Origin: Candidatus Udaeobacter sp.
GTDB taxonomy: Bacteria > Patescibacteriota > Patescibacteriia > Magasanikbacterales > GWA2-37-8
DNA length: 64,000 nt
Direction of reading: 5' to 3'
Assembly: GCA_035473115.1 (NCBI GenBank)
Contig: DATION010000004.1
Location: 33,126 to 97,125, forward strand
Part shown: piece by piece, positions 1 through 64,000 of the stretch
Layout of the letters: every line of letters starts with the position of its first letter
How positions within the stretch are numbered: position 1 is the stretch's first letter
Program-made: the position numbers and the translations under genes
The notes under the pieces: generated by a model
The model's input: only the letters and a program-made list of their open reading frames with translations
What the model was told of the DNA's origin: nothing
The model's database searches: none

Positions 1-294
1 AAAATCTTTACTGCCGCCATGAATAGATCTATCCACATGGGTTTCAGCCGCAAAATTTATTACATGAGTGATGCCGTTCTCTTTGATAGTAGAATTTAGC
101 TTGTCCAAATCTATAATATCACCTTGAACAAAAGTATAATTTTTATTATTTTCCACATCCGCCAAATTAGCCAGATTACCGGCGTAAGTTAATTTATCAA
201 AATTAACAATTTTATATTCCGGATATTTTTCCAGCATGTGGCGGATAAAATTTGATCCAATAAATCCCGCTCCTCCGCAAACTAATAATTTCAT
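1..294 (-). CDS. rfbB: dTDP-glucose 4,6-dehydratase, N-terminal part (gene continues beyond window start)
   Basis: Reverse-complement of 1-294 translates from ATG at 294 as MKLLVCGGAGFIGSNFIRHMLEKYPEYKIVNFDKLTYAGNLANL... The GxxGxxG Rossmann start and the KLTYAGN motif are typical of RmlB. Confidence 0.7.
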   Translation of the reverse strand, partial: MKLLVCGGAGFIGSNFIRHMLEKYPEYKIVNFDKLTYAGNLANLADVENNKNYTFVQGDIIDLDKLNSTIKENGITHVINFAAETHVDRSIHGGSKDF

Positions 295-297
295 ACT

Positions 298-1404
298 TTA
301 CTTATAATTACTATATTTACTTATATTTACCACTATGCCGAAAGCTCCTAAACCAATTATCATTGCCGAGCCTCCATGGCTTATAAACGGCAGCGGCACA
401 CCTGTAAGCGGCAACAGTCCGATAGTAGTGCTAATGTTGAGAAATGATTGCCAAACAAACCATATCATAATTCCAGCCACGAGTAAATAACCGAATTGAT
501 CCGGCGCTCCTTTGGCTATTTTAAACCCGCGCAGCCCTAAAAATACGATCACCATAATTAATAAAAAAGAGACAACTAAACCGGTTTCTTCGGCAATTAC
601 AGCAAAAATTGAGTCGGCTTGCACTTCGGGCAAATACTGAAATTTCTGCCTAGAATGACCAACTCCCAAACCAAAAATCCCGCCCGAACCAACCGCTAAA
701 AAAGATTGATTGATCTGATAACCGATTCCTTTTGGATCTAACTCTGGGTGCAAAAAAGTTGTAATTCTTTGCACGCGATGAGGAGCAAACAGCAATAATC
801 CGGCAAAACCGACTATCCCCGCCAATCCGATTATCGCCAAATAAATTTTTGGGGTCTCAGCCAAATAAAGCATCGTAAAAATAATAACTACCAGGATAGA
901 TAAAGTCCCCAGATCTGGCTGCAGAGCAATTAACAAAACAGCCGGCGCCAACATGGCAAAAATAGGCACCAGGTTGACTTTCCAATCATTTAAATCTTTA
1001 TTTTCGGAAATAAGTTTAGCTAAAAATATAATTACCGCTAATTTAGCAAATTCGGCAGGCTGAAAACTTAAGCCAAACAACTGCGCCCAACTGCGCGAAC
1101 CGTTTAGGTACAATCCAACCCCTGGTATAAAAATCAAGCCAAGGAGACCTAAAGATAATAAGAAAATTAAACCGCTGAATTTTTGCAAAAGATGATAATC
1201 TAAACGCGCCAAAACTAAAAATAAGATTAAACCCGGCAGCAAACCAAACAGTATCTGCTTCTTGATAAAATAAAAAGTATCGCCAAATTTGGAATAACCT
1301 ACCGGTGAACTGGCCGAAGCCAGCATTATCAAGCCAAAAATTATTAAAATTCCAAAAATCAATAAAAATAATCTATCCGCCGGTTTTACAGATTCTCCTC
1401 TCAT
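298..1404 (-). CDS. SEDS-family peptidoglycan glycosyltransferase/flippase (FtsW/RodA)
   Basis: 368 aa polytopic membrane protein from the ORF track. The C-terminal GGSAMIIGLGAFGIV and overall layout are typical of FtsW/RodA. Confidence 0.8.
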   Translation of the reverse strand: MRGESVKPADRLFLLIFGILIIFGLIMLASASSPVGYSKFGDTFYFIKKQILFGLLPGLILFLVLARLDYHLLQKFSGLIFLLSLGLLGLIFIPGVGLYLNGSRSWAQLFGLSFQPAEFAKLAVIIFLAKLISENKDLNDWKVNLVPIFAMLAPAVLLIALQPDLGTLSILVVIIFTMLYLAETPKIYLAIIGLAGIVGFAGLLLFAPHRVQRITTFLHPELDPKGIGYQINQSFLAVGSGGIFGLGVGHSRQKFQYLPEVQADSIFAVIAEETGLVVSFLLIMVIVFLGLRGFKIAKGAPDQFGYLLVAGIMIWFVWQSFLNISTTIGLLPLTGVPLPFISHGGSAMIIGLGAFGIVVNISKYSNYK

Positions 1405-1460
1405 AAGTTAAAAATATTTTGCAAAAACATAATCAAGCTGGAAAATAATTTAATTAAAAA

Positions 1461-1814
1461 TTAAATATTTAGCCTGATAAGCAAAACGAGTCCGATTGTT
1501 AAAAATAGATGAAATAATAAAGCCCAAAAGCAGATGAGTCTGGCCAAGAATTTATCAACTGAATAGAAGAAAGATGAAACGAGATAATTTAATAAGATTG
1601 TTCCTATTCCGACCAGAGGCACCAAATAGATTTTCCACCACTCACCCACCAAGTCCGTGCCAAAAATTATATTATAATGCAAAAATATCTGCCCGGCTGA
1701 GGAATGAATATTAGAAAATAGATACCACCACAAAAAAATTTGTCCGAAAAACATGATAACTAGTGGGGCCAAAATCCACCGATCGCGAAAATACAGCTTG
1801 GGAGAATAAAACAT
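1461..1814 (-). CDS. hypothetical small integral membrane protein
   Basis: 117 aa and strongly hydrophobic with 3-4 predicted TM segments. No recognisable motif. Confidence 0.35.
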   Translation of the reverse strand: MFYSPKLYFRDRWILAPLVIMFFGQIFLWWYLFSNIHSSAGQIFLHYNIIFGTDLVGEWWKIYLVPLVGIGTILLNYLVSSFFYSVDKFLARLICFWALLFHLFLTIGLVLLIRLNI

Positions 1815-1890
1815 ACTGAGAAGGAAATAATCGCTAATAAGCCTTTATTTAGGCTTAAAACTGGCTTAATTTTAACAAATTTAGCTAATA

Positions 1891-1919
1891 TTGACAAGTT
1901 TTTGGCTTTATACTATAAT
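1891..1919 (+). promoter_or_regulatory. sigma70-type promoter for rpmA (TTGACA-17-TATAAT)
   Basis: TTGACA at 1891-1896, a 17-nt spacer and TATAAT at 1914-1919, about 40 nt upstream of the rpmA ATG. Confidence 0.55.
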
Positions 1920-1960
1920 AATCACACTATTTTGCCTTACTTGATAACTCTTAATATAAT

Positions 1961-2236
1961 ATGTCACATAAAAAAGCAGGTGGCTCTACCCGGTTGGGCC
2001 GAGATTCTAACGCCCAGCGTCTTGGAGTAAAGCTCCATGACGGCCAAGAAGTACGAACTGGAATGATAATTGTTCGTCAGCGCGGCACAAAGTTCCACTT
2101 AGGAAAAAACGTTAAACAAGGCGCTGATGATACCATCTTTGCCATGACTAATGGAAAAGTAAAATTTACCCAGCATAAACGCCGCCGATTTGATGGCAGC
2201 ATGAAAACAGCCAAATTCGTTCATGTTGAAGCCTAA
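1961..2236 (+). CDS. rpmA: 50S ribosomal protein L27
   Basis: [24 protein letters not shown]...[11 protein letters not shown] is the canonical L27 N-terminus. Length is 91 aa. Confidence 0.9.
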
Positions 2237-2254
2237 AAAATAAACCTTCAAAAA

Positions 2255-2280
2255 AGCCTCCGCAATTTGCGGAGGCTTTT
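2255..2280. terminator. rho-independent terminator (bidirectional hairpin between rpmA and the convergent minus-strand gene)
   Basis: GCCTCCGC-aattt-GCGGAGGC stem-loop preceded by an A-run and followed by TTTT. It sits between convergent genes. Confidence 0.7.
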
Positions 2281-2291
2281 AAGTTAAAATT

Positions 2292-3197
2292 TTATAAACC
2301 GGCTGCCTTTTTTAAGGATAAAACACCTTCAGCCACATCAACGGTCGGTTTCCAGCCGAGGATAGATCTGGCCAAACTTATATCGGCTTCAATAGACTTA
2401 ATTTCGCCAGAACGAACAGGCAGATTAACCGCTTCTCCTCCTACTAAAGCTGCTATTTCATTTACACTCGTCTGCTTCCCATAGCCAATATTTATCGGAC
2501 TGCCGTCACCAAGCTTGTTTTGGCTCCAAGCCAAAATATTTGCTTCCACCACGTCAGAAACATGGATGTAATCACGAGTACTTGTACCATCACCTACTAT
2601 CGTAAGTTTTTCTCCTTTTTTTCTTTGATCCAAAAAAACCGGTATCACCATAGGATATGATCCTTCGGAAAGCTTGCGCGGACCAAAAACATTAAAATAA
2701 CGAAGACAGACTGTTGGCAAACCATAAAGAGAAGAAAATAGTCTGCAATACTGTTCTCCGATTAATTTATGCAAACCATACGGGCTAAGCGGATTGGGCA
2801 AAGTTGATTCCTTTATAGGCAATAAAGTTTGGTTGCCATAAACTGCGCAAGAAGAAGAAAAAATTACTTTTTTTAAATTATTTTTTTTAGCAGCCAACAA
2901 TACATTTAATGTACCAGTGACATTTATCTCGTGCGTAGAAAGAGGGTCGTTAATAGAAACTGGCAGTCTGGGATCGGCAGCCAAATGAAAGACAGCTTCC
3001 GCGCCGGAAAAAATTGTTTCTATTTTTTTTAAATCTTTGATGTCTACTTGGTGAAATTCAGCTTTTTTGTTAATAAATTCTTTTTTACCAAGCATTAAAT
3101 TATCAACAATCACAACCTCATGACCAAGATCGATTAACCTGTCAACTAGGTGAGAGCCAATAAAGCCGGCCCCGCCGGTAACGATTAATTTAGACAT
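2292..3197 (-). CDS. NAD-dependent nucleotide-sugar epimerase/dehydratase (SDR family, UDP-hexose 4-epimerase-like)
   Basis: MSKLIVTGGAGFIGSHLVDRL N-terminal Rossmann motif and a YxxxK (YGLHK) catalytic motif. Length is 301 aa. Confidence 0.75.
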   Translation of the reverse strand: MSKLIVTGGAGFIGSHLVDRLIDLGHEVVIVDNLMLGKKEFINKKAEFHQVDIKDLKKIETIFSGAEAVFHLAADPRLPVSINDPLSTHEINVTGTLNVLLAAKKNNLKKVIFSSSCAVYGNQTLLPIKESTLPNPLSPYGLHKLIGEQYCRLFSSLYGLPTVCLRYFNVFGPRKLSEGSYPMVIPVFLDQRKKGEKLTIVGDGTSTRDYIHVSDVVEANILAWSQNKLGDGSPINIGYGKQTSVNEIAALVGGEAVNLPVRSGEIKSIEADISLARSILGWKPTVDVAEGVLSLKKAAGL

Positions 3198-3201
3198 AGA
3201 A

Positions 3202-4605
3202 TTAGACTTTGGCTTTTAAAAAGGCAGAACCTACAGCGATAATATCATAGCCTTTATTTTGCAATTTACTGTATTTATCCTGAATCATTCTGCGGCCGTC
3301 CATAATCAAATATGGCGGCGGGCAAACTGCCAGAATTTCTTCGTCTGCCAAACGAAACTGCGCCCAATCTGTCAAAATTAAACAGGCATGACTACCGGTT
3401 AAAGCAGTTTTTTCATTTTCAAAATATTTAATCTTTTCGTAGCGAGGGTCTTTATCTAACTGGAAAAAACTTTTAAACATTGTTATTGCCGCCGGATCAT
3501 AAATTCTAATTTCTTTAACGTTAGAATTAATCAGATGTTTAACTATATCTATAGCCGGTGAGTTTCTCACGTCATTTGTATTTTGTTTAAAAGCTACTCC
3601 TAAAATCGCAGCCACTTTTCCATCCCAAGAAAAACCAGCGTCCTTTTCAGCCCGGCTATAAAAATGATCGCGCTGAAACCTGTTTGATTCCAGAGAAAGT
3701 CTGACTTGGTGGGTGCTAGCACCGGCTTCTTCAAGCTGATGCGCCAAAGACGCGGCGTCTTTTATAAAGCAGCTGCCGCCAGCATAAACACTGTCATAAA
3801 GACCCCAAGTGCCAATGCGCGGCTCGGTATTAAGTATCTGTCTGACATTTTCAAAATTTATACTTGGAAAAAATTCGCAAAGCCTGCCAACCACATCGAA
3901 GGTAGTGGTTAACTTGTTAAATAGAATATAATTAGCCAATAACTTTCCGGCTGCCGCTTCATAAGAATTAGTTTCTATATATTTTATATTGGTCGAAGAA
4001 AACCTGGAATATACCTGACGCATGATTTTAAAATCTTTTTCTTTTTCCGCGCCAACCAGCACTCTGTCCGGCCTGATAGAACCTTCAATAGCTTTGCCTT
4101 CCACCAAAAATTCCGGATTGGAAACTACACCAAAATTTAAAACGCCATGCTCGTTCATGATCTTTTCTGCCATGCTTATCATATTTATCGGTACAGTGCT
4201 TTTATTGACAATAACAACATACTTGCTTTGCTGACCGCCATTTCTTTGCGCTAAATGTTCCGCCAATTTATTGGCCGCGTTATAATAATAAGACAAATCA
4301 GACTCCCCTTCCGCCCCCTCTTTTTCCGGAGTCGGCAGACACATAAATACCGCATCAATATCATCTAATGCTCGGGAAACAACCTTGTAATCATGGGTAA
4401 AAATTATTCTTTCTTTGTTATTTAATAATAATTTACAAAGACCATCTTCAAGCAAACAGGATTCGATCTCTTCTACATTATTTGAAGCCAACATTTTAAT
4501 TTTTCTTTCATCGACATCATATACTAAAACATCATGGCCGGAATCAGCCATTACCGCCGCGGAACAAGTACCTACATAGCCTGAACCTATATATAAAAGC
4601 TTCAT
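3202..4605 (-). CDS. nucleotide-sugar 6-dehydrogenase (UDP-glucose/GDP-mannose dehydrogenase family)
   Basis: MKLLYIGSGYVGTCSAAV N-terminus and the catalytic-Cys motif AGGSCFIKDA. Length is 467 aa. Confidence 0.8.
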   Translation of the reverse strand: MKLLYIGSGYVGTCSAAVMADSGHDVLVYDVDERKIKMLASNNVEEIESCLLEDGLCKLLLNNKERIIFTHDYKVVSRALDDIDAVFMCLPTPEKEGAEGESDLSYYYNAANKLAEHLAQRNGGQQSKYVVIVNKSTVPINMISMAEKIMNEHGVLNFGVVSNPEFLVEGKAIEGSIRPDRVLVGAEKEKDFKIMRQVYSRFSSTNIKYIETNSYEAAAGKLLANYILFNKLTTTFDVVGRLCEFFPSINFENVRQILNTEPRIGTWGLYDSVYAGGSCFIKDAASLAHQLEEAGASTHQVRLSLESNRFQRDHFYSRAEKDAGFSWDGKVAAILGVAFKQNTNDVRNSPAIDIVKHLINSNVKEIRIYDPAAITMFKSFFQLDKDPRYEKIKYFENEKTALTGSHACLILTDWAQFRLADEEILAVCPPPYLIMDGRRMIQDKYSKLQNKGYDIIAVGSAFLKAKV

Positions 4606-4608
4606 AAA

Positions 4609-5463
4609 CTACATTTTAAAAATATTTATACTTAGCGCCAGATACATTCTTAACTTAATACCGAGCCAAATTACTGAATTTATAAAAAAATTATGTCGAA
4701 AATGTTTTTTATAATACAGCCACATGGATTCATAGAAATTTATCAATGATTTTACTCGGCGCTTACCGCTGCTTTGTCCGCCAAAATGGATAATTTTCGC
4801 TTCACTAACATACACCGTTTTCCAGCCTTTATCAAGCACTCTTTTGCAAAAATCCAAGTCTTCTCCGTACATAAAAAAAATCTCATCAAACCCGCCATTT
4901 TCCTGATAAACTTGCCTGCGAAACATCATAGCGGCTCCGGAGAGCGCCTCGGTCGGACCAGTAATTTCCGGGTCAGTTGCATACTGTTTATAACTGTTTA
5001 TAAATTTATTATTTTTAAAAATCTTAGTCAACCCAAACAGGTGAAAAAATGAATTAATCGGATTTGGTAGCATGCGGCGGCAAGCGTGCTGAAAAGTTAA
5101 GTCTTTATTTAATAATCTTGGGCCAACCATCATTGTGTCTGAGTTCTGATCCAAGTAGTTTACGAGTTTGTTTAAAGCACCATCTAAAACCACAACATCA
5201 GTATTTAAAAACATCAAATAATCACCCTTGGCTATTTTTAATCCTTGATTATTGGCTTTGCCAAAACCTAAATTATCTTTATTTTCTATTAACACTACTT
5301 GTGGAAAATCTTTTTTAATCATTGCTACACTACTATCAGCAGAGTTGTTGTCAGCCACAATCACTTCAAAATCTATTCCGGAAGTTTCTTTATAAACCGA
5401 AGCTAAAGCCTGTTTGGTCAGGTCGCATGTATTCCAATTAACAAAAATTATCGATAATTTCAT
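4609..5463 (-). CDS. family 2 glycosyltransferase
   Basis: LSIIFVNWNTCDLT...VADNNSADSS shows the GT-A fold DxD-type signatures. Length is 284 aa. Confidence 0.75.
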   Translation of the reverse strand: MKLSIIFVNWNTCDLTKQALASVYKETSGIDFEVIVADNNSADSSVAMIKKDFPQVVLIENKDNLGFGKANNQGLKIAKGDYLMFLNTDVVVLDGALNKLVNYLDQNSDTMMVGPRLLNKDLTFQHACRRMLPNPINSFFHLFGLTKIFKNNKFINSYKQYATDPEITGPTEALSGAAMMFRRQVYQENGGFDEIFFMYGEDLDFCKRVLDKGWKTVYVSEAKIIHFGGQSSGKRRVKSLINFYESMWLYYKKHFRHNFFINSVIWLGIKLRMYLALSINIFKM

Positions 5464-6464
5464 ATTTCAAATTTTATTTTACCAGTTTTTCTTTCATAAA
5501 CTCCAACTGGCCAGCCACACATCTTTGCCAAATCACCATACAAGATAATCAGTGGCAAAAAAATATAGCCGGTAATTATTTTTAAAAAAGATATATTTTT
5601 TGAAAAAACATGCCATCTGCGCCAAAATTTAACCAGATAGTCGAGCCATAAGCCTAATAAAATTACTCCAAACCACAGGCTTATACTACATGATAAAAAT
5701 AATAAAATTATGTTTAACAAATAAAAAGTATATCTTATTGTTTGACGTTTAAACCACAGCTTGCCATGACCATCGCTTCTGGTATAGCCAAACAATTGCT
5801 TAAAATATTTTTGTAAAGTCTTTCTTGGCTGCCAAAAAACCAACGGCTCTCGGATATATTCTGTTTTTATTCCTAATTTAAATATTTTCAGATCAAAAAT
5901 AACATCTTCGCACAAAGGAATCCATTCCGGATAACCGCCAGCTTTTTGCCAAACTTCTTTTTTAAAGGCAACCGAACGGCTGGAAGGCAGCCAATCTTTC
6001 TCAAATTCCGCCGGCGCAGGTGTGGTAGCCGCGGCTACCAGATATGGCAAAAAACTATCATCCGACTTAAACCAAGGACCAAAACCGGTAGCTGTAAAAA
6101 TACTTTTACCGGACAAAATCGGATCGGTAATTTTTCTAAACCAATTAATATCATAGGTACAACCCGCATCAGTAACAACAATTATCTCTCCTACGGCTTT
6201 GCCAATTGCAAAATTCCTGCCAGCCGAAATATTGCCGAGGTGTTGCCAAACTTTTAGCAAACTGTTTTGCTTGCTTTTTTCTAGCAAAGCTTCCCATGTA
6301 CCGTCTTTAGAACCGCCATCCACGATAACTATTTCTTCCGGTAAAACTGTCTGGGATAAAATACTATCCAACCAGTCGGAAAGATTATTTTTTTCATTTA
6401 ATACGGTTGTGATTAAAGAAATCATGAAAAATAAAATTATCTCTAACCATGGACTATTTCCCAA
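5460..6464 (-). CDS. family 2 glycosyltransferase with C-terminal membrane anchor
   Basis: ITTVLNEKNNLSDWLDSILSQT...IVIVDGGSKDGT GT2 core followed by two C-terminal TM helices. ATGA overlap with the downstream gene. Confidence 0.7.
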   Translation of the reverse strand: MGNSPWLEIILFFMISLITTVLNEKNNLSDWLDSILSQTVLPEEIVIVDGGSKDGTWEALLEKSKQNSLLKVWQHLGNISAGRNFAIGKAVGEIIVVTDAGCTYDINWFRKITDPILSGKSIFTATGFGPWFKSDDSFLPYLVAAATTPAPAEFEKDWLPSSRSVAFKKEVWQKAGGYPEWIPLCEDVIFDLKIFKLGIKTEYIREPLVFWQPRKTLQKYFKQLFGYTRSDGHGKLWFKRQTIRYTFYLLNIILLFLSCSISLWFGVILLGLWLDYLVKFWRRWHVFSKNISFLKIITGYIFLPLIILYGDLAKMCGWPVGVYERKTGKIKFEI

Positions 6465-6925
6465 GAATAGGGAATTTTTTTAGACAAAGGATCAAGACGG
6501 GTAATTTCATTTTTATCGTGCGGCAAAGTGGCGCAATTAGCAACAATCACCGGCTCTGCGCTTATACATTTAAAGCCATTCCAGACCATTGGCGGCACTT
6601 TTACCAAAAGCCTATTATCTTCGCCGATAAATATTTCCATCAGATTACCTTTTGTCGAGCTTTCTTTGCGATCATCGTATAGAACTAACTTTGCCATTCC
6701 AACCACCACGCTGTACATTAAAGTCATTTCTTTATGCAAATGCCAAGCTTTAACTACGCCAGGATTAGCTTTAGAAAAATATATCTCTCCAAATTTTTCA
6801 AAAATGGGGTCATCATTGCGCAACATATGATAAATAGCTCCGCGCTCATCGGGAATAACCGAAATATTTTTTACTTCAACCCCTTGAATTGGACCGCCTT
6901 TAATGCCAAAAATTGTGTCTGCCAT
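6443..6925 (-). CDS. WxcM/FdtA-like cupin (putative NDP-4-keto-6-deoxyhexose 3,4-ketoisomerase)
   Basis: 160 aa. An HxH-containing cupin core (KAWHLHKEMTLMY) resembles FdtA/WxcM C-terminal domains. An RmlC-like alternative is not excluded. Confidence 0.45.
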   Translation of the reverse strand: MADTIFGIKGGPIQGVEVKNISVIPDERGAIYHMLRNDDPIFEKFGEIYFSKANPGVVKAWHLHKEMTLMYSVVVGMAKLVLYDDRKESSTKGNLMEIFIGEDNRLLVKVPPMVWNGFKCISAEPVIVANCATLPHDKNEITRLDPLSKKIPYSWEIVHG

Positions 6926-6928
6926 ACT

Positions 6929-7864
6929 TTATAACTTGCTAATATAAAAATCTAATGTTTTTCGTAATCCCTCTTCTATGTCCGTTTTTGCAACCCAGCC
7001 AAGATCTTTTTTTGCCTTCTTAACAGCGCAAGAAACATAAAAAACTTCATTGGTTGAATAGGGTTTATCATAGCTTACCAGGTCATAAATTGCAAGCTGA
7101 TTTTCTAAAATTTTAACGATATTTTTAATAGATACGGCCTTTTTTTGGCCAATATTGAAAACCTCGCAGCCCGGCTTAACTGAGAGACAGCGCTCGATCG
7201 CCAACATAAAAGCAGCGGCCACATCGCTAACATAAGTAAAATTCCATTGCTGCTCGGATGGTGTTAATTGTATTTTTTGTTTTTTTAATAAATTATTTAT
7301 TAGATAAGAAAAAAGTTTTTCATTATCTTTTGGACCATAGGTTGAAAAAAGTCTGAGGTGTATGCAGCTGAAACCAAACCACTGTGCGTAATCTTTCAGC
7401 ATGTCGTGTAGAATTAATTTTGTACGAGCGTATAAATTATACGGTTTAAGCGCCGACTTCTCCGACAATTCTTTATTACCGCTTAAGTCGTATTCAAAAA
7501 AACTGCCGGCAGTAACAATTGAACGAACATTATGCTGGCGCATCGTCTCTAAAAGCATGTTCGGAAAGACAACGTTTGCTTCCATTAACTCCTCTGCCTC
7601 AGTAACCGAACTATGCTGTTTTAAATACTTGGCCGCCAAATGAACAACGCAATCAATTTTTTGCTCTAAAAATATTTTTTCAATATCTTCTTTTTTGTCT
7701 CCGTATGTTTTTAAATGTGAATCAGAAAGCAAATGTTTAATACGCCAAAGATCTGATTGCGGACGAATTACGGCGCAGACATTATAACCCGACTTTAAAG
7801 CCTGCCCCAAAACATGCGAACCGATAAATCCGCTCGCTCCGGTAAGTAAAATGGTTTTTCCCAT
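6929..7864 (-). CDS. NAD-dependent epimerase/dehydratase family protein
   Basis: MGKTILLTGASGFIGSHVLGQAL Rossmann N-terminus and YxxxK (YARTK). Length is 311 aa. Confidence 0.7.
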   Translation of the reverse strand: MGKTILLTGASGFIGSHVLGQALKSGYNVCAVIRPQSDLWRIKHLLSDSHLKTYGDKKEDIEKIFLEQKIDCVVHLAAKYLKQHSSVTEAEELMEANVVFPNMLLETMRQHNVRSIVTAGSFFEYDLSGNKELSEKSALKPYNLYARTKLILHDMLKDYAQWFGFSCIHLRLFSTYGPKDNEKLFSYLINNLLKKQKIQLTPSEQQWNFTYVSDVAAAFMLAIERCLSVKPGCEVFNIGQKKAVSIKNIVKILENQLAIYDLVSYDKPYSTNEVFYVSCAVKKAKKDLGWVAKTDIEEGLRKTLDFYISKL

Positions 7865-7866
7865 AT

Positions 7867-8766
7867 TTATGGCAATATATTTTTTAATCTTTTAATCAAT
7901 AAACTCATCGGACCTAATAATTTTACTTCAAAGATCATAACATATTTTTTCCAGCCCGAATAATGTTTATTGATAAACAAAACCAAACTATCCAAAGTGA
8001 TTTTTAATCGGCGTTTATCATATTTAGTTTTAAAGCTGCCCCCATAAACATGCATCACCGGGTCGGAATTTATAACCACGCATTTCCAATTATCTTTGCG
8101 CAAGCGCAAACAAAGATCCGTATCTTCAAAGTACATATAAAAATCCTCCGACATCAAACCGACTTTATCCAGCGCTTTCTTACGCAAAAGAATGGCCGCT
8201 CCGGTAACATAATCCAATTCAATACCTCCATCTGGTATAGCTTGAGGAAAAAGACCTATCAATTTAAGTTTGCGCCGAACAGCGGCCGGAAGCAATTTAG
8301 TAATCGGCAATAAGTAAAGAAATACATTTAAAGGTGTAGGAAAAAAGCCTCCGACCGATTGCCAAGACCTGTCCGGGTAAACCAATTGTGGACCGACAGC
8401 GCCAACTTCGGGGTGCAGCTCTATAAATTGATACAATTGCTCCATACTGTGAGCACCGGTTTCGGTATCGCTGCTTAACAGCCAGACATATGGCTCGGTG
8501 GCAAATTCACGAATAGCTCGGTTATTTGAACCGGCATAACCCAGATCTTTCTCATTTACAACATATTCTGCCTGAGGGAAAGCTGCTCGCAGAGCTTCAA
8601 CTGTTCCATCATTGGAATTATTATCAATCACAATCACCTGTTTTGGCAGCGAAGCTGCCGCGTATAAGGCCGCCAAAGCTTTGAGAGCAAAATCTTTTGT
8701 TTTATAAGTGGTAATGATGGCCGAAACCGGCAAAATATTTTTTTCCATACTGGCACTATTAAACAA
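7867..8766 (-). CDS. family 2 glycosyltransferase (tandem paralogue 1)
   Basis: VSAIITTYKTKD...VIVIDNNSNDGT GT2 signatures. Same length and order of motifs as the neighbouring gene. Confidence 0.7.
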   Translation of the reverse strand: MFNSASMEKNILPVSAIITTYKTKDFALKALAALYAAASLPKQVIVIDNNSNDGTVEALRAAFPQAEYVVNEKDLGYAGSNNRAIREFATEPYVWLLSSDTETGAHSMEQLYQFIELHPEVGAVGPQLVYPDRSWQSVGGFFPTPLNVFLYLLPITKLLPAAVRRKLKLIGLFPQAIPDGGIELDYVTGAAILLRKKALDKVGLMSEDFYMYFEDTDLCLRLRKDNWKCVVINSDPVMHVYGGSFKTKYDKRRLKITLDSLVLFINKHYSGWKKYVMIFEVKLLGPMSLLIKRLKNILP

Positions 8767-9646
8767 ATGATTTAAAACGCTTTAACAATAAACTTACTGG
8801 GCCAAGAATAATAATCTCCGCCAAAATCATTATCTTTTTAAAACCGGTGCAATTTTTTTCAACAAACAGCTTAAGACTGGTTAAAAAAATCTTTAAACGT
8901 TTTGGATCATATTTAGTCTTGAAGCTACCTCCATAAACATGCATCACCGGATCAGTATCAACCACTTTTATTTCCCATCCAGCTTGCTTTAAGCGTAAAC
9001 AAAGATCAGTTTCCTCAAAATACATAAAATAATCTTCACAAAGCAAACCGACTTTATCAAGCGCTTCTTTGCGCAAAAACATGGCCGCTCCCGTTACATA
9101 GTCAATTTCTCTGCTTTCTTTAGGCAGCAGTTGAGGAAAAATAACTATAGTTTTTAGTTTACGGCGCAAAAATTTAGGCAGAAAAATAACAAACGGGATT
9201 AGATACATAAAAACATTGGCAATTGACGGAAAATAACCGCCCACCGGCTGCAGCTCGCGGGTTGGATATACCAATTGAGGGCCAAGTGCGGCAACTTTTG
9301 GATTAGCAACCATAAAATCATACAGTTCTTCCAAACTCTTTTCACCGGTCTCTGTGTCGCTATTTAAAAGCCAAACATATGGCTGAGTAACAAATTGCCT
9401 GATTGCCTGATTGTTGGCTTTGGCAAAACCCAAATTTTCCTTATTGGCTATAATTTTAACTTGCGGAAATTCTTGTTTCACAATACTGGCAATATTATCT
9501 TCGGAGTTATTATCCACCAAAATAACCTCTTGCGGCTGAACGCTGGAAGAAAATAATGCCAAAAGAGCGCGGCGCGTTAGTACTTCCGTTTTGTAATTGA
9601 CTATAATTACCGCAACTGGGATAATTTTATTTTCCGGCATAATCAA
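8759..9646 (-). CDS. family 2 glycosyltransferase (tandem paralogue 2)
   Basis: VAVIIVNYKTEV...VILVDNNSEDN. Clear similarity to 7867-8766 (shared DPVMHVYGGSFKTKYD and LNSDTETG blocks). Confidence 0.7.
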   Translation of the reverse strand: MIMPENKIIPVAVIIVNYKTEVLTRRALLALFSSSVQPQEVILVDNNSEDNIASIVKQEFPQVKIIANKENLGFAKANNQAIRQFVTQPYVWLLNSDTETGEKSLEELYDFMVANPKVAALGPQLVYPTRELQPVGGYFPSIANVFMYLIPFVIFLPKFLRRKLKTIVIFPQLLPKESREIDYVTGAAMFLRKEALDKVGLLCEDYFMYFEETDLCLRLKQAGWEIKVVDTDPVMHVYGGSFKTKYDPKRLKIFLTSLKLFVEKNCTGFKKIMILAEIIILGPVSLLLKRFKSFV

Positions 9647-9648
9647 AA

Positions 9649-11892
9649 CTATTTATTGGTTAATAAGTAAACACTATATTTATAATTATAGCTCTGCCTG
9701 CCAATTATTTTTTGTTTTAATTTTAATAAAATCGGATCGGTAGGCACAGACTGATGCTGATCTATTATTTTAAAACCTTCAGGAATTTTATCTGCCGCAG
9801 CCATTGAATCATAGGCACTATCACCGTCCGAACCGGTAGAGAAAAACCATACTCTTAGATCTCTTTTCTTGCCTTCTAATAAGTTCGGCAATTTATCAAG
9901 CGGAATTGCTGTTAATTTGCCAAAGTACTTATCTTTATAAAAATTATAATTACCAATATTCATATCACCGTTGATAATCAGATAATCATTGGCCTTAGAA
10001 TTATTTTGCACAAATTGATACTCTGTAAAATCATTAAAATAACTGCCATTAAAATAATTTTGCCTCTGATAAAAATTAAATAGCCCGGCTGCCTGAACCA
10101 AGATTAACATTAGCATGATTAAATACTTATAAAAACCTTTTATTTCAAAAGTTAAACGAGTGATTAAAATAATAAACAAAGGAAAAGCCACAAAGACATA
10201 CTTCGGATACACTATAAAATTATATCTCGGGTCAGCATGATTTAAAAAAATTACATTTAAAATAACCGACATTAAAAACAAATAAAATAATAAGTAAAAT
10301 TCCAAGTTTTGCTTACAAAGTTTTTTTATTAAAACAAATAATAGAACCACCATCACTAGCGCTCCCGCGATAAACGGCGCAAAGTTCCACGGCAAAATAT
10401 TCTCTCCGAAGAAATAAGCGTAAAAATGCATTAAAAAGTCGGCCGCTAAATTAATAAATGACTTCCCCAGCAAACTAGCTTTTTCAAAACCTTTATCATT
10501 TTGGATAAATATTCTTAAGTAAAATAGATAAATGATCGGCAAAAAAGATACTGCCACTCCGGCTTGGCCAGCAAGCCATTTTGACAAGGATAGCACTTTA
10601 TTTTTTGTTAAAAATAAATAAAAATAACAAATATTTATAATAAAAATCAGATAAACAAAATGAGGCAAATCTGTATAACCGACCAAAACACTAAACAATA
10701 AAAATTTAATAAATAATTTTCTCTCATAGCCAACTAGTGCCATCTTGCAAAAATAATATAAGCTTAATAAGGTTAGCAAAGCCGCCAGACTGTGATAACG
10801 AGCCATCTGTGAAATCAGAAGAAAATAGGACGAAATTGAAGTCAAAAACATCCCCCATCTGGCCAAGGCTTTATCTTTAAATAATAACAAAGAAAAATAA
10901 TAAACTGTTACCGTTATGCCTAAACCGGATAACACGGAAACCAACCTGATACCCAATTCACCAAAAGGAAAGATTCTGTACAATAAAATAACTAAAAAAT
11001 AATAAAGCGGCGGATGATTATCCGGAACGCGAAAATATTCGATTAAAAAATTAAGCGGATTTGGGCTATGATACATGTATTCTAAAACTGCTGTTTCATC
11101 CATCCAAAATGTTCTGGAACTTATACGATAAAACAGCAAAATTAAAGATAATGCTATCAACGAAATAAAATAAGTCTTATCTTTGTTGAGCCTAAAATAT
11201 TTAAAAATTCTTAAAAGAGAATACTTAAATAACTGGCCAAAAAATAACATGTACTCCATATAGTTCAATTTGGATGAACTAAATTTTCTTACTCTAAAAT
11301 TATACGGCAACTCTTTAACTTTGGTATAATTTCCTTTTATTAACACCTCTAAAAGGATCTTATAGCCTTTTGTTTTCAAATTAATACCGGAAATAACATT
11401 TTTATTTAGAAAAAAATATCCGCTTAAAGGATCTTTAATTCCGGTAAGTTTGCGAGCAAAAAATACACCAACTTTTGAGACTAATTTTCTCCACCATTTC
11501 CAATCTTCCACGGAACTGCCTTCGCTAAACCTTCCCCCGATCGCGATATTATTATCCAGCAAACTCAAGATAAGATCGTTTAAAATAACCGGATTATGGC
11601 TTAAATCCGCATCCATAACCCCAACGTACGGACGATCAGAAAGTTTAAAACCCTCTCTAACAGCACTGCCAAGGCCCAGCTTACCGGACCGATGAATAAC
11701 TTTTATCGGATAATTTTTCTTTAGCTCTTCCGCCACATTACCGGTGCCGTCGGGCGAATTATCATCCACAATAATAAACTCCAAATCAATCTTTTCTTTA
11801 TTTATAATACCCCAAATCTCTTCAATTAGAATAGAAAGATTTTTTGCTTCGTTATATGTGGGTATAATAAGAGAAATTTTTATCGGCGACAT
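9649..11892 (-). CDS. fusion protein: Dpm1/GtrB-like polyprenyl-phosphate sugar synthase (GT2) + PMT/ArnT-like GT-C membrane glycosyltransferase
   Basis: N-terminal ~230 aa: ISLIIPTYNEAKNL...FIIVDDNSPDGT...VMDADLSH (Dpm1-like). The C-terminal ~500 aa has more than 10 TM helices, with a HPPLYYFLV... segment resembling PMT_2/GT39-83 enzymes. Confidence 0.65.
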   Translation of the reverse strand: MSPIKISLIIPTYNEAKNLSILIEEIWGIINKEKIDLEFIIVDDNSPDGTGNVAEELKKNYPIKVIHRSGKLGLGSAVREGFKLSDRPYVGVMDADLSHNPVILNDLILSLLDNNIAIGGRFSEGSSVEDWKWWRKLVSKVGVFFARKLTGIKDPLSGYFFLNKNVISGINLKTKGYKILLEVLIKGNYTKVKELPYNFRVRKFSSSKLNYMEYMLFFGQLFKYSLLRIFKYFRLNKDKTYFISLIALSLILLFYRISSRTFWMDETAVLEYMYHSPNPLNFLIEYFRVPDNHPPLYYFLVILLYRIFPFGELGIRLVSVLSGLGITVTVYYFSLLLFKDKALARWGMFLTSISSYFLLISQMARYHSLAALLTLLSLYYFCKMALVGYERKLFIKFLLFSVLVGYTDLPHFVYLIFIINICYFYLFLTKNKVLSLSKWLAGQAGVAVSFLPIIYLFYLRIFIQNDKGFEKASLLGKSFINLAADFLMHFYAYFFGENILPWNFAPFIAGALVMVVLLFVLIKKLCKQNLEFYLLFYLFLMSVILNVIFLNHADPRYNFIVYPKYVFVAFPLFIILITRLTFEIKGFYKYLIMLMLILVQAAGLFNFYQRQNYFNGSYFNDFTEYQFVQNNSKANDYLIINGDMNIGNYNFYKDKYFGKLTAIPLDKLPNLLEGKKRDLRVWFFSTGSDGDSAYDSMAAADKIPEGFKIIDQHQSVPTDPILLKLKQKIIGRQSYNYKYSVYLLTNK

Positions 11893-11895
11893 AAA

Positions 11896-13053
11896 CTATT
11901 TAATTTTACTGGCAGCATCCCGGCTCTGCCAAAAATAATTCCAGGCGCAGACCGGATTTTTATTGCAACTATCAATAATAGTAAAAACATGAGCGTATCT
12001 AAGCGTATTTTGCAATAAATACGGCGTGGCCAATAAAATAAAAACAGAAAAAACACTCAAATACTTCCAATAACTTATTCTTTCATACAATTTAAATAAA
12101 CCGTAAGCGGCCAAAGGCAGTAGCAGCCAGGCTGAAATAAATACCGTTCTGGCAATAAACACCGGCCAAGCAAAATATGATAATGCTGTCGGCAAAACAG
12201 CGATAAAATATACCCACACCCCTCTATCAATCATCCTGAGGTTTTTGCATAACAAAACAACTCCTATAAATATAGCTGCCCAAGTTAAATTATAGGTGCT
12301 GGCATTTACTCCAAACCAGCGCAACAATGTATAATTTGCCCCCCAAATTCTCCAGGTTTCGATAAAATAGGATAAAGAAGAAAAACCAACATCAGCGCCG
12401 CGTACAGAATTTACTATTAAGGTAAATAAAGGCAAAGCGGCAAACATTGCTAAATACCCGACAGTTTTTTTCCAATTAATTATTTCTGACAAAATAACTA
12501 TGCCGGCAAACAATGCGCCCATCGCACCTGATTCTTTTGTTAAGATGCCAAAAGCAACCGAGACGCTGCTTAACAGTAACCAGCTATACTTTTTTTGTTC
12601 TCGCCATCTCCAAATAGAATACATTGTCAAAACACACCAGAAATAACCTCCCATATCTTCTACTTGAGTCAGCCCATACCGAACCATGGCATAATTTGTG
12701 ATCGCAAATAGCGCAGTTACAAAACCAATCCATTTATTATTAAAAACCCGAGCAATGAGACTGTAGGTTAATAATAGTAAGCCAAAATAAAAAACTATAT
12801 TGGTAACAATTAAACTGCTAACCGGGGAAAGAAAAAATAAAATTTTAGCGGACACAACCGGATAAAACGGCACGGCATATCGATTCGTAAAAAATAACGG
12901 GATATCATTGCCTCTAAAAAAATTAATCGTATCAATAAAACTATCAGTATCATTATTTGTATGAAAACCAAATAAATAATGAAAAATAACAAGATTTATA
13001 ATTCCCAATGCCAATAGTACCAGGTGTAAATTATATTTTTTAAAAAAATTCAT
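11896..13053 (-). CDS. polytopic membrane protein, candidate GT-C glycosyltransferase or glycan polymerase
   Basis: 386 aa after trimming to the ATG at 13053. A 7-nt gap to the upstream gene avoids a 116-nt overlap. It has 10+ TM helices and no soluble domain. Confidence 0.4.
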   Translation of the reverse strand: MNFFKKYNLHLVLLALGIINLVIFHYLFGFHTNNDTDSFIDTINFFRGNDIPLFFTNRYAVPFYPVVSAKILFFLSPVSSLIVTNIVFYFGLLLLTYSLIARVFNNKWIGFVTALFAITNYAMVRYGLTQVEDMGGYFWCVLTMYSIWRWREQKKYSWLLLSSVSVAFGILTKESGAMGALFAGIVILSEIINWKKTVGYLAMFAALPLFTLIVNSVRGADVGFSSLSYFIETWRIWGANYTLLRWFGVNASTYNLTWAAIFIGVVLLCKNLRMIDRGVWVYFIAVLPTALSYFAWPVFIARTVFISAWLLLPLAAYGLFKLYERISYWKYLSVFSVFILLATPYLLQNTLRYAHVFTIIDSCNKNPVCAWNYFWQSRDAASKIK

Positions 13054-13060
13054 AATAAAA

Positions 13061-13771
13061 CTAAAACGACTTGAAACGCCATTTAAGAATTGTCCATAAT
13101 ACGTATAACCCATCCCGATAACGAATCTTCTTTCCTTCGGCAAAAGTTCTAGGATTATAATGAATCGGAACTTCAACCACTTTTAAACTTTTTCTAAATA
13201 GCTTGCACAATAATTCAACATCATAAGCAAAACCATTAGCTTCAATCGGCAAATCCACCATATATTTACGCGGGATTATTTTATAACAGGCAAAAAAATC
13301 TGTCCCTTTACGCGCATATAATAAATTAATGCTGGCTATGATTAGCTTGTTTCCTAAATATGTAAGCGGATGTGGGTGCGACCAGCCGGTGTGGCTATTT
13401 TTTAATTCATCAGATAAAGTTCTTGAGCCTAAACTGATATCAGCTGTACCTGCCTGTATTGGCGCCAGCATAGCTTTTAAGTCTTGCGGGTCATATTCCA
13501 AATCAGCATCCTGAATAGTAATATAGTCTCCTGTGGCCTGAGCAATCCCCAATTTTACGGAAGCGCCTTTACCGCTATTTTTTTCTTTAAAAATAACTTT
13601 GTACTTATCACCCAGACCGCGCAAAATTTCTCTAGTTCCGTCAGTTGAGCAATCATCCACAATCACAACTTCTTTATCGCAATTATCAAAAATAACCTCG
13701 TCCACTTTTTTAAGTATCTCCAGAATAGTATTTTTTTCATTGTAGGCTGGAATGATAATTGATAATTTCAT
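13061..13771 (-). CDS. family 2 glycosyltransferase, Dpm1/ArnC-like polyprenyl-phosphate sugar synthase
   Basis: MKLSIIIPAYNEKNTILEIL...VVIVDDCSTDGT...IQDADLEYDP. Length is 236 aa. Confidence 0.75.
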   Translation of the reverse strand: MKLSIIIPAYNEKNTILEILKKVDEVIFDNCDKEVVIVDDCSTDGTREILRGLGDKYKVIFKEKNSGKGASVKLGIAQATGDYITIQDADLEYDPQDLKAMLAPIQAGTADISLGSRTLSDELKNSHTGWSHPHPLTYLGNKLIIASINLLYARKGTDFFACYKIIPRKYMVDLPIEANGFAYDVELLCKLFRKSLKVVEVPIHYNPRTFAEGKKIRYRDGLYVLWTILKWRFKSF

Positions 13772-13779
13772 AAAAATAT

Positions 13780-14946
13780 TTACAGCAAAGAATGATATAC
13801 ATCAATTATTTTTTTTCTATAAACATTGGCGCTAAACCTTTCTTTTTCTTTTAAAGAATTTTCTTTTAGAGACCGATAAATTTGTTCATCATCTAGTTTT
13901 AACAAGGCTTCTTTAAAAGCCACTGGATTACTGGCCGGAACCAAAATACCGGCCGAACCAACTACTTCCGGAATAGCTCCCGAAGTAGTGCTGATAACGG
14001 GACAATTCTGCAAAATAGCATCGGCCAAAGAATAGCCAAATTGTTCTTGCCAGGTTCTGGTTGGCGTACTGCCCAAAAGAAACGCCCGGGCATGCTTATA
14101 CAATTGCTTTATTTCATTGTTGGGAACGTTTTTAATAACTAAAACATTGCTCGATAAACCTAGATCAGAAACTAATCGGCAAAAATTTTTATATTCCTTA
14201 CCATCGCCGATTACAACTAATTTCCTATCAGTTTGCTTAGATTTTTTAAGATACATTTTCCAAGCGTATAAAATGTCGTATATCCCCTTTTCCCAAATCA
14301 TGCGGCTAATGACCAAATCAAATTTAACATTTTGTAAATTTAATTTTTCTATTAAAGAATCATCACTCGGCTCAATAATCAGACCAGGATAAACTACTTC
14401 TACTTGTTCTGGTTTTGCACCCATATCCAAAGCCAACTCGGCTGAAAATTTAGAAAAAGCTAAAAATTTATCCACTCCGGCAATATTTTCTTTGATTATT
14501 GAATTTATTTTATCACGCCAATATTTTGGCGGACAATTTAAACCTGGCCAATAATTATACTCAAAACGGCCAAAAGTGTTATCAACAAAATTGGCGACAA
14601 CTTTTAGTTTTGGATTATTTTTCTTGGCTCTGACGCACTGTAAGGTGTAATAATTATAAACCTCAACCCCATGAGCAATATCAAAATTTATAAGTTCTTT
14701 TTCTAAACCAAACATCCGTTGATACTGTCCGCAAGCATACTTAAAATAATTTTTTGTTAAAAAATTATCCGCGGTCGATCGCAGCCGTTTAATTGCCAAA
14801 TTAATATTATTTAGCGAAAAAACATTTTTTTGGCCGCAAAATGCCACTGTTTCTAAATTACTATCCAGGTTTTCCCATATTTTTGCTTCCTGTTCTTTTA
14901 AGCTATCTCCGCGCACTAAGGCAATTTTTATTTTACCCTCTTTCAT
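13780..14946 (-). CDS. family 4 (GT-B) glycosyltransferase
   Basis: The C-terminal EQFGYSLADAIL...PVISTTSGAIPEVV block is the GT4 E-x7-E-like signature. Length is 388 aa. Confidence 0.7.
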   Translation of the reverse strand: MKEGKIKIALVRGDSLKEQEAKIWENLDSNLETVAFCGQKNVFSLNNINLAIKRLRSTADNFLTKNYFKYACGQYQRMFGLEKELINFDIAHGVEVYNYYTLQCVRAKKNNPKLKVVANFVDNTFGRFEYNYWPGLNCPPKYWRDKINSIIKENIAGVDKFLAFSKFSAELALDMGAKPEQVEVVYPGLIIEPSDDSLIEKLNLQNVKFDLVISRMIWEKGIYDILYAWKMYLKKSKQTDRKLVVIGDGKEYKNFCRLVSDLGLSSNVLVIKNVPNNEIKQLYKHARAFLLGSTPTRTWQEQFGYSLADAILQNCPVISTTSGAIPEVVGSAGILVPASNPVAFKEALLKLDDEQIYRSLKENSLKEKERFSANVYRKKIIDVYHSLL

Positions 14947-14949
14947 AAT

Positions 14950-15942
14950 TTAAAATTTTACTATTTTCTTGCTTATTTCCTCCATCATTTTAGTTATTCT
15001 GGCGCCAAACTCAATGCCAGTAACAGGCTTACTACCGGTACTTACGCAACTAATAAAATGCTCCAGTTCATTTTTTAACGGCTCACCAGCTTTTACAGAT
15101 GGGAGTGATTGTTGCTCCATTAAATTAGGCAAAAAGAGAGAAGATTTTTTATTTTTACCCCACTTAGGATAAGAGCTATTTATCCAGCGAAGTTTAGCGT
15201 CGTCACGATCATTAAAAAGCGCCATGCCTTTATCTCCTACCAAGGTAACTTTGCGAACTTTTTCCGGCCAATACCAAGAAGTGAGCAGATGCGCCACTAA
15301 ACCGCTTTGAAACTTTACTGTCACAGATGCAAAATCATCATTCGCCGAGTTTTTAAAAGAACGGCTTGCGCCCGTTACTTTAACTATCTTACCCGGAGAA
15401 AAAAGATATTCCAAAACAGCGCAATCATGAATTCCGGCATCCATAAAACTGCCGACATCGGCTCGAAAAGGACCTCCGTAGAGATGTTCACCCATAAAAT
15501 ACTTTACCGCGCCAAGATCTTTAATATGTTCTTTTATATAACGGAGATAATCGTTATAAACATATTGCAAACCAACCATGAAAACTAAATTCTTATTTTT
15601 ACTTAATTCTTTTTCAATAGCTTTGGCTTCACTAGTATTTATTACCATCGGTTTTTCTACAAAAACGTGCTTGCCTTGCCTTAAAGATTTAATGATCAAA
15701 TCTTTGTGCGTATGCGGTGGCGTAGCGATAATGACACAATCAATTTTTTTATCCTTAATTACTTCATCACTCTTTAAAGTTTTTTTGATACCTACTGACA
15801 AAACATCCTTATTTTTTTCAAAACCATCACCAGACTTATTGGCAACAGTAACTAAATTTACACCTGGAATTTCCTGCAACAAACGAGCATAATGTTTTCC
15901 AAAATGCCCGAACCCTATGATGCCAAATTGCAGGGTTTTCAT
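14950..15942 (-). CDS. Gfo/Idh/MocA-family NAD(P)-dependent sugar oxidoreductase
   Basis: MKTLQFGIIGFGHFGKHYARLL N-terminal Rossmann motif and an EKP motif. Length is 330 aa. Confidence 0.75.
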   Translation of the reverse strand: MKTLQFGIIGFGHFGKHYARLLQEIPGVNLVTVANKSGDGFEKNKDVLSVGIKKTLKSDEVIKDKKIDCVIIATPPHTHKDLIIKSLRQGKHVFVEKPMVINTSEAKAIEKELSKNKNLVFMVGLQYVYNDYLRYIKEHIKDLGAVKYFMGEHLYGGPFRADVGSFMDAGIHDCAVLEYLFSPGKIVKVTGASRSFKNSANDDFASVTVKFQSGLVAHLLTSWYWPEKVRKVTLVGDKGMALFNDRDDAKLRWINSSYPKWGKNKKSSLFLPNLMEQQSLPSVKAGEPLKNELEHFISCVSTGSKPVTGIEFGARITKMMEEISKKIVKF

Positions 15943-15959
15943 ACGTTAAAGATGAAGTG

Positions 15960-18251
15960 CTAAACTAAAATATTTTTCATCCACTTATAAGAGCGGCTTA
16001 AGCCGGCTCGTAAATTAATTGATGGATGGAAATCAACTTGCGACTTGGCTTTAGACAAGTCCGGACAGCGTCTGGAAGGTTCATCCTGCGGATAAGTATC
16101 TGGATAATTAACCAGATTTATTTCAACTTTTTTATCAGTGACAATCTCAGAAACAATTTCTGCCAAAGCTTTCATATTAATTTCTTCATCATCATTGCCG
16201 ATATTAAAGACCTCGCCGTTTTTTTCCGAAAGTAAAACTTTAAAAAATCCAACCATCGCATCGCTGGCATAACAAAAAGTACGGGTTTGGTTTCCTTTAC
16301 CATGAACTGATAACGGCTTGCCTTCAATCGCCTGACTTAAGAATGTCGGCACAACTCTATAGTCTTTGGCGCTCATTCCCGGACCATAAACATTAAAAGG
16401 CCGAACAATTTTTATAGGGGTGTTGTGGACACGGTGATAAGCTGTACCCAAAGTTTCGCCCAAACGCTTTGATTCGTCATAGCAAGAGCGCGGACCGGTA
16501 GAAGAAACATTGCCTCGGTATGTTTCCGGAGTAGGAATGAATTTCGGATCAGGATCTCCGTAAATTTCACTGGAACTAAAATATAAAATACTCTTTACCT
16601 TTTTTTCGAGTCCCAATTTTAACATGTTGCTTAATCCAAAAACCGCTCCTTCTATTGTTTCAATCGGATACCGCATGTAATAAACCGGTGAAGCGATGCC
16701 GGCGGCGGAGATTATATAATCTACCGGAACATCTAAAGTTAGCGGGTCGCAAATATTATGATTCTTAAAAGAAATATAATTACTATCAATTTCTTTTAAG
16801 AGATTATTCTTTTTTCCGATGATATGATTATCTATTGAAAGCACTCGGCAAGGTTCCTTAAAATATCTTTTATTTAACAAATCTATAACTGCGATAAAAT
16901 AACTGCCGATAAAACCGGAACCGCCCGTAATCAAAACACTTTTACCTTCTAACGATTTGGCTACTTCCGCAACTTCTTTGGCGATAAAATCTAGATCACC
17001 TTCCACAATTCCGCTAACCACCTGAGCAAACGGCACTGGAATAATGAAATTCTCAAAATCCGAACATTTCTTAATAATAGAATCGGCAAAATTCCAAGCT
17101 AAAACCAAAATATAATCTGGCGGATTGGCTTTTAATTCTGTGGCTGGCTTAACCGGAATATGCGTTCCCGGAGTATAAAGCCCCTGCTTCCAAACGCTGT
17201 CATCAATAATATAATCGAGTGTTTCTGTGCCAATATTAAAATAATTTAACAAAGTGCTGCCTTTGGCTGGAGCGCCATAACCAACGATTTTCTTTCCTTT
17301 TGATTTTAGTTCGCTTAAAAGTCCAAGCAAACGAGTTTTATTTTCGGCAATTTTAGCTTCAAAACTGGTAAAAGTTTCTATCTCATTAATTTTTTTATTT
17401 TTTTCCTCATTGATAAATCGCTCCACATTAGAACCTAATGGATATTTACCACCTTTTCTTTGTACAAAAACCCTCAATGAGCCACCATGAGTGTCTGTTT
17501 TATCAACATCAAAAACCTGCATACCCAAACGATCAAACAGAGTACTGATTGTTTTTACCGTAAAATACGATAAATGTTCATGGTAAATAGTGTCAAATAA
17601 ATTTTTCTCTACTAGATCCAATAAATAATAGGCTTCAATGACAAAAACACCGTCATCAGCCAACAAATTTTTTACGCCTTCCACCACTTGATCTAAATCA
17701 TCAATATGTGGAAAAACGCTGGTGGCGGTAACTAGCGATGCTTTGCCTTTGGCTTGAACTATTTTGTTGGCTATTTCTGGAGTAAAGTAAGCAGCCATTG
17801 TTTCGATACCGTTTTCGGTTGCTCTGGCCGCAATATTAGCCGCCGGATCAACGCCCATAATTTTAACTCCCATTTCTTTGTATGGCCGAAGCAAAATTCC
17901 ATCATTGCTGCCGATATCAACTACCAGCGAATTACTGTTCAAGCTAAAACGCTGAGCCATTTCGGAAGCAAAAGCTTTAAAATGCGCCACAAAAACAGGT
18001 GATGTTGACGAACTATAAACATAATTGCTAAACAGCAGATCCGGAGAAACAACATGACTAAGCCCAACAAAAGAACAATCCTTACAAAAAGATAATTCCA
18101 AAGGAAAACTATGCTCCGGCTTTTCCAGATCTTCTGGTTTTAAGAAAGCATTGGCCGGAGGCGTACTGCCCAAACTAAGCACTTGGGTTAAATTTTTTCC
18201 TTTACAAACTCGACAAGACTCGCTCTTTTTAAATAAAGATTGATCCGACAT
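15960..18251 (-). CDS. bifunctional fusion: NDP-sugar C-methyltransferase-like (Zn-ribbon + SAM MTase + C-MT C-terminal domain) fused to UDP-glucuronate decarboxylase (UXS)-like SDR
   Basis: 763 aa. N-terminal CRVCKGKNL...CKDC Zn-ribbon and a VVDIGSNDG SAM motif. The C-terminal half has VLITGGSGFIGSYF, YDESKRLGE (UXS/ArnA-type YDExKR) and RPFNVYGPGM. Confidence 0.65.
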   Translation of the reverse strand: MSDQSLFKKSESCRVCKGKNLTQVLSLGSTPPANAFLKPEDLEKPEHSFPLELSFCKDCSFVGLSHVVSPDLLFSNYVYSSSTSPVFVAHFKAFASEMAQRFSLNSNSLVVDIGSNDGILLRPYKEMGVKIMGVDPAANIAARATENGIETMAAYFTPEIANKIVQAKGKASLVTATSVFPHIDDLDQVVEGVKNLLADDGVFVIEAYYLLDLVEKNLFDTIYHEHLSYFTVKTISTLFDRLGMQVFDVDKTDTHGGSLRVFVQRKGGKYPLGSNVERFINEEKNKKINEIETFTSFEAKIAENKTRLLGLLSELKSKGKKIVGYGAPAKGSTLLNYFNIGTETLDYIIDDSVWKQGLYTPGTHIPVKPATELKANPPDYILVLAWNFADSIIKKCSDFENFIIPVPFAQVVSGIVEGDLDFIAKEVAEVAKSLEGKSVLITGGSGFIGSYFIAVIDLLNKRYFKEPCRVLSIDNHIIGKKNNLLKEIDSNYISFKNHNICDPLTLDVPVDYIISAAGIASPVYYMRYPIETIEGAVFGLSNMLKLGLEKKVKSILYFSSSEIYGDPDPKFIPTPETYRGNVSSTGPRSCYDESKRLGETLGTAYHRVHNTPIKIVRPFNVYGPGMSAKDYRVVPTFLSQAIEGKPLSVHGKGNQTRTFCYASDAMVGFFKVLLSEKNGEVFNIGNDDEEINMKALAEIVSEIVTDKKVEINLVNYPDTYPQDEPSRRCPDLSKAKSQVDFHPSINLRAGLSRSYKWMKNILV

Positions 18252-18257
18252 AAAATT

Positions 18258-18653
18258 TTAAACCAATTTAACGCGAACAGTATCCTGCTCATAATCGTCC
18301 TGACTTCTTGACTTTAAAGCAAAAACGAAACAAACTGTATCTTCCAAAAAATTCATAGCATGTGCAACCATAGGCGGCGAAAAAACCATATCACCGGCGC
18401 TTATTTCTACAGTCTCTTTTTTAGACAAATCCGGATTACCGTCTATAAGCGGAGCTTCGGTATATTCCATTTTTCCGGTTAACATGTACACGTAATGTCC
18501 GTCTTCTTTATGGAAATGGTTGGCGCGAATAGCGTCTTTATTGCAAGTCATCATCAAAATACTCTTAATCACTGTTTTTCCGTCATCAAGCAATTTTGTT
18601 ATGGCTCCTCTGGCATCAACAAATTCTGGCTGAATATTTCTTGTTATTTCCAT
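18258..18653 (-). CDS. WxcM/FdtA-like cupin domain protein
   Basis: 131 aa. ANHFHKEDGHYVYMLTG cupin HxH core. Confidence 0.45.
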   Translation of the reverse strand: MEITRNIQPEFVDARGAITKLLDDGKTVIKSILMMTCNKDAIRANHFHKEDGHYVYMLTGKMEYTEAPLIDGNPDLSKKETVEISAGDMVFSPPMVAHAMNFLEDTVCFVFALKSRSQDDYEQDTVRVKLV

Positions 18654-18754
18654 ATTACAGAAAGATATTAATAATAAATTAAAACAAGCTTATTTGATTA
18701 AGATTGCTAGTAAAATTATATTACAACTCTAAGAAAGAGTCAACCTAAAAAACC

Positions 18755-19582
18755 TTACTTTTCCCCTCTTTTTAGCTTCCAAACTTGAAGATATAAAGTG
18801 AAATAATAGATAAATTGCTGCAGGCCGATATTAAAGCCTGTCCAGCTAGTCCACAAACCATTCTTCATCTGGCCCAAAAAATTCTTTATCGGTTCAAAAA
18901 AAATATAATAATAGATATGGCTGCGTACTTTATTGACCTTATTAACCCAGACTTCTTCGGTAGTATTAAAATACTCTATTTTAGTTTTTTCCGGGAAAAA
19001 ATATTTCGCATGAATCGGAACCCATTTTGCTCTTTTTTTCAAAAAAGATTGCCAGCTTACGTTGTTATACAGTGGGCGGTGACGTAAAAAAATATCTACC
19101 TTTTGCGCAATTCCTTTGACATGGCCTATCTCGTGAGGAACAGCTTGATAATAAAAATTTTTCTTCCGGAACAGACACATCTTTTGCAAACCTTTAAAAT
19201 AAACCGGCTGCTTTCCATTCCACATTTCCCATTTAAAAATATAGCCATCGACCCCTGCCGGAGCATTATTTACCAAATCTCGAATACGCTCATGATCGGC
19301 AATATCAAGATACTCATCGCCATCCATCTGCAGTATCCAGTCGCCTGTCGCTTGAACAAAGCCAAAAGCGCGGTGCGGTTCGGCTTCGCCAATATGTTCA
19401 CGCACAAAAATCTTATCAGTGTATTTTTTGGCAATTTCCAAAGTTTTATCACCGCATTCTCCGTCATGGATCACAATAATTTCATCAACCAAATCTTTGA
19501 TACTCAAAAGACAGCGCTCAACAATTTTTTCTTCATTGTATACGATAAGACAGGCAGAAATTTTTTGCTTGCTATTTTCCAT
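18755..19582 (-). CDS. family 2 glycosyltransferase
   Basis: ISACLIVYNEEKIVERCL...MDGDEYL GT-A signatures. Length is 275 aa. Confidence 0.65.
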   Translation of the reverse strand: MENSKQKISACLIVYNEEKIVERCLLSIKDLVDEIIVIHDGECGDKTLEIAKKYTDKIFVREHIGEAEPHRAFGFVQATGDWILQMDGDEYLDIADHERIRDLVNNAPAGVDGYIFKWEMWNGKQPVYFKGLQKMCLFRKKNFYYQAVPHEIGHVKGIAQKVDIFLRHRPLYNNVSWQSFLKKRAKWVPIHAKYFFPEKTKIEYFNTTEEVWVNKVNKVRSHIYYYIFFEPIKNFLGQMKNGLWTSWTGFNIGLQQFIYYFTLYLQVWKLKRGEK

Positions 19583-19599
19583 AATTTATTAAAGACAAA

Positions 19600-20322
19600 T
19601 TAAAGCTGTTGCAAAGCTTTGCTGGCATCATTTATAAATTGTACCACAGTTTCTTTGGTGCGGGCAGAAACAAGGCACTTAGCCAAGACTTCCGGAGGAA
19701 CGGTAAGGATATGAGCTCCGCTTTTTCCCCACAAATCTACATTTTCCGGTGTGCGTACAGAACCGACGATAATTTCTATATTTTTATAATTATGAAAATC
19801 CAACCACTGCCTGACATCTTCGAGAACTTTCTGCGCCTGTTCTACGCCATGCTCTTCGGAAACTCTGCCGGCAAAAATACTGATAAAATGAGTCTTTCTG
19901 ACACTTGTCTTAGCCAAACCGGCATTAATGGCTTTGGCTGCCAAGATTGCCTGATTAAAGGTCATCATTGCGGTAACATTGACCGAAATCCCTTCACTTA
20001 CCAATCGGTTAATAACCGGCAAAAGCGATCCGCCGTTTCTGTCTGTAATAGTAACCTTTACGGAAATATTATCGGCCCAAGCATTATATTTTCTGGCTTG
20101 AGTAAAAATTTCATCGGCATTATCTGTAGTTACCTCTACGCTTAAAGGCTGCGGTGCGATCAGACGGGCAATTTCTATAGATCTTTGCTTCATACCTTCT
20201 TCACCGCCGGTAACGCCAGATTTTAAACAAATAGTAGGATTGGTAGTAACTCCGTCGCAAATTCCCCACCCTAAGTATTTTTCCACTTCTTTGGTTTCGG
20301 CACTGTCGATAAATATTTTCAT
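19600..20322 (-). CDS. tal: transaldolase (Tal/FSA short subfamily)
   Basis: MKIFIDSAETKEVEKYLGWGICDGVTTNPT... with the Schiff-base Lys context VKVTI. Length is 240 aa. Confidence 0.75.
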   Translation of the reverse strand: MKIFIDSAETKEVEKYLGWGICDGVTTNPTICLKSGVTGGEEGMKQRSIEIARLIAPQPLSVEVTTDNADEIFTQARKYNAWADNISVKVTITDRNGGSLLPVINRLVSEGISVNVTAMMTFNQAILAAKAINAGLAKTSVRKTHFISIFAGRVSEEHGVEQAQKVLEDVRQWLDFHNYKNIEIIVGSVRTPENVDLWGKSGAHILTVPPEVLAKCLVSARTKETVVQFINDASKALQQL

Positions 20323-20391
20323 AGGATATGTAAGTAAAAACTAAATAATATGTAATGGTACGATAGGCTGTATCAATAAAACTGTCAAGAA

Positions 20392-21129
20392 TTAATCCTG
20401 TACTGTGGATTTTATTTTTTTCAAATACTCTTCTACTTCTTTATATTTATCAATTGTGTCAATTCCCTTAGTGTAGTCTTTGCATTCATAACTATAGAAT
20501 TTTTTACCCTTACTTACCACATCAGGCAAGAGCTGTTTACCAAGCTCATAAAAAGTATTGTCCGGAACATAATCTAAAATCTCTTTTTTTAAAACAAATA
20601 CGCCTTTCATGCGGTAAGCGTTTGGATATGTTTGACTATGCGGCTTGGCATGTATTTTAAGATAACTGCCGTCGGCGGCCAATTCAGCCACATCTGCATC
20701 AGCGTAATCATCTGTTTTTTGCATTCTTTGCATACCAATCGCGTCCGGATGTTTAGTAAATTCTGCGATCATCTGAGAATAATCCATCAGACTTAGCATA
20801 TCGCCATAGATAAGAAAAAAATATTTATCCAGCATGTCAGAAAAATTTTTCACCCCACCAGCTGTACCCAAAATTTCTTTCTCCTGAAAATAATTTATTT
20901 TTACACCCCACTTAGCTCCATCGCCAAAATAATCTCGGATAACATCCGGCAAATAATAAAGATTTATAAAAAATTCGGTCACGCCATGTTTTTTAAATTG
21001 TTCTATATTCCACTCCAATAGAGGTTTGCCCAACAAAGGTATCATTGGTTTTGGCATGGTGTCGGTAATCGGTCGCAAACGTGTACCCAGACCAGCGCAA
21101 AGTATTACTGCTTGTTTTATGTTAGGCAT
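20392..21129 (-). CDS. hddC: sugar-1-phosphate nucleotidyltransferase, D-glycero-D-manno-heptose 1-phosphate guanylyltransferase-like
   Basis: AVILCAGLGTRLRPITDTMPKPM N-terminal NTP_transferase motif. Length is 245 aa. It sits in an operon with gmhB, gmhA and hddA. Confidence 0.6.
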   Translation of the reverse strand: MPNIKQAVILCAGLGTRLRPITDTMPKPMIPLLGKPLLEWNIEQFKKHGVTEFFINLYYLPDVIRDYFGDGAKWGVKINYFQEKEILGTAGGVKNFSDMLDKYFFLIYGDMLSLMDYSQMIAEFTKHPDAIGMQRMQKTDDYADADVAELAADGSYLKIHAKPHSQTYPNAYRMKGVFVLKKEILDYVPDNTFYELGKQLLPDVVSKGKKFYSYECKDYTKGIDTIDKYKEVEEYLKKIKSTVQD

Positions 21130-21135
21130 ATATTA

Positions 21136-21747
21136 TTAAAAATTATTGGCTGCAACTACTTTAGCCATTTGCAATAAATTTTTTACAGTAAAATCAGGTT
21201 TAATGTCTTTGTATTTTTCATCGAGACGCGCATGGCCTGGACCGGTTTTTACTAAAATTGTTTTCAATCCGGCTTTCTTGCCAGCCACCACATCTATCAA
21301 AGCATCTCCGACCATAAAACTTTTTTTCGGATTTATATTTAATTTTTTTAACCCTTTTAAAATCATTCCCGGTCTTGGCTTACGACAATGGCAACGCAAA
21401 CGATATTTTGGCATGGTTGCTTCCGGATGATGCGGACAAAAATATATGGCGTCTACTTTAGCGCCTTTACCGCCTAATCTTTCGATTAAAACCGCATGAA
21501 TATTATCAATCTCTTTTGGCCCGACAATTCCCCGTGCCACCACCGGCTGATTGGTAACTACAACTACCAAAAAACCTAATTTATTTAACAGACCAATAGC
21601 CTGTGCCGCGCCAGGAAGTAATTTCAACTCTTCTACTGAATGCATCAGTTCTACCTGTTTAATTATAGTGCCGTCTCTATCCAAAAAAACAGCCTTGCGG
21701 CCGGACTTAAGCTTTTTTTTTGGCTTTATTGACCTAGTAGCAATCAT
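21136..21747 (-). CDS. gmhB: D,D-heptose 1,7-bisphosphate phosphatase (HAD superfamily)
   Basis: Start trimmed to the ATG at 21747, which forms an ATGA overlap with the gmhA stop. VFLDRDGT HAD motif I and a CPHHPEATMPKYRLRCHCRKP zinc-binding loop typical of GmhB. Confidence 0.75.
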   Translation of the reverse strand: MIATRSIKPKKKLKSGRKAVFLDRDGTIIKQVELMHSVEELKLLPGAAQAIGLLNKLGFLVVVVTNQPVVARGIVGPKEIDNIHAVLIERLGGKGAKVDAIYFCPHHPEATMPKYRLRCHCRKPRPGMILKGLKKLNINPKKSFMVGDALIDVVAGKKAGLKTILVKTGPGHARLDEKYKDIKPDFTVKNLLQMAKVVAANNF

Positions 21748-22313
21748 AATCGCGCCAGCAAATTTATCAATAAATGATTGACTACCAATTGATAATCTTC
21801 GGTATGAGGAGTTACCATAGTTTCTTCTACTGTCGGCACTACCAAACAAGCATCAGCGATTTGAGCAGCCACACCACTAGATCTGCCAACTACTGCCAAA
21901 ATTCTGGCTCCCACAACTTTGGCATATTCCATAGCTTTCACTAAATTACCGGAAATATTTTGCGTGCCGCCGTTGACTGAAAAAATAAACAGGCAATCTT
22001 TGGCGGTAAGGTTATGCATTTCTAACTGTCGTTTAAAAACCGAATCCCAACCCTCGTCGTTTGCTAAAGCAGAAAATAAACCAACATTATCACTCAAACA
22101 AAAAGTAGAAATTTTAGCAATTTTATTAAAATCATTAGTCGCATGTGAAGCTGATGAGCCGCCTCCGCCTATACCCAAAAAGAATACTCTGCCTTTTAAC
22201 TCCCTGGTAATAGCTAAAATATCAGCCATCTTTTCTAAATGCTCACGACTACATTCATTGGCGATTTGAGCTGTTCTTTTTAGATATTGATCAATAAATT
22301 GATGCTTATCCAT
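21744..22313 (-). CDS. gmhA: phosphoheptose (sedoheptulose-7-phosphate) isomerase, SIS domain
   Basis: 189 aa. VFFLGIGGGGSSASHATNDF...SVNGGTQNI SIS-domain signatures of GmhA. Confidence 0.8.
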   Translation of the reverse strand: MDKHQFIDQYLKRTAQIANECSREHLEKMADILAITRELKGRVFFLGIGGGGSSASHATNDFNKIAKISTFCLSDNVGLFSALANDEGWDSVFKRQLEMHNLTAKDCLFIFSVNGGTQNISGNLVKAMEYAKVVGARILAVVGRSSGVAAQIADACLVVPTVEETMVTPHTEDYQLVVNHLLINLLARL

Positions 22314-22543
22314 ATTCGAAATGAGTGAGGGGAATAATTAAATGTATTTAATTATTGCCGAACGAATGAGATTATATGGGCAAAGCCCATATAATATTAA
22401 ATCAAAGAATAATTACTTACTTTTTCATTGTTAGTATAACTATTTCTTATAAAAAATGTCAACAGTAACAGTAAATTTTCTTAAATTAATAACGCTCGGC
22501 CATCTTTTGGACAACCGAGCGAAACTACTCCTTACTAAATTAA

Positions 22544-23455
22544 TTACTGCTTATTCCAGTTCTCTTGGAGCTGCTGCCAGAGCCAACCGACCAGATCGGG
22601 CGCCCCAGCAATAAAGCCGATGCCACCCTCTTTAGTACGATTACTACGATTGTAACTCGGCAAATCCGGCTCCACAAGCGGAACAAGCAATCCACCACGG
22701 TAGTGGTAGTACTGGACTTTACCTCCAGCCGCTTCGATAATTGTGGCCGACGCCCAATCCCACGGCCACTGATGGGGCTGAACAATAGCTTCTGCCCGAC
22801 CAGCGGCGACCATAGCTACGCCAAGCCCACAGGATCCGGCGACAACTGCCGTCTCCACAGTCTTCGCGACCTCATGTTGAAACTTCTGGAAATGAGGCCT
22901 CTTGAGCACATCCACTCCATATAGAACAGTGGACTTCTCTACTGGACGTTCCACCACCCTAGCTGGCTGAGCAGTATGATATGACCCATCCGTCACAAAC
23001 ACACCTTGCCCCTTCTCACCAAAAACCAAAAACCCATTTCGGATATCAGGAGCAAAAATAGCTCCACCCTGATGCTGTCCGTCCTGTATCCAATTCGCAA
23101 CAACACTCCAATCGAAGCGATTGCGATAAGCACCGGCAGTTCCATCCACCGCATCAAGAACGAATACGGTCCCTGGCTGCTTGATCTGACCGAGATTGCC
23201 ATTCAGGATCAGGTCAGGCCCCTGGCATTCCTCTTCGGCAAGAAAAAACGCGCCTGGAAAATTAGAACGGAGTTCGGAAAGAAGCATAGCCTGACTATTC
23301 CCATCAGCCTCAGTACTAATCGAATGATGACTTCCGCCAGGCTCACCGTCTTTTACCTTAGCATTAACACCTTGAGCCAAAACCTCTTTGACCATAGCCC
23401 CTGCCATAGCAACTGCGGTAGAAAGAACATGCACCTGACGAGAAAAGTTTGACAT
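22544..23455 (-). CDS. inositol monophosphatase/CysQ-family phosphatase (compositionally foreign, high-GC gene)
   Basis: 303 aa. FVLDAVDGT (DPIDGT-type) and WDWASATIIEAAGG (WDxAAG-type) motifs. Local GC is roughly 52% against about 35% in the flanks. It has its own SD (AAGGAG) and a TTGACT promoter. Confidence 0.6.
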   Translation of the reverse strand: MSNFSRQVHVLSTAVAMAGAMVKEVLAQGVNAKVKDGEPGGSHHSISTEADGNSQAMLLSELRSNFPGAFFLAEEECQGPDLILNGNLGQIKQPGTVFVLDAVDGTAGAYRNRFDWSVVANWIQDGQHQGGAIFAPDIRNGFLVFGEKGQGVFVTDGSYHTAQPARVVERPVEKSTVLYGVDVLKRPHFQKFQHEVAKTVETAVVAGSCGLGVAMVAAGRAEAIVQPHQWPWDWASATIIEAAGGKVQYYHYRGGLLVPLVEPDLPSYNRSNRTKEGGIGFIAGAPDLVGWLWQQLQENWNKQ

Positions 23456-23640
23456 GACTTGCTCCTTTAGTTGTTGATCGTGGAATTAACTCACTCCATC
23501 ACTATTCCAAAAATTTTTCGAAATATTAACAGTGCGAGTGTTGACCAGAACCAACTTGATATGGCTGAAAAACTTCTTTCTACTTTATCTTCCGACCAGC
23601 ATGGGTCAGAAAGACATGATAACTTATAACAAATAAACAA

Positions 23641-23672
23641 AAAAGTCAAGGATACATCCTCGACTTTTTTGT
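23641..23672. terminator. hairpin terminator after the oxidoreductase gene (overlaps the -35 region of the islet-1 promoter)
   Basis: AAAAAAGTCAAGGATACATCCTCGACTTTTTT. An imperfect 9-bp stem flanked by an A-run and a T-run. Confidence 0.5.
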
Positions 23673-23681
23673 TTAGCAAAA

Positions 23682-24719
23682 TTAAAAAGTAATTATTTTT
23701 TTCTTTTTAGACGAAGCGTATAAATCTTCTACTAATTTATTTGCCATCATTCCATCATAGCCATTGCCAATTGGTTCAGTTTTACTAACTATAGCTTGAC
23801 GAAAATTTTTCCATTCTTCTTGCCAAGAAATATCTACATCATACAAAAATTCTTGCTCAACCGGACGGACTCCCAGTTTTTTTCTCCGGCCAATTATTAA
23901 TTTTTCTTGGCCATAACTGCCGCCTTTTCCTTCAATGTTAAGATAGCCCTTTTTGCCAAAAACGTCAATTACAAATTTATTTCTCCATTGAGTGGCGCTC
24001 ACATGCATCTGCGCTACCTGGCCGCTTTTTGCCCGCAAAGTACAGAAAGCGTTATCTTCTAGTTTTGATTTATTCCAAAACATATTTTCGCAAAAAGCTG
24101 CGCCTTCTTTGAATTCACCCAAAAACCAGCGAAATAAATCCAGCATATGCACTCCCTGATCTAATAATTCTCCGCCGCCGGATAATTTTTTGTTCATCCG
24201 CCATTCCAGATCATAACCTTTTCTGGCACCGTGGCCATAAACAGCTCGCATATACATTAGCTCACCAATAGCGCCGCTTTTGACTAAATCGTGGGCCTTC
24301 TTGATCGCAGCGTGAAAACGGTGATTAAAACCAACTTTTAACACCACTTTATTTTTTCTGGCTGCCAGATAAACTTGCCTGGCCTCTTGATAATTAATTC
24401 CCAAAGGCTTTTCGCACAAAACATTTTTTTTATTGCGTATTGCTTCTAAACATAACCCAGCCGCCGCGCTATTGATAGTAGCGATAATTACCGTGTCTAT
24501 TTTTTTATTTTTAAAAATTTCTTCACTGCTACTAGCAACGGAAGCGCCATATTCTTTGGCCAAAGCCAAACTTCTTTCCGGGCTAACATCAAAAACAGAG
24601 ACGAATTTGTCTTTTTTTAAATCTCGAATAACTCTCGCTCTTTTTGCGCCAATATACCCGGCACCGATAATCCCGACATTCATATTATTTGGTAATTTCC
24701 TTAAAATATTTATTATCAA
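23682..24719 (-). CDS. Gfo/Idh/MocA-family NAD(P)-dependent sugar oxidoreductase
   Basis: VGIIGAGYIGAKRARVI Rossmann motif, EKPL motif and a C-terminal alpha/beta domain. Length is 345 aa. Confidence 0.7.
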   Translation of the reverse strand: MIINILRKLPNNMNVGIIGAGYIGAKRARVIRDLKKDKFVSVFDVSPERSLALAKEYGASVASSSEEIFKNKKIDTVIIATINSAAAGLCLEAIRNKKNVLCEKPLGINYQEARQVYLAARKNKVVLKVGFNHRFHAAIKKAHDLVKSGAIGELMYMRAVYGHGARKGYDLEWRMNKKLSGGGELLDQGVHMLDLFRWFLGEFKEGAAFCENMFWNKSKLEDNAFCTLRAKSGQVAQMHVSATQWRNKFVIDVFGKKGYLNIEGKGGSYGQEKLIIGRRKKLGVRPVEQEFLYDVDISWQEEWKNFRQAIVSKTEPIGNGYDGMMANKLVEDLYASSKKKKIITF

Positions 24720-25533
24720 TCCGACGCAAAGTAAATTCCTGAGAATTATTTATTCTTTCTACTTCCGCTTTGTCCCATTCTTTCCACTTATCCCATTTAG
24801 CGCTGATTAATTTACCCGTTAAACTAGTTGAGATGAAAAACATAATTAAGTCAGCGGCCAGCTGAGGCGAATCTCCGCCTTCCTGTTTTTGTTGAAGAAT
24901 TTTTTCATAAAAATCTTTACCTACCGCTTCCTGGCCCGCGGCCAATGATTCTTCTAATAATTTTGTATTTACCGCCCCCGGAGCAACCGCATTAACTTGT
25001 ATGCCATATTCTTTGTATTCTACAGCCAAATTTTCGGTAAAACGAACTATAGCTGCTTTTGAGGTAGCATAAGCAGAAAAATGCGGAAAACTGTTTACTG
25101 CGCCGCCGCCGGAAAAATTAATTATCTTGCCTGATTTATTTTTTGTCATTATCGGCAAAACAGCATGCGCGCAATTTACCGTACCCAACAAATTTATCTG
25201 CAAAGCTTCGGACCATTTCTTAATGTCATTATCGCCAAACAAACCAATCGGTCCATACACACCCGCGGCATTTACCAAAATATCAATGGTGCCAAACTTT
25301 TTTATTACTCCGCTCATCAACTTTTGTACCTGTTTATAATCAGAAACATCAACTGCTTTAATCTCGATACTAAAACCGTTTTTTTTGATTTCTTCTTTTA
25401 ATACTTCTAACTCCTGCTTTGATCTGGAAGCTGCAATTACCTTAACACCTTGAGCAGCCAAAGTTTGCGCTATCACTTTGCCAATCCCTCGGCCTCCACC
25501 GGTAACAATTGCAATTTTATCTTTTAAATTCAT
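24685..25533 (-). CDS. short-chain dehydrogenase/reductase (SDR) with C-terminal extension
   Basis: IAIVTGGGRGIGKVIAQTLA (TGxxxGIG), NAAG motif and YATSKAAI (YxxxK). Length is 282 aa. Confidence 0.7.
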   Translation of the reverse strand: MNLKDKIAIVTGGGRGIGKVIAQTLAAQGVKVIAASRSKQELEVLKEEIKKNGFSIEIKAVDVSDYKQVQKLMSGVIKKFGTIDILVNAAGVYGPIGLFGDNDIKKWSEALQINLLGTVNCAHAVLPIMTKNKSGKIINFSGGGAVNSFPHFSAYATSKAAIVRFTENLAVEYKEYGIQVNAVAPGAVNTKLLEESLAAGQEAVGKDFYEKILQQKQEGGDSPQLAADLIMFFISTSLTGKLISAKWDKWKEWDKAEVERINNSQEFTLRRIDNKYFKEITK

Positions 25534-25685
25534 AAGCGAAATGAGTGAATAAAATATTTAGCTTGCTAGAATATTTTTGAGCGAATGAGTTTATATACTA
25601 ACGAAGCGAGTAAAAAGTATGTTTACATACTTTTTCGAGCAAGTACAGTAAATATGGAACATATATAGGCTTTAGCTTCTATATA

Positions 25686-26996
25686 TTATTTAGTTTTAAA
25701 ACCTATTCCATAATAAGCAATACTGCTATTTTTAATAGCATCTACCGGTAAAAAATTTTTACAGTCTATAATTGCTGCTTTGCCGGCTAATTTCTTAACT
25801 TTGGCAAAATCCAGATCTTTAAATTCCGGCCAATCAGTGGCCAGCAAGACTACATCAGCGTCGGCAATCGCGCTATAGGCATCAGCATAAATTTTTATCC
25901 CAGCCATACCTTTGACCGCAGAGACAACTTTGGGATCATATGCTTTAACTTTGGCTCCGCCAGCCAATAATTTTTTGGCTATCTCCAAAGACATAGAGCG
26001 GCGCAAAGTGCTAGTGCCGGGCTTGTAGGTTAAACCTAAGATAGCAATTTTTTTATTCTTTAGCGGACCGATAATATTTTTTATCTTATTTATTACTTTT
26101 GCTTGCCGACTATTATTAATCTCTCCGGTCGCATTTATGATTTGAGTTTTTACTTTTTTTGCTTTACCCAAATCGCTTAAAATAGCAATATCGCGCCCCA
26201 AGGTTCCACCCGCGTAGCCAATACCCGGGCTAAGGAATGCTCGTTGGCCAATACGGCCATCGGCCTTTAAGCCTTCAACTACTTTTCTGACATCAGCTCC
26301 AACCAATTCGCAGATATCGGCAATTTCATTTATAAAACTTATTGACATTGCCAAAAAAGAGTTGGTAGCATGCTTTACCATTTCGGCGCTTTCCAAATCC
26401 ATATATATTTTTACCCCACCAATCACCTGATAAAAATTCTCTATGGCCGGTTTTATAGATTCGTCTTCCAAACCAATAATTACTCTGTCCGGTTCTAAAA
26501 ATTTTTTGATAGCTTGGCCAAGCATTAAGTTCTCGGGGTTATATACTATAGTACATTTCATTTTTGGATTACGCTGCAAAATAAATTTTTTGATATCGCG
26601 GCAAGTACCAACTTTCACTTGGCTCATAATAATAACCACGCAGTCACTAGCGGCATATTGAGCAATTTTTTCACAGGCTTTATATATAACCGAAGCATCC
26701 GGTCTGTCTTTGTCGTCTACCGGAGTATCAAAACCAATAAAAATAAATTTTTTATCCGCCAAAGCATCTTTAAAATCAACCGTAAAATCAAGCCGACCAC
26801 TGGCCTGATTTTTTTCAATTAATTCTGCCAAACCAGGTTCAAATAATGGCGGCTTGTTTTGCTTCAAATCGGCAATTACTTTTTTATCAAAATCAACACC
26901 GGTCACAGTACAACCAACTTCGGCCAAACTAGCCGAAGCAGTACAGCCCAGATGCCACAGACCAATTACCGCCACTTTTGTTGAAGTCATACTCAT
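25686..26996 (-). CDS. UDP-glucose/GDP-mannose dehydrogenase-family protein, divergent paralogue lacking the catalytic Cys
   Basis: Start trimmed to avoid overlap with hddA. The family fold is clear: the central PGIGYAGGTLGRD aligns to the canonical PGFGFGGSCFPKD, and there is a C-terminal UDP-binding domain. The nucleophile Cys is replaced by Leu, and the N-terminal motif reads GLWHLG. Confidence 0.6.
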   Translation of the reverse strand: MSMTSTKVAVIGLWHLGCTASASLAEVGCTVTGVDFDKKVIADLKQNKPPLFEPGLAELIEKNQASGRLDFTVDFKDALADKKFIFIGFDTPVDDKDRPDASVIYKACEKIAQYAASDCVVIIMSQVKVGTCRDIKKFILQRNPKMKCTIVYNPENLMLGQAIKKFLEPDRVIIGLEDESIKPAIENFYQVIGGVKIYMDLESAEMVKHATNSFLAMSISFINEIADICELVGADVRKVVEGLKADGRIGQRAFLSPGIGYAGGTLGRDIAILSDLGKAKKVKTQIINATGEINNSRQAKVINKIKNIIGPLKNKKIAILGLTYKPGTSTLRRSMSLEIAKKLLAGGAKVKAYDPKVVSAVKGMAGIKIYADAYSAIADADVVLLATDWPEFKDLDFAKVKKLAGKAAIIDCKNFLPVDAIKNSSIAYYGIGFKTK

Positions 26997-27000
26997 TAAA

Positions 27001-27987
27001 TTAAAAATCAACCATTGTTTTTGCGCCTTCCAGTTCAAATCTAAACGACATCTCTCTCAAACCATTTTCTTTCATAGCTTCCCGTATTCCCTTTTTATCA
27101 CTCGGACAATAAAATAACAAAAATCCGCCGCCGCCAGCTCCCATAATCTTACCGCCCAGTGCGCCGCGTTCTTTAGCCAAAGAATAAAGCATATCTATCT
27201 TTGGATCAGACATTTTGGTTGACATTGTCTTTTTTACCCGCCAATGTTCATCCATCAAGCGGCCAAAATTATCCAGATTTCCCTGCTCAATAGAATTTTT
27301 AATTTCCAAACCAATATCTTTTATCTGCAGTAAAGATTTGGTCACATCGCTCTGCTCTGTTTTGGCGGCAGCGCTCTGTTCTCCCAAAATACTCATGGCA
27401 TCACGAGAAATACCGGTATAAAATATCATTAATTTGCTTTGCAATTCTTCTACTGTCTCACGCGCCACAGCAGCATTAGAAACCTTTACCGCGCCATTTT
27501 TATCTATATCCATTATAGTAAACCCGCCAAATGCAGCCAAATATTGATCTTGTTTGCCTACCGGCTTGTGCAACAAATCAATCTCAATATGACAAGCTTC
27601 TTCAGCTAATTCTTGCACGCCGGAACCTTTGCGCGTTAAAGTTTGCAGACCTTTTAAAAGACCAACCAAATACGAACCTGATGAACCCATGCCAGTGCCT
27701 TCGGGTACATCAGCCATAGATATAATTTCGATACTGTCTTTTATCCCATAATATTCCAAAGCGGCCTTGGCCAATTGATGCTGAACTTGAGCCACATTTT
27801 CGACAATCTCTGTTCGAGAATATTTAATACGCACTAAAGAATCTATGACCGGCCGATTAATGGCCACATACATATACTTATCAATGGCTGCGCTAAACAA
27901 GAAACCTCCATGTTGGCTATAAAAATTTGGCAGGTCAGTACCGCCGCCGCCAAGTGGAATTCTAAATGGTGTTCGGGTAAAAATCAT
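27001..27987 (-). CDS. hddA: GHMP-family sugar kinase, D-glycero-alpha-D-manno-heptose 7-phosphate kinase-like
   Basis: 328 aa. PFRIPLGGGGTDLP and GMGSSGS GHMP motifs. It sits next to the gmhA/gmhB/hddC operon. Confidence 0.65.
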   Translation of the reverse strand: MIFTRTPFRIPLGGGGTDLPNFYSQHGGFLFSAAIDKYMYVAINRPVIDSLVRIKYSRTEIVENVAQVQHQLAKAALEYYGIKDSIEIISMADVPEGTGMGSSGSYLVGLLKGLQTLTRKGSGVQELAEEACHIEIDLLHKPVGKQDQYLAAFGGFTIMDIDKNGAVKVSNAAVARETVEELQSKLMIFYTGISRDAMSILGEQSAAAKTEQSDVTKSLLQIKDIGLEIKNSIEQGNLDNFGRLMDEHWRVKKTMSTKMSDPKIDMLYSLAKERGALGGKIMGAGGGGFLLFYCPSDKKGIREAMKENGLREMSFRFELEGAKTMVDF

Positions 27988-27998
27988 ACGCTTTTACT

Positions 27999-28919
27999 TT
28001 ATAAAACATGCTTCTTAATATAATCTATTTGCTGCTTAATTCCTTCTGGCAAACTAGTTTTTAGTTGCCAGCCTAAATTTTGTAACTTACGGCAATCAGC
28101 CAAAGTAATTTCTGCTTCACCTGCCAAATTATCTTTATATATCGGATCAATACTCGAGCCGGTCAAATCTTTAATTATTTTATAAATTTCATTAACTGAA
28201 TAATTTTCTCCGGATCCGATATTGTACACTTGATTATTGGCGCTATCTTCTTTCATCAGTAATACATGCGCGTCATTAATATCATCAATATAAACAAAAT
28301 CTCGTCTTTTTTCTCCAGTTCCATAGATTACCGGCTGCTCGCCGCGCAATAAATTAATAATGAAAGCCGACATTAGCGGCGGAATAGTGCGCCGATAATC
28401 TTGCCGCGGACCATAAACATTAAAATAACGCACACCGATGCTGTCTAAGTTATAAAACTCTTTATAAGCTTTGGCAAAATAATGCCCGGCCACTTTGCTC
28501 ATGGCATAAAAACTATGCGGGTCCACGACAGTTTCCGGAGTGGGAAATTTGTCCGTACCTTCATAGACAGCCGAGCTTTCGGCATAGATAACTTTTTTTA
28601 CACCAGCTTTGGCACTAGCTGCAAACACATTCACCGTGCCGGTTACATTTATATCAGAAGTTTCTAAAGGGTCTTTTTGGCAATCACTGATGCAATTTTT
28701 GGCAGCCAAATGAAAAACATACTCCACATCTTTAAATAACGGATGAATTTCTTTTGAACGGATATCTATTTTATGAAAAAGAACTCCTTCCGGTATTTGC
28801 TCTTTGACACCATAAGAAAGGTCATCTATGCCGATAACTTCATGGCCTTCGGCAAGCAACCTAACTGCCAAATTACTGCCGATAAAACCGGCAACTCCGG
28901 TAACAAGAATTTTAGCCAT
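27999..28919 (-). CDS. NAD-dependent nucleotide-sugar epimerase/dehydratase (SDR)
   Basis: MAKILVTGVAGFIGSNLAVRLL and YAMSK (YxxxK). Length is 306 aa. Confidence 0.7.
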   Translation of the reverse strand: MAKILVTGVAGFIGSNLAVRLLAEGHEVIGIDDLSYGVKEQIPEGVLFHKIDIRSKEIHPLFKDVEYVFHLAAKNCISDCQKDPLETSDINVTGTVNVFAASAKAGVKKVIYAESSAVYEGTDKFPTPETVVDPHSFYAMSKVAGHYFAKAYKEFYNLDSIGVRYFNVYGPRQDYRRTIPPLMSAFIINLLRGEQPVIYGTGEKRRDFVYIDDINDAHVLLMKEDSANNQVYNIGSGENYSVNEIYKIIKDLTGSSIDPIYKDNLAGEAEITLADCRKLQNLGWQLKTSLPEGIKQQIDYIKKHVL

Positions 28920-28930
28920 AAAATAAATAA

Positions 28931-30247
28931 TTAAATGCCGAATCTGTGCTCCGCAAAATCCCGCAGTTTGAAATAAAATTTTCGCGGTCTGTTTAAGTAA
29001 TTAATAAGACATTCCCATATAGATAATTTGCCAAATTCCTGTTTCAATCGTTTTTTATATTCGTCTTTATAAGCTAATATCTCCGCCTCTGACGGATAAT
29101 ATTCAACCTTACTATAACGCTCTCTAGCTGAAGGGTCAACTGCCTGATTTTTTTGTGCGAGTGTCTCTACGATTAATTTTTCCAATTGCTGTGCCAACTT
29201 TGTCGGATTATATACATTCTCAATTTTGGCGCGCGCGGCTTCTCCCATCTGTATTCTGATATCTTGATTTTTATACAGATACTCCACAGCTCGAGCAAAT
29301 GTTTGCGGATGGTTGGCAATAATGCCTGTTTTCATATGATCAATTAGTTCCAACTGATTATTATCTTTTTTCGGTGTGGAACTCACAATCACCGGTTTTC
29401 GAAAAGCTCCGGCTTCGGCCAAAGTCATGCCAAATGATTCACCAATCTTGGAAGCATGGGTATAGACATCTATAGTCTTATAAAAAAGAGCTACTTCGCG
29501 ATCATGGAGTGTTTTTGACAATAAAATAAAATAGTTTTTATATTTACTTTTTAAAACTCGTCTTTTTCTGGAATCGGGCATTTCCTGAACAATAAACTTT
29601 ATATTTGGCACCAGTTTTACCAGATACGGCATCATATCTAACAATAAATCACTCCATTTTTCTATAGCCGGCCGACCTAACTTACCAATCACAAAATCGC
29701 TATCTTTAATTCTTAATTTATTTTTGAAATCTTTTATTTCTGATTCGGTTATATTTATTTTATCCCAGCTCTGGAAATCAACCGGATGATAAAGTATTTT
29801 TACTTTGGCGAAATTAAACTGGCCGCCTTCTTTTAGATATCTTTCGTTGAGCATCATTTTACTAACCTGCAGACTGCAATCAATAAAAGGATAACTTTTA
29901 GCGTCATATCTGCCAAAAAAATTATTTTCCAAAATAACCATGCTTGGATTGATGGTTCTGGCTCGACTAAATATTTCAAACTGAAGTTGAGTATAGCCGC
30001 CGCCCCGAATCATAAATATGGCGTCTATTTGCCATTTTTTTATGGCTTGAGCAATAATTTCAATATCTCCGTTAGCCACCGCATACTCTATGCCAATATC
30101 GGACAAGTCTTTTTCTTTGCCGCCGATGCCATCGTGAGCCAGAACCTTTATATCAAAAAAATCCCTATTTATATTTTTACAAAAACCAACCAATATTCTA
30201 TTGGTCACATCTATCGAGTGGACAATTATCAATAAATTAGTTTTCAT
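28931..30247 (-). CDS. GT-B fold glycosyltransferase (family 4-like) with C-terminal extension
   Basis: 438 aa. ESFGMTLAEAGAFRKPVIVS GT4 signature in the second Rossmann-like half. Confidence 0.55.
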   Translation of the reverse strand: MKTNLLIIVHSIDVTNRILVGFCKNINRDFFDIKVLAHDGIGGKEKDLSDIGIEYAVANGDIEIIAQAIKKWQIDAIFMIRGGGYTQLQFEIFSRARTINPSMVILENNFFGRYDAKSYPFIDCSLQVSKMMLNERYLKEGGQFNFAKVKILYHPVDFQSWDKINITESEIKDFKNKLRIKDSDFVIGKLGRPAIEKWSDLLLDMMPYLVKLVPNIKFIVQEMPDSRKRRVLKSKYKNYFILLSKTLHDREVALFYKTIDVYTHASKIGESFGMTLAEAGAFRKPVIVSSTPKKDNNQLELIDHMKTGIIANHPQTFARAVEYLYKNQDIRIQMGEAARAKIENVYNPTKLAQQLEKLIVETLAQKNQAVDPSARERYSKVEYYPSEAEILAYKDEYKKRLKQEFGKLSIWECLINYLNRPRKFYFKLRDFAEHRFGI

Positions 30248-30996
30248 AAATTTTTTAACCTGCTTATCACTAATAAAGCAAAATTTATTAAAGACCTAGT
30301 CATTGATAGCTTAAAATTGCCGCCATTAAATACTTCCGGAACCGGTTCTGATATTGTTCGGCCCAAAAAAAAGTAGGTTTTAATTCTTTTGCCAGCTCTA
30401 CTCCCGCCCGAACTATAATCAGAGCTATCTTTGGCAGAGCGCAACAAATGAGTTAAATGCCAAAATCTGTTTTGCAGTGTGTATATATTTTTTGTTTTAA
30501 AAAAATCCTCACCCGCTTTGGTGCAAAGCTTGTCCTGGTTATAATCTCCTTTCCAAACAGCGTCACCTACCTTGGCAAAACGAGCGGTAACATAGCTTTC
30601 TTTATAATGCCTGTGATAAATATCGCCAACGCACTCGTAAAAACCGGTCTTTATCCCATCAAAACTTCCTTTTTCAATAATTTCTTTTACTTCTTCCATA
30701 GCCCGTTTTGTCCACACCTCATCTCCATCCAAAATCATGAACCAGTCTGTTTTTGTTCTATCTACCATTTCTTGGTGCAACTGAGTATGCCTTATTTTAT
30801 CGCACTCCCCTTTTTCTTCAAAAATTATTTTATTTGGATATTCTTTTATTAGACCCTGCACTATATTTACAGTTTTATCAGTCGAACCAGTATCAAATAC
30901 CAAAACTGTATCAACAAAATCTATAACCGATTTAATGGCATAGCCAACAAAATTTTCTTCGTTCTTGATAATGCAATGGGCCGTAATGGTTGGCAT
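30244..30996 (-). CDS. family 2 glycosyltransferase
   Basis: ITAHCIIKNEENFVGYAIKS...ILDGDEVW. Length is 250 aa. Confidence 0.6.
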   Translation of the reverse strand: MPTITAHCIIKNEENFVGYAIKSVIDFVDTVLVFDTGSTDKTVNIVQGLIKEYPNKIIFEEKGECDKIRHTQLHQEMVDRTKTDWFMILDGDEVWTKRAMEEVKEIIEKGSFDGIKTGFYECVGDIYHRHYKESYVTARFAKVGDAVWKGDYNQDKLCTKAGEDFFKTKNIYTLQNRFWHLTHLLRSAKDSSDYSSGGSRAGKRIKTYFFLGRTISEPVPEVFNGGNFKLSMTRSLINFALLVISRLKNL

Positions 30997-31011
30997 ATCT
31001 TTTAAAGTAAA

Positions 31012-32346
31012 CTAAACAATCACCAAATCTCTTTTTTTAAATAAATAAAGCGCGCAGACAATATTGAAACACAGAGAAAATATAACCCCTAAAGCAAAAG
31101 TATAAGCCGAACCCATAACTCCAAAACGCGGAACAAACAAGACATTACCGATAATATTAATCAATAATCCCAGTAAAGCGGAAACAAAAACTAATCTGGT
31201 CTGATTAAAAATCGTAATAATTATAGAAAATGGAGTTGATAATATATTGAGCGCCAGACTAGAGGCTAAAATTAGATAGACCGGCATTGAAGAAATATAT
31301 TTTTGGCCAAAAAATAAAGGGATTAAAAATTTAGATGGCACAATCAAAATTATAGTAGCAGCAAAAGCAACGCTTACCCATTTTAAAGTCCGGATAAAAA
31401 AACTTATTAGCTCTTTCTTGTCGGTAAAAGCGCTTAACTTAGGAGTTAGAACTGCGCCAATTGAGTTATAGACCAAAGGAAAAAACTGAATAGGCAGATA
31501 AGCTGCACTATAGACAGCTACGCTTTCTAAGCCCAGAAAATGGCTGATAACTACACTATCTACTCGCGTAGCAAAGATAGACATTACTGAAGAAATGGAT
31601 AACCAAAAACTAAACTTGGCCAATTGTGAATGCAGACTGTTTTTGACAGCCGGATCAACTTCCACTTTTCGAAAATTTTCCGGAAAAACTTTATAATTGC
31701 TAATAAATAAAATCCAGGGCACAAAAATATAAACTGATAAATAGGCAAATAAATTACGCACGCCCAGTACAGCCAAAATAATAACAATCACCAAACGCAA
31801 AAATCCTTTGAGCGACTGAACGGAAGCTTGATAAAAAAATCTTTGTTTCGATTGTAAAAAAGTAGTTAAAAAACCTAGCAAAACCACGCCGCCAATTCCC
31901 AAAAAAGAATACATCAGATATGGATAAATTTTAGCCTGCCCAAATATATATTTTGCCCCGGGATAAGATAACGCTATTCCACCTATGGTAAGTATCCAGG
32001 TGAGCCAAACTCGCCAACTCCAGATTGTTTTTACTAACTGCTTAAGCTTATCGGTTTGGTTGGTAGAAATATAATAGGGAGCAAATCTTAATAATCCGCT
32101 ATTTAAACCAAAGTCGGACACTTCGGCCACAGTACTTAGAGCCAAAACAGACAAAGAAAAAATAGCAAAAAAATCCACGCTCAACACTCTGGCCAAAATA
32201 ATATTTAGAGTAAACAACGAAGCTCCGTTTACCAGCGAGCCAAAAAAAACATAACTCGTTTGCTGCAAAGCTCTTTTTTGCAAAATTAATTTTATTCTTT
32301 CTATAATTGACATACTATTCTTTAACCGCTTGACCACTGGTAGCAT
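31012..32346 (-). CDS. wzx: Wzx-type oligosaccharide flippase (MOP superfamily polysaccharide biosynthesis protein)
   Basis: 444 aa with about 12 TM helices. The N-terminal SYVFFGSLVNGASLFTLNIILARVL is typical of PST-family flippases. Confidence 0.65.
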   Translation of the reverse strand: MLPVVKRLKNSMSIIERIKLILQKRALQQTSYVFFGSLVNGASLFTLNIILARVLSVDFFAIFSLSVLALSTVAEVSDFGLNSGLLRFAPYYISTNQTDKLKQLVKTIWSWRVWLTWILTIGGIALSYPGAKYIFGQAKIYPYLMYSFLGIGGVVLLGFLTTFLQSKQRFFYQASVQSLKGFLRLVIVIILAVLGVRNLFAYLSVYIFVPWILFISNYKVFPENFRKVEVDPAVKNSLHSQLAKFSFWLSISSVMSIFATRVDSVVISHFLGLESVAVYSAAYLPIQFFPLVYNSIGAVLTPKLSAFTDKKELISFFIRTLKWVSVAFAATIILIVPSKFLIPLFFGQKYISSMPVYLILASSLALNILSTPFSIIITIFNQTRLVFVSALLGLLINIIGNVLFVPRFGVMGSAYTFALGVIFSLCFNIVCALYLFKKRDLVIV

Positions 32347-33124
32347 CAGCTCCCATTAGCCCTATTTTTTCGGCTTGCACTATATATTTTTTAGGTATAT
32401 ATCTAGCCAAAATATGCTCTATCGGATAACCCAAAAGCAATAACGGCAAACCTTTAATCAAAACAAAATACCAGATAGGCAGCATCTGCTTCCCCAAACT
32501 ATACAACCTGGTGGAAACATAATCTGGCCTGATATAAAAAAGCCTGAATAAATTATTGCGCCAAGAATCAAGATTAAAATTCTCATCCAAAACATACCGG
32601 CCGCATATTTTAATAAATACATCCGCATCTGATTTAATATATTTTTTGGCATGCAAAAGCATCACCGCTTCGCTTAGACTTTTAAATTTACTGTCACTGG
32701 CTTTGCGGACAAGAAATTTATCTCCTAAATATACATACTGATCAACTTTATTTTCCAAATCAAGCGGCAAATTTTTCTGCAGACCAACTTCTAACAAAAT
32801 AATCTTGGCGCCCGGAGCTTTGGCTCTGATTGATTCTATTGTTTTGATAGTTTGAGCAGCTCTTTCTTCCGGAGTATAAACCGAACTTTTACTGGTATAA
32901 TTTAAATCTCTTTGTTTAATATAAATTACCGAAGTAACAATAAAACAAAAATTTTGCGGGGTTTGGTTGCTAATTTTTAAATTATAAAATTTAAAATAAC
33001 TGATCACAGACACAACCGCTTGAAACGGCCAGATGAATAAAAGACGATAAATCTGCCTAATTAAAAAAATAAGCGGTTGGTCTAAAAGTTGCTGATTAAT
33101 TTTTCCGATTTTATCTTCCGGCAT
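32315..33124 (-). CDS. hypothetical protein (N-terminal TM anchor + soluble domain), unknown function in glycan cluster
   Basis: 269 aa with no recognised motif. It is embedded between wzx and a polytopic membrane protein. Confidence 0.35.
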   Translation of the reverse strand: MPEDKIGKINQQLLDQPLIFLIRQIYRLLFIWPFQAVVSVISYFKFYNLKISNQTPQNFCFIVTSVIYIKQRDLNYTSKSSVYTPEERAAQTIKTIESIRAKAPGAKIILLEVGLQKNLPLDLENKVDQYVYLGDKFLVRKASDSKFKSLSEAVMLLHAKKYIKSDADVFIKICGRYVLDENFNLDSWRNNLFRLFYIRPDYVSTRLYSLGKQMLPIWYFVLIKGLPLLLLGYPIEHILARYIPKKYIVQAEKIGLMGADATSGQAVKE

Positions 33125-33126
33125 AT

Positions 33127-34611
33127 TTATTCCAGCTTAAAATCCATTTTCCTTAATTTATAAAAAATATACAGCGGGTATGCCCAAACTAGCATCACAA
33201 ATAGCTGCTCAAACCATAACTCACCCACAGCATCGGTACCGCGAACATACCAATTGAAAAGCCATAGCGGATAAAAAACTAACGGTGATAAACTAAGCCA
33301 CACTAAAGCTCGGCCTAACAAAATATTGCGAGAACGTTCGTACACCAAAATTCCCAATGGAATTAACCAAGCCACATACCATGGCCAAAAAGATTTTTGC
33401 CAAAGAGATAAATATAGAAATAAGCCAAAAAATATCATCTGCAGATAACTTTCTGCAGTCATAGTATATTTTTTTAGCAGTATTAAAACTATTTTTTTTA
33501 GATATGGCCAAAATAAATAAATCATTAGTGCCAGCAAACCTCCTTGGACCAAACGGGTCAAAAACCAATGCGCCCTATCATGGAGCAACCAAACAAACAG
33601 CGGTTTTAGAGAATAATAAATAACAGCAAACACGCTGTCCGCCGCCCATTTTGACTGCATAGCAATCAGATCAAATACTTTGAATCCCTGCCACAAGCCA
33701 TGCCAATAAAATATAGTTATTGCAATACTAAGCAAACTGCCAACCAAAGCCTGGCTTAACTGTTTTTTCCAAGTAAGAACTGTAGTTTCTTGCCACCACC
33801 AAACCACAAAAAATGGCGCTACTAAAATAGGCAAAAACTTCACCCAAACACCAATTACCAGCAAAGGAATAACTAACCACCATTTACTGCGCCAGGCCGC
33901 CCAAATAGCCAAAAGTACGCACAGAAGCCAGGCAACATCAAAATGACCATTAACTAAAACTTCAAACAGTAATAATGGCTGCAGAATCCAAAAAGATAAA
34001 AATACCGAACGAGAAATTTTTATTTCTTGAATCTCCAGCAAACGATACACAACCCAGCCAACTAAAATTAAAATTGCGGTTAAAAATAATTTCCACAGCA
34101 CAATAAAAACCGCCGGATTATCAAAACTAATTTTATATAAATCTTTAAAAATAACAGCCATGATCGGCCCATAAGAAAACCCTACCACCGGTTCAACTCT
34201 AACCGGACTGACAAAATCACGCTTAAATATCCATTCGTCCACAAAAGGGTTCAAATTATTTTGCATGGCTTTGCCGGCAGAAAAATAATAGCTGGTATCA
34301 CTTGAGCCGAACGGAACTGTAATAATCGCCAAAAAAACAGAAATTCCGGCCAGTACCAGCCAAGATTTTTTTAATAATTCTGCTTGATGATTTTTCCATA
34401 AAAAATAACCGGAAACAATCAGACTAGCAATAAAAATAAATATCAAGCCAAATGATACTAACTTCAAGTTACCACTAAGCGGCGTGTGACAAAAAATCCA
34501 ACTGCTCATAAAAGCGCAGTTGATTTTAAAATAAGCAGAATAAAGCGCTGCTGAAAAAATTGCTACCAGCAGCCAACCGACTAAACCTGCATAGGATAAA
34601 AATTTGTTCAT
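33127..34611 (-). CDS. polytopic membrane protein, candidate GT-C glycosyltransferase or Wzy-like polymerase
   Basis: 494 aa with more than 12 TM helices and no soluble domain. It lies within the Wzx/ligase-containing cluster. Confidence 0.4.
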   Translation of the reverse strand: MNKFLSYAGLVGWLLVAIFSAALYSAYFKINCAFMSSWIFCHTPLSGNLKLVSFGLIFIFIASLIVSGYFLWKNHQAELLKKSWLVLAGISVFLAIITVPFGSSDTSYYFSAGKAMQNNLNPFVDEWIFKRDFVSPVRVEPVVGFSYGPIMAVIFKDLYKISFDNPAVFIVLWKLFLTAILILVGWVVYRLLEIQEIKISRSVFLSFWILQPLLLFEVLVNGHFDVAWLLCVLLAIWAAWRSKWWLVIPLLVIGVWVKFLPILVAPFFVVWWWQETTVLTWKKQLSQALVGSLLSIAITIFYWHGLWQGFKVFDLIAMQSKWAADSVFAVIYYSLKPLFVWLLHDRAHWFLTRLVQGGLLALMIYLFWPYLKKIVLILLKKYTMTAESYLQMIFFGLFLYLSLWQKSFWPWYVAWLIPLGILVYERSRNILLGRALVWLSLSPLVFYPLWLFNWYVRGTDAVGELWFEQLFVMLVWAYPLYIFYKLRKMDFKLE

Positions 34612-35958
34612 TTATTTGTATTGACCTAAAAATTCTTCAAAGCAAGCAACCATATATTCCATCATTTCTTTAGTCAAACCAGGATAAACACCAACCCAGA
34701 AGGTATTATTCATTACCAAATCGGCATTTTTAAGATCGCCAACCACTCGATAATCAATTTTATTATCTACAAAGTAAGGCTGCTTAATAATATTGCCGGC
34801 AAACAAATAACGAGTCGCTATCTGTTTGTCTTGCAAAAAACGCACCACCGTATCGCGATCAAACGGCGCGTCTTCTTGAACCGTCAACAGAAAACCAAAC
34901 CAGCTTGGCTCGGCATTATCCAGCCATTTTGGCAAAATAAAATAATCTTCAAACTTTTTTAAGCCATTATATAAAATATCAAAATTCTCTCGGCGTTTGG
35001 CCACAAAACTATCTAATTTATCCAACTGAGCCACGCCTAATGCAGCTTGAACATCGGTAGTTTTTAAATTATAGCCAATTTCCGAATAAATATATTTGTG
35101 ATCATAACCATATGGCAAATTTCCTAGCTGCCAACCAAAGCGCATACCGCAAGTATTATCACAACCGGATTTACACCAGCAATCTCGGCCCCAATCACGG
35201 AAAGAACGGATTATTTTTGCCAACATGCCGTCGTTGGTGAAAACAATTCCACCTTCACCTAAAGTAATATGGTGCGCCGGATAAAAACTGCAGGTAGCAA
35301 TATGGCCAAATGTGCCAGTATGCTTGCCATTATAAATTGAGCCCAAAGCATCACAGTTGTCTTCGATTAGCCACAGATTATGCTCTTTACAAATTGCGGC
35401 AATAGCCTCTAAATCAAATGGATTACCCAAAGTATGAGCCAAAAATATGGCTCTAGTTTTTGGAGAAATAGCTTGTTTAATCTGCTCAACATTGGCATTA
35501 TAATAACCCAAGTCAACATCCACAAAAACCGGTACCAATTTATTTTGAATAATCGGATTAACTGTGGTTGGAAAACTGGTCGCCACTGTAATTACTTCAT
35601 CGCCCGGATTTAATTTCTTGGCGCCTAATTTAGAAGAAGTAAGGGCTGTCATCGCCAGCAAATTGGCAGACGAACCCGAATTTACCAAAATCCCCTGTTT
35701 TACTCCCAGCCAATAAGCTAATTTGCTTTCAAATTCTTCAGTAAAATGACCTTCAGTCCACCAACCTTCCAAAACTGCATCTACCATACTGAGCATCTCT
35801 TTTTCATCAAAAACTTTTCCAGATACTGGCACAGATGACTGGCCGGGAACAAATGATTTTGCTGGAAATTTTTTGCTATATTCGGCTTGAATTTGCTGGC
35901 GCAAGGAGTCTTCCATACTTGATAATAAATGAAAATAATTAACTTTTACATTTACCAT
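34612..35958 (-). CDS. rfbH: CDP-4-keto-6-deoxy-D-glucose 3-dehydratase (E1, PLP/PMP-dependent, DegT/RfbH family)
   Basis: A long identity-like block to RfbH/DdhC: SFRDWGRDCWCKSGCDNTCGMRFGWQLGNLPYGYDHKYIYSEIGYNLKTTDVQAALG. The N-terminal VPVSGKVFDEKE and LVNSGSSANLLAMTALTS also match. The true start may be the Met 14 codons downstream. Confidence 0.85.
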   Translation of the reverse strand: MVNVKVNYFHLLSSMEDSLRQQIQAEYSKKFPAKSFVPGQSSVPVSGKVFDEKEMLSMVDAVLEGWWTEGHFTEEFESKLAYWLGVKQGILVNSGSSANLLAMTALTSSKLGAKKLNPGDEVITVATSFPTTVNPIIQNKLVPVFVDVDLGYYNANVEQIKQAISPKTRAIFLAHTLGNPFDLEAIAAICKEHNLWLIEDNCDALGSIYNGKHTGTFGHIATCSFYPAHHITLGEGGIVFTNDGMLAKIIRSFRDWGRDCWCKSGCDNTCGMRFGWQLGNLPYGYDHKYIYSEIGYNLKTTDVQAALGVAQLDKLDSFVAKRRENFDILYNGLKKFEDYFILPKWLDNAEPSWFGFLLTVQEDAPFDRDTVVRFLQDKQIATRYLFAGNIIKQPYFVDNKIDYRVVGDLKNADLVMNNTFWVGVYPGLTKEMMEYMVACFEEFLGQYK

Positions 35959-36117
35959 TTTACCAATTATTTTTTAAAAAAGCAACCTTTTATGTATAGT
36001 GAAAACCCCTATAAAATACAACACGCCCCGCCATTCTCATCCACGTTGGACTTGACAGCGGAGCGTTCTGACTCCTTGTTGAGACCCCATTTTCCATCAG
36101 GGGTAGAGCGCTATCTT

Positions 36118-36714
36118 TCAGCGCCAGGTGGAGAGCAAGGCCTTGTAGGCCTTGGGGATGATCAGGTCGCGGTGGAGATCCACCGTGACCTCGGGCAGGT
36201 GGTCCACGGGGAACCAGCCATGCCGATCGTCGACCCGCGGATCACTCTTGAGAGCGATCAGGAAGATCATGGAGTGCACCGTACCGCGGGCCTCCGACGT
36301 GATCTCCTTGCCGACCAGAGTGAATCCGGAGATCTCGGCTCCGAACTCCTTTCCGAGTCTGTTGGCGACATGCTGGTCCTGCTCGCCATGGCGGTAGAGC
36401 GAACCAGGCGCATGCCACTCGCCCGGATAGGCGGTATCATCTGGGGCTCGCCGCCGCAGATAGACCTCTGCAGTGCCACTCTTGCCCTTGCGGAAGAGCA
36501 TGGCCTCGAAGGCCGACGTGGGCCAAAGCCTCATCGTTGAGTCGCAAAACTTCGTTCCCACCGGCCTGGTGTTGTCGATCCGATCCATCTGACCAGCGAT
36601 CATCTCCCTGAAACCATCGCTGTTGGGATCCATCCGACCGAGCAAACCAGCGACCAGCGCCTTGAACTGATCGCTCTGGGGATTGAGATTCTCTGGGACT
36701 ACCAATCCGTTCAT
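36118..36714 (-). CDS. hypothetical protein on a second high-GC islet (weak Nudix-like GxWxxPG...GE...R...E.G pattern)
   Basis: 198 aa. GC is roughly 55% over about 36020-36720. A GGAGGG SD sits 7 nt before the ATG. PGEWHAPGSLYRHGEQDQHVANRLGKEFGAE loosely fits a Nudix box. Confidence 0.35.
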   Translation of the reverse strand: MNGLVVPENLNPQSDQFKALVAGLLGRMDPNSDGFREMIAGQMDRIDNTRPVGTKFCDSTMRLWPTSAFEAMLFRKGKSGTAEVYLRRRAPDDTAYPGEWHAPGSLYRHGEQDQHVANRLGKEFGAEISGFTLVGKEITSEARGTVHSMIFLIALKSDPRVDDRHGWFPVDHLPEVTVDLHRDLIIPKAYKALLSTWR

Positions 36715-36858
36715 TTTTCACCCTCCCGTTAATTGTTCTGGTTCGCTTCTCGACTCTTACTGGGAGTCAAAGAAGACATATTAAATTATCATAAATTAAC
36801 AAAAAAGTCAAGGTTTCCCCTGACTTTTTCGCTAATGATACGAATTATTATTTTAACT

Positions 36859-37815
36859 CTAAAAATTCACTCTTTCTTTTTCAATTACTAGCGGCCGCTC
36901 GCGCACCTGGGTATAAATTGCGCCAATATATTCGCCCAAAATACCGATAAAAAATAACTGGATAGAAGAAAATAAAAATATGCCGATAGTTACCGGTGCC
37001 AGTCCGGCTTCAAACCTATCCCAAAAAAGAAGTTTGTAAACTAAATAAACTATTCCGACTATAAAACTAATAACCGACATACCAAAACCAATAAAGCTGG
37101 CCAGACGCAAAGGAATCTTGGAATGGTTCACAAACCCCAACATGGCCAAATCATAAAGGGAATAAAAATTATTACTGGTCTTGCCCCTTTTTCTGGCCGG
37201 CTGCACATAACTAATCTCGGCCCGATTAAAACCGACTTCGGTAATTAGGCCGCGGAAATATGGATACGGGTCTTTCAACGTTCGCAATACAGCAATAAAC
37301 TTTTGATCATATAGTCCAAAACCGGTAAAATTTTTAATCTGTTCAATATCTGATAATTTTTTCATCAGATCGTAATAAACTTTGCGAATCGCAAACATTA
37401 AAGGATTTTCTTCACTCTGATTTTTTACTCCCACCACAATCGATTTTCCCTCTTCCCATTTTTGCAAAAATTCTTTGATCATTACTGGCGGATCCTGCAA
37501 ATCCGACGCCATCAGTATCACCGCGTCGCCATAGGCTTGCTGCAGGGCATAATATGGCGAACGAATATGGCCAAAATTTTTAATGTTAACGATAATTTTT
37601 ACATTGTAGTCGGCTGCGGCTAGTTTTTTTAAAATTTCCACCGTATTATCTTGCGAAGCATTATCAATAAAAATATGTTCATAACGATACTGCGGCAAGT
37701 CAGCAAAAACTGCCTTTACTTGTTTATAAAGTTCTTCCACGTTTAATTCTTCGTTATAGCAAGGAGTAACAACGCTGATTAGTTTTTTATCTGACATATA
37801 AATTTTAGTTGTCAT
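36859..37815 (-). CDS. family 2 glycosyltransferase, GtrB/ArnC-like polyprenyl-phosphate sugar transferase with C-terminal TM helices
   Basis: LISVVTPCYNEELNVEELYKQV...IFIDNASQDNT...MASDLQDP followed by two C-terminal TM segments. Length is 318 aa. Confidence 0.7.
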   Translation of the reverse strand: MTTKIYMSDKKLISVVTPCYNEELNVEELYKQVKAVFADLPQYRYEHIFIDNASQDNTVEILKKLAAADYNVKIIVNIKNFGHIRSPYYALQQAYGDAVILMASDLQDPPVMIKEFLQKWEEGKSIVVGVKNQSEENPLMFAIRKVYYDLMKKLSDIEQIKNFTGFGLYDQKFIAVLRTLKDPYPYFRGLITEVGFNRAEISYVQPARKRGKTSNNFYSLYDLAMLGFVNHSKIPLRLASFIGFGMSVISFIVGIVYLVYKLLFWDRFEAGLAPVTIGIFLFSSIQLFFIGILGEYIGAIYTQVRERPLVIEKERVNF

Positions 37816-37916
37816 CTCGAGCGTAGTCGAGAGATCCCTTATACTTGGTTATAGCAAATATTACGTTTAAGGGATTCCTCCACTCGCCTTAAGGCTCGGT
37901 CGGAATGACGGTTTAG

Positions 37917-38795
37917 TTATTCTTCAATTAAATTCTTCTGATCTAAACTTGGCAAAACTTGCTTATAGTATGTTACTAATTTATCAATAGCTATGTCAAT
38001 TGACGTATAGGCAAAACCAGGAATTATATTCTGTAAGCGAGAGATATCGCAAGAATATTCTTTGGCCAAACCGCTATTAGCAATTAAAACCGGTACTTTA
38101 TAACCAATTTTTTCTAAAACCTTATCAGCTATAGTTTGCAGATCAATTGCTTCTCCCCGACCAATATTAATAAAAATTTCTTTTGGCTGCTGTAAAATAA
38201 TTTTTTCTAAAATTTGCACAAAATCATCTATAAACAGATAATCAAAATTTACATTCTGCCGCATCGTAATCGGTTTATGAAGCAAGGCCCGGCAAATAGC
38301 GTTGGAAATAAATCTAATTTCATAGTCTTCGTACTTACCAAAAACGGCAAACAACCGCAGATGGGTAATATAATCTACTTTGGCCGCATATTGGGCGCAA
38401 ACATATTTATACAATCCATATTCATCTTTGGGAACATGCTTATCAAAATCAGTTTCTTTCACATTTACTAACGACTCTTGTTTATCATATTCCGCTCCGG
38501 AACCAAGTGTAATCATCCGTTTAAAAAATGGTTTGGCGCGAACCAAATTAAAAAACATTTTTAAATTAATATGAGTAATACCAAAAACATGCTGCTGTTT
38601 GCGCGTACCGCCGATATTGGCTGCGTGCACCACAACATCTACGGGATTTTTCTGCAAAAAATTATATACCGCTTCACTGTCGGTCAAATCTAATTCAGAA
38701 TGGGTCGGTGCAATAATCTCAAACTTGTCTCCAAGCTGTTCTTTTATGTTGCGGCCGATAAATCCGTTACCGCCGGTTAAAAATATCTTAAGCAT
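37917..38795 (-). CDS. NAD(P)-dependent sugar epimerase/reductase (SDR; RfbS/YerF-like candidate reductase)
   Basis: MLKIFLTGGNGFIGRNIKEQL and YGLYK (YxxxK). Length is 292 aa. It lies immediately downstream of the ThDP enzyme. Confidence 0.55.
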   Translation of the reverse strand: MLKIFLTGGNGFIGRNIKEQLGDKFEIIAPTHSELDLTDSEAVYNFLQKNPVDVVVHAANIGGTRKQQHVFGITHINLKMFFNLVRAKPFFKRMITLGSGAEYDKQESLVNVKETDFDKHVPKDEYGLYKYVCAQYAAKVDYITHLRLFAVFGKYEDYEIRFISNAICRALLHKPITMRQNVNFDYLFIDDFVQILEKIILQQPKEIFINIGRGEAIDLQTIADKVLEKIGYKVPVLIANSGLAKEYSCDISRLQNIIPGFAYTSIDIAIDKLVTYYKQVLPSLDQKNLIEE

Positions 38796-38796
38796 A

Positions 38797-40611
38797 TTAT
38801 TGTTTCTTAGGCGGTGTTTTGACTATCATATTTTCGTTCAATTCTTCTTGACTCAAGAACGGAAACATATTTTCATAAGGATTAGAAATCATTTTACCAT
38901 CCGGACCTTTTTCCGAAGTTACTCGCGGAATCAGCAATTGCCATTCCGGAGTCATCACATCACAAATTACCGGACCGTCATAATCCAAAACTTCTTTTAT
39001 TTTAGCATCAACTTCATCTACCGAAGAAATGCGTACACCTTTGATGCCATATACTTCGGCCAACTTAACAGAATCCGGACACCACACGCCAGACGCCGGA
39101 CTTTCGCCAATCATCCGACCTTCAAAAAAATTACGCTGCGTATGACGCATTAACAAGTAACCGTTATTATTAAAGATAAAAATTTTTAACGGCAAATTAT
39201 TTATTTTGACTGTGGCGAGTTCCTGTAAATTCATCTGCAAACTGCCGTCGCCGGTAATAACAATTGTTGGCTTGCGGTCGGCGGCCACACAAGCGCCAAT
39301 GCCAGCTACCCAATAACCCATTGTCGAGATACCGCCGGTAGTCAGAAAACGCTGCTGTGGTTTTATTTTCCAAGTTTGAGCCGCCACATGAAAACAAGAT
39401 CCGGTATCAACCAAAATATTGGCACCAATTGGAGCCAACTCGCTTAACCGATCGGTAAAATAATAAGAATTGACCGGTTTTTCATCTTTATACGAAGGCA
39501 AAACAACCGGATATTTTTTCTTCCAATTCTGACAAATTGCCAGCCATTGCGGTCTTTCAATTTCTGATTTACTATCGGCATATTTAGCCAGTTCAACCAA
39601 AAATTGTTTGGCATCAGCCAAAACCGGCAAAACTATATTCAAATCCGGCTTATCTAATTCTTTCTGATCAATATCAATAATAATTTTTTCGGCATTACGG
39701 CCAAAATCTTTGACATTATAACCGGTAAGAGAAACTGTGAGACGAGAACCGATAGCAATAATCAAATCTGCGTTCTGCACGGCAAAATTAGCAGAGCGTT
39801 CACCGTAAGTTCCCGGCCGGCCAATATAAAGCGGATGATCACTAGTAATAATATCTAAACCTAAGCGAGACGTAAGCAGCGGAATTTTTATTTTTTTAAT
39901 AACATCTTCAAAAGCTGCTATACCACCCGACAACCTGACTCCTTGGCCAAAAATAAACAGGGGTCTTTCTGCTTTAGCGATCCGCTCATAAACAGCAACT
40001 ACTTTTTCTAATAACTCTTTTGATGGTTCAGCTGATTGTATTTCAGTTTTTTCGGTAAAAGAATAAGCATCAATAACTGATTGCGGCACTTCGCTGCGCT
40101 GCATATCAACCGGCACTTCAATCCAAACTGGACCGGGGCGACCGGTGGTAACTTGCCGCCAAACTTCGGCTAGATATTCACCGATCCGAGCCGGATCATC
40201 GACTGTGACAAAATATTTGGTTATGGGAGTAACCATCTTACGAATACTAATCCCCTGCACGCCAAATTGGCGAATATCGGTCTTTTCGGCATACTGCACT
40301 ATAGATAAATTTGATTGTCCGGAAATCACAATCATTGGTGATGAATCTACCCACGCGCCCACTACGCCATTTAAAGCGTTAACTGCTCCCGGTCCGGCAG
40401 TGACCATAGCTATCGCCGGCTTATTGGCTACCCTCCCATAAGCCTCAGCAGCCATAGTGGCAGCTTGCTCATGCAACGGACAGATATAATGAAAATTTTT
40501 ATTCTTGGCAACTGCATCATTTAAAAACATGGCATGTCCGCCGGTAATAGTGAACACTTCGGTTACGCCGCGCTCGCCAAAATATTTGAAAATAAAATCT
40601 GCAACATTCAT
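38797..40611 (-). CDS. thiamine-diphosphate-dependent enzyme of the acetolactate synthase large-subunit family (YerE-like candidate sugar C-branching enzyme)
   Basis: 604 aa. N-terminal TPP-enzyme Pyr domain (VTEVFTITGGHAMFLNDA...VTAGPGAVNALNGVVGAW) and C-terminal ThDP motif GDGSLQMNLQELATV...NNNGY. Confidence 0.7.
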   Translation of the reverse strand: MNVADFIFKYFGERGVTEVFTITGGHAMFLNDAVAKNKNFHYICPLHEQAATMAAEAYGRVANKPAIAMVTAGPGAVNALNGVVGAWVDSSPMIVISGQSNLSIVQYAEKTDIRQFGVQGISIRKMVTPITKYFVTVDDPARIGEYLAEVWRQVTTGRPGPVWIEVPVDMQRSEVPQSVIDAYSFTEKTEIQSAEPSKELLEKVVAVYERIAKAERPLFIFGQGVRLSGGIAAFEDVIKKIKIPLLTSRLGLDIITSDHPLYIGRPGTYGERSANFAVQNADLIIAIGSRLTVSLTGYNVKDFGRNAEKIIIDIDQKELDKPDLNIVLPVLADAKQFLVELAKYADSKSEIERPQWLAICQNWKKKYPVVLPSYKDEKPVNSYYFTDRLSELAPIGANILVDTGSCFHVAAQTWKIKPQQRFLTTGGISTMGYWVAGIGACVAADRKPTIVITGDGSLQMNLQELATVKINNLPLKIFIFNNNGYLLMRHTQRNFFEGRMIGESPASGVWCPDSVKLAEVYGIKGVRISSVDEVDAKIKEVLDYDGPVICDVMTPEWQLLIPRVTSEKGPDGKMISNPYENMFPFLSQEELNENMIVKTPPKKQ

Positions 40612-40623
40612 ATAATGAAAAAG

Positions 40624-41643
40624 TTATGATTCTTTTTTAAATTTGGCTAATTCCATGGCTACTTCGACCACTATATCTTCCTGACCGCCGACCACTCGAC
40701 GCTTGCCTAATTCCATAAAAATATCCCGCGGATCAACCTTAAATCTTTCGGCCGCGCGCTTTACGGGCAAAGTAAAAACAGAAAACACTCCGGCCAAGCC
40801 GCTAGCAATAGTTATTGAATCAATTTCTAACGGTTTTTTAATAAAACCGGCCACAATTTGATCGCTCACATCCATTAAAATATTTAAGTTAACTGGAATC
40901 TGATAACCCATTTTTTTAAGCAGAGCTAATAACACTTCAATTGGACAATTACCGGCTCCTGGCCCAAAACCGCGCAAAGTTCCATCAATTATGCTGGCGC
41001 CTACTTCTAAAGCCATCCAAGTATGAGCCACAGCCATGCCTAAATTATTATGAGCATGAAAGCCAACTGGCACAGCTAAATTTTCTACTAAATAACTAAT
41101 TGTTTCTTTGACCAAAGCTGGAGTGGAAGCGCCGGCTGAATCCATAATAATAATGCCTTGCGCGCCATAACTGACCATTTTCTTGGCTTCTTCTAGCAAT
41201 CGTTCTTTGGTTGTCATGTGGTACATCATCAAAACTCCGTAAACTTCTTTGCCCGCTTTGGCTACATAGCTTATGTATTGCTGGGTAACATCAGCTTCCG
41301 TGCAGTGCGAAGCCACACAAACCAAATCAACGCCAAGTTCTATGGCTGGGGCAAGATCGTTTTTAATTGTACCAAAACCGGGCAATAAAAAAATACCTAA
41401 TTTGGCCTGTTTTAATTGTTTGCGGGCCGTTGCCAGTAATTCCAAATCTGGAGTGGCCGAAATACCAACCTGCAAAGATGAAGCGCCGATGCCATTGCCG
41501 TGTCCGACAATAACTACATATTCTCCGCCTTTATCAATAGCGCGGCAATATTTTTCCACCTGATCAACAGTTAATTGGTGCGATATCGCATGCTGACCAT
41601 CACGCAGAGTGGAATCAAAAACCATTAAATCTTTCATAAACAA
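40624..41643 (-). CDS. 4-hydroxy-2-oxovalerate aldolase-like (DmpG/BphI family, HMGL-like TIM barrel)
   Basis: DSTLRDGQHAISHQLTVDQV aligns to the DmpG DVTLRDGSHAIRHQYTLDDV. GFHAHNNLGMAVAHT metal-binding block. Length is 339 aa. Confidence 0.7.
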   Translation of the reverse strand: MFMKDLMVFDSTLRDGQHAISHQLTVDQVEKYCRAIDKGGEYVVIVGHGNGIGASSLQVGISATPDLELLATARKQLKQAKLGIFLLPGFGTIKNDLAPAIELGVDLVCVASHCTEADVTQQYISYVAKAGKEVYGVLMMYHMTTKERLLEEAKKMVSYGAQGIIIMDSAGASTPALVKETISYLVENLAVPVGFHAHNNLGMAVAHTWMALEVGASIIDGTLRGFGPGAGNCPIEVLLALLKKMGYQIPVNLNILMDVSDQIVAGFIKKPLEIDSITIASGLAGVFSVFTLPVKRAAERFKVDPRDIFMELGKRRVVGGQEDIVVEVAMELAKFKKES

Positions 41644-41648
41644 CCAAT

Positions 41649-42524
41649 TTATTTATTTGCAATTTTTTTCTTGGCATATTCTTCCGCTACTCGAATGGCA
41701 GCGCAAGTAATAATATCTAAATTACCGGCATAAGCGGGAAGAAAATCACCGCGACCAATAACTTCAATAGTAATAGTGACTTTTCCATTTTCAGCTATTG
41801 GGCCAATAGCCAAACGATAGCCAGGTACATACTGCTGGATAGCGGCAGCTACTTCATTTATTTTTTTGGTTAGAGCTTCAATGTTCGGCTCGGGAATAAG
41901 GGCATAAAGCGTATTATGCATTAAAATCGGCGGTTCAACCGGATTGAGAATCAAAATGGCTTTGGCTTCGGGCACACCAGAAAATTTTTTTAAAGCATCA
42001 GTGGTTGTCTGAATATATTCTTCCAGATTTGCTCTAGTACCGGAGCCGGCCGATTTGGAAGCAATACTGCCGACAACTTCAATATATTTTGTTTCCGGAT
42101 GCACGTCCATTATTGCTTTGGCAATTGGAATCAGCGTCTGACCACCGCAAGTTACCAGATTAACATTAGCAGCTTCCAAAGCTTGATCTAAATTTATGGC
42201 CGGCACGCACATCAGACCGATTCTGGAAGGAGTAAGATCAATGGTAAATTTTTTTAAATTTTTTAAAATCACCGCATGCTCGGCATGATAGGCCGCGCTG
42301 GTAGTATCAAAAACAATTTCACAGCAATTTGGATTGTCGGTTATAAACTTGATGGAGTCAAATGAAGTTGGAACGCCCAAATCCTTTGCTCGGCTAATTC
42401 CTTCGGAATCTTTGTTTCTGCCGGTAAAAATGCCGCACTCCAATATTTCGGAACGATTTACTTTATATAATAAATCACTGCCAATATTTCCAGTACCAAT
42501 TATACCTACCTTAACTTTAGTCAT
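41649..42524 (-). CDS. acetaldehyde dehydrogenase (acylating), DmpF/MhpF family
   Basis: MTKVKVGIIGTGNIGSDLLYKV, NLVTCGGQTLIP (catalytic Cys) and SKSAGSGTRANLEEY all match DmpF closely. Length is 291 aa. Confidence 0.8.
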   Translation of the reverse strand: MTKVKVGIIGTGNIGSDLLYKVNRSEILECGIFTGRNKDSEGISRAKDLGVPTSFDSIKFITDNPNCCEIVFDTTSAAYHAEHAVILKNLKKFTIDLTPSRIGLMCVPAINLDQALEAANVNLVTCGGQTLIPIAKAIMDVHPETKYIEVVGSIASKSAGSGTRANLEEYIQTTTDALKKFSGVPEAKAILILNPVEPPILMHNTLYALIPEPNIEALTKKINEVAAAIQQYVPGYRLAIGPIAENGKVTITIEVIGRGDFLPAYAGNLDIITCAAIRVAEEYAKKKIANK

Positions 42525-42545
42525 AGCTTATAACGGTAATCAATC

Positions 42546-43502
42546 TTATAAGATCTCTTTATACCAAGCCAAAGTCTCTAAAACTCCTCGCTTTAAACTA
42601 TACTTTGATTTCCAGCCAAGAATTTTTTCCGCTTTAGAAAAATTTAAACTCTGTTTTAGAATTTCATTTTTTTGATTGTTTACTATTTTATATTCAACTT
42701 TTTTACCGGCTATTTTAGAAACTTCTTTTATTAGTTCCAAAACTGAAAAATTAAATCCGGAACTAAAATTAAAGGCCTCGCCTTTGGCCTTGTCCATCTG
42801 CTCGGCCAAACAGATATATCCGTCCACCACATCTTTTACATAAACATAATCACGAGTAAACGTGCCGTCACTTCTTAGTTCTAAAACTTCATTCTTTATT
42901 ATCGCTTTCATGATACCCGGAATAATCCGATTAAAATTTAAATCTCCCGGACCAAAAATATTTCCGAAGCGAGAAATTGTTACCGGTAAATTATATGTTT
43001 TAGCATAAGTGAGTGCCAAAAGATCGGTGCAAGATTTGGAAACATCGTATGGATGGTCACCACGCAGCGGCTGAGTTTCTAACGCGGACAGACAATCTTT
43101 ACCATAGGCTTTGTCGCTTGAAGCGACAATAACTCCATTGATACGCGGCGACATTCTGGCAGCTTCCAAAATATGAAGCGTGCCCATAATGTTGGTGGCC
43201 AAAGTTTCATAAGGATTTACAAAAGCAGTCGCCACAATCGGCTGAGCGGCAATGTGAAATATAAAATTTACTTCGTATTTAGTAATAATATCGGCAATTC
43301 GTTCTTTATCCTTCAAATCACCGTTGGCCATTATTACTTTGCTGTCAAATTTATTTTTAAAAAAATAAGCTTGCGGATCACGGCTGCGCGACAAAACAAC
43401 GATACGTCCGGTATCCATTGATAAAAGACGTTCCACTAAATGAGAACCAACCAGTCCAGTGCCTCCGGTTACTAAGATATTTTTACCTTTAAGCTTAGAC
43501 AT
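42546..43502 (-). CDS. rfbG: CDP-glucose 4,6-dehydratase
   Basis: Start trimmed to the ATG at 43502, 10 nt after the rfbF stop. HIAAQPIV, SSDKAYG, HPYDVSKSCTDLL and RFGNIFGPGD blocks match RfbG/DdhB. Confidence 0.7.
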   Translation of the reverse strand: MSKLKGKNILVTGGTGLVGSHLVERLLSMDTGRIVVLSRSRDPQAYFFKNKFDSKVIMANGDLKDKERIADIITKYEVNFIFHIAAQPIVATAFVNPYETLATNIMGTLHILEAARMSPRINGVIVASSDKAYGKDCLSALETQPLRGDHPYDVSKSCTDLLALTYAKTYNLPVTISRFGNIFGPGDLNFNRIIPGIMKAIIKNEVLELRSDGTFTRDYVYVKDVVDGYICLAEQMDKAKGEAFNFSSGFNFSVLELIKEVSKIAGKKVEYKIVNNQKNEILKQSLNFSKAEKILGWKSKYSLKRGVLETLAWYKEIL

Positions 43503-43512
43503 GTAAAAAGAA

Positions 43513-44310
43513 TTAGTTTTCCCAAATTTTCCAAAATGGATCTTTCTGCCAATGCTCATTCATCTCTTCAACTTCTTTGTAAGTATCCATGCATTTCCAT
43601 TTTCCTTCATGCTTATAGACAGACAACTCGCCTTTTTCGGCCAGTGGGGCAAAAATTGATTCTACCATTGAATCCGGAGTCAGCAGATCCAAAGCTTCCG
43701 GTTTTAATACCATAAAGCCGCCATTGATAAAATCATTGGCTTGCTCTTCGTATCTGTTTTGGTTAGTTACTTTGTGCTGAAAAAAATCAACGGCTTTTTT
43801 GGTATTATGATCTATATTTAAAAAGCCAAAACGATGGGTTGGCCGCACAGCTGTAATGGTAGCGGCAGTATTTTGCTGTTTATGAAAATCAACCAGCTCT
43901 TTAACATTGATATCGGCCACGCCGTCCCCGTAAGTTATCATGAAATCTTCGTTGGGATTTAAATATTGCTTTAAGCGGCGAATGCGCTCGCCGGTTAAAC
44001 TATTTAAGCCGGTTTCCGCAAAAGTTATTTTAAAATCATCGCAATCATTGTTATGAAAAACTAAGCCATTATCTTTGGTACTCAAAGTAAAATCATTCAG
44101 CAGACTGCGCCAATTCAAAAAATATTCTTTGATCATGTTGCCTTTATAACCAAGAGCCAAAATAAAATCATTGTAGCCATAATGGGCATATATCTTCATG
44201 ATATGCCATAGAATTGGCTTGCCGCCAACTTCTACCAATGGTTTTGGTTTAAATTCAGTCTCTTCTTTCATGCGGGTACCAGTGCCGCCGCAGAGAATTA
44301 TTGTCTTCAT
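43513..44310 (-). CDS. rfbF: glucose-1-phosphate cytidylyltransferase
   Basis: MKTIILCGGTGTRMKEETEFKPKPLVEVGGKPILWHIMKIYAHYG...ITYGDGVADIN is a near-canonical RfbF/DdhA sequence. Length is 265 aa. Confidence 0.85.
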   Translation of the reverse strand: MKTIILCGGTGTRMKEETEFKPKPLVEVGGKPILWHIMKIYAHYGYNDFILALGYKGNMIKEYFLNWRSLLNDFTLSTKDNGLVFHNNDCDDFKITFAETGLNSLTGERIRRLKQYLNPNEDFMITYGDGVADINVKELVDFHKQQNTAATITAVRPTHRFGFLNIDHNTKKAVDFFQHKVTNQNRYEEQANDFINGGFMVLKPEALDLLTPDSMVESIFAPLAEKGELSVYKHEGKWKCMDTYKEVEEMNEHWQKDPFWKIWEN

Positions 44311-44399
44311 AATTATAGTTAAGTGAGAGAAAAGGTCGTTGGCGAACTTTTCCGAACGGACTGTAATTATATGGGCTTTAGCCCATATTAAAGATAACT

Positions 44400-46454
44400 T
44401 TATTTTTTCTTAGTCTTAACCGGAGTAGTTGTAGGCACAGGAGCTAAAATTTGAGCTACCGTTGATGCTTCTGTCGGATTAAATGTAACTCCGTTTTTGG
44501 CTGCTAAATCAATAACTTCTTTTGCCTTATCCATCTGGCCTACCAATCTGTATACATAAGCCAAACGCCAATAGCTTTCACTGACATTAGGATCATCTTC
44601 AATTGTCTGCTTAAGGTATTTTACCGAATCATCAGTTCTGCCAATCTGCAAATAAAAATTTGCCAGATTATAAATAACCTGCTGACGCTTTGGTGAATAT
44701 TTTAAGGCGATTTCTAAATTATCACCATATTGAGCGACATACTTTAGATCATTTGTTAGAGAATAACCAACCTGACTCAATTGGCTTAAAGTCAGATAAT
44801 TTCTGATATCATAGGGATGCAAAACAATATTGGCTTGTAAAGCTTCTTGGGCTATGTTAAACATTTCCAAATTTTTATCTTTGCCAAGCTTGTTATCACT
44901 GCTGCTCAATACCTGAGCAACTGTGCGTGCCAGATCGCTGCGAATATCATCTATATGAGGCGAGTTAAAGGCCAAGGCTGTTTTCATTAAATCTATTCCT
45001 GTTAAAGGCTGGTAGCTTAGGTACTTGAGAGCATCCAAGGTTTTCATATTGGCTCTGGCAGGCTGGATATCAAAAATAAATACCAAAAATAAAATTACTA
45101 TTCCGGTGCTGACCATAGAGCCGGTGCCAATAGTTTTATTTGGATAAATAACCGGATTTTTAGCTGGCTCTGCCGGCAGCATTGATAAACTTATTATCAT
45201 TGCCAACCAAAACATAAAATATAAATATGAAGTTGGATTCTCAAAAACTGTCACGCTCTGTACAAGATGAGCCGCCAAGAAAGAAACTCCAATTACCACA
45301 ATATGCAAATCTAAAGATCTCTTTTTTCTGGCAACTACTAAAACAGCTACAGCCGCTCCGAAAATAGAAAGATAACTGATCAAACCAACCGCACCCTGTA
45401 CGGCCAAAGTGTTTACAATAATATTGTGAGCATTATCAAACCAAGTTTCTCCATAACCAAACTCCAAAGACTTTGGTTGATAATATTTATTAAAGGCATA
45501 AAAGAAGTTATTTGGACCCCAGCCAAATAACGGCTTCTCTTTCCAACTCTCTACAGCCGCTTTCCAAGCCAGCCAACGAGCACTGTTTTGGATACTGGCA
45601 AAAGAAGTATTTATTGTACGATTAACAGCCGGGATTTTTTGCACAAAACTTGTTTGTCTAAAAGCATAAAGCAAAGCAATGACTGCCACGCCAAATATTG
45701 CTAGACCCAAAAGAACTTTTCTGGTCTTAGGGAAGTCGCGCAAAACAAATATATATCCAACTACCGCTACAGCCATACCCACGATCAAACCGAGCATGGA
45801 TCCGCGCGTACCACTGAAAAACATGCCTAATATCGCCAGCGCTCCCGCAGCCGCTTCTATATATTTCCAATTTTTATTTTTCTCTTTAATAAAAAGCAGG
45901 AAGGAAACAAAAGTCAAAAATAAACCATAACCACCGACATAGATGGAATTTCCTAAAGTGCTGGCAACACGGTCACTGCCGCCGTTTAATAACATATCCG
46001 GTTTAAAAATCTGTAAAACACCGACAATCATAACGAGCGAGCCGGCAGATAAAAATATTTTTAAAGCTTTATTCCAATCTGTCCAATCTTTAAGAACAGC
46101 ACTGCAGATAAAATAATAGGCAATATAATGAAAAATTGTAAAAAGACCCAACATTCTTTCGTGGTTATCCCAAAAACTGTGGTAAGGATCAACGCCGACA
46201 AAAGTAGAAATGGCAAAGCTAATTAAAAAAACAAATAAAGCGATATTTAGGGCTGAAAACTTTGGTTTGAACTCCTGCCAATTGATGCACAATAATAAAA
46301 TATAACAACCGATCATTAAAGTGACTAGCGATCGGAAAAGCAATATTTTAGGGACGATAAAAGGAAAAATAAAAGAAGCTGGCAGTACTACCAAAGGAAC
46401 AAAAAAAGTGGCATAAATCAAAAACTTGGTTGCTTTCAAAATAGTCTGTTTCAT
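44400..46454 (-). CDS. O-antigen ligase/PglL-like (Wzy_C) polytopic membrane protein with C-terminal TPR repeats
   Basis: 684 aa with about 12 TM helices, including an FFSGTRGSMLGLIVG segment. The C-terminal ~200 aa has TPR-like repeats (YYLQIGRTDDSVKYLKQTIEDDP...YWRLAYVYRLVGQMDKA). Confidence 0.6.
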   Translation of the reverse strand: MKQTILKATKFLIYATFFVPLVVLPASFIFPFIVPKILLFRSLVTLMIGCYILLLCINWQEFKPKFSALNIALFVFLISFAISTFVGVDPYHSFWDNHERMLGLFTIFHYIAYYFICSAVLKDWTDWNKALKIFLSAGSLVMIVGVLQIFKPDMLLNGGSDRVASTLGNSIYVGGYGLFLTFVSFLLFIKEKNKNWKYIEAAAGALAILGMFFSGTRGSMLGLIVGMAVAVVGYIFVLRDFPKTRKVLLGLAIFGVAVIALLYAFRQTSFVQKIPAVNRTINTSFASIQNSARWLAWKAAVESWKEKPLFGWGPNNFFYAFNKYYQPKSLEFGYGETWFDNAHNIIVNTLAVQGAVGLISYLSIFGAAVAVLVVARKKRSLDLHIVVIGVSFLAAHLVQSVTVFENPTSYLYFMFWLAMIISLSMLPAEPAKNPVIYPNKTIGTGSMVSTGIVILFLVFIFDIQPARANMKTLDALKYLSYQPLTGIDLMKTALAFNSPHIDDIRSDLARTVAQVLSSSDNKLGKDKNLEMFNIAQEALQANIVLHPYDIRNYLTLSQLSQVGYSLTNDLKYVAQYGDNLEIALKYSPKRQQVIYNLANFYLQIGRTDDSVKYLKQTIEDDPNVSESYWRLAYVYRLVGQMDKAKEVIDLAAKNGVTFNPTEASTVAQILAPVPTTTPVKTKKK

Positions 46455-46537
46455 ACTTGATTCTTAATATTATGTTAAAATCGTCCTCATAATTCTAGCT
46501 ATTTTTAACTTCATTGTCAAATAACAATAACAATATT

Positions 46538-47737
46538 TTACCTTAGAAACTTAACAAAACTGGCTATTGTGATCCAGCTAAAAAAAAGAAAAACTGGCGC
46601 CGCCAAAACCCAAAAATGATGCAGCTGATACTTAGCTGCGTCCAAATCCCCTTTTCTCCTGGCTTGCCAGCAGACTACTATTAGTATGACCGCTTCAATA
46701 CCGATAAAACCGCCTCCGGCTATGCTTAATACGGAAATAAACTGCCTTAAACCAGCTACAAACAATAAAATAGGCACAGAAATAACCAAAAACTCGGCTA
46801 AAATTTTATTTAGCTTGCTATCCCAAACAAAACTTTGTTTTAAGGCTATACCAGAGCCAACAAACCCTCCGGCCATAGCTAAAATTGCAAAAATATTGCC
46901 TAGCACCAAAACTCCTTGGCCAAACTTAGCGCCCAAACCAATGGTGGCAATTTCTGAAGTTTGCAGCCCGGTTACTCCCACTACGGCCAAAGCAAAAAGA
47001 ACATACACTACCATTGGAATAAGTGAACCGATAATTAAAGCTTTTCTAAAATGTCTTTGGCTGCGCGGTAAAAGCGCATGCGCTTCAATAACTGCTGGCG
47101 TGCCGTTTAAAGCAAACAGGATAACCCCATAAGGTAAAAATATTTTACTTAAATCTGAATAAGCCCAATTGGCCAGTTTAAAATCTTTCAAAAAATAAAA
47201 AGATAGTCCGCAGATTATAGTGATCACAATAATGCTTAAAACTTTTTCCACACTCTTGATGGTTTGCAATCCTCGCCAAACTACCACACTCCCCAACCCC
47301 CAAAAAATTACACTCCAAACTACGGCGCTGCCGCCAAACAAAGATGATAAAGACTGCCCTTCACCAATTATATATGCCAGCAAGCTACTATAGGCTCCTA
47401 AAACAATAACCACGCCCATAAAATACTTAACCGGCTTTCCCAAGTACTTGCCGGCCAGACCGCCAATTTGCAAAGATTCATTGGTACGAACAGCTATCTC
47501 GCCTATTACCAGATTTAAAAAAAGCATAATCAGACCAAGTCCGATAATATAAGCAATGCCTATTTTTAACCCCACTTGTGCTACTACATAAGGAACACCC
47601 AAAACTCCGGCGCCAATAGTCATACCGGTAATCATAAAAACCGCATCTGCTACCGAAGCGGCTGGCTTATAAACACCTTGATGTAAAATTATTTTTTGCT
47701 CTTCAATCTGGGATTTCATTTTAATATTATAACACAA
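46538..47737 (-). CDS. amino-acid permease-like transporter (HAAAP/APC-type, 11-12 TM)
   Basis: 399 aa. MITGMTIGAGVLGVPYVVAQVGL N-terminal motif resembles Tyr/Trp/Ser permeases. Confidence 0.45.
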   Translation of the reverse strand: MCYNIKMKSQIEEQKIILHQGVYKPAASVADAVFMITGMTIGAGVLGVPYVVAQVGLKIGIAYIIGLGLIMLFLNLVIGEIAVRTNESLQIGGLAGKYLGKPVKYFMGVVIVLGAYSSLLAYIIGEGQSLSSLFGGSAVVWSVIFWGLGSVVVWRGLQTIKSVEKVLSIIVITIICGLSFYFLKDFKLANWAYSDLSKIFLPYGVILFALNGTPAVIEAHALLPRSQRHFRKALIIGSLIPMVVYVLFALAVVGVTGLQTSEIATIGLGAKFGQGVLVLGNIFAILAMAGGFVGSGIALKQSFVWDSKLNKILAEFLVISVPILLFVAGLRQFISVLSIAGGGFIGIEAVILIVVCWQARRKGDLDAAKYQLHHFWVLAAPVFLFFSWITIASFVKFLR

Positions 47738-47750
47738 ATTATCCAGTTAT

Positions 47751-47782
47751 AAAAAAACAAAGACGAAGCTTAAGCCTCGTCA
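47751..47782 (-). terminator. rho-independent terminator downstream of the small ORF
   Basis: Minus-strand transcript GACGAGGCTTAAGCTTCGTC followed by TTTGTTTTTTT. Confidence 0.5.
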
Positions 47783-47810
47783 CCCTGTCCCCCTTCCTAA
47801 AAATATTCTG

Positions 47811-47972
47811 CTATTTGTTGCTTTCATCAGATCTACCCGCCCTTGCCTGTTCCGCCGCCTGACGAAGCTTTCTCTTTTGTCCAGGTTCCGGAGGAACACT
47901 GGGCTTTGCATCTCCCCACATGAAGACAATTACTGCCAACAAAAATATGATGAGAGCGTTGCTGTTTGCCAT
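47811..47972 (-). CDS. small (53 aa) single-TM peptide with charged C-tail, unknown function
   Basis: Starts at the second ATG, which is preceded by AGGGGGA. A TTGACT-17-TATAAT promoter sits at about 48003-48040. GC is elevated (roughly 48%). Confidence 0.35.
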   Translation of the reverse strand: MANSNALIIFLLAVIVFMWGDAKPSVPPEPGQKRKLRQAAEQARAGRSDESNK

Positions 47973-48064
47973 AAAATTCCCCCTGTTGTTATTAGCCAAC
48001 ATTATACGCTAATTTTAGTAAAAAGTCAAGCATAAATAAGTCATAAAAAATCAATTAAAAAAAC

Positions 48065-48093
48065 AAAAAAGACCGTAAATTACGATCTTTTTT
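48065..48093 (-). terminator. hairpin terminator downstream of tRNA-Val
   Basis: AAAAAAGACCGTAAATTACGATCTTTTTT. A stem flanked by an A-run and a T-run. Confidence 0.5.
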
Positions 48094-48114
48094 GGAATAG
48101 GAATGGTCGAATTG

Positions 48115-48188
48115 TAGGCGCTTAGGGATTCGAACCCTAGACCTCCTCGGTGTAAACGAGGCGCTCTAACCAACTGAGCTAAACGCCC
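48115..48188 (-). tRNA. tRNA-Val (anticodon UAC), CCA not encoded
   Basis: Reverse-complement GGGCGTTTAGCTCAGTTGGTTAGAGCGCCTCGTTTACACCGAGGAGGTCTAGGGTTCGAATCCCTAAGCGCCTA folds as a canonical cloverleaf with anticodon loop TTTACAC. Confidence 0.85.
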
Positions 48189-48270
48189 ATTTTTTCGTAT
48201 TAATGGAAACTTCGCCAAGCTATTTAATGTGGGCCCCGCTAAGCGGGGCTAACCACAACGCTTAGCGTTG

Positions 48271-48343
48271 TGGGTCGGCTGGGGATCGAACCCAGGACCA
48301 CTGCCTTAAAAGGGCATTGCTCTACCAGCTGAGCTACCGACCC
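48271..48343 (-). tRNA. tRNA-Lys (anticodon UUU), CCA not encoded
   Basis: Reverse-complement GGGTCGGTAGCTCAGCTGGTAGAGCAATGCCCTTTTAAGGCAGTGGTCCTGGGTTCGATCCCCAGCCGACCCA with anticodon loop CTTTTAA. Confidence 0.85.
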
Positions 48344-48411
48344 AAATTATAATTACTAATAGCTAAATTAGTAATTTACATACTATACTAATTTAATAAA
48401 ATAATCAAGCC

Positions 48412-49491
48412 CTATCTCTGCATAACTATCTCTTCTATAATTTCTATCACTTTTTGCGCGCTAGCAGCCGGCAAAACTGTATGCAATTTTTCTTCTAAGT
48501 GTTTCTTTTTTTCTACAGAATTGATAATGCCAACAACTGTTTCAGCCAGATCTAAATCATTTATTTTTCTCTCATCCAAAACTATGGCTGCTTGCCTATC
48601 TGACAAAAATTTAGCATTAACTTCTTGATGCGTATCAGCAATCGGAATCAAAATCGCTGCTTTGCTCAAAGCCGCTAATTCGGTAATCGTAGAAAAACCG
48701 GCTCTGGCAATAACTACATCAGCCGAGGCATAAGCATCTTTAATGTCTTCTTTTAAAAACTGAAAAGCATGATAGTTTGGAAAATCATTGGTCGCAGCTT
48801 CAGACAACTCAACTGAACGCTCTTTACCAGTCAGATGAATTATATGAAAATTTTTAGGCCAGATAGATAAAGTCTCAACAATTAATTTATTGATTTTAAT
48901 CGAACCGGTGCCTCCGCCCATTGCCAAAATAACTGGTGATCCTTCGGGAATATTAAATTTTTTTCGGGAATTATTTTTATCAGTTACTGTTAAATTGCGA
49001 GCCGGATTGCCAATCCATTCTATTTGCTTACTTAAAAAATATTGTTTATTTTCTGCCAGGGCCGTAGTAATTTTTGTGGCTGTGCAAGACATTAATTTAT
49101 TGGCTAATCCAACTGCCAGATCTTGTTGATGCACCCAAGTTGGAATCTTGAGAACAAAAGCGGCAAAATGCAGTGGCACACTGACAAATCCTCCGGCTGT
49201 AATCAGCATATCCGGTTTCTCTCGCTTCAGTAAAAATAAGGACTGCCAAAAACCAAATGATATTTTAAAAATATCCAAAAAATTATCCCAAGAAAAATAT
49301 TGGCGCAGTTTGCCGGAAGTTATAGCAAAAAAAGGAATTTTATAACTTTCTACCAAACCTTTCTCCGGACCATTTTTTGTGCCGACCCAAATAAACTCCG
49401 CTTGAGGATTATGTTTTTTATAAATTTCGTAAATTGCCAGCAGCGGAGCGACCGGCCCCAAGGTTCCACCACCAGAGAGGAGTATTTTCAT
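48412..49491 (-). CDS. murG: UDP-GlcNAc:lipid I N-acetylglucosaminyltransferase MurG (GT28)
   Basis: MKILLSGGGTLGPVAPLLAI...ITAGGFVSVP and a C-terminal GT-B domain. Length is 359 aa. Confidence 0.85.
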   Translation of the reverse strand: MKILLSGGGTLGPVAPLLAIYEIYKKHNPQAEFIWVGTKNGPEKGLVESYKIPFFAITSGKLRQYFSWDNFLDIFKISFGFWQSLFLLKREKPDMLITAGGFVSVPLHFAAFVLKIPTWVHQQDLAVGLANKLMSCTATKITTALAENKQYFLSKQIEWIGNPARNLTVTDKNNSRKKFNIPEGSPVILAMGGGTGSIKINKLIVETLSIWPKNFHIIHLTGKERSVELSEAATNDFPNYHAFQFLKEDIKDAYASADVVIARAGFSTITELAALSKAAILIPIADTHQEVNAKFLSDRQAAIVLDERKINDLDLAETVVGIINSVEKKKHLEEKLHTVLPAASAQKVIEIIEEIVMQR

Positions 49492-49501
49492 ATAAAACCA
49501 T

Positions 49502-50569
49502 TTAACTCAAGTTGGCCAAAATTTCTTCTAGCTCACCTTTTGCTTCTGTTAAACTTATTCTGTCTTTTGGTTCACGCACAATCATTTTTTTAGCCAACTC
49601 ATCTAATTTTTCCAATACACTCTTATACATTATTCTAAAAATATCTTCTCTTTCATACAGATCTAACATCTTGGATAAACAGATGCCAAATTGGTAAGTC
49701 ATTTCACTTGGCTGGATTCCTTCTCCCTTAAAGAATTCTGGCGGCAAATAATCATCTACTCGTAATCTGTTATCTAGCACCCTGCCATTTTTAACCAGAC
49801 CTTCCAAGTCAAACAGGACACCCTTTTGAACATTTTCATCCGAAACTACACCTAAATTACTTAACTTTATATCCTGCAAAACCAAACCATTATCTGCTAA
49901 ATATTCTGCTCCATTTAAACAGTCTTTAACAACTTTTAAACCAGTTATAAAATTACTTTTGCTTTTAACAACATTTAAATATTCGTTTAATGGTCGTAAG
50001 TCTAATTTTTCGTAAATAGTCCGCTTAGATTCCGGGTCATACTGTTCTATATTAACGATATTGGCATGTGAACCATCTCGTTTGATTATTTCCATAAAAT
50101 AATCAATGGCTTCGGCAATGTGCTCTTCTTGGTCTGGTATTGGGTGCTGTTCTTTATGCATACTTCTTTGGCCACTCAACACACCGACCACCTCCTGAAT
50201 GACATTATGTTCATTCCTTTTTTTTGTTTCTAAAGTTTGAAGAACCAGGTAAGTCTCTTTATCAAGTCTATCTTTTAATTTTTCAATCAAAAGTCTGCGA
50301 ATCAAACTTATACAATCTTTTGCTTCTTTTGAACTTAGCTCTCCAGCCCATTGTTCTTTGCTCAGCATTCCCAAAATTTTACTATCGCTCAAAGCGTCAA
50401 CAACAAAAGAAGCTTCATCATCCTCAGTTTCTTCTGTCTTACTAACTATATAATCTGCATACTCTTCAATGTCCTTACGAGAAATTGCATGCTGCTCTAG
50501 CATTTTTATTTCTAAATTATCTTTCCGTGCAATTCTTTCTTCTTCGGGCGAAAAGTATTCTATTCCCAT
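49502..50569 (-). CDS. divergent eukaryotic-like protein-kinase-fold protein (paralogue 1; possible pseudokinase) with acidic helical N-region
   Basis: The C-terminal ~170 aa reads as an ePK C-lobe: HANIVNI (HPNIV-like), LVLQDIKLSNLGVV (HRDLKPxNI-like), LFDLEG (DFG-like), LPPEF (APE-like) and PKDRISLTEA. No obvious beta3 Lys. Confidence 0.45.
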   Translation of the reverse strand: MGIEYFSPEEERIARKDNLEIKMLEQHAISRKDIEEYADYIVSKTEETEDDEASFVVDALSDSKILGMLSKEQWAGELSSKEAKDCISLIRRLLIEKLKDRLDKETYLVLQTLETKKRNEHNVIQEVVGVLSGQRSMHKEQHPIPDQEEHIAEAIDYFMEIIKRDGSHANIVNIEQYDPESKRTIYEKLDLRPLNEYLNVVKSKSNFITGLKVVKDCLNGAEYLADNGLVLQDIKLSNLGVVSDENVQKGVLFDLEGLVKNGRVLDNRLRVDDYLPPEFFKGEGIQPSEMTYQFGICLSKMLDLYEREDIFRIMYKSVLEKLDELAKKMIVREPKDRISLTEAKGELEEILANLS

Positions 50570-50574
50570 AAAAT

Positions 50575-51699
50575 TTAATTTTCTAAAATTACACGGCTTA
50601 TAATCAACTCGAGTCTGTCTCTGGCTTCAGCTAAACTAATTCTATTTTTTGGATTTTCTTCTTTCATTTCATATATCAAATTACCAAGTTCAAATTTAAT
50701 GCCGTAGTCTAATTTTTTAAAGTACGATTCATGCTGATGAGCAAATGATACTTTGCCTAAGCATACGCCAAATTGGAAAGTCATTTCCGCTTCTTCAGTT
50801 ACCATAGAACCATCACTTTTCCATTCCGGCGGGATATAACTGTCGTCATTTATAGGAGCAAGTCTAACGGGAAGAAAATCATCTTTCATTACCACACCTT
50901 CAATATCAAAAAGTATGCCTTTTTCTTTACCATCCTCTATCACCAAACCTAGGTTATCTAATTTTATATCTTGTAAAACCAAATCTTTTTCCGATAAATA
51001 AGCTGCTCCAGCTAAACAATCTTTAATGACTTTTAGGGTTGTTAAAAACACTTCTTTGGTTTTTTCTGATCCTTCTAAGTACTTATCTAGAGTCTGAAGA
51101 TTTAATTTTTCGTAAATAGCCTGTCCAGTCTCAAAATTATAATTTAAAACCTTGACTAAATTAGGATGATAGCCTTTGGTTTGAAAATCTTCCAATAAAA
51201 TTTTCATAGCCGCTGCCTTACTATCTTTTTGTCCTTCTAAAACTTCTTGATCTTTATACACAGCTTCACGCCCTCTAGAACCATCAACTATTTTTTGGAC
51301 AATATTTTTACGATTGCCTGGTATCTTTTTTATCAAATCTTTAACTACTAAAAAAATATTTTTATCAACTCTGCCTTTTATAGCTTCTAGTAAAGCCTGC
51401 CGCACTCTATTTATAACAGCCTCAGCTTCATCTTCGTCTAACTGGACGGCAGCCATTTCCTGTCTTATTTTAGCCAACAAACGACTATTGTTAAGATCGT
51501 CAATTATAAAAACACGCTGCTCTTGGGTATCTTTTATATTTTCTAAGCTACTAACCAAATGATCCGCGTAAGTTTTAATATCGTCAGGAAAAATTACATC
51601 CTGTTCGGTCATCTTTCTTTCTAAATTTTTCCTCGGATCTATTTCGTGTCTAGGAGAAATATTTTTAATATCAGCAGACAAGCCTTCTTTTGAACTCAT
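50575..51699 (-). CDS. divergent eukaryotic-like protein-kinase-fold protein (paralogue 2) with acidic helical N-region
   Basis: Start trimmed to the ATG at 51699, 4 nt after the rpoD stop. AAMKIL (VAIK-like Lys), GYHPNLVKVL, LVLQDIKLDNLGLV, ILFDIEG, YIPPEW and NPKNRISLAEA. Paralogous to 49502-50569. Confidence 0.45.
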   Translation of the reverse strand: MSSKEGLSADIKNISPRHEIDPRKNLERKMTEQDVIFPDDIKTYADHLVSSLENIKDTQEQRVFIIDDLNNSRLLAKIRQEMAAVQLDEDEAEAVINRVRQALLEAIKGRVDKNIFLVVKDLIKKIPGNRKNIVQKIVDGSRGREAVYKDQEVLEGQKDSKAAAMKILLEDFQTKGYHPNLVKVLNYNFETGQAIYEKLNLQTLDKYLEGSEKTKEVFLTTLKVIKDCLAGAAYLSEKDLVLQDIKLDNLGLVIEDGKEKGILFDIEGVVMKDDFLPVRLAPINDDSYIPPEWKSDGSMVTEEAEMTFQFGVCLGKVSFAHQHESYFKKLDYGIKFELGNLIYEMKEENPKNRISLAEARDRLELIISRVILEN

Positions 51700-51703
51700 A
51701 TAT

Positions 51704-53002
51704 TTAATAATCCTTGAGTTTGCCAATAATTCCCATACGCTGAATTTTTTCCAGAGCTTTGGCTTCGATTTGGCGGATACGTTCGCGGGTAACATCAAAT
51801 TCCTGGCCAACTTCTTCCAAAGTGTGAGTCACGCCATCGGCCAAACCAAATCTCATTTCCAAAATTTTCTGTTCGCGCGGTGACAAATCTTTAATTGCTT
51901 CTTTGACGTAATCACGCAAAATCTGCAAACCAGCCACGCGGTCGGGCGGCATATTTTTGACATCTTCCACAAAATCTTGCAAAGAAGAATCATCGTCATC
52001 ATCGCCAACCGACATTTCCAAAGACACGGTATCCTGAGATATTTTTATAATATGATTTACTTTGGATACTTCTTCGCCCATTTCGGCAGCTAATTCTTCC
52101 GGAGTCGGATCACGGCCTAAGTCTTGCAATAATCGGCGCTGCACCTGCTGGAAACGATTAATTGTTTCCACCATATGCACGGGAATACGAATGGTGCGCG
52201 ACTGGTCGGCCAAAGCACGAGTAATCGCTTGGCGAATCCACCAAGTGGCGTAAGTGGAAAATTTATAACCGCGGCGGTAATCAAATTTTTTCACAGCTCT
52301 AAACAAACCGATGTTGCCTTCTTGGATTAAATCCAACAAAGAAAGGGATTTGCCCACGAATTTTTTGGCAATAGAAACTACCAACCGCAAGTTGGCTTCA
52401 ATCAATTTTCTGTCTGCTTCTTTGTCGCCGCGCTCTTTGCGTTTAGCTAGCGCCACTTCTTCATCGGCTTTGAGTAGCGGAATTCGGCCGATTTCTCGCA
52501 GATACATCTGAATTGGATCCGAAGAAATTTGCCCTAAATCAAAAGGAATATCCATATCCGGCTGCTTGCCCTGAAAACTTTTTAAAGTTTGTGAATGTTC
52601 TTCTTTACGGCCAAGCAAATTGCCGGTTGTCTCAACAATAGAGACACCGTTTTTATCAAGCAGATCTATAAAACCTTCGTATAGATCTAAATAACGCTCT
52701 GGTCGAGGAAAAACACCTTCAACTTCAATTTGAGTAATAAATCCGCGATTGCGGCCTTTGGCGATTATGGCCCAGATATCTTTAAGAGTTGGTTCAACAA
52801 CCACTTCTTCGGCTGCCATTAATTTTTTGGATTGCTTACTTTTTTTATTTACAAATATTTTATTTTTTCGAGACGGCTGGATGCGTTTAACTTTTTTTGG
52901 CTGAGATGATTTTTTTACCGCTTTACCCTTTTTTTGCTTACGCGTATGTTTAACGCGCAATGGCTTAGGGCGCTTCTTAATTGTCCCTTTCTTGGTCGGC
53001 AT
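51704..53002 (-). CDS. rpoD: RNA polymerase primary sigma factor (sigma-70 family) with lysine-rich basic N-terminal tail
   Basis: Regions 2-4 are conserved ([40 protein letters not shown]; C-terminal [21 protein letters not shown]). The N-terminal ~65 aa is K/R-rich. Confidence 0.85.
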
Positions 53003-53131
53003 AAGGGATAAAATTATTAGTTAGCAAGATTAAAATTAATAATGATTTTTACAGTGGCCATCGCACCCTCGAAAGGGCGACCTTTAGGTCGTTTGGTCAC
53101 AAAAAAATCATTATTAATTTTAATCCTTAAT

Positions 53132-54901
53132 TTATTCTAGCGCCACTATCTGTTTTAAAATTTGCTGCAACAATTCTGTGTTTTTATTTTTTTCTGCTTC
53201 TTTTAAAGCGCTGGTTAATTCGGCGCGCTTATCGCTCAACCATTCTGATTTTATCCGCGCCAACAAAACTTCTATCTCTTTTTTTGCTTCTTCCACAGTA
53301 AAGCTGCTGTAATCTTTATCCGCTTTTAATACTAAAACATCAATGGAATTTTGATCTTCCTTTTCTAAAATGTCTTCCTTATCTGTATAACCATTGTACT
53401 GCTTTTTTAATGATTCGTAAAGACTAGCTAGCGGAGTGGGAGGAAAAAAACTCTGGCTTGAACCAAAAACTGGCTCGGCAAACAATTTAGGAAATTTTAT
53501 CAGCAAAGCAAAAATATTTTCGGTCAATGAAATTATTCGGCTTTTTTCTAGCTGTTTCTCTTTTTCAACTGGTTTTTGCCCAGAATTTTCCTGCCTATTC
53601 TCGTTAAATTTAGGTTTAACCGCAGCCAAACGGCGCATTTCGGTAGTTAAGGTGGTATGGTCAACGCCCAGTTCATCAGCCAATTTTTTCAACCAATGAT
53701 CCCTCTCTACGGCATAAGGCAAACGAATTATTTCAGCCAGCAAAGTATCAGCAATTTTTTGTTTCTGTTTCGGATCGTGCTTATCAGCCCCAATTAAAGT
53801 GCTAGAAAAATACCATTCCATAACTTCTTTGGCATTTTCTATTGCCTTAAACCAGACATCCGGATTTTTTTTCAAACATTCGTCGGCATCCTTGCCGCAG
53901 CCAGCTGGAATTTGAATAATTTTTATATTCATCCCCTGCTCCAAAGCCAAATCTATACCACGCTTGGCTGCATTTTGCCCAGCCGCGTCAGCATCAAAAG
54001 CAATCGCAATATTATTAGAATATCTCTTTAATAATTTTATCTGTTCAAAGGTCAAAGCCGTACCTGAAGAAGCAACCACGTTTTTCATTCCTGCCTGATG
54101 ACAAGCCACCACATCCATCTGCCCTTCTACCAACACCGTAAAATCTTTATTTTTTATTTCCGTTTTAGCTTTATTTAATCCGTATAAAACTCGAGATTTA
54201 TCATACACCAAAGTCTGCGGCGTATTTACATATTTGCCGCCGGATTTTTCTGTTTCCACCAAAACTCGACCAGTAAAACCAACCGTATTGCCATGCGCGT
54301 CCCAAATCGGAAACATTATGCGGCCGCGAAAACGGTCATAAACTCCCCCGCCATCTTTTTTTATACTCAACCCTGAAGCCAATAAATCATCTATGCTATT
54401 TCCTTTTTTTAATAAATATTGCGTAAGTAAATCCCACTGTTCGGGAATAAAACCAACTTTCCAATCAATAATTGTTTCTGATTTTAATTCTCGCTTTTTT
54501 AAATAATCTCTGGCGCCATGGCTAGCCGGCATTTCCAACAAAAACTGATGAAAAAAATAGGCAGCTTTACTATTTATTTCCAAAATTCTGTTTTTTTGAC
54601 TCTTGTTTACTTCACTGGCAAAAGTATCCAATTTTACGCCGGCTCGCTCGGCCAAAATTTTTAAAGCTTCCGGAAATTCCAATCCTTCCATTTCCTGCAA
54701 AAAAGAAAAAACATCACCGCTTTTACTGCAACCAAAACAGTGCCAGAATTGCTTTTCTGAATTGACCATAAACGAAGGTGATTTTTCGTTATGGAATGGA
54801 CAATTGGCTTTCCAATTGGCGCCGGCTTTTTTGAGCGGAATATATTCGCCAATTATTTGCGCAATGTCTAATCTATCTTTGATGGCTTGGGTATCAGTCA
54901 T
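53132..54901 (-). CDS. dnaG: DNA primase
   Basis: N-terminal zinc ribbon CPFHNEKSPSFMV...HCFGC, a TOPRIM domain (VLVEGQMDVV; DADAAG). Length is 589 aa. Confidence 0.9.
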   Translation of the reverse strand: MTDTQAIKDRLDIAQIIGEYIPLKKAGANWKANCPFHNEKSPSFMVNSEKQFWHCFGCSKSGDVFSFLQEMEGLEFPEALKILAERAGVKLDTFASEVNKSQKNRILEINSKAAYFFHQFLLEMPASHGARDYLKKRELKSETIIDWKVGFIPEQWDLLTQYLLKKGNSIDDLLASGLSIKKDGGGVYDRFRGRIMFPIWDAHGNTVGFTGRVLVETEKSGGKYVNTPQTLVYDKSRVLYGLNKAKTEIKNKDFTVLVEGQMDVVACHQAGMKNVVASSGTALTFEQIKLLKRYSNNIAIAFDADAAGQNAAKRGIDLALEQGMNIKIIQIPAGCGKDADECLKKNPDVWFKAIENAKEVMEWYFSSTLIGADKHDPKQKQKIADTLLAEIIRLPYAVERDHWLKKLADELGVDHTTLTTEMRRLAAVKPKFNENRQENSGQKPVEKEKQLEKSRIISLTENIFALLIKFPKLFAEPVFGSSQSFFPPTPLASLYESLKKQYNGYTDKEDILEKEDQNSIDVLVLKADKDYSSFTVEEAKKEIEVLLARIKSEWLSDKRAELTSALKEAEKNKNTELLQQILKQIVALE

Positions 54902-55045
54902 TTAATATTTTTAGCATCGGGCTTCAACAAACTCTACCCGACATAATTGCTTTAAGTCAACTTTATCATAGTTAATACAAAAACAGCAAGGTAACTTACC
55001 TTGACAAATTTATACTAATATAATAAGTTAGCTTTAGAAGTTTGT

Positions 55046-55120
55046 GCCGCTGTAGCTCAGCTGATAGAGTGCTGGGTGTGCAACACTCAGAGGTCGCAGG
55101 TTTAAATCCTGCCAGCGGCT
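55046..55120 (+). tRNA. tRNA-Cys (anticodon GCA) with atypical features (U73 discriminator, 6-bp anticodon stem or expanded loop, T-loop TTTAAAT)
   Basis: GCCGCTG acceptor pairs with CAGCGGC. D-arm GCTC/AGCTGATA/GAGT and T-arm GCAGG/TTTAAAT/CCTGC. The anticodon arm CTGGGT-GTGCAAC-ACTCAG places GCA at 34-36 with U33 and A37. U73 is characteristic of tRNA-Cys. Confidence 0.6.
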
Positions 55121-55134
55121 CCCTTCTTTACCTA

Positions 55135-55200
55135 GCCGACGCGCGCTTGTGACTTGTGCGAGTATAACTCGACAGTACAAGCGCCGTCGGCTCTCTTTTT
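55135..55200 (+). terminator. compound stem-loop terminator after tRNA-Cys
   Basis: GCCGACGCGCGCTTGT...ACAAGCGCCGTCGGC long stem with an inner CGAG-tataa-CTCG hairpin, followed by TCTCTTTTTT. Confidence 0.5.
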
Positions 55201-55206
55201 TATAAT

Positions 55207-56661
55207 TTATAATTTTTCCCAATCCTGCACATCTTTTAAGTATTCGCCTTTTATTTTCTCAAAATATTCTTTGGCCGCTTCGTAGTCATTAGGAATAATT
55301 CCGTCTAAGATAGCTTCTTCAATCGCCTCTTTTATTCTGCCCACGGTTGGCCCGGGTTTTATTTGGCATAACTCCATAATTTCATCACCGCGCAGCGGAG
55401 ATTGAAACGCTCGCAACTTATCTCTTTCCAAAACTTCGGCAATCTTTTTTTCCAGGTTATCATAATTTTTTAATCTTTTTTCTTTTTTGTATGGATTGCC
55501 AGTAGTAATGTCGCTGCGGCCTAAAATTAATAAATCATTTAACTCTTCGCCGAGACTCACAATCAACCGACGCACGGCCGAATCGGTAATACCTTCGTCC
55601 ATTAGACTTATCGGCTGCATATGCCAGCGCACCAGTTTGGCCAAATAATCGGTATCATTTTTGGAAAAACGCAAACGACGGCTGATTTGGTAAACCATTT
55701 TTTTGCCCACATGTTCATGCTGATAAAATGTCCAGCCGATTTTAGGAACAAATTTTTTGGTAGCTGGTTTGCCAATATCATGCAAAAGTCCGGCCAAACG
55801 AAGCAATGTCTTGTCTGAAAATTCAGCTACATTATCTACCACTTTAAATGTATGCGTTAAATTATCTTTATGCTGATGACCATAAACATCTTCTACGCCT
55901 TCCAGTTTAGAAATTTCCGGTAAAACCACATCCAAAATATGAGTTTGCCACATCAAAGTCAAACCAATAGATGGTTTTGGGCAAGCCATTAATTTAAAAA
56001 GTTCTTCCTGAATTCTTTCCGCCGAAATAATTTTTAAACGTTCCCGATTTTTATAGATCGATTCCAAAGTTTTTGGATCAATCGAAAAATCAAGTTGGCT
56101 AGCAAAGCGCACCGCTCGCATCATCCGCAGCGGATCATCACTAAAAGTTTGATCGGGATCAAGCGGCGTGCGCAAAATTTTATCAACCAGATCTTGGCTG
56201 CCATTAAATAAATCAATTAAATTTTTTTTCAATTTGCCTTCAGTCAATTTTTTGCTATCCGCAAAAATTGCTACTGGAGCAGCCATCGCATTGACTGTAA
56301 AATCTCGTCGAGCTAAATCCTCTTCCAAAGTTGTCTGCTCCACTACCGGCTTACGTGACTGAGTTTGATATTTTTCCCTGCGAGCGCCGGCAAACTCAAG
56401 CGACAGTTCTCCATCTTCGTCAGTTAAAATATAACGGGCCGTATCAAAATCCGGAAATTCAATTAGGCTGCCGGCCTGTTCTAAGGCTTCATCAAATTTT
56501 TTAGCAAACTCCAAACCACTGCCGACAACCACAAAATCAATATCCTTTTTTTGCTTTCGCCCCATTAAAAAATCACGCACAAAACCGCCCACCACATATG
56601 CTGGAACTTTTGACTCGGCTGCGACAGAATCAATTTTTTTAAATATTTTTTCTAAATTCAT
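55207..56661 (-). CDS. cca: CCA-adding tRNA nucleotidyltransferase (PolyA_pol head domain + HD domain)
   Basis: YVVGGFVRDFLMGRKQKKDIDFVV N-terminal nucleotidyltransferase motif (GGxVRD...DxD). HD motif LLHDIGKP in the C-terminal half. Length is 484 aa. Confidence 0.8.
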   Translation of the reverse strand: MNLEKIFKKIDSVAAESKVPAYVVGGFVRDFLMGRKQKKDIDFVVVGSGLEFAKKFDEALEQAGSLIEFPDFDTARYILTDEDGELSLEFAGARREKYQTQSRKPVVEQTTLEEDLARRDFTVNAMAAPVAIFADSKKLTEGKLKKNLIDLFNGSQDLVDKILRTPLDPDQTFSDDPLRMMRAVRFASQLDFSIDPKTLESIYKNRERLKIISAERIQEELFKLMACPKPSIGLTLMWQTHILDVVLPEISKLEGVEDVYGHQHKDNLTHTFKVVDNVAEFSDKTLLRLAGLLHDIGKPATKKFVPKIGWTFYQHEHVGKKMVYQISRRLRFSKNDTDYLAKLVRWHMQPISLMDEGITDSAVRRLIVSLGEELNDLLILGRSDITTGNPYKKEKRLKNYDNLEKKIAEVLERDKLRAFQSPLRGDEIMELCQIKPGPTVGRIKEAIEEAILDGIIPNDYEAAKEYFEKIKGEYLKDVQDWEKL

Positions 56662-56668
56662 GAAAATA

Positions 56669-57703
56669 CTAAACTTTCTTGATTGCTCCCACTCTGTTTT
56701 CGGCTACTTCTTCACTTACTAGCCCCTCTTTGACTAATTTCTTCACTGAATTTTCCATGGTTGACATGCCTTCTTTGATTCCGGTTTGAATAGTTGATTT
56801 TATCTGGCCAACTTCATTATTGCGCACTAAATTTGAGACAGCTGGAGTGTTAATTAAAATTTCTCTAGCCGGCACTAATCCGCCGTCTTTGGACGGCAAT
56901 AATTGCTGAGCCACCACGCCGCGCAAGACCGAAGATAATTGAATCAGAATCTGCTTCTGTTTTGAACCTTCAAATACATCGACGATACGCTCTATGGCTT
57001 CAGCAGCGCTGGGAGTATGCAAAGTAGAAAAAACCAAATGGCCGGTTTCGGCGGCGGTAAGCACGGTGGAAATAGTTTCCGGATCACGCATTTCCCCCAC
57101 CAGAATTACGTTTGGATCCTGGCGCAAAACATACTTTAAAGCATTGGCAAAAGATTTGGTATCAACCCCAATTTCACGCTGCTCAATCAAACTTTTTTTA
57201 TCTTTATAAACAAATTCAATCGGATCTTCAATGGTAATAATATGAGCTTTTCTGGTTTTGTTGATTTCTTCAATCATCGAAGCAATGGTAGTAGTTTTTC
57301 CGCAACCAGTTGGTCCGGTTACCAAAACCAAACCGTCTAACAAATTTTTCATATCAAGCAAAGCCGGTTCAAAACGCAAATCTTCCGGAGTTGGAATTTC
57401 GGTAGGAATAATGCGGGCGCTCAAACCGATATTTTCCGATTGCTGATGCAGGTTCACACGAAAACGAGTGTCATCTAATTGATAACTAAAATCCAGTTCT
57501 TTATCTTCGTTATATTTAGCTTGCTGATCCTTACTTAGCAAGGCTTCAATTCCAGCCATTAGGTCTTTATTATTTAAAGGCTTGTCTTCCAGCTCTGTTA
57601 ATTGGCCTTCTATGCGCAGCATTGGTAATTCACCACCAACCAAATGCAGGTCTGAAGCGTCTTGTTTGATAGCTTTTTCAAAATAAGATTTGATGTCTAA
57701 CAT
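56669..57703 (-). CDS. pilT: type IV pilus retraction ATPase PilT/PilU family
   Basis: LVLVTGPTGCGKTTT Walker A. Typical PilT length (344 aa) and secretion-ATPase signatures. Confidence 0.85.
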   Translation of the reverse strand: MLDIKSYFEKAIKQDASDLHLVGGELPMLRIEGQLTELEDKPLNNKDLMAGIEALLSKDQQAKYNEDKELDFSYQLDDTRFRVNLHQQSENIGLSARIIPTEIPTPEDLRFEPALLDMKNLLDGLVLVTGPTGCGKTTTIASMIEEINKTRKAHIITIEDPIEFVYKDKKSLIEQREIGVDTKSFANALKYVLRQDPNVILVGEMRDPETISTVLTAAETGHLVFSTLHTPSAAEAIERIVDVFEGSKQKQILIQLSSVLRGVVAQQLLPSKDGGLVPAREILINTPAVSNLVRNNEVGQIKSTIQTGIKEGMSTMENSVKKLVKEGLVSEEVAENRVGAIKKV

Positions 57704-57816
57704 AAAAAAACAGATTAAGTAAGTTAATTTATGCTTAAACTATAACATAAAGGTTTAAGCTTGAAAAGCTAAATTTATTATGCTAAGGTAAAAATTAAAA
57801 GAAAGGGCAAACTATC

Positions 57817-58086
57817 ATGCCAACCAATCTTTGCGATGCTTGGAACGACCTCCTCATAGGCCGCTACCTTGGACAAACATATGATATCTTGGAAAAAAAT
57901 CGAGGTGCATATTCCAAGCACCTCATCAGTTGTGAAACTTGCAGACAAGCTGTTGAACCATGGTTAGTATGGCCAGCTGTTAGACCCGAAGAGTTAGGAA
58001 ACTTAACAACTGAGCAGTATCTTGATGTATTAAGAGACGTGGCTGCTTTTGCCAGAGGGCATATCCCTAAAAAATATGCCGCTTAA
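57817..58086 (+). CDS. hypothetical small protein (89 aa), unknown function
   Basis: SD-like AAGAAAGGG 8 nt upstream. GC is elevated (roughly 43%). A strong GC hairpin follows (58121-58143). No recognisable motif. Confidence 0.4.
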   Translation: MPTNLCDAWNDLLIGRYLGQTYDILEKNRGAYSKHLISCETCRQAVEPWLVWPAVRPEELGNLTTEQYLDVLRDVAAFARGHIPKKYAA

Positions 58087-58364
58087 CTCCAGATACAAAA
58101 TTGTTAAGCATATTCAAAAAAGAGGGCGTAACAAACGCCCTCTTAAAAAATACTTTAAATTTAAATTGATTACTGCATTAAAGATACGATACTATATCTC
58201 TAGCTTAACTAAACCTGTTTACATCAGACAATATTAATGATATTTTTATCTAATAGCTCTTTAATAAACTGCAGACAGCCTGTTTTATTTAAAATTTTTT
58301 GAATAAACTAGGCTGTTTGTACAAAAAAACTGTGCCGTAACTGGCCAACCGAGAGGATAGCTCA

Positions 58365-58853
58365 ATGTCATCTACAAGGAACCATAGCACTTTTGGGGAA
58401 ATATTGGTCAAGTATTTTGGCCTAAAACTTATCTTTGTCGGCCTGGCAGGTTTCGGATACAGAACTGCTGAATTCCCTGAAGATCGTACTATGTGGGGCA
58501 GTCTGACTGCAATATTCACTTTACTTGGTATTGCTGTACTGCTCTTAGCGCGTTTCCTAAAAAAATACCGGCTCAATAAAGGGACGGCGTTTAACCGCTG
58601 GGAGAGATTTCTTGATACAATGGGACCAGCAATATTTTTTCTCTCAGTTGCGGCTCAAGTGCCAATCGGCATGAATGTTCGCCTCGATATCGTACCGTGG
58701 GTAAGTCTGGGCTGCTACATTGGCGGATGCATGGCCAGCACCTTATTTGTGATATGGGTAACACGGACAAACGTAAAACGCCAGCAAAGAACAATCGCGG
58801 TGGAAGCAATGCTAAGCTCAGCAACTGCCGATCAAAAACGCAAACCTGCGTAA
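58365..58853 (+). CDS. hypothetical 4-TM membrane protein (162 aa)
   Basis: SD GAGAGGA before the ATG, four clear hydrophobic helices and elevated GC (roughly 47%). Preferred over the overlapping low-complexity minus-strand ORFs. Confidence 0.4.
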   Translation: MSSTRNHSTFGEILVKYFGLKLIFVGLAGFGYRTAEFPEDRTMWGSLTAIFTLLGIAVLLLARFLKKYRLNKGTAFNRWERFLDTMGPAIFFLSVAAQVPIGMNVRLDIVPWVSLGCYIGGCMASTLFVIWVTRTNVKRQQRTIAVEAMLSSATADQKRKPA

Positions 58854-59032
58854 GAAACTCTTGCCAAATCCTATGGCGCGCTAGTAGCGAAGCGCCAAAC
58901 GGAGGCAAAAAAACAAGTTCGCTACTGATTCAAAAGCAGCTATATAACTAATGGCTGTTTTTGTTTTTAAATTTTACAAAAACCTTTTCTACTGATATTC
59001 TTTTATTACTGCTTACTTAAACAAACATAAAA

Positions 59033-59491
59033 ATGCAGATTATAACTAAATCCCAATCCCAAACCGAACTATTCGGCAAAAACCTGGCCGCCAAACTAAA
59101 AGGCGGTGATATTTTATTATTATCAGGAGAGCTAGGGGCTGGCAAAACTTCTTTGGTCAAAGGTATTGCTGCAGGCTTGGGCATAAAAAATGAAATCACC
59201 AGTCCAACATTTACTTTAATGAATGTTTACCCTGTTAAATCCGGCAAAGCCGGACCGCCTTCAGCGGTATTTAACAGGGTAAATACTCTTGTACATATTG
59301 ATACTTATCGGCTAAAAGACGAGAAAGAATTATCAGAAATCGGCGTGGAAGACTACCTGGGCCAAGCAAATACTATCTGTATTATCGAATGGCCGGAAAA
59401 AATAGCTGACTTATTAAAAAAATACGACACAACTTCAATCACCATTGAACATGGCGAAAAACCGGAAGAAAGAAAAATAATAACTTCTTAA
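59033..59491 (+). CDS. tsaE: tRNA threonylcarbamoyladenosine biosynthesis ATPase TsaE (YjeE)
   Basis: ILLLSGELGAGKTSLVKGIA Walker A and the SPTFTLMNVY motif typical of TsaE. Length is 152 aa. Confidence 0.8.
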   Translation: MQIITKSQSQTELFGKNLAAKLKGGDILLLSGELGAGKTSLVKGIAAGLGIKNEITSPTFTLMNVYPVKSGKAGPPSAVFNRVNTLVHIDTYRLKDEKELSEIGVEDYLGQANTICIIEWPEKIADLLKKYDTTSITIEHGEKPEERKIITS

Positions 59492-59970
59492 CCCAGCCAA
59501 GCGCGCAGTCTAGGGAATTTAGCAGCCACAGGCAAATTATAGAGCCACCTGTCTAAACCCCAAATATGCCCGGCGCGAAAACTGGCCAATACCAAGAGTC
59601 CGGCCATATAAATAATATGTTCATCAACCAAAAATGCATGCTGGCCAACCAGAGGAAAATTTAAAATTGGCAGATAAAATAAAAACATTAGCGCCATTCC
59701 CAAATAAGAACTGAGACGAACCAGCAAACCCAATACCAGAGACAGACCAAGCAGAAGTAATCCCCACTTCACCATAAATTCCACGATCGGCAAAACTTGC
59801 GGATTTAAAAACCACTCATACAACCAAACAAAACTTTTGGCGCTTTTTATATAACCAGCAGCTGAAAATTTTGGGTCTAAAACATCACCAATACCGACAT
59901 AAAGATACATCCAGCCCATTAACACTCGTAAAATAAATACCGAAGCCAGACGTGGTTTTGACATTGACAT
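59488..59970 (-). CDS. DoxX-family membrane protein
   Basis: 160 aa with 4 TM helices. The LRVLMGWMYLYVGIGDVLDP pattern resembles DoxX. Confidence 0.5.
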   Translation of the reverse strand: MSMSKPRLASVFILRVLMGWMYLYVGIGDVLDPKFSAAGYIKSAKSFVWLYEWFLNPQVLPIVEFMVKWGLLLLGLSLVLGLLVRLSSYLGMALMFLFYLPILNFPLVGQHAFLVDEHIIYMAGLLVLASFRAGHIWGLDRWLYNLPVAAKFPRLRAWLG

Positions 59971-60032
59971 AAGCTGGGTTAAAAATTAAACACTTATATT
60001 ATACCTGGTTAGGCTTAATTGGTAAAATTATT

Positions 60033-62270
60033 TTAAATAATCTTTTTTCGTTTGAGAAGAAGTGAATTTGAAACCACTGAAACAGAGCTGCTAGCCATAG
60101 CCACGGAAGCAAAGATCGGATTAAGCAAAATATGAAACAATGGATAAAGCGCACCCATCGCTACTGGAATAAGAATAATATTGTAGGCAAAAGCCCAAAA
60201 TAGATTCATTTTAATTGTGCGCATAGTTTTCTTGGAAAGCACAATTGCGGCCGCTACTGAACGCAGATCTTTATTAATCAAAGTTATATCAGCCGCTTCA
60301 ATAGCCACATCAGTACCGCTACCCATCGCAATCCCCACATCAGCCGCAGCCAAAGCTGGCGCATCATTTATGCCGTCACCCACCATGGCCACCACTTTAC
60401 CTTCGGCCTGAATTTTTTTCACTTCCGCTTCTTTTTGATCTGGCAATACTTCGGCCAACACTCGGCTGATGCCTAATTTTACGGCAATCGCGCTGGCAGT
60501 GCGCTCATTATCACCGGTAATCATGACGGATTCAATTCCTAATGCTTTTAAAGCAGCCAAACCATCTTTGGCAGTATCCTTAACCACATCAGCCACGGCA
60601 ATCAAACCAACTAGCACACCATCAGCAGCTAGCGCCATCACAGTCTTGCCATCATTTTCTAATTTAATAATCTGATTATTTTGTTCACTGCCAATAACAA
60701 TTTTTTCTCGTTCCATCAGCCGCCGATTGCCAAAATAAATTTTTTTACCGTCAATATTTCCTTCCACGCCATGACCGGCAATAGCCTGAAACCCTTCAAC
60801 TTTGCTCGGGGTAAGTTTTTCTCCTTCAGCTTTTTTAACAATTGCTTCGGCCAAAGAATGTTCTGATCCCTTTTCAATTGAAGCGGCCAAACGCAATAAT
60901 TCTTCGCTCTTTAAATTATTAACCGAAATTATATCTGTCACCTCCGGCTTGCCAACTGTGAGTGTTCCGGTTTTATCAAAAACAATTGTATTAATTTTAT
61001 GGGCTGTTTCCAAACTGGCTGCATCTTTAATTAAAATTCCATGTTCCGCGCCTTTGCCAGTGCCAACCATAATGGCGGTTGGCGTTGCCAAACCCATGGC
61101 GCATGGACAGGCAATAATTAGTACCGCCACAGTATTTAAAATAGCCAGTAAAATTCCTTGATCGACGGGGCCAAAGTTATACCACAAAACAAAAGTCGCC
61201 ACGGCCAACATAATAACTATTGGCACAAAATAGGAAGAAATTAAATCGGCAATCCGCTGAATCGGCGCTTTGCTTCCCTGCGCTTCCTGAACCAGTTTAA
61301 TAATTTGCGCCAACATAGTTTGCTCACCAACTTTGGCAGCCGTAAAAGTAAACGTGCCGGTTTTATTTATAGTTGCTCCCACCACATTATCGCCTTTGGC
61401 TTTATCAGTCGGAATGCTTTCTCCGGTAACCATTGATTCATCTACCGAAGACTCACCTTCAATAATAACACCATCAACCGGAATTTTTTCTCCCGGCCGC
61501 ACGCGAATAATATCGCCGATCATAACTTGGCCAAGTGGAATATCTGTTTCTTGGCCATTTCGAACTACCCGCGCCGTTTTGGCTTGCAAACCGATTAATT
61601 TTTTAATAGCTTCGGAAGTGCCGGCTTTGGCTCTGGCTTCAAAATAACGGCCAAGCAAAATTAAGCCAATAATAATTGTACTGACATCAAAATATGGCAT
61701 TGCTTCAATCCCCGCTCTTTGCACCACTGCTGGCATAAGAGTTACAAAAGTTGAATAACCAAAAGCTACGGTTGTTCCCATCGCTACCAACGTATCCATA
61801 TTGGCGCTGCGATGTTTGAGTGAAGAAATGGCAGCCCGATAAAATCCAAACCCAGCCCAAAACTGCACGGGCAGAGCCAACAATAATTGCACTAAAAAAT
61901 TTTGTAAAAATATTGGCGCGGTTTTTGCCAGTCCCGGAAAACTTCCCCAAAGTATTAAGCCGCCCAAAACCAAACTGACAATTACTTTTATTTTTAAATC
62001 ACGCAATTCTTTTTGTTTCTCTAATTGTTCTTCATCAACAGTTGCAGTATCCTGGCCGAGCATGGCCTGGTAACCGGCGCCAGCAACAGCTTCTTTTAAA
62101 TGAACATCACTGACAATTTGCGGATCATAAACAACAGTCGCTTTTTCGGTCGCCAAATTTACATTTGCCTGACTAATGCCACTCACCTGTTTTAATGCCC
62201 GTTCCAATAAAACAACGCATGAAGCGCAATGCATGCCTTTGATAGAAAAAGTTTTTTTAGATTCAGGCAT
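60033..62270 (-). CDS. copA: copper-translocating P1B-type ATPase with N-terminal HMA domain
   Basis: [15 protein letters not shown] (HMA), [11 protein letters not shown] (CPC), DKTGTLT and [10 protein letters not shown] motifs. Length is 745 aa. Confidence 0.9.
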
Positions 62271-62281
62271 ACTATTTTTAA

Positions 62282-62641
62282 TTATTTAACAATTAATTTT
62301 CCATGAAACATATTCATGCCGCAGACAAATTCATACTCCCCTGCTTTTTCTGGCTTTAATTCTATAGAAACAGTTTGATTAAGCGGCAAAAATTTACGAA
62401 TTTTAAATTCCGGTATCAATACTTCTTCCAAACAACTGGACGGATCTTTGCGCGTAAACTGCAGAGTAGTTATTTTTCCTTGAGCAATAGAAATTACGCT
62501 TGGCGAGTAACCGCCATCAACTACTATATCTACCACATCACCAGCAGTAACCGCTTTTTCTTTTTTCATCAAGAAAAACCAGTAGATAAAAATAATAATG
62601 CCAACGCCGACAACAGTAACAATAATACTATTTGGTTGCAT
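62282..62641 (-). CDS. membrane-anchored cupredoxin-like copper-binding protein
   Basis: 119 aa with an N-terminal TM helix. C-terminal [17 protein letters not shown] is the cupredoxin_1-type C-x-M-x-x-H-x-M site commonly found beside copA. Confidence 0.55.
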
Positions 62642-62771
62642 ATTGTAGTTATTTAATAATTAAGCAATAAATATTTTTGCTTTTCGCCGCGAGGACGCTT
62701 GCGTGCCGTGCGATTATTGCGGGCGTGCGCACCCACAGCCAGAAAAGTAAAAATATTTATAATAAAAACTA

Positions 62772-64000
62772 CTACTCTGTTACAATAAATTTACCGCGAT
62801 ACATTCCCATAGAGCAAGAAAATGGAATTTCCCCGGTTTCATTTGGTGTAAAATTAATAATATTTTCTCCGGAACGCAGTGATTTGCTGATGCCATATTT
62901 TGGCACAACCAAATAAGCGGCGCACGACAAAGAAGTTTCCGAATTAATTATCCATTTAACCGGTTGGTCTTTTTTTATAGTCAAAATATTTGGCGAATAA
63001 CCGGTGCGGCCTTGAGTCATGCGCACTTCTTGAGCGTTCTGATCAGCCACTACAACTGCAGCTTGTTTATCGACCCGCTTGCCAAATAAACGAGCCCCAT
63101 TACTTATATTAAATAACCCCAAAACAATTACCGTTAATCCTGCAACCATAAAAAATAACCGCGCCTTTCGGCCTTTAAATACAGAAGTCAAACCGCCAAT
63201 GCCCAAGAGTCCAGGCGCAGTGCCAATCGCAAACAAGCCCATAATAGCCATGCCTTGCCAGAAACTACCGGTAGAAACAGCATACAACTGCATCGCTTGG
63301 GTAAATCCGCACGGCAAAAAAAATGTCAACACGCCCATTACTATCGCTCCTTTATGACTATACTCTTTTACTTCTTTGTTCAAGCCAAAAAATTTGGCAA
63401 TGCCCGAGGGCAAAGTAATACTTTTATCGCGCAACGCCGGAAAAATTTCTATCAACTTGAGACCAAAAAATACCATTACCCCGCCAATTATTACCGTTAA
63501 TACTCCAAGCAAATTATTTGCTGGTTTAAACGCTTGACCAATCAAACCTACAAAACCGCCTAAAACAGCAAAACCTACAATTCTGCCAAGGTTAAAAAAT
63601 ATATGCGGACGAAATTTTTGCGCTGCTGTAGCTTCTGGGTGCTGTTCGGCATGTCGTGCCGCCAAACTAAGAACCAAACCGCCAACTAGTGCCATGCAAG
63701 TTGAGACTCCGGCCACCAGCCCAACCAAAAGCGCCACCATCACACCGGAATTTGGCGCGTTAAAACCTAGATCAAACATACCAAATAACCTGGCAACCAA
63801 ATAAATTATTAAAAAGATTCCCAATGCTATCGCTAAATCTTTATAATCGGCCAGACTGCGAGAAATCCAAGGCAATTTATCTTTTTTGCCAACTTCATAA
63901 CCAGCATCTTTAACCGCTTTAATAAGATCTTCATCATTTATATTTACTGTTTCCGGATATTCAATCGTGGCCAAAGATTTTTTTTGACTAACACGAACGC
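62772..64000 (-). CDS. HMA domain - DsbD/CcdA-like transmembrane - cupredoxin fusion protein (5' end beyond window)
   Basis: The reading frame is open to the window end. The first in-window residues (…VKKSLATIEYPETVNINDEDLIKAVKDAGYEV) are the C-terminal half of an HMA fold. A multi-TM core follows, then C-terminal FSCSMGMYRGKFIV cupredoxin-like motif. Confidence 0.5.
   Translation of the reverse strand, partial: VRVSQKKSLATIEYPETVNINDEDLIKAVKDAGYEVGKKDKLPWISRSLADYKDLAIALGIFLIIYLVARLFGMFDLGFNAPNSGVMVALLVGLVAGVSTCMALVGGLVLSLAARHAEQHPEATAAQKFRPHIFFNLGRIVGFAVLGGFVGLIGQAFKPANNLLGVLTVIIGGVMVFFGLKLIEIFPALRDKSITLPSGIAKFFGLNKEVKEYSHKGAIVMGVLTFFLPCGFTQAMQLYAVSTGSFWQGMAIMGLFAIGTAPGLLGIGGLTSVFKGRKARLFFMVAGLTVIVLGLFNISNGARLFGKRVDKQAAVVVADQNAQEVRMTQGRTGYSPNILTIKKDQPVKWIINSETSLSCAAYLVVPKYGISKSLRSGENIINFTPNETGEIPFSCSMGMYRGKFIVTE

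Follow-up and report, generated by a model that had tools for sequence, protein, structure and literature searches.

A gene set that resembles the erwiniose pathway

The published precedent is the biosynthesis of erwiniose in Pectobacterium atrosepticum, for which Steitz et al. (2022; PMC9306805) reported the gene set and route, with partial in vitro proof. The set comprises a ThDP-dependent enzyme (ErwE), a reductase (ErwF), a BphI-like aldolase (ErwI), a BphJ-like dehydrogenase (ErwJ) and CDP-keto-sugar genes. In the proposed route, the DmpF-type enzyme converts acetyl-CoA to acetaldehyde, and the DmpG-type aldolase joins this with pyruvate to give 4-hydroxy-2-oxovalerate; the YerE-like enzyme takes the latter as donor to attach a C4 hydroxyalkyl branch to CDP-4-keto-3,6-dideoxyglucose before a reductase acts (PMC9306805). 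ErwE uses the (R)-donor and, in vitro, accepted 4-hydroxy-2-oxopentanoate but rejected pyruvate, which led Steitz et al. to exclude aldol extension after branching (PMC9306805).

We analyzed a 64,000-nucleotide stretch of DNA (the window), whose host looks like an uncultured Parcubacteria-like (CPR) bacterium. An earlier note, made from the sequence alone, had named genes for RfbF, RfbG, DmpF, DmpG, a ThDP enzyme, an SDR, a GT2 and RfbH. Profile searches (Pfam and NCBIfam) recovered all of them on the minus strand at 33.1-46.5 kb, at the positions given there (Table 1). We propose, with a probability of about 75%, that these branched-sugar genes lie in a surface-glycan island of ~45 kb and encode an erwiniose-type pathway to a CDP-activated 3,6-dideoxyhexose with a C4 (1,3-dihydroxybutyl) branch at C-4.

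Table 1. Features of the branched-sugar locus, in window coordinates
Feature	Position	Strand	Domains, models or marks
Polytopic GT-C-like membrane glycosyltransferase (MptA_B family on record)	33127..34611	-	Precomputed Pfam PF26314
RfbH/DdhC (E1), CDP-4-keto-6-deoxyglucose 3-dehydrase, PMP and [2Fe-2S] dependent	34612..35958	-	NF011936
GC-rich divergent Nudix-like ORF	36118..36714	-	60.6% GC; no Pfam match
Terminator-like hairpin, 3′ of GT2 gene	36795..36836	-	19-bp stem, A-tract and U-tract
GtrB/ArnC/PgfS-like GT2, polyprenyl-phosphate glycosyltransferase	36859..37815	-	Glycos_transf_2
Extended-SDR reductase, YerF/ErwF analogue (branch ketoreductase)	37917..38795	-	Epimerase, RmlD_sub_bind
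YerE/ErwE-like ThDP-dependent carboligase (branching enzyme)	38797..40611	-	TPP_enzyme N, M, C
DmpG/BphI/ErwI-type class II pyruvate aldolase (4-hydroxy-2-oxovalerate aldolase)	40624..41643	-	TIGR03217; Pfam HMGL-like, DmpG_comm
DmpF/BphJ/ErwJ-type acylating acetaldehyde dehydrogenase	41649..42524	-	TIGR03215; Pfam AcetDehyd-dimer
RfbG/DdhB-like extended SDR, probable CDP-glucose 4,6-dehydratase	42546..43502	-	TIGR02622, ASSDKAYG
RfbF/DdhA-like glucose-1-phosphate cytidylyltransferase	43513..44310	-	TIGR02623, NTP_transferase
Wzy_C and TPR membrane protein (O-antigen ligase/polymerase-like)	44400..46454	-	Pfam Wzy_C (80 bits), TPR repeats

The branching enzyme and its conserved neighbors

The best solved structure for the ThDP enzyme is that of the YerE-like JanthE (8rph, 387 bits), against 250 bits for PpYerE (5ahk) and at most 237 bits for AHAS structures. 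JanthE is also its nearest characterised relative (35% identity), and the motif GDG-x24-NN is found at residue 454. Although the top NCBIfam matches of the protein are acetolactate synthases, it scores under the cutoff of every AHAS equivalog model (TIGR00118, 360 versus 538 bits), shares only 30-33% identity with true IlvB and has no ilvN or ilvC in the window, which argues against an ordinary acetolactate synthase. The adjacent SDR weakly resembles the structures of RmlD and GDP-fucose synthase; 28 related loci contain a homologue, and in 13 more the slot is taken by another SDR family.

The DmpF-type and DmpG-type proteins exceed the NCBIfam equivalog cutoffs of the catabolic enzymes (370 versus 282 bits and 374 versus 286 bits, respectively). 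The dehydrogenase matches PDB entries 7z3s, 8ih7_B, 4lrs_B, 4jn6_B and 1nvm_B and carries its nucleophile, Cys126, in a TCGGQ motif (kept in 70 of 71 homologues), while the aldolase retains the equivalents of the catalytic residues R17, D18, H21, H200 and H202. These scores, together with the acetolactate synthase matches, would fit a chance neighborhood, in which DmpF and DmpG form an unrelated catabolic module of the meta-cleavage type or the ThDP protein is an acetolactate synthase after all.

This explanation is effectively refuted by a survey of gene neighborhoods, a check that the earlier note had suggested, in the 80 closest species-level genomes (56-89% identity of the ThDP protein). 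Adjacency was counted in loci with at least 2.1 kb upstream of the ThDP gene, and in all 68 of these the ThDP homologue directly follows DmpF-DmpG in the same direction. Among the 41 full-flank loci, an RfbH homologue lies within 10 kb in 39 and an RfbF homologue in 33. The surveyed loci come from several phyla, among them Patescibacteria, Bacillota, Elusimicrobiota and Omnitrophota, and synteny with CDP-sugar genes is kept across many phyla. Cultured carriers of the module include Clostridium gasigenes DSM 12272 and Lachnotalea glycerini DSM 28816. Hydratase, decarboxylase and ring-cleavage genes are also missing from the window, the aldolase has replaced the stereo-determining Leu and Tyr of catabolic enzymes (see below), and the genes are tightly spaced. 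The invariant DmpF-DmpG-ThDP adjacency strongly supports a functional link.

The same adjacency bears on a yersiniose-type C2 branch, for which pyruvate would serve as the ThDP donor and DmpF/DmpG would be accessory (acetaldehyde scavenging or supply) or would modify the attached branch. Pyruvate is accepted by YerE and several YerE-like enzymes (JanthE, MyGE), and the earlier note had itself offered action on a sugar-linked intermediate as an alternative. However, the conserved adjacency indicates an obligatory metabolic link, ErwE is the sole characterised enzyme with such a gene context and does not use pyruvate, and the substrates that DmpG chemistry requires are pyruvate and an aldehyde in free form rather than a tertiary-alcohol sugar. 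We consider a C2 branch very unlikely.

Stereochemistry and length of the predicted donor

The aldolase of the window has Phe at the equivalents of both Leu88 and Tyr291 (DmpG numbering). Phe at the Tyr291 position is shared by all 75 sugar-linked aldolases, and all 73 that have a residue at the Leu88 position carry Phe or Tyr at that site, unlike four catabolic crystal structures, which have Tyr and Leu, respectively. In BphI, Y290F abolishes 4S control and L87W/Y290F is 4R-specific (PMC3962088), an engineered variant that the sugar-linked aldolases mirror. These residues, together with the use of the (R)-donor by ErwE, lead us to predict (4R)-4-hydroxy-2-oxopentanoate as the aldolase product, a reading that is suggestive only, because other DmpG subgroups can likewise have Phe at the Tyr291 position.

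The donor could also be longer: propionyl- or butyryl-CoA would give 4-hydroxy-2-oxohexanoate or -heptanoate and a C5 or C6 branch, and the product would be a relative of erwiniose rather than erwiniose. ErwE converted 4-hydroxy-2-oxohexanoate (C6) better than the pentanoate (C5) in vitro (76% versus 49%; PMC9306805), BphI and its variants take aldehydes up to C6 (PMC3962088), and no feature of the sequence dictates which acyl-CoA is used. Yet the residue that limits aldehyde length (BphI Leu89, DmpG Leu90) is Leu in the window aldolase and, in every homologue, Ile or Leu, rather than the small residue that gave BphI access to longer aldehydes (PMC3962088); moreover, acetyl-CoA is the ubiquitous substrate of the dehydrogenase family. 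A longer donor thus seems unlikely to us, and a C4 branch is preferred.

Genes for the CDP-keto-sugar

RfbH is a true E1 by score (NF011936, 704 versus a cutoff of 423 bits; 566 bits to the Yersinia E1 structures 3bcx and 3bb8) and has the E1 hallmarks: the motif C202-X57-C260-X-C262-X7-C270 is present, and the PLP Lys is replaced by His (SFYPAHH). RfbF matches its NCBIfam model over the full length, just below the cutoff (288.8 versus 300.25 bits). For the RfbG-like protein, the top NCBIfam model is that of CDP-glucose 4,6-dehydratase (198 bits, below the cutoff of 278), and PDB matches are ambiguous (GalE, 136 bits; RmlB, 125 bits; CDP-glucose dehydratase 1rkx, 120 bits). The protein has the S-D-K motif, whose Asp-Lys pair is a hallmark of CDP-glucose 4,6-dehydratases, and we regard this activity as probable. 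The sub-cutoff scores of RfbF and the RfbG-like protein count against our preferred explanation.

The E3 domains Fer2, FAD_binding_6 and NAD_binding_1 (Pfam) were not detected in window ORFs of at least 150 aa, nor was a plant-type ferredoxin Cys motif in those of at least 100 aa, which agrees with the earlier remark that the window lacks DdhD/E3. A motif screen of all 80 related loci likewise returned no ORF bearing the plant-type ferredoxin motif that an E3 should have. The 3-deoxygenation is therefore left without its known partner, which counts against the preferred explanation.

Transcription and delivery to the cell surface

The intergenic gaps are 10 nt for RfbF-RfbG (taking 43502, the start of the called gene, for RfbG), 21 nt for RfbG-DmpF, 5 or 11 nt for DmpF-DmpG (depending on the start codon), 12 nt for DmpG-ThDP, 1 nt for ThDP-SDR and 101 nt for SDR-GT2; rfbH and the GT-C gene are 0 nt apart. 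The tight insertion of DmpF/DmpG between rfbG and the ThDP gene that the earlier note described (5-21 nt) is thus borne out. The hairpin that follows the GT2 gene is strong (dG, −24.2 kcal/mol; z, −7.2; an equally good fold in 0 of 200 shuffles). No terminator-like hairpin as strong was found in a scan from rfbF to the end of the GT2 gene, which gave weak intragenic matches only, including an 11-of-12 promoter-like site within rfbG; this, too, speaks against DmpF/DmpG as an unrelated catabolic module. A promoter-like TTGACA-17-TAGAAT (46520-46492, minus strand) precedes the Wzy_C gene, which is probably the first of a transcription unit.

The genes are co-directional, as previously described, but the run probably comprises more than one transcript, because the strong hairpin and a foreign-looking ORF separate GT2 from rfbH. 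This Nudix-like ORF (GC, 0.606 versus 0.37-0.38 in adjoining genes) has only 34 relatives among 5.8 billion proteins and shares 42% identity with a Pfam-NUDIX protein that occupies this slot in related locus L002. The ORF has the look of a cassette that was inserted, and it probably does not encode an enzyme of the pathway. The resulting separation of rfbH from the other pathway genes is a further point against the preferred explanation.

The GT2 is built like GtrB/ArnC, with two TM helices at its C terminus and the tail GILGEYIG. Its top NCBIfam matches are PgfS (187 bits) and ArnC (107 bits), both under cutoff, and 26 of the 41 full-flank loci carry a homologue within 10 kb. The GT-C-like protein has at least 8 TM segments and no match in our local Pfam copy, and its gene is kept 3′ of rfbH in CPR relatives (41-43% identity). 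GtrA-like genes occur in 12 related loci. The pairing of GT2 and GT-C suggests delivery via a polyprenyl-phosphate carrier; a point against the preferred explanation is that GtrB-type enzymes are not known to use CDP-sugars. The Wzy_C protein has ~11 TM segments by TM scan, and its gene is directly upstream of rfbF also in the closest CPR loci (L002-L004, L007, L075 and L082).

Proposed pathway and comparison with erwiniose

In the pathway that we propose, RfbF would form CDP-glucose, which the RfbG-like SDR would convert to CDP-4-keto-6-deoxyglucose. E1 would then remove the 3-OH to give CDP-4-keto-3,6-dideoxyglucose, presumably with electrons from a reductase encoded outside the window. In a parallel branch modeled on the published logic of ErwI/ErwJ, we infer that the DmpF-like enzyme works toward biosynthesis and turns acetyl-CoA, with NAD(P)H, into acetaldehyde, which would be handed to the DmpG-like aldolase and joined with pyruvate to the predicted (4R)-4-hydroxy-2-oxopentanoate. 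Following the donor preference reported for ErwE, the ThDP enzyme would decarboxylate this keto acid and add the acyl-anion equivalent to the C-4 ketone, and the adjoining SDR would reduce the side-chain ketone. The GT2 would probably load the sugar onto polyprenyl phosphate and, after flipping, the GT-C enzyme would transfer it to a surface acceptor.

The earlier suggestion of a 4-carbon branch made by way of acetaldehyde and 4-hydroxy-2-oxovalerate is well supported, since it coincides with the proposal of Steitz et al. for erwiniose (PMC9306805) and with the adjacency in 68 of 68 loci. In view of the same study, neither the statement that DmpF/DmpG lie outside every described nucleotide-sugar pathway nor the novelty of the candidate pathway is supported, as this arrangement had already been assigned to erwiniose. 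The likeness to the Pectobacterium set is drawn from the gene set and the published description. The locus very probably specifies a sugar of the cell surface that bears a side branch of four carbons. Because the design was published in 2022 for a plant pathogen and is widespread, the locus is not a new pathway but a new example, in an uncultured bacterium, of the design known from Pectobacterium.

The ThDP enzyme and its neighbors

All genes named in the earlier note are present in the cluster, and their families are backed by Pfam and NCBIfam scans. Because the scans agree with the gene list, and because the genes from rfbF through the epimerase-family SDR gene are spaced by only 1 to 21 nt, we consider that observation confirmed. 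The DmpF and DmpG genes lie directly upstream of the ThDP gene (gaps of 5 to 12 nt), and the SDR gene follows the ThDP gene after a single nucleotide. Every ORF of at least 150 amino acids between positions ~300 and 57,700 of the window is on the minus strand. Comparison of the RfbG-like protein with solved structures was ambiguous. The protein carries the Ser-Asp-Lys triplet, which is a mark of CDP-glucose 4,6-dehydratases.

Genes of the cluster and the corresponding GT2-rfbH slot in related loci (cluster genes in window coordinates, slots in coordinates of each locus)
Feature	Coordinates	Strand	Evidence
RfbF	43513-44310	-	TIGR02623, 289 bits (cutoff 300)
RfbG-like extended SDR	42546-43502	-	Top model CDP-glucose 4,6-dehydratase, 198 bits (cutoff 278)
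DmpF-type acetylating acetaldehyde dehydrogenase	41649-42524	-	NCBIfam, 370 bits (above cutoff 282); AcetDehyd-dimer
DmpG-type 4-hydroxy-2-oxovalerate aldolase	40624-41643	-	374 bits (above cutoff 286); HMGL-like and DmpG_comm
ThDP enzyme, three domains	38797-40611	-	Pfam/NCBIfam scans
Epimerase-family SDR	37917-38795	-	Pfam/NCBIfam scans
GT2	36859-37815	-	Pfam/NCBIfam scans
RfbH	34612-35958	-	NCBIfam, 704 bits (above cutoff 423)
GT2-rfbH slot, loci L002/L004	13817-14329
GT2-rfbH slot, locus L003	14465-16377
GT2-rfbH slot, locus L075	16094-17362

The ThDP protein could in principle be an acetolactate synthase (IlvB), a member of the same enzyme family. This identity was rejected: all AHAS equivalog models score below their cutoffs (for TIGR00118, 360.6 bits versus 538), annotated IlvB sequences share no more than 33% identity with it (plasmid tblastn, in which true IlvB genes were the sole matches), and neither ilvN nor ilvC is found within the window. 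In a ranking of solved structures, the protein scores highest against JanthE (8rph, 387 bits), followed by PpYerE (5ahk, 250 bits) and by true AHAS structures (237 bits or less). These results bear out the proposal that the ThDP enzyme is YerE-like. The catalytic Glu is retained, and the HEQ motif at residues 47 to 49 is invariant in an alignment of the window protein with diverse homologues. JanthE of Janthinobacterium sp. HH01 (8rph/8rpi/8rpj) and PpYerE are both YerE-like, ketone-accepting ThDP carboligases, and JanthE also takes 4-hydroxy-2-oxovalerate, with benzaldehyde. The window protein is, however, only 35% identical to JanthE, and it has a canonical GDG-x24-NN ThDP motif from residue 454, whereas JanthE has an unusual CDG.

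The DmpF-DmpG-ThDP triad is conserved across phyla

ThDP homologues were sought in one genome per GTDB species, and the neighborhoods of the best 80 of 205 confirmed relatives (56 to 89% identity) were surveyed by tblastn with the proteins of the window. Upstream sequence of 2.1 kb or more was available for 68 loci of this set; in all 68, the ThDP gene is directly preceded by DmpF and DmpG, with strand and gene order unchanged. Among the 41 loci of the same set with full 10-kb flanks, RfbH was detected in 39, the RfbG-like SDR in 39, RfbF in 33, and the GT2 in 26. The matches listed include Patescibacteria (Parcubacteria, Magasanikbacteria, Falkowbacteria, Ryanbacteria, and Saccharibacteria), Bacillota (Lachnospiraceae, Roseburia, Clostridium gasigenes DSM 12272, and Lachnotalea glycerini DSM 28816), Elusimicrobiota, Omnitrophota, Planctomycetota, Lentisphaerae, Verrucomicrobiota, Spirochaetia, Alphaproteobacteria, Melainabacteria, and others.

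Given this adjacency in 68 of 68 loci across phyla, the DmpF-DmpG-ThDP triad is a conserved functional module. The neighborhood survey thus upholds the view that the insertion of the DmpF/DmpG pair beside the ThDP gene is meaningful. The same count, within the best 80 of 205 relatives, rules out a chance juxtaposition or a stray catabolic operon, and no meta-cleavage or other catabolic neighbor genes were found within the window. Because the triad is invariant and spans phyla, we suggest that it is a reliable genomic marker of long-branched sugars. Such a marker is usable for uncultured bacteria, including genome-reduced CPR organisms that spend ~10 kb on the pathway, and the sugar itself could be sought directly in the cultured carriers C. 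gasigenes and L. glycerini.

The genes around the triad are more variable. The SDR of the window is shared by 28 loci, and 13 loci carry a different SDR in its slot (best 80 of 205). All-against-all clustering of locus ORFs recovered further recurrent genes: GtrA-like, a second SDR family, NeuB-like, FkbM methyltransferase, split transketolase, aminotransferase with GNAT, MBL-fold protein, and RmlC-like. A class I/II aminotransferase and/or a GNAT-like acetyltransferase gene is located just past the ThDP gene in loci L011, L013, L024, L036, L041, L063, and L070, so the C4 branch in these loci would carry an amino or N-acetylamino group. Both genes are found downstream of the ThDP gene in about six loci of the best 80 of 205, which points to N-acetylamino branches. 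A split transketolase pair is present in loci L009, L010, L013, L023, L053, and L080.

The sugar-linked aldolases carry a possible signature of reversed stereochemistry

The window pair is ~40 to 45% identical to the DmpFG, BphIJ, and HsaFG complexes of aromatic and steroid catabolism (1nvm, 4lrs, 4jn6, and 8ih7). Both share an HMGL-like barrel with a DmpG_comm domain and a Rossmann domain with an AcetDehyd-dimer domain, as well as the metal ligands, the catalytic Arg and His, and the Cys nucleophile. Specifically, the aldolase retains the equivalents of DmpG Arg17, Asp18, His21, His200, and His202, and the dehydrogenase retains its nucleophile, Cys126, within TCGGQ. Unlike the catabolic complexes, the window pair lies in a biosynthetic context and presumably operates in the biosynthetic direction.

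The two groups also differ at two active-site positions. In the catabolic crystal structures (four of four), the positions of DmpG Tyr291 and Leu88 are occupied by Tyr and Leu. Across the loci from the best 80 of 205 relatives, in contrast, the Tyr291 position is Phe in 75 of 75 sugar-linked aldolases, and the Leu88 position is Phe or Tyr in all 73 that have a residue there; the window aldolase has Phe at both. The corresponding residues of BphI, Leu87 and Tyr290, are located on either side of the substrate C4; the Y290F replacement abolishes 4S control, and the L87W/Y290F and L87N/Y290F double mutants are 4R specific (PMC3962088). The signature of the sugar-linked aldolases resembles the engineered L87W/Y290F variant. 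From this signature and the BphI mutants, we predict that the aldolase class of the window would be naturally 4R selective, in line with the preference of ErwE, the ThDP enzyme of the erwiniose cluster, for an (R)-donor. The Phe/Phe pair is a possible structural reason for an R-configured donor, and the sugar-linked DmpG aldolases could provide biocatalysis with pyruvate aldolases that are naturally 4R selective.

Among 1.84 billion representative proteins searched, Phe also occupies the Tyr291 position in other DmpG subgroups; therefore, we do not claim the signature as diagnostic by itself. DmpG-like groups in the representative library include an H/F group and a group of ~700-amino-acid proteins. 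The latter is large (library hits P0190 to P0300, ~650 to 710 amino acids), with a DmpG-like N-terminal half in which Tyr replaces the catalytic His21 and His occupies the Tyr291 position, and is a distinct, apparently fused subfamily.

A genuine E1 without an adjacent E3

RfbH matches the Yersinia E1 structures 3bcx and 3bb8 with 566 bits. Its cysteines (C202, C260, C262, and C270) form a C-X57-C-X-C-X7-C pattern at the exact spacing, and its SFYPAHH segment has His where aminotransferases have the PLP Lys. Both traits, the [2Fe-2S] motif and the His that replaces the PLP-binding Lys, were reportedly defined for E1 by Agnihotri and coworkers in 2004. Judged by these residues, RfbH is a genuine E1, the 3-dehydrase.

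The absence of the E1 reductase (DdhD/E3) from the window, remarked on in the earlier note, was borne out: no ORF in the window has the E3 domains Fer2, FAD_binding_6, or NAD_binding_1, or the ferredoxin motif. The absence extends to related loci. No plant-type ferredoxin motif (CX4CX2C...C) was found among ORFs of at least 200 amino acids in 82 loci from the best 80 of 205 relatives, and all-against-all clustering of the locus ORFs yielded no recurrent redox partner. Yersinia and Salmonella keep ddhD in one cluster with ddhABC, and the Yersinia clusters invariably begin with it (PMC5399914). Because no E3 was found in the window or, by the motif screen, in the related loci, E1 must take electrons from something encoded elsewhere. 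Genuine E1 genes that apparently have no adjacent E3 pose a concrete question about the electron donor.

Proposed transfer of the branched sugar

Architecturally, the GT2 is of the GtrB/ArnC/PgfS kind, with two transmembrane helices C-terminal to a GT-A domain. Abutting rfbH is a gene for a polytopic GT-C-like protein with at least eight transmembrane segments, which has a precomputed match to PF26314 (MptA_B family) and no match in a separate local Pfam scan. No GtrA flippase homologue was found in the window; GtrA-like genes lie beside the module in 12 other loci of the best 80 of 205. Together, the architecture of the GT2, the GT-C-like protein, and the GtrA-like genes of relatives suggest, purely by inference, that the branched sugar is transferred via a polyprenyl-phosphate intermediate. 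To our knowledge, a carrier-lipid route has been described for no CDP-sugar and no C-branched sugar.

These lines can be combined into one reading for CPR and many anaerobic lineages, in which an E3-independent E1 is joined to 4R-selective aldolases and a carrier-lipid route. A general ferredoxin/flavodoxin system, and not a dedicated E3, may reduce E1; the GtrB-like GT2 may load the CDP-activated branched sugar onto polyprenyl phosphate; and the GT-C protein may transfer it outside the membrane. We regard the combination as tentative and, taken as a whole, rather unlikely. If true, it would amount to three departures from the Pectobacterium/Yersinia paradigm.

Transcription and a GC-rich cassette

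A promoter-like TTGACA-17-TAGAAT sequence is located upstream of the Wzy_C gene, and a 19-bp hairpin with a U-tract is found just past the GT2 stop codon (dG of −24.2 kcal/mol, z of −7.2). Sigma-70 and terminator consensus scans within genes return many weak matches near shuffle expectation, so we used the scans only for these two clear intergenic signals. Between rfbF and the end of the GT2 gene, the scan found weak intragenic matches only and no hairpin of similar strength. The genes from Wzy_C through the GT2 are probably a single transcription unit. The GT2 hairpin is followed by a ~700-bp segment of 60.6% GC that contains a divergent Nudix-like ORF and a weaker GC-rich hairpin (z of −2.3); rfbH and then the GT-C gene come next. 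Because the hairpin and the GC-rich segment intervene between GT2 and rfbH, the co-directional pathway genes probably form at least two transcripts.

The Nudix-like ORF (36118-36714, minus strand) encodes 198 amino acids at 60.6% GC within a cluster of 37 to 38% GC, with sharp composition steps in the window region 36020-36720. In related CPR genomes, the GT2-rfbH slot holds one to three tandem Nudix-like paralogues, several of them far above the local GC (for example, 0.60 versus 0.405 and 0.675 versus 0.384). The family has only 34 members among 5.8 billion proteins, all on metagenomic contigs, and the named ones are CPR-like. An origin from a high-GC donor is not supported, as no such donor is evident among these 34 relatives.

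Host and surrounding glycan island

The cluster genes are 43 to 91% identical to, and syntenic with, those of the MAG "Parcubacteria group bacterium Gr01-1014_13." Only the GT-C protein (43%) and the Nudix-like ORF (56%) fall below 74%, and the synteny reaches MurG (68%) and a transporter (81%). The GC content of the window is 37 to 40%. Taken together, gene content, GC, and this synteny indicate a Patescibacteria/CPR host, and the window looks like a CPR genome. The exact ThDP protein also appears in SRR9656165, on a Logan contig. A sequence identical to the Nudix-like protein has been deposited as the hypothetical protein VLK22_02395 and assigned to "Candidatus Udaeobacter sp." (Verrucomicrobiota); this assignment probably reflects a binning artifact or a mislabeled contig. 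Several "uncultured Gammaproteobacteria" TPA MAG labels among the listed loci look equally doubtful.

Positions 1-46454 form one co-directional surface-glycan island of ~45 kb, which is probably several percent of a CPR genome. It contains at least 10 GT2 genes, two GT1 genes, Wzx, a Wzy_C-TPR protein, two UDP-sugar dehydrogenases, and GT-C proteins of the PMT_2 type, one of them fused to a GT2 (747 amino acids, 9649-11892). A 763-amino-acid protein (15960-18251, minus strand) combines a sugar C-methyltransferase (Methyltransf_13, Methyltransf_14, and a SAM domain) with an extended-SDR epimerase/dehydratase, which hints at a second pathway in the island, for a methyl-branched sugar. A look-up found no exact database record for it. 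The minus strand between 19600 and 28000 encodes a transaldolase/FSA, an NTP-transferase, a HAD phosphatase, a SIS isomerase, an inositol-monophosphatase-like protein, GFO/IDH/MocA oxidoreductases, a UDP-glucose/GDP-mannose dehydrogenase, and a GHMP kinase. This set resembles a nucleotide-activated heptose pathway (GmhA/HddA/GmhB/HddC-like), which is notable for a genome-reduced CPR organism.

Comparison with known branched-sugar pathways

The closest counterpart is the erwiniose cluster of Pectobacterium atrosepticum SCRI1043, in which the YerE-like ErwE and the reductase ErwF adjoin the BphI-like ErwI and the BphJ-like ErwJ; the cluster also has the genes needed to make CDP-4-keto-3,6-dideoxyglucose (Steitz et al. 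2022, PMC9306805). In the proposed route, ErwJ converts acetyl-CoA to acetaldehyde, ErwI adds pyruvate to give 4-hydroxy-2-oxopentanoate, ErwE adds the unit from this donor to the keto sugar, and ErwF reduces the branch to yield erwiniose (PMC9306805). ErwE takes 4-hydroxy-2-oxo-butanoate, -pentanoate, and -hexanoate, but not pyruvate, with the (R)-donor preferred (PMC9306805). The route is restated in a 2025 review (PMC12247030), and a 2024 in silico survey, as cited there, reportedly found more than 200 YerE-like clusters. Pectobacterium, whose ErwE/F/I/J proteins are WP_011093010 to WP_011093013, is not among the best 80 of 205 loci.

Apart from E3, the window has the same parts list and the same proposed chemistry, with 4-hydroxy-2-oxopentanoate as the ThDP donor. 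It encodes DdhA-like and DdhB-like proteins and a genuine E1 for the CDP-4-keto-3,6-dideoxyglucose acceptor, and lacks DdhD/E3. Assessed by gene content and context, the cluster is probably of the erwiniose type. The mechanism proposed earlier, in which DmpF and DmpG supply the 4-hydroxy-2-oxovalerate donor for the C4 branch, is very likely right. Because that mechanism is essentially the published route to a known sugar, the accompanying claim that the pathway is new has to be dropped: the same gene set and logic were published in 2022 for erwiniose (PMC9306805) and are widespread. What is new is an example in a CPR-like host.

The two clusters also differ. The host is CPR/Parcubacteria-like in the window and a gammaproteobacterium for erwiniose. 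No E3 gene lies near the window cluster, unlike in the erwiniose set. The window sugar is probably passed to the GtrB-like GT2 and the GT-C protein, whereas in Pectobacterium a glycosyltransferase is proposed for O-antigen incorporation (Steitz et al.). Finally, in the window a GC-rich Nudix-like cassette and a terminator-like hairpin part rfbH from the other pathway genes.

More distant clusters follow the same logic, combining a YerE-like ThDP enzyme and a reductase with a hydroxy-keto acid that an aldolase supplies: those for caryophyllose (Mycobacterium marinum MMAR_2331/2332), gastriose (M. gastri MygE/MygI/MygF), and a branched sugar of R. palustris CGA009. These clusters differ from the window in their longer branches (C6 to C7) and in that no acylating dehydrogenase has been described for them; MMAR_2331, at least, is reported to be of the aldolase/citrate-lyase family and not of the DmpG type (PMC9306805).

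The pathway to yersiniose A in Yersinia pseudotuberculosis (DdhDABC, YerE, and YerF) uses the acceptor proposed for the window, CDP-4-keto-3,6-dideoxyglucose, made by DdhA/B/C homologues. Formation of a tertiary alcohol at C-4 by a ThDP enzyme from the decarboxylase superfamily, followed by a ketoreductase, is common to yersiniose and to the route predicted for the window, and the window retains the yersiniose-type traits of a ThDP enzyme with the catalytic Glu and the GDG...NN motif beside rfbF, rfbG, and rfbH. YerE, however, uses pyruvate to install a C2 branch and has no aldolase-dehydrogenase partner, whereas in the clade of the window DmpF and DmpG are always attached.

Follow-up and report, generated by a model that had tools for sequence, protein, structure and literature searches.

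Islet 2, a GC-rich patch in the window (the whole 64,000-nucleotide stretch of DNA analysed here), lies between two genes of normal GC on the minus strand. The upstream flank encodes a PgfS/ArnC-like GT2 polyprenyl-phosphate glycosyltransferase (36859-37815, minus strand) and the downstream flank an RfbH of the CDP-6-deoxy-D-xylo-4-hexulose 3-dehydrase type (34612-35958, minus strand), which matches the NF011936 RfbH model at 704 bits against a cut-off of 423. Between them a single 198-aa coding sequence (36118-36714, minus strand) encodes, on the evidence of the ORF, its homologues, an AF2 model, Foldseek and GC, a divergent Nudix-fold protein. RfbH has a promoter of its own (TTGCTT..TGGTAAAAT, 35957-35985), and a comparison of promoters and starts makes the ATG at 35916 its likely true start. 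The surrounding cluster encodes a glucose-1-phosphate cytidylyltransferase, a CDP-glucose 4,6-dehydratase-like enzyme, RfbH, an acetolactate-synthase-like TPP enzyme, an acetaldehyde dehydrogenase with a 4-hydroxy-2-oxovalerate aldolase, the ArnC/PgfS-like polyprenyl-phosphate glycosyltransferase and a GT-C transferase; the neighbours of the Nudix gene are all sugar-pathway genes, and family members at other loci are also found within polysaccharide or NDP-sugar clusters.

A preliminary description of this DNA had reported a high-GC patch of about 700 bp with one 198-aa minus-strand ORF, and both are present. GC content in 300-nt windows is 0.56-0.63 across 36000-36749 as against 0.30-0.44 on either side, and over 36030-36730 it is approximately 0.60, compared with 0.386 ± 0.035 for other genes. 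Relative to the 49 other long ORFs of the window, which served as the GC reference (mean 0.386, sd 0.035), the Nudix coding sequence (GC 0.606, GC3 0.77) is an outlier by roughly 6 sd, and the sole other GC outlier within the 64 kb is islet 1, an IMPase-family gene at 22544-23455. The Nudix gene also has a CAI-like codon usage index of 0.405 (against 0.723 ± 0.022), a fraction of GARP residues of 0.30 (against 0.21) and a GC3 > GC1 > GC2 periodicity. Mis-assembly, named at the outset as a finding that would undo the description, is excluded as far as the data allow, as an independent Logan assembly of run SRR9656165 is identical, with 0 mismatches, over a 20.6-kb stretch that takes in the gene and its two junctions. 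Clustering of GATC (Dam) sites was considered and set aside, since codon and amino-acid usage explain the 13 sites in 597 nt (10.6 ± 1.3 in synonymous shuffles; pooled z 1.9).

Antisense ORFs overlap the Nudix gene (e.g. 35929-36540, plus strand) in the frame whose first position lies opposite position 3 of the sense codons; since A occupies just 6% of these third positions, antisense stop codons are rare. We rejected them as genes and treat them as shadow ORFs of a low-A3 gene, which agrees with their earlier description as GC artefacts. It is extremely improbable that the GC-rich stretch is a structured RNA gene or an overlapping antisense gene to which the 198-aa ORF is incidental. A 203-aa antisense ORF does exist, and the window copy folds far better than its synonymous-codon shuffles (z = -6.0), but six orthologues show no such excess (z -2.0 to +1.6; three flank controls -0.8 to -2.2), a low-A3 gene is expected to cast just such a shadow in the antisense frame, and the Nudix protein is conserved, has a confident fold and is encoded with the periodicity given above. 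Nor was there an Rfam match: Rfam 15 returned only chance-level hits in the islet and leader (E 0.11-0.75) and only three tRNAs in the whole window. The same folding values led us to reject structured RNA as the cause of the high GC, an account that is weakened because excess folding over synonymous shuffles is not family-wide.

The gene carries its own expression signals, all on the minus strand. Its Shine-Dalgarno sequence GGAGGG (36721-36726), seen previously, is present at a spacing of 6 nt, not 7, before the ATG at 36714. Upstream, a predicted promoter (36783-36811) consists of a -35 box TTGACT (36806-36811), a 17-nt T-rich spacer ending in TGA and a -10 box TAATTT (36783-36788); it was not listed by a generic promoter scanner, and it is conserved in L002, L005, L022, L018, L024, L023, L098, L025 and L003 as well as upstream of islet 1. 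This promoter overlaps a terminator-like hairpin that follows the GT2 gene (AAAAAGTCAGGG-gaaa-CCTTGACTTTTT, 36795-36836), identified as inverted repeat I2 (19-nt arms, 84% complementary), whose descending arm is the -35 box itself; the hairpin is conserved, with compensating changes in its inner stem (alignment A3). About 5 nt after the -10 box begins a leader hairpin, GTCTTCTTTGACTC-ccagtaa-GAGTCGAGAAGC (36745-36777; sequence and folding), which would form the 5' end of the mRNA. Folded one by one, 13 of 13 related leaders form a 9-12 bp hairpin (dG -10 to -17 kcal/mol, mean z -3.0), and loop-anchored counts give 5-6 kinds of base pair at stem positions 4-6 (numbered from the loop), that is, these positions covary. 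At the other end a 3' UTR (36011-36117; GC about 0.5-0.58 in 50-nt windows) closes with a long terminator hairpin (GCTCCGC...GTCCAACGTGGA...GGCGGGGC) and a T-rich tail, a plan common to L005, L022, L003, L023 and L025. The islet 2 unit thus comprises a consensus-type predicted promoter overlapping the upstream terminator, a covarying leader hairpin and a conserved terminator.

A second copy of the hairpin-promoter-leader module is found by sequence and in alignment A3 upstream of the islet 1 gene (23585-23690, minus strand). The 39-nt pattern TTGACNTTTTTGTTN9TAN3TN5GTCTT occurs in the window only at 23611-23649 and 36773-36811, against 0.02 occurrences expected, and the module common to both islets is a concrete regulatory element open to testing. 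Stem-loops at the 5' terminus stabilise bacterial mRNAs, for instance in the ermC, aprE and ompA leaders. Islet 2 resembles these in having a conserved, covarying 9-12 bp hairpin a few nt after the predicted transcription start, and is unlike them in its polypyrimidine/polypurine lower stem (TCTTCTT/GGAAGA). An integron cassette was rejected on account of the unit's own promoter and the lack of a GTTRRRY core after the 3' hairpin.

The encoded protein consists of an N-terminal three-helix extension (residues ~15-61) followed by a Nudix domain. On its AF2 model (pLDDT 93.6, pTM 0.83) it is predicted to have the alpha/beta/alpha Nudix fold, with the Nudix helix at residues 113-124 bearing R119 and E123, and E111 in the loop just before. 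A Foldseek search of the PDB gave 509 matches at E <= 0.001, of which the best 50 are all Nudix-fold proteins, and dozens of Nudix structures match at a probability of 1.0; CDP-Chase is the best match, over the full length, and BdRppH (TMt 0.78), MutT1, IDI, GDPMH and the Nudix domains of NrtR and AraR are also included. Nudix proteins make up 31 of 32 matches in a profile search of the PDB, and the best PDB sequence match of the protein itself is BdRppH (E = 0.004). The PF00293 profile check proposed in the preliminary description had a divided outcome: a match at E <= 0.01 was obtained for 29 of 34 homologues (the best at 4.4e-9), but a Pfam search of the window's own protein gave no match even at E <= 10.

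The weak Nudix-box-like pattern noticed earlier (PGEWHAPG..GE..R...E.G) is found in the 198-aa protein, and E70, R89, Y96, W100, H101, E111, R119, E123, E141, R143 and H181 are invariant. Compared with the canonical box GX5EX7REUXEEXGU, of which only E111, R119, E123 and G125 are kept, the family has the reduced form S-x5-E111-x7-R119-L-x-x-E123-F-G (RLxxEFG); two of the three REUxEE glutamates are absent from it, and E121 is absent from the window protein and present in many relatives. Judged by its box, the protein would not belong with the canonical Nudix hydrolases. What stands of its earlier assignment to a Nudix-like hydrolase is a real single gene that is Nudix-like at the level of the fold, as the model, Foldseek and the homologues' PF00293 matches indicate; the canonical box is not kept.

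Among known systems, GDPMH (NudD/WcaH, Gmm; PDB 1RYA, 2I8T) is likewise a Nudix-fold enzyme encoded within a polysaccharide gene cluster. Its box (GX5EX7RLX2AEXGU) has the same kind of losses, with Leu after the Arg and a single Glu kept, and hhalign pairs R119, L120, E123 and G125 of the islet 2 protein with the R, L, E and G of GDPMH at a probability of only 2.8% (E = 0.016), which is no significant sequence relationship. The reduced boxes RLX2AEXGU and RL-xxEFG are alike in pattern, with spacing off by one residue (one fewer between R and G in the islet 2 family) and an ambiguous register. GDPMH ranks 43rd among the Foldseek matches and was absent from those of the PDB sequence searches. 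The islet 2 family differs from it in carrying a helical extension of 60 residues at the N-terminus and in its context, which is CDP instead of GDP. CDP-Chase (Bacillus cereus CDP-choline pyrophosphatase; PDB 3Q1P, 6NCI), which is not known from sugar clusters, is the only listed Foldseek target aligned nearly end to end with the islet 2 protein (193 columns, E 1.2e-8, identity 14%), but the two proteins have their domains arranged differently, as the full-length rmsd of 11 Å shows. To judge from a title cited in PMC3744803, CDP-Chase acts on a CDP-linked substrate. Proteins of the MutT/RppH type (BdRppH 3EES, MutT 3A6S) match the core fold well (TMt 0.76-0.80, rmsd 2.7-3.4 Å). Relative to their canonical box, the one in islet 2 has S for G, L for the E that follows R, and only a single Glu of the EE pair.

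Islet 2 had been described at first as a compositionally foreign, independent single-gene acquisition, and comparison of its junctions with related genomes had been proposed. That comparison finds the Nudix gene present, not absent, at the same GT2/RfbH site: the slot is also occupied in L002, L003, L005, L022, L009 and L018, and the gene is GC-rich in each. Nudix homologues in this slot of several Patescibacteria genomes are 56-68% identical, and the genes flanking them are 78-92% identical and close to saturation at 4-fold sites (GT2, 85-92% in L002, L003, L005 and L022). The syntenic orthologues lie 0.13-0.24 in GC above their flanks, with GC3 of 0.60-0.89; in L009 and L018 GC3 is 0.76-0.82 and the flanks are saturated. 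Between the window and L002, identity at 4-fold sites is 0.52 in the Nudix gene against 0.36 expected, and 0.46-0.49 in GT2 and RfbH against 0.25-0.26, an excess over compositional expectation about equal to that of the flanks; synonymous-site nucleotide conservation in the Nudix gene shows no surplus beyond theirs. A scan of the genomes of 185,579 species yielded 14 loci, all in low-GC surroundings and all in named Patescibacteria groups or under automatic 'uncultured Gammaproteobacteria' labels, and the flanks of some 90 family loci all have a GC of 0.29-0.47. No relative in a high-GC context was found in the 185,579 species genomes, 241 million metagenome records or IMG/VR, and the IMG/VR scan gave no viral relative. 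At islet 2 itself there are no mobility genes, the sole junction repeat is the terminator hairpin, and the nearest tRNAs are 12 kb away.

A recent, independent import of this one gene from a GC-rich donor is therefore very unlikely, being contradicted by the synteny. Such an import would fit a strong outlier in composition and codon usage and a single gene with its own signals, but not the recurrence of both position and GC excess in six or more other genomes, where the flanks are 69-92% identical, nor a synonymous divergence similar to that of the flanks; the lack of junction repeats, mobility genes and high-GC or viral relatives also speaks against it. Islet 2 is like horizontally acquired islets subject to amelioration (Lawrence & Ochman 1997, as cited in PMC12455944) in that a single gene departs from its surroundings in GC, codon usage and amino-acid composition. 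It is unlike them in occupying the same site in diverged relatives and remaining GC-rich despite synonymous turnover, and a donor, mobility gene or junction repeat was not found for it. Alternatively, the slot may have been refilled recurrently from an unsampled GC-rich pool, by way of the conserved promoter/leader and terminator ends or of the flanking genes. The far greater divergence of the Nudix protein than of the flanks is consistent with such replacement, as are the disagreement between trees (L003 is one of the two closest loci by flanks, yet the most distant near-syntenic locus by Nudix), a slot copy number that varies from 1 to 3, similar 5' modules and terminators on two unrelated genes, and a cluster that is a recombination mosaic (4-fold identity between L005 and L022 is 0.71 in GT2 and 0.39 in RfbH). 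Orthology between the loci is not clear-cut. We nevertheless consider it unlikely: none of the databases searched showed a donor pool, synonymous divergence equals that of the flanks in most pairs, and gene GC tracks host GC with a slope of about 1, which is unexpected for a pool of fixed composition.

Across the family, 32 of 54 distinct members exceed their flanks by dGC > 0.10 and none of the 54 lies in a high-GC context (no flank above 0.47). A regression over the enriched subset, which ignores phylogeny, puts gene GC 0.18 above flank GC with a slope of 0.98 (r = 0.53). The GC-richness of islet 2 does not go back to a recent import: the Nudix family has long had it, as have other accessory cluster genes, such as the islet 1 IMPase and HAD phosphatases. 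The argument against amelioration is a rough two-state estimate. A locus-specific force may maintain the GC of the islet in the face of the host genome's AT pressure, candidates being selection on the transcript (for stability, or for translation throttled by rare codons) and GC-biased conversion in a cassette whose ends are conserved. A parsimony count of synonymous changes gave more S>W than W>S, from very few polarised sites and by a method biased under skewed composition. Our literature search found no paper describing persistent GC-rich genes in Patescibacteria, and PMC12455944 makes no mention of them. Detection of transfer by composition would label both islets foreign, whereas the comparative data identify them as old residents. 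Should a local force be able to keep a single gene 20 GC points richer than an AT-rich genome over so long a time, neither island calling by GC nor amelioration clocks would be reliable in these lineages, and such a force, whether selection or biased conversion, would offer a new handle on bacterial base composition.

The earlier suggestion that the two islets are related survives in altered form: they share a near-identical promoter/leader module and the IMPase family is likewise GC-rich elsewhere (orthologues of islet 1 in other Patescibacteria have a GC of 0.58-0.70 against 0.45-0.46 in their surroundings), but two independent imports are not what the data indicate. Because both are persistently GC-rich and carry this module, islets 1 and 2 seem to be two units that belong to a single class in both regulation and composition. 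More tentatively, and with somewhat more doubt than belief, we propose that glycan clusters of Patescibacteria hold a class of self-contained units (terminator-fused promoter, leader hairpin, GC-rich body, conserved terminator) that are resident though foreign-looking, are kept 0.1-0.25 in GC above the genome over the long term by a locus-specific force (transcript selection or GC-biased conversion), and are enriched in phosphohydrolases (Nudix, IMPase, HAD).

Taken with its neighbourhood, islet 2 is probably a conserved, resident and separately transcribed accessory gene of a CDP-dideoxyhexose surface-glycan cluster in Patescibacteria (CPR), its GC-richness held by a local force. The gene neighbourhood suggests that the protein would bind a nucleoside-diphosphate-linked compound of the pathway, most likely a CDP-sugar or an intermediate. 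It probably also hydrolyses that compound, and by analogy with what is thought of GDP-mannose mannosyl hydrolase in colanic-acid clusters, such hydrolysis might trim or clean the pool. The putative catalysis is uncertain because two of the REUxEE glutamates are missing and NUDT21, whose box RLx2EIxG resembles RLxxEFG, does not hydrolyse (PMC5389931). A non-catalytic Nudix-fold binding protein, whether a ligand sensor or an RNA binder in the manner of NUDT21/CFIm25, NrtR and AraR, is the less probable product, at perhaps one chance in several. It would accord with the NUDT21-like box, with the NrtR and AraR Nudix domains among the fold matches and with the missing E121. By contrast, E111, R119, E123, E70, E141, H101 and H181 are invariant in the 34 sequences, as for a metal or active site, the protein has no DNA-binding domain, and the GDPMH box is still catalytic with the same two losses. 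With this gene an uncharacterised Nudix subfamily restricted to Patescibacteria is defined, which comprises 123 clusters (50% identity) at E < 1e-30 and is linked to glycosylation of the CDP-dideoxyhexose and polyprenyl-phosphate type. The surface chemistry of these organisms is believed to underlie the way they attach to their hosts.

Islet 2, which occupies the slot between a GT2 gene (36859-37815) and RfbH (34612-35958) in the glycan cluster, has a GC content of 0.56-0.63 in 300-nt windows over 36000-36749, against 0.30-0.44 on either side; islet 1 (~22500-23500) is the only other outstanding stretch in the 64-kb window. It contains a single 198 aa gene on the minus strand (36118-36714; GC 0.606, GC3 0.77), with a Shine-Dalgarno GGAGGG (36721-36726, minus strand) 6 nt upstream of the ATG, and because the other long ORFs of the window (n=49) have a mean GC of 0.386 (sd 0.035; mean GC3 0.349), this gene is about 6 sd out. 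The islet described preliminarily, with its one minus-strand ORF, is thus real, and mis-assembly of its junctions is countered by an independent Logan assembly (SRR9656165) that matches 20.6 kb with 0 mismatches and spans both. The overlapping antisense ORFs, previously called GC artefacts, are indeed shadow ORFs and not genes, since their frame needs A at sense third positions to form stop codons and A occupies only 3-6% of these positions in the gene and its orthologues. The Nudix gene uses the host's rarest codons, with shares of 44% for CTC (3% in host genes), 50% for CCC (7%), 58% for GTC (9%) and 100% for ATC (15%). The shift is not one of synonymous codon choice alone, because first positions and amino acids are shifted too: GC1 is 0.59-0.68 in enriched genes versus ~0.47-0.49 in most unenriched relatives, GARP residues make up 0.30 versus 0.21, and FYMINK residues 0.22 versus 0.33. 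The window copy also has a 45-nt internal direct repeat at 36582-36639 (GATCCATCYGACC twice), duplicating ~15 N-terminal residues that its orthologues do not have, and a 20-nt long-range inverted repeat (36242-36261 / 36667-36686).

The same slot holds a GC-rich Nudix gene in other genomes. The order GT2 / Nudix / RfbH / GT-C recurs in loci L002 (a 512-kb ENA scaffold), L003 (Parcubacteria, 495 kb), L005/L006 and L022, with Nudix identities of 56-68%, and more distant homologues (35-45%) sit between GT2 and RfbH in L009 and L018; in each of these loci the Nudix gene has GC 0.53-0.65 and GC3 0.60-0.89, versus 0.37-0.40 for its flanks. Identity is far higher in the flanking proteins (GT2 85-92%, RfbH 78-86%, TPP enzyme 86-89%). 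At 4-fold degenerate sites in conserved codons, with expectations calculated from composition, window flanks are 0.34-0.53 identical to those of L002, L003, L005 and L022 (expected 0.25) and 0.28-0.38 identical to those of L009 and L018 (expected 0.26-0.27), while closer Nudix pairs reach 0.48-0.62 (expected 0.36-0.39). The Nudix excess is similar to that of the flanks; the gene has thus been in these lineages for about as long as its neighbours, and the 4-fold sites reveal no extra nucleotide-level constraint on it relative to the flanks. Normalised 4-fold identity between the window and L002 Nudix genes is ~0.25, yet GC3 is still 0.77-0.83 in both; by a rough two-state estimate, neutral decay towards GC3 0.35 would have removed about half of any GC3 excess in each lineage, so that the ancestor would have needed a GC3 above 1.0. 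These comparisons indicate that the earlier interpretation of an independently acquired foreign insert is wrong in its simple form. The cluster itself is a recombination mosaic: 4-fold identity between L005 and L022 is 0.71 for GT2, 0.62 for Nudix and GT-C, and 0.39 for RfbH, and the window's GT-C is only 42-46% identical to that of loci whose sugar-synthesis genes are 80-90% identical.

GC-richness extends across the family. A motif scan of one genome per species (185,579 species) returned 14 loci, in MAGs named Parcubacteria, Magasanikbacteria, Saccharibacteria, Staskawiczbacteria or Patescibacteria, or in low-GC MAGs auto-labelled "uncultured Gammaproteobacteria"; a metagenome scan added 73 loci and a scan of IMG/VR found 0 relatives. 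Of the 54 distinct members that carry 3 kb or more of flanking sequence, GC is above that of the flanks by >0.10 in 32 and by <0.05 in 17, and the highest flank GC is <=0.47. Most clades of a neighbour-joining tree hold GC-rich members; the few unenriched clades include a "second copy" directly before RfbH in L003, L018, L023 and L025. Among the enriched members, regression of gene GC on flank GC gives a slope of 0.98 and an offset of +0.18 (r = 0.53, p = 0.001, a statistic that ignores phylogeny), the pattern expected of a constant local push over host bias (slope ~1) and not of imports from a donor of fixed composition.

Islet 1, an IMPase-family gene (22544-23455), is the same kind of thing. 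Its orthologues (45-72% identity) are GC-rich in L097, a Magasanikbacteria MAG (GC 0.70, GC3 0.92; surroundings 0.46), L098 (0.58; surroundings 0.45) and L099 (0.59; surroundings 0.46). The suggestion that the two islets are related therefore stands, in that both are GC-rich elsewhere and have a module in common, but not as separate imports. Scanning all loci uncovered further GC-rich genes, namely three HAD phosphatases (one in L018, two in L098), a TylF-type methyltransferase in L010, an EamA-like membrane protein and a DUF218 protein in L098, and several ORFs without assignment. The surprising part is this compositional behaviour: two unrelated window genes have GC-rich counterparts elsewhere, those of the Nudix gene in the same slot, and carry the same upstream module.

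That module is a nearly identical 90 nt upstream of both islets. A hairpin, AAAAAGTC...GACTTTTT, ends the upstream gene and supplies the -35 box from its descending arm; the promoter, TTGACTTTTTTGTTnATTTnTnATAAnTT, comprises the -35, a 17-nt spacer ending in TG-n, and the -10; and ~5 nt past the -10 lies a second hairpin, whose lower stem is TCTTCTT/GGAAGA and whose upper stem varies. The 39-nt pattern TTGACNTTTTTGTTN9TAN3TN5GTCTT has exactly 2 matches in the window, before the islets (expected 0.02). A relaxed version occurs 12 times in 628 kb of non-redundant loci, 11 times before Nudix-family or IMPase-family units; the twelfth match heads L098 1491-5131, where one module promoter is followed by five genes, for an EamA-like protein, two GmhB-like HAD phosphatases, DUF218 and, last, IMPase, all with GC 0.56-0.60 versus 0.44, which apparently make up a single unit. 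The median GC excess downstream is +0.18 at module sites versus +0.02 at 72 other TTGAC-N17-TAnWWT sites (p = 6e-5), an association partly built in because loci were picked for carrying the Nudix gene. Folding gives a 9-12 bp hairpin in each of the 13 leaders (dG -10 to -17 kcal/mol, mean z -3.0), and stem positions 4-6 from the loop are occupied by five or six different standard pair types; we infer from sequence that the hairpin forms the mRNA 5' end, and likewise its role. Distant GC-rich members are preceded by TTGACA-N17-TATAAT promoters of their own, with TTCTTT-rich leaders, and several unenriched members have very short leaders or lie in operons. The mean GC profile of 11 module sites starts at 0.18 in the spacer, rises to 0.42-0.49 in the leader and levels off at ~0.6 from ~120 nt. 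The 3' UTR has a GC of 0.5-0.58 as far as a conserved long terminator hairpin.

Recent import as the source of the high GC is contradicted by the GC-rich orthologues in the same slot and by a family-wide trait with no high-GC flanks. Conserved RNA structure is also rejected as its cause: the window copy is much more stably folded than its synonymous shuffles (z = -6.0), and orthologues are unlike it in this respect. It is possible that the slot was refilled repeatedly from an unsampled GC-rich pool, which would agree with a Nudix tree at odds with the flanks, with the mosaic cluster (GT2 against RfbH in L005 and L022) and with the likeness of the units' ends; however, scans of species genomes, metagenomes and IMG/VR found no such donor pool, and gene GC tracks host GC.

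We prefer the reading that high GC is maintained in place. This could occur by selection on the transcript, either because a GC-rich message would, along with the leader hairpin, resist AU-directed RNases or because rare codons would throttle translation of potentially wasteful phosphohydrolases, or by GC-biased conversion in a cassette whose conserved ends would invite recombination. The present data are compatible with selection and with conversion.

The islet 2 product, annotated as hypothetical at NCBI and assigned there to a MAG named "Candidatus Udaeobacter sp.", is Nudix-like, as proposed, at the level of fold. The window protein has no match in a Pfam search and only a weak NCBIfam match to isopentenyl-diphosphate isomerase (also of Nudix fold); the suggested PF00293 is matched by 29/34 homologues, and nearly all matches of the family profile in the PDB are Nudix proteins. 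An AlphaFold model (pLDDT 93.6, pTM 0.83) has three N-terminal helices followed by a Nudix domain, with R119 and E123 on helix 113-124. Among 509 Foldseek matches in the PDB at E <= 0.001, the best, aligned over the full length, is CDP-Chase (E 1.2e-8, 14% identity, rmsd 11 Å); BdRppH and MutT fit the core well (TMt 0.76-0.80), and IDI and GDP-mannose mannosyl hydrolase (GDPMH) also appear. The family consensus box is reduced to S-x5-E111-x7-R119-L-x-x-E123-F-G125, in which the glutamate next to the arginine is gone, as is one of the two in "EE", and E70, R89, Y96, W100, H101, E141, R143 and H181, invariant outside it, resemble an active or metal site in the alignment. Similar box losses are described for GDP-sugar glycosyl hydrolases (RLX2AEXGU), active via another mechanism, and for NUDT21 (RLX2EIXG), which is no hydrolase; CDP-glucose diphosphatase is a Nudix activity on record (PMC5389931). 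The GDPMH box was verified on PDB entry 1RYA, and hhalign aligns its R, L, E and G with those of the family box, at a probability of only 2.8%. Although narrow, the family is of some size (123 clusters at 50% identity with E < 1e-30, 485 with E < 1e-10), and it includes a few tandem fusions of 374-413 aa. On the strength of fold, conserved residues and context, we propose that the product would bind a CDP-linked sugar and probably hydrolyse it. As a Nudix variant restricted to this lineage and so far uncharacterised, the protein is moderately interesting.

The surrounding cluster encodes a glucose-1-phosphate cytidylyltransferase (best model TIGR02623, score under cut-off), a CDP-glucose 4,6-dehydratase-like enzyme, an acetaldehyde dehydrogenase (acetylating) and a 4-hydroxy-2-oxovalerate aldolase (both over cut-off), an acetolactate-synthase-like TPP enzyme, a reductase, the PgfS/ArnC-like GT2, the Nudix protein, RfbH (704 bits vs cut-off 423), an MptA_B-family GT-C, a flippase and further transferases. 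Set against what is known of how 3,6-dideoxyhexoses and yersiniose are made, this resembles a CDP-linked, possibly branched, dideoxyhexose pathway, which would feed polyprenyl-phosphate-sugar and GT-C glycosylation. Other family members lie in quite different loci, among glycosyltransferases, epimerases, methyltransferases and DegT-type enzymes. In ~33127-44000 (corresponding to 2444-13588 of locus L001) the CDP-hexose genes and RfbH accompany the TPP enzyme and a DmpF/DmpG-type pair (the dehydrogenase and aldolase). The whole resembles a branched dideoxyhexose pathway of the yersiniose type in which two-carbon units are supplied in an unusual way; the gene set is found again in L002, L003 and L096.

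The window's primary sigma factor RpoD (51704-53002) shares 75-88% identity with proteins named Parcubacteria, Magasanikbacteria or Patescibacteria group, and the islet 2 flanks are 86-91% identical to genes of Parcubacteria group bacterium Gr01-1014_13; judged by these gene identities, we treat the window as Patescibacteria (CPR). The NCBI label of the source MAG is 'Candidatus Udaeobacter sp.' (Verrucomicrobiota); a binning or naming error is likely for this contig.

One to three tandem Nudix paralogues fill the slot before RfbH in L003 (5206-7226), L018 (5908-7234), L023, L025 and L095 (1492-2627); the copy adjoining RfbH has normal GC and an RfbH-type promoter, and the copy further upstream is GC-rich with a module promoter. 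The RfbH promoter, TTGCTT-N-TGGTAAAAT (35957-35985), also precedes RfbH in L002, L005, L022 and L009, and in the window it overlaps the first ATG of the RfbH ORF (35958). Because RfbH orthologues start MEDSL..., matching the ATG at 35916, the annotated protein probably starts 14 residues too early. In L098, the gene calls at 1556-2332 and 2444-2635 are opposite-strand shadow ORFs. The 5' UTR of the window's IMPase gene (23480-23560, minus strand) contains a second element, CACTGTTAATATTTCGAAAAATTTTTGGAATAGTGATGGAG, which resembles an intergenic repeat (..CCCTCACTCTATCAGTGTTCCGAAAAATTTTCGGAATAGCGATAGGGGGG) present in three copies inside the L098 GC-rich operon (~2660-2735, 3290-3370, 4120-4200); a similar hairpin precedes the L097 IMPase gene, and the repeat may be an intercistronic RNA element.

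Follow-up and report, generated by a model that had tools for sequence, protein, structure and literature searches.

A kinase-fold protein family encoded beside murG in Patescibacteria, a candidate regulator of lipid II synthesis

A large part of bacterial diversity belongs to the Patescibacteria, whose genomes are tiny, and any gene that they retain beside essential cell-wall genes is therefore probably important. In the 64-kb window, that is, the whole stretch of DNA analyzed here, two minus-strand open reading frames (ORFs), both real, lie between rpoD and murG. In a first-pass annotation, they were taken for an atypical kinase/pseudokinase pair, perhaps a regulator and its partner, hinting at a signaling link between transcription and envelope synthesis. 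What are these two proteins, is the pair a conserved unit, and which of the neighboring genes is its conserved partner? Literature searches returned nothing on Patescibacteria regulating peptidoglycan synthesis through kinase-fold proteins and nothing on this family in Patescibacteria; the annotation had not recognized the family either, and it is indeed an uncharacterized variant of a known superfamily. Here, the two ORFs are denoted par1 and par2, and the gene of which they are tandem duplicates is denoted X. We infer that X encodes a soluble atypical kinase or pseudokinase regulating lipid II synthesis.

The tandem pair and its surroundings

In the direction of transcription, the gene order is rpoD, par2, par1, murG, within the following set of features:

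54960..54931, promoter-like site on the dnaG side, consensus match only
53132..54901, minus strand, dnaG, first gene of the apparent operon
51704..53002, minus strand, rpoD, upstream neighbor of X in the clade of the window
50575..51699, minus strand, par2, 374 aa from ATG; architecture of par1, diverged tandem paralogue
49502..50569, minus strand, par1, 355 aa; N-terminal α/β domain and atypical protein-kinase domain
48412..49491, minus strand, murG (lipid II GlcNAc transferase), conserved downstream partner
48114..48343, minus strand, tRNA-Lys(UUU) and tRNA-Val(UAC), directly after murG
48064..48094, minus strand, terminator-like hairpin with a 14-bp stem and a T-run

The intergenic gaps are 4 nt (rpoD–par2), 5 nt (par2–par1) and 10 nt (par1–murG), within the 4-10 nt given at first pass, when dnaG, rpoD and murG were also correctly named as flanking genes. 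The lengths reported then, 355 and 375 aa, hold for par1, and par2 comes to 374 aa from its ATG; its longest ORF starts with a TTG at 51810 and would overlap rpoD. As had been proposed, the two proteins are paralogous from end to end (39% identity, E = 1e-75). Downstream of dnaG, the minus strand has its first strong terminator-like site in the hairpin at 48064..48094, and the packing of rpoD, par2, par1 and murG, with no terminator between them, appears tight enough to support co-transcription. Promoter-like matches showed no enrichment over shuffled sequences, and an internal promoter is not claimed. The GC content of par1 and par2 is that of the surroundings. An envelope polysaccharide cluster is located near the par1/par2 locus.

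The kinase fold and the residues of the ATP site

The AlphaFold2 model of par1, built from a 137-sequence alignment (pLDDT 93.9, pTM 0.91), contains five N-lobe strands, helix αC and a C-lobe, which together make up a complete two-lobed eukaryotic-type kinase fold, with predicted elements β1 (residues 106-115), β2 (123-129), β3 (135-140), αC (148-165), β4, β5 and the C-lobe. When this model was compared with the PDB using Foldseek, the top 50 matches were all protein kinases (E about 1e-11), the best including IRAK4, CASK and CaMKII, with 260-300 aligned columns; the profile of family X matched PDB kinases at E = 4e-13 and, in hhalign, CDK2 with 96.5% probability over the span from αC to subdomain XI. 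Pkinase (PF00069) is the sole Pfam domain of par1 and par2, with E = 2.9e-8 and 33.9 bits for par1 (cut-off 31.7; profile positions 51-257 only) and 20.0 bits, below the cut-off, for par2; searches of NCBIfam with either protein gave no match. The kinase-like motifs and fold scores are far beyond chance. The motifs picked out at first pass are real and occupy the right structural places: HANIV/HPNLV forms β4, PPE takes the APE position, and PK(D/N)RISL corresponds to subdomain XI. A C-lobe of the APH/choline kinase type was not seen, the APE Glu, the αF motif E-x-x-x-Q-x-G and the subdomain XI Arg being conserved in X, and the best fold matches of X are protein kinases, not APH or ChoK.

The domains of par1 are delimited as follows:

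50258..50569, minus strand, N-terminal domain (residues 1-104; two strands and four helices in the model)
49505..50257, minus strand, kinase domain (residues 105-355)

The long acidic, helical N-terminal region of the original description thus comprises an α/β domain of about 100 aa together with the kinase N-lobe (about 105-190). The N-terminal domain of par1 contains the conserved residues Y37 and R91. Modeled alone (pLDDT 82.8), it produced no match with E < 1 in the PDB, and the Pfam matches to this region (DUF1631, Spiralin) are insignificant.

The sites examined in and around the ATP-binding region are:

49856..49879, minus strand, par1 catalytic loop LQDIKLSN (residues 231-238), with LQD at the HRD position
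50953..50976, minus strand, equivalent catalytic loop of par2
49799..49810, minus strand, par1 DLEG at the DFG position (residues 254-257)
50896..50907, minus strand, par2 DIEG at the DFG position
50153..50155, minus strand, par1 K139, basic residue of predicted β3 (SMHKEQ)
51193..51213, minus strand, par2 AAMKILL (residues 163-169), in predicted helix αC and holding the family-conserved Ala A164

In the C-lobe, the catalytic Asp (D233) is present in 136 of the 137 family members, the Asn (N238) in 133, and the DFG-Asp (D254) in all of them. That these three catalytic residues hardly vary in a protein evolving so fast speaks for chemistry at the site. The APE Glu (E278, 111/137) and the subdomain XI Arg (R337, 123/137) are largely kept as well, and these two residues and D254 align to CDPK and CDK2. 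The His and Arg of HRD are replaced by Leu and Gln, and the catalytic-loop Lys (K235) is found in 41 of the 137 members overall, being conserved only in the close clade. The DFG position carries D-[LI]-[DE]-G in this family, with an acidic residue at position 256 in 127 of the 137 members.

In the N-lobe, position 139 is always occupied by one of two basic residues, Lys (82/137) or Arg (55/137), the par2 equivalent being K149 (AVYKDQ), likewise in predicted β3; this β3 assignment rests on AlphaFold2 secondary structure, as hhalign and hmmsearch gave no N-lobe strand alignment to canonical kinases. In canonical kinases, substitution of the β3 Lys by Arg is inactivating. The first-pass annotation saw a VAIK-like Lys in AAMKIL of par2 and none in par1, which is incorrect on both counts: AAMKIL falls in the predicted αC helix, its second Ala being the conserved A164 (A154 in par1), and both K139 and K149 lie in predicted β3. 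A GxGxxG motif is absent between β1 and β2 in the 137 members, where the loop spans 0-66 aa (median 7) and is devoid of Gly in 54 members. As hhalign and hmmsearch differ by three residues in the register of αC, the αC Glu column coincides with Ala 154, which is conserved, in one alignment and with position 157, which is variable, in the other, and no conserved Glu occurs at positions 153-157 of the 137-member alignment. The choice of K or R at position 139 showed no covariation with that of D or E at position 256.

By sequence, a pseudokinase is defined by the loss of the VAIK-Lys, the HRD-Asp or the DFG-Asp (PMC12599244; preprint 10.1101/2025.01.12.632604). Judged by these residues, neither par1 nor par2 is a formal pseudokinase, both having K, D and D; of the initial interpretation, the kinase fold and the atypical site are supported. 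The 55 members with Arg at β3 would come under the definition.

Copy number, synteny and evolution of family X

Proteins of family X are about 350-430 aa long and acidic (pI about 5), and 136 of the 137 have no transmembrane segment. The aligned members share only about 20-30% identity, and all those with an organism name come from Magasanikbacteria, Uhrbacteria or a Parcubacteria-group MAG (Patescibacteria). A profile-based search for related loci yielded 6 genome loci and 5 metagenome loci. One further locus (L026, P0136) did not enter the synteny count: in tblastn, only a portion of the C-terminal region matches par1/par2 (E about 1e-7 to 1e-8), and the locus is flanked not by housekeeping genes but by those for two dCache/HAMP sensor proteins, a periplasmic binding protein and an ECF sigma factor.

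X is single-copy in 14 of 14 related rpoD/ftsW–X–murG loci, and the one other tandem X pair (L023) is independent, at an unrelated locus. Because X is single-copy in relatives, the par1/par2 pair is taken to have arisen by duplication within this lineage and then to have diverged fast; it is not a conserved two-component module, and neither the suggested regulator and partner nor a tandem conserved beside rpoD in relatives finds support. The copy nearer to the single-copy orthologues is par1 (at most 47% identity, BLASTP). For par2, no relatives above 40% identity were found; the residues chiefly conserved in the family are present in it. In a neighbor-joining tree, par1 and par2 grouped as sisters in 30 of 100 bootstraps.

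Immediately downstream of X lies murG in 15 of the 21 distinct family loci, although these were sampled mostly from one clade and part of the synteny is simply inherited. The stop and start of X and murG overlap by 4-11 nt, often by 4 nt, in L003, L007, L009, L021, L025 and L027. Adjacency of rpoD and X is seen in the window and 12 related lineages (gaps of 4-80 nt); ftsW takes the place of rpoD in L013 and L027, where murG is still downstream, and gyrB lies upstream in L022. As judged from gene order, the conserved partner of X is murG, not rpoD. Since X and murG stay together when the upstream gene is ftsW, synteny does not indicate the transcription-to-envelope link postulated at first pass.

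The position of X between housekeeping genes is stable across lineages differing by 45% in DnaG. Measured by dN, X has diverged 4-11 times as much as dnaG and rpoD and about 1.5-4 times as much as murG; with dN/dS of about 0.1-0.26, X is under purifying selection and yet evolves fast.

Possible roles of X at the lipid II step

The reading we favor, with a probability of roughly 0.4, is that X is an atypical kinase, with the ATP site rebuilt and phosphotransfer kept, that tunes the lipid II/divisome machinery, the par1/par2 pair being a lineage-specific duplication. X consists of the N-terminal α/β domain of about 100 aa packed onto a complete Hanks/eukaryotic-type kinase domain. A variable loop stands in for the Gly-rich one, the αC Glu is gone, and LQD and D-[LI]-[DE]-G form part of the rebuilt site, which still has its catalytic Asp, its Mg-binding residues (Asn and Asp), the Glu of APE, the Arg of subdomain XI and a basic residue in predicted β3. 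The β3 Lys or Arg would pair with the acid at the 'G' position of DFG, as in the DYD family and POMK, which would leave X able to bind ATP and transfer phosphate. Acting on MurG or a MurG-associated protein, as gene adjacency suggests, X may tune the synthesis of cell-wall precursors, and the N-terminal domain may serve in targeting or regulation. The fold, the conservation of the motifs, the family's distribution, its synteny and its fast evolution are observed, whereas an active catalytic site, a Lys–Glu lock and the target of X are what we infer. Counted against an active kinase are the missing GxGxxG, the variable loop, the missing αC Glu, the poorly kept K235 and the β3 Arg in 40% of the members.

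The ATP-site pattern of X resembles those of the DYD family, compared here by description, not by sequence, and of POMK. The DYD family consists of bacterial Ser/Thr kinases and pseudokinases (O'Boyle et al. 2025, PMC12599244; preprint 10.1101/2025.01.12.632604; representatives WP_039364684.1 and WP_153409036.1), and DYD kinases have a β3 Arg, no αC Glu, and a second DYD acid that salt-bridges the β3 residue in models (PMC12599244). X is similar in its basic β3 residue, either Lys or Arg (the latter in 60% of DYD and 40% of X proteins), in the absence of the αC Glu with retention of the catalytic Asp, Asn and DFG-Asp, and in the acidic residue two positions after the DFG-Asp (127/137). It differs in its motif, D-[LI]-[DE]-G without Tyr as opposed to D-Y-D, in being soluble and patescibacterial, whereas DYD proteins are membrane-associated and occur in Actinobacteria/Firmicutes, and in its unique N-terminal domain and variable Gly-loop insert, whereas the atlas gives DYD no family-specific insertions. 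POMK (SGK196), the protein O-mannose kinase, has a kinase fold once thought dead and is active. In POMK, a DLD motif replaces DFG, and an acid-to-Lys bridge replaces the Lys–αC Glu pair (PMC12599244). Unlike X, POMK is a eukaryotic glycan kinase of the secretory pathway with the Lys in the G-loop rather than β3, and the two have no sequence relationship beyond the superfamily.

Control of cell-wall synthesis and division by kinase domains is known from the PASTA Hanks-type kinases (PknB, PrkC, StkP). The core of these enzymes is canonical (GxGxxG, VAIK, αC Glu, HRD and DFG), and they possess a transmembrane helix and extracellular PASTA sensors, whereas X has a non-canonical core and neither transmembrane segment nor PASTA domain. 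Located at murG, and between ftsW and murG in some lineages, X would be the first candidate lipid II regulator in Patescibacteria, as well as a further natural case of a rebuilt kinase ATP site that informs which features of the fold are required.

Rather unlikely, but the strongest of the alternatives, is a true pseudokinase, that is, a non-catalytic scaffold or allosteric regulator binding MurG or divisome proteins, perhaps with nucleotide still bound as a conformational switch. It is favored by the absent Gly-rich loop (β1-β2 loop of 0-66 aa), the lack of a conserved αC Glu, the interchangeable β3 Lys and Arg, the lost HRD His and Arg, and the very fast evolution, typical for binding proteins. 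MviN provides a precedent of a kinase-fold module in the lipid II pathway (PMC12599244): the pseudokinase domain of mycobacterial MviN (MurJ; ActPs3 family) regulates peptidoglycan synthesis. That domain, however, is fused to a flippase, no longer has the catalytic motifs and fails to bind ATP, whereas X is encoded separately, beside murG, with Asp, Asn and Asp kept. These residues are near-invariant over 137 diverged sequences and have been lost from the described bacterial scaffold pseudokinase families (PMC12599244); par1 and par2 also retain the whole formal K/D/D triad. Even as a dead scaffold, X would add a new family to the pseudokinases, together with a new accessory domain.

More far-reaching, and improbable, is that X represents the first known member of a Patescibacteria-specific class of kinase-fold enzymes that bind ATP in an alternative way, by the Lys/Arg–acid lock and the new N-terminal domain, and modify MurG, FtsW or a lipid-linked precursor directly. 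If true, this would be a new control or chemical step in the lipid II synthesis of minimal, host-dependent bacteria, and the rapid evolution of X would reflect envelope growth adapting to different hosts.

We consider it slightly less plausible still that X would be a POMK-like kinase of a sugar or lipid-linked cell-wall precursor around the MurG step, although it shares the D-L-[DE] motif, the absent αC Glu and a non-canonical N-lobe with POMK (PMC12599244), adjoins a glycosyltransferase for lipid-linked sugars and has an envelope polysaccharide cluster nearby. In both fold and sequence, it is protein kinases that X matches best; it conserves the APE Glu, the αF motif and the subdomain XI Arg, all specific to ePKs, and is cytoplasmic and soluble, without a membrane anchor.

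There is little to recommend action of the pair on σ70 (RpoD), with one paralogue regulating the other and transcription thereby linked to envelope synthesis. The adjacency to rpoD in the window and 12 related lineages, with gaps of 4-80 nt, would fit, but X–murG may be simply appended to the dnaG–rpoD housekeeping operon, ftsW or gyrB takes the upstream place elsewhere (L013, L027 and L022), and a single copy in relatives means that a two-protein unit is not conserved. Finally, a mobile or defense kinase (toxin/anti-phage module) would explain the rapid evolution (dN 4-11 times that of the neighbors), the duplication and the weak PADLOC matches to kinase-containing defense proteins (MkoA 1.3e-9, PD-T4-6), but it is the least credible reading and was rejected, as these matches are confined to the generic kinase domain, partner defense genes are absent, the GC content fits the surroundings, and the place between housekeeping genes is stable across lineages differing by 45% in DnaG.

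Gene context of the tandem kinase-like genes

Two tandem copies of the gene family under study (hereafter X), par1 and par2, lie between rpoD and murG in the following arrangement:

53132..54901, minus strand: dnaG, first in order
51704..53002, minus strand: rpoD, between dnaG and par2
50575..51699, minus strand: par2 (374 aa), between rpoD and par1
49502..50569, minus strand: par1 (355 aa), between par2 and murG
48412..49491, minus strand: murG, 3' of par1
within 48064-48343, same strand as murG: tRNA-Lys(UUU) and tRNA-Val(UAC), directly after murG
48094..48064: terminator-like hairpin with a 14-bp stem, downstream of both tRNAs

The short spacing (4-10 nt) from rpoD to murG reported in the first-pass annotation was confirmed, with measured gaps of 4 nt (rpoD/par2), 5 nt (par2/par1) and 10 nt (par1/murG). 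Between dnaG and the hairpin, no terminator-like site of comparable strength was detected, and promoter-like matches were not enriched over shuffled sequence, which makes co-transcription of the dnaG-rpoD-par2-par1-murG block plausible. The two tRNA genes apparently belong to this putative transcription unit; in two related loci (L001 and L003), the interval from murG to an amino-acid permease gene is spanned instead by two small unannotated ORFs (~86-89 and 233-239 aa).

Kinase fold and rebuilt nucleotide site

The products of par1 and par2 are 39% identical across their full length (E = 1e-75). The Pfam Pkinase profile matched par1 at 33.9 bits, slightly over the gathering score (profile positions 51-257), and par2 at 20 bits, under the threshold. 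A close-family profile aligned with PDB kinases from αC to subdomain XI (E 4e-13), and hhalign of the 137-sequence family profile with CDK2 gave a probability of 96.5%. The AlphaFold2 model built from the 137-sequence alignment (pLDDT 93.9, pTM 0.91; par1 numbering here and below) contains a complete kinase N-lobe (β1 106-115, β2 123-129, β3 135-140, αC 148-165, β4 174-178, β5 183-187), followed by the C-lobe. In Foldseek searches of the PDB, the top matches were all protein kinases (IRAK4, CASK, CaMKII, DAPK/DRAK and DCLK1; E ~1e-11, 260-300 aligned columns, target-normalised TM-score 0.54-0.68). The predicted fold is thus that of a kinase, which supports, at the fold level, the earlier reading of an atypical kinase or pseudokinase. 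The model also includes an N-terminal extension with strands at 3-6 and 54-57 and helices at 19-25, 31-46, 62-71 and 80-99. Modelled alone, the N-terminal 104 residues kept the same secondary structure (pLDDT 82.8, pTM 0.73) and produced no PDB match with E <1; this accessory domain is new.

Conservation of kinase residues among 137 full-length family members
Catalytic Asp, D233: 136/137
Mg-binding Asn, N238: 133/137
DFG Asp, D254: 137/137
APE Glu, E278: 111/137
Subdomain XI Arg, R337: 123/137
αF Gly, G295: 134/137
Basic residue in β3, K139: Lys in 82, Arg in 55; Lys in all of the closest ~28 members

X is soluble, its C-lobe catalytic and metal-binding residues are intact, and the main conserved residues of the family are present in both par1 and par2. 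The HR of HRD is replaced by LQ, conservation of the catalytic-loop Lys is limited to the close clade, and the DFG Gly position is acidic in 127 of the 137 members, yielding D-[LI]-[DE]-G. The nucleotide site in the N-lobe is rebuilt: across the 137 members, GxGxxG is absent, the β1-β2 loop ranges from 0 to 66 aa, and no conserved Glu occurs at αC positions 153-157, position 154 being Ala in 115. The motifs read in the first-pass annotation largely stand, except that AAMKIL of par2 is not a VAIK motif, because it holds the conserved αC Ala (A164), and that par1 does not lack the β3 Lys, which is present in both copies (K139 in par1, K149 in par2).

Comparable solutions have been described in the bacterial DYD family, in whose models the β3 Arg is bridged by the second DYD Asp, with ATP binding still predicted, and in POMK, an active kinase with a DLD motif (O'Boyle et al., PMC12599244). 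In X, the basic β3 residue (Lys/Arg), the missing αC Glu and the acidic DFG-Gly position together match these descriptions; its ATP site resembles theirs, and membership in the DYD family is not claimed. By analogy, X would bind ATP, with K139 bridged by the acid at the DFG-Gly position, and would be an atypical, probably catalytically competent kinase. The main rival is that X is a non-catalytic pseudokinase scaffold, for which the MviN pseudokinase domain provides an analogue; the residue pattern shared with the DYD family and POMK favours the ATP-binding, probably competent kinase. X is an uncharacterised variant inside the known Hanks-type kinase superfamily.

Distribution, synteny and divergence of the family

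Word-indexed searches returned only 11-14 relatives; at E cut-offs of 1e-10 and 1e-30, an exhaustive profile search identified 212 and 79 cluster representatives, respectively, mostly full length (350-430 aa) with the N-terminal domain included. Members with organism names come from Candidatus Magasanikbacteria (within the Patescibacteria group), Candidatus Uhrbacteria and "Parcubacteria group bacterium Gr01-1014_13", and are named in databases only as "hypothetical protein", "protein kinase domain-containing protein" or "serine/threonine protein kinase". No NCBIfam model matched. No mention of such a family in Patescibacteria or beside murG was found in the literature searched, including the 2025 bacterial pseudokinase review (PMC12599244) and a kinase-atlas preprint (10.1101/2025.01.12.632604). 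Proteins of the source MAG are labelled "Candidatus Udaeobacter sp." (Verrucomicrobiota) by NCBI. In the window, cca, dnaG and rpoD share 84-90% identity with their Gr01-1014_13 counterparts, while the dnaG and rpoD of a Magasanikbacteria MAG match at 74-85%; it is almost certain that the contig is patescibacterial and has been mis-binned or mislabelled. Mislabelling looks similar in L012-L014, designated "uncultured Gammaproteobacteria".

Gene order around X in the window and related loci
rpoD-X-murG: window (X duplicated), L001/L010, L003, L006, L007, L009, L011/L019, L012, L017, L020, L021, L025
X-murG, contig cut: L018
ftsW-X-murG: L013, L027
Without either neighbour: L022 (gyrB-X-ndk), L015 (purH-X), L014, L023 (independent tandem pair), L024 (1095-aa fusion near ftsEX)

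Linkage of X to murG is tight: murG lies directly downstream in 15 of 21 distinct family loci, and the X stop overlaps the murG start by 4-11 nt in L003, L007, L009, L021, L025 and L027. The usual order in division and cell-wall gene clusters is ftsW-murG, so that in some lineages (L013, L027) X is inserted inside that pair. In the Magasanikbacteria-like clade, rpoD precedes the X-murG unit. The conserved association of X is with murG, and that with rpoD is clade-specific.

Every relative in which X precedes murG carries one copy of X; no par2 relatives above 40% identity were found, and in a neighbour-joining tree par1 and par2 occupied long basal branches of the close clade (sisterhood in 30/100 bootstraps). 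The pair thus stems from a lineage-specific duplication, or from an old one retained in this lineage alone, rather than representing a conserved two-gene module. The pair and the rpoD link, as originally proposed, are secondary to the single-gene X-murG association. An independent pair (391 and 404 aa, 4-nt overlap) at L023:3399-5785, downstream of a PEP-utilising-enzyme-domain gene with neither murG nor rpoD nearby, indicates that tandem duplication of X occurred more than once. At L024:5001-8288, the 1095-aa protein P0029 carries the entire family unit (N-terminal domain and kinase) behind a ~720-aa region that lacks a Pfam match, in which a "GGDELTL" stretch may recall a nucleotidyl-cyclase palm motif; ftsE/ftsX-like genes lie upstream.

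Although under purifying selection, X evolves much faster than every other gene in the block. In genomes with DnaG and RpoD 84-95% identical, X is at 40-63% identity, the extreme being L011 versus L021 (DnaG 92%, RpoD 93%, MurG 82%, X 43%). Nei-Gojobori dN of X is 4-11x that of dnaG/rpoD and ~1.5-4x that of murG, with dN/dS ~0.1-0.26, ratios that are rough because dS is near saturation. Conservation within X is highest in the C-lobe core. This speed may reflect relaxed constraint, diversifying selection or replacement by recombination.

Proposed role and wider genomic setting

X would target MurG or a lipid II/divisome protein associated with it. Less likely, X is a POMK-like kinase acting on a glycan or lipid-linked precursor, or a σ70-directed regulator. 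A defence module is also less likely, the PADLOC matches being generic. In Patescibacteria, X is a candidate for regulating the synthesis of peptidoglycan precursors, a function we infer in its entirety.

On the same strand, a large envelope polysaccharide cluster (25686-46454) encodes, among others, a UDP-glucose dehydrogenase, a GHMP kinase, an epimerase, GT1 and GT2 glycosyltransferases, a flippase-type Polysacc_synt protein, a DegT aminotransferase, a TPP enzyme, and a 684-aa membrane protein (44400..46454) with orthologues in L001 and L003 annotated as Wzy_C plus TPR. Nearly all ORFs ≥150 aa in 1-64000 are on the minus strand and GC skew is <0 in each 2-kb window (cumulative -5.1), indicating a strong strand bias over the entire 64 kb.
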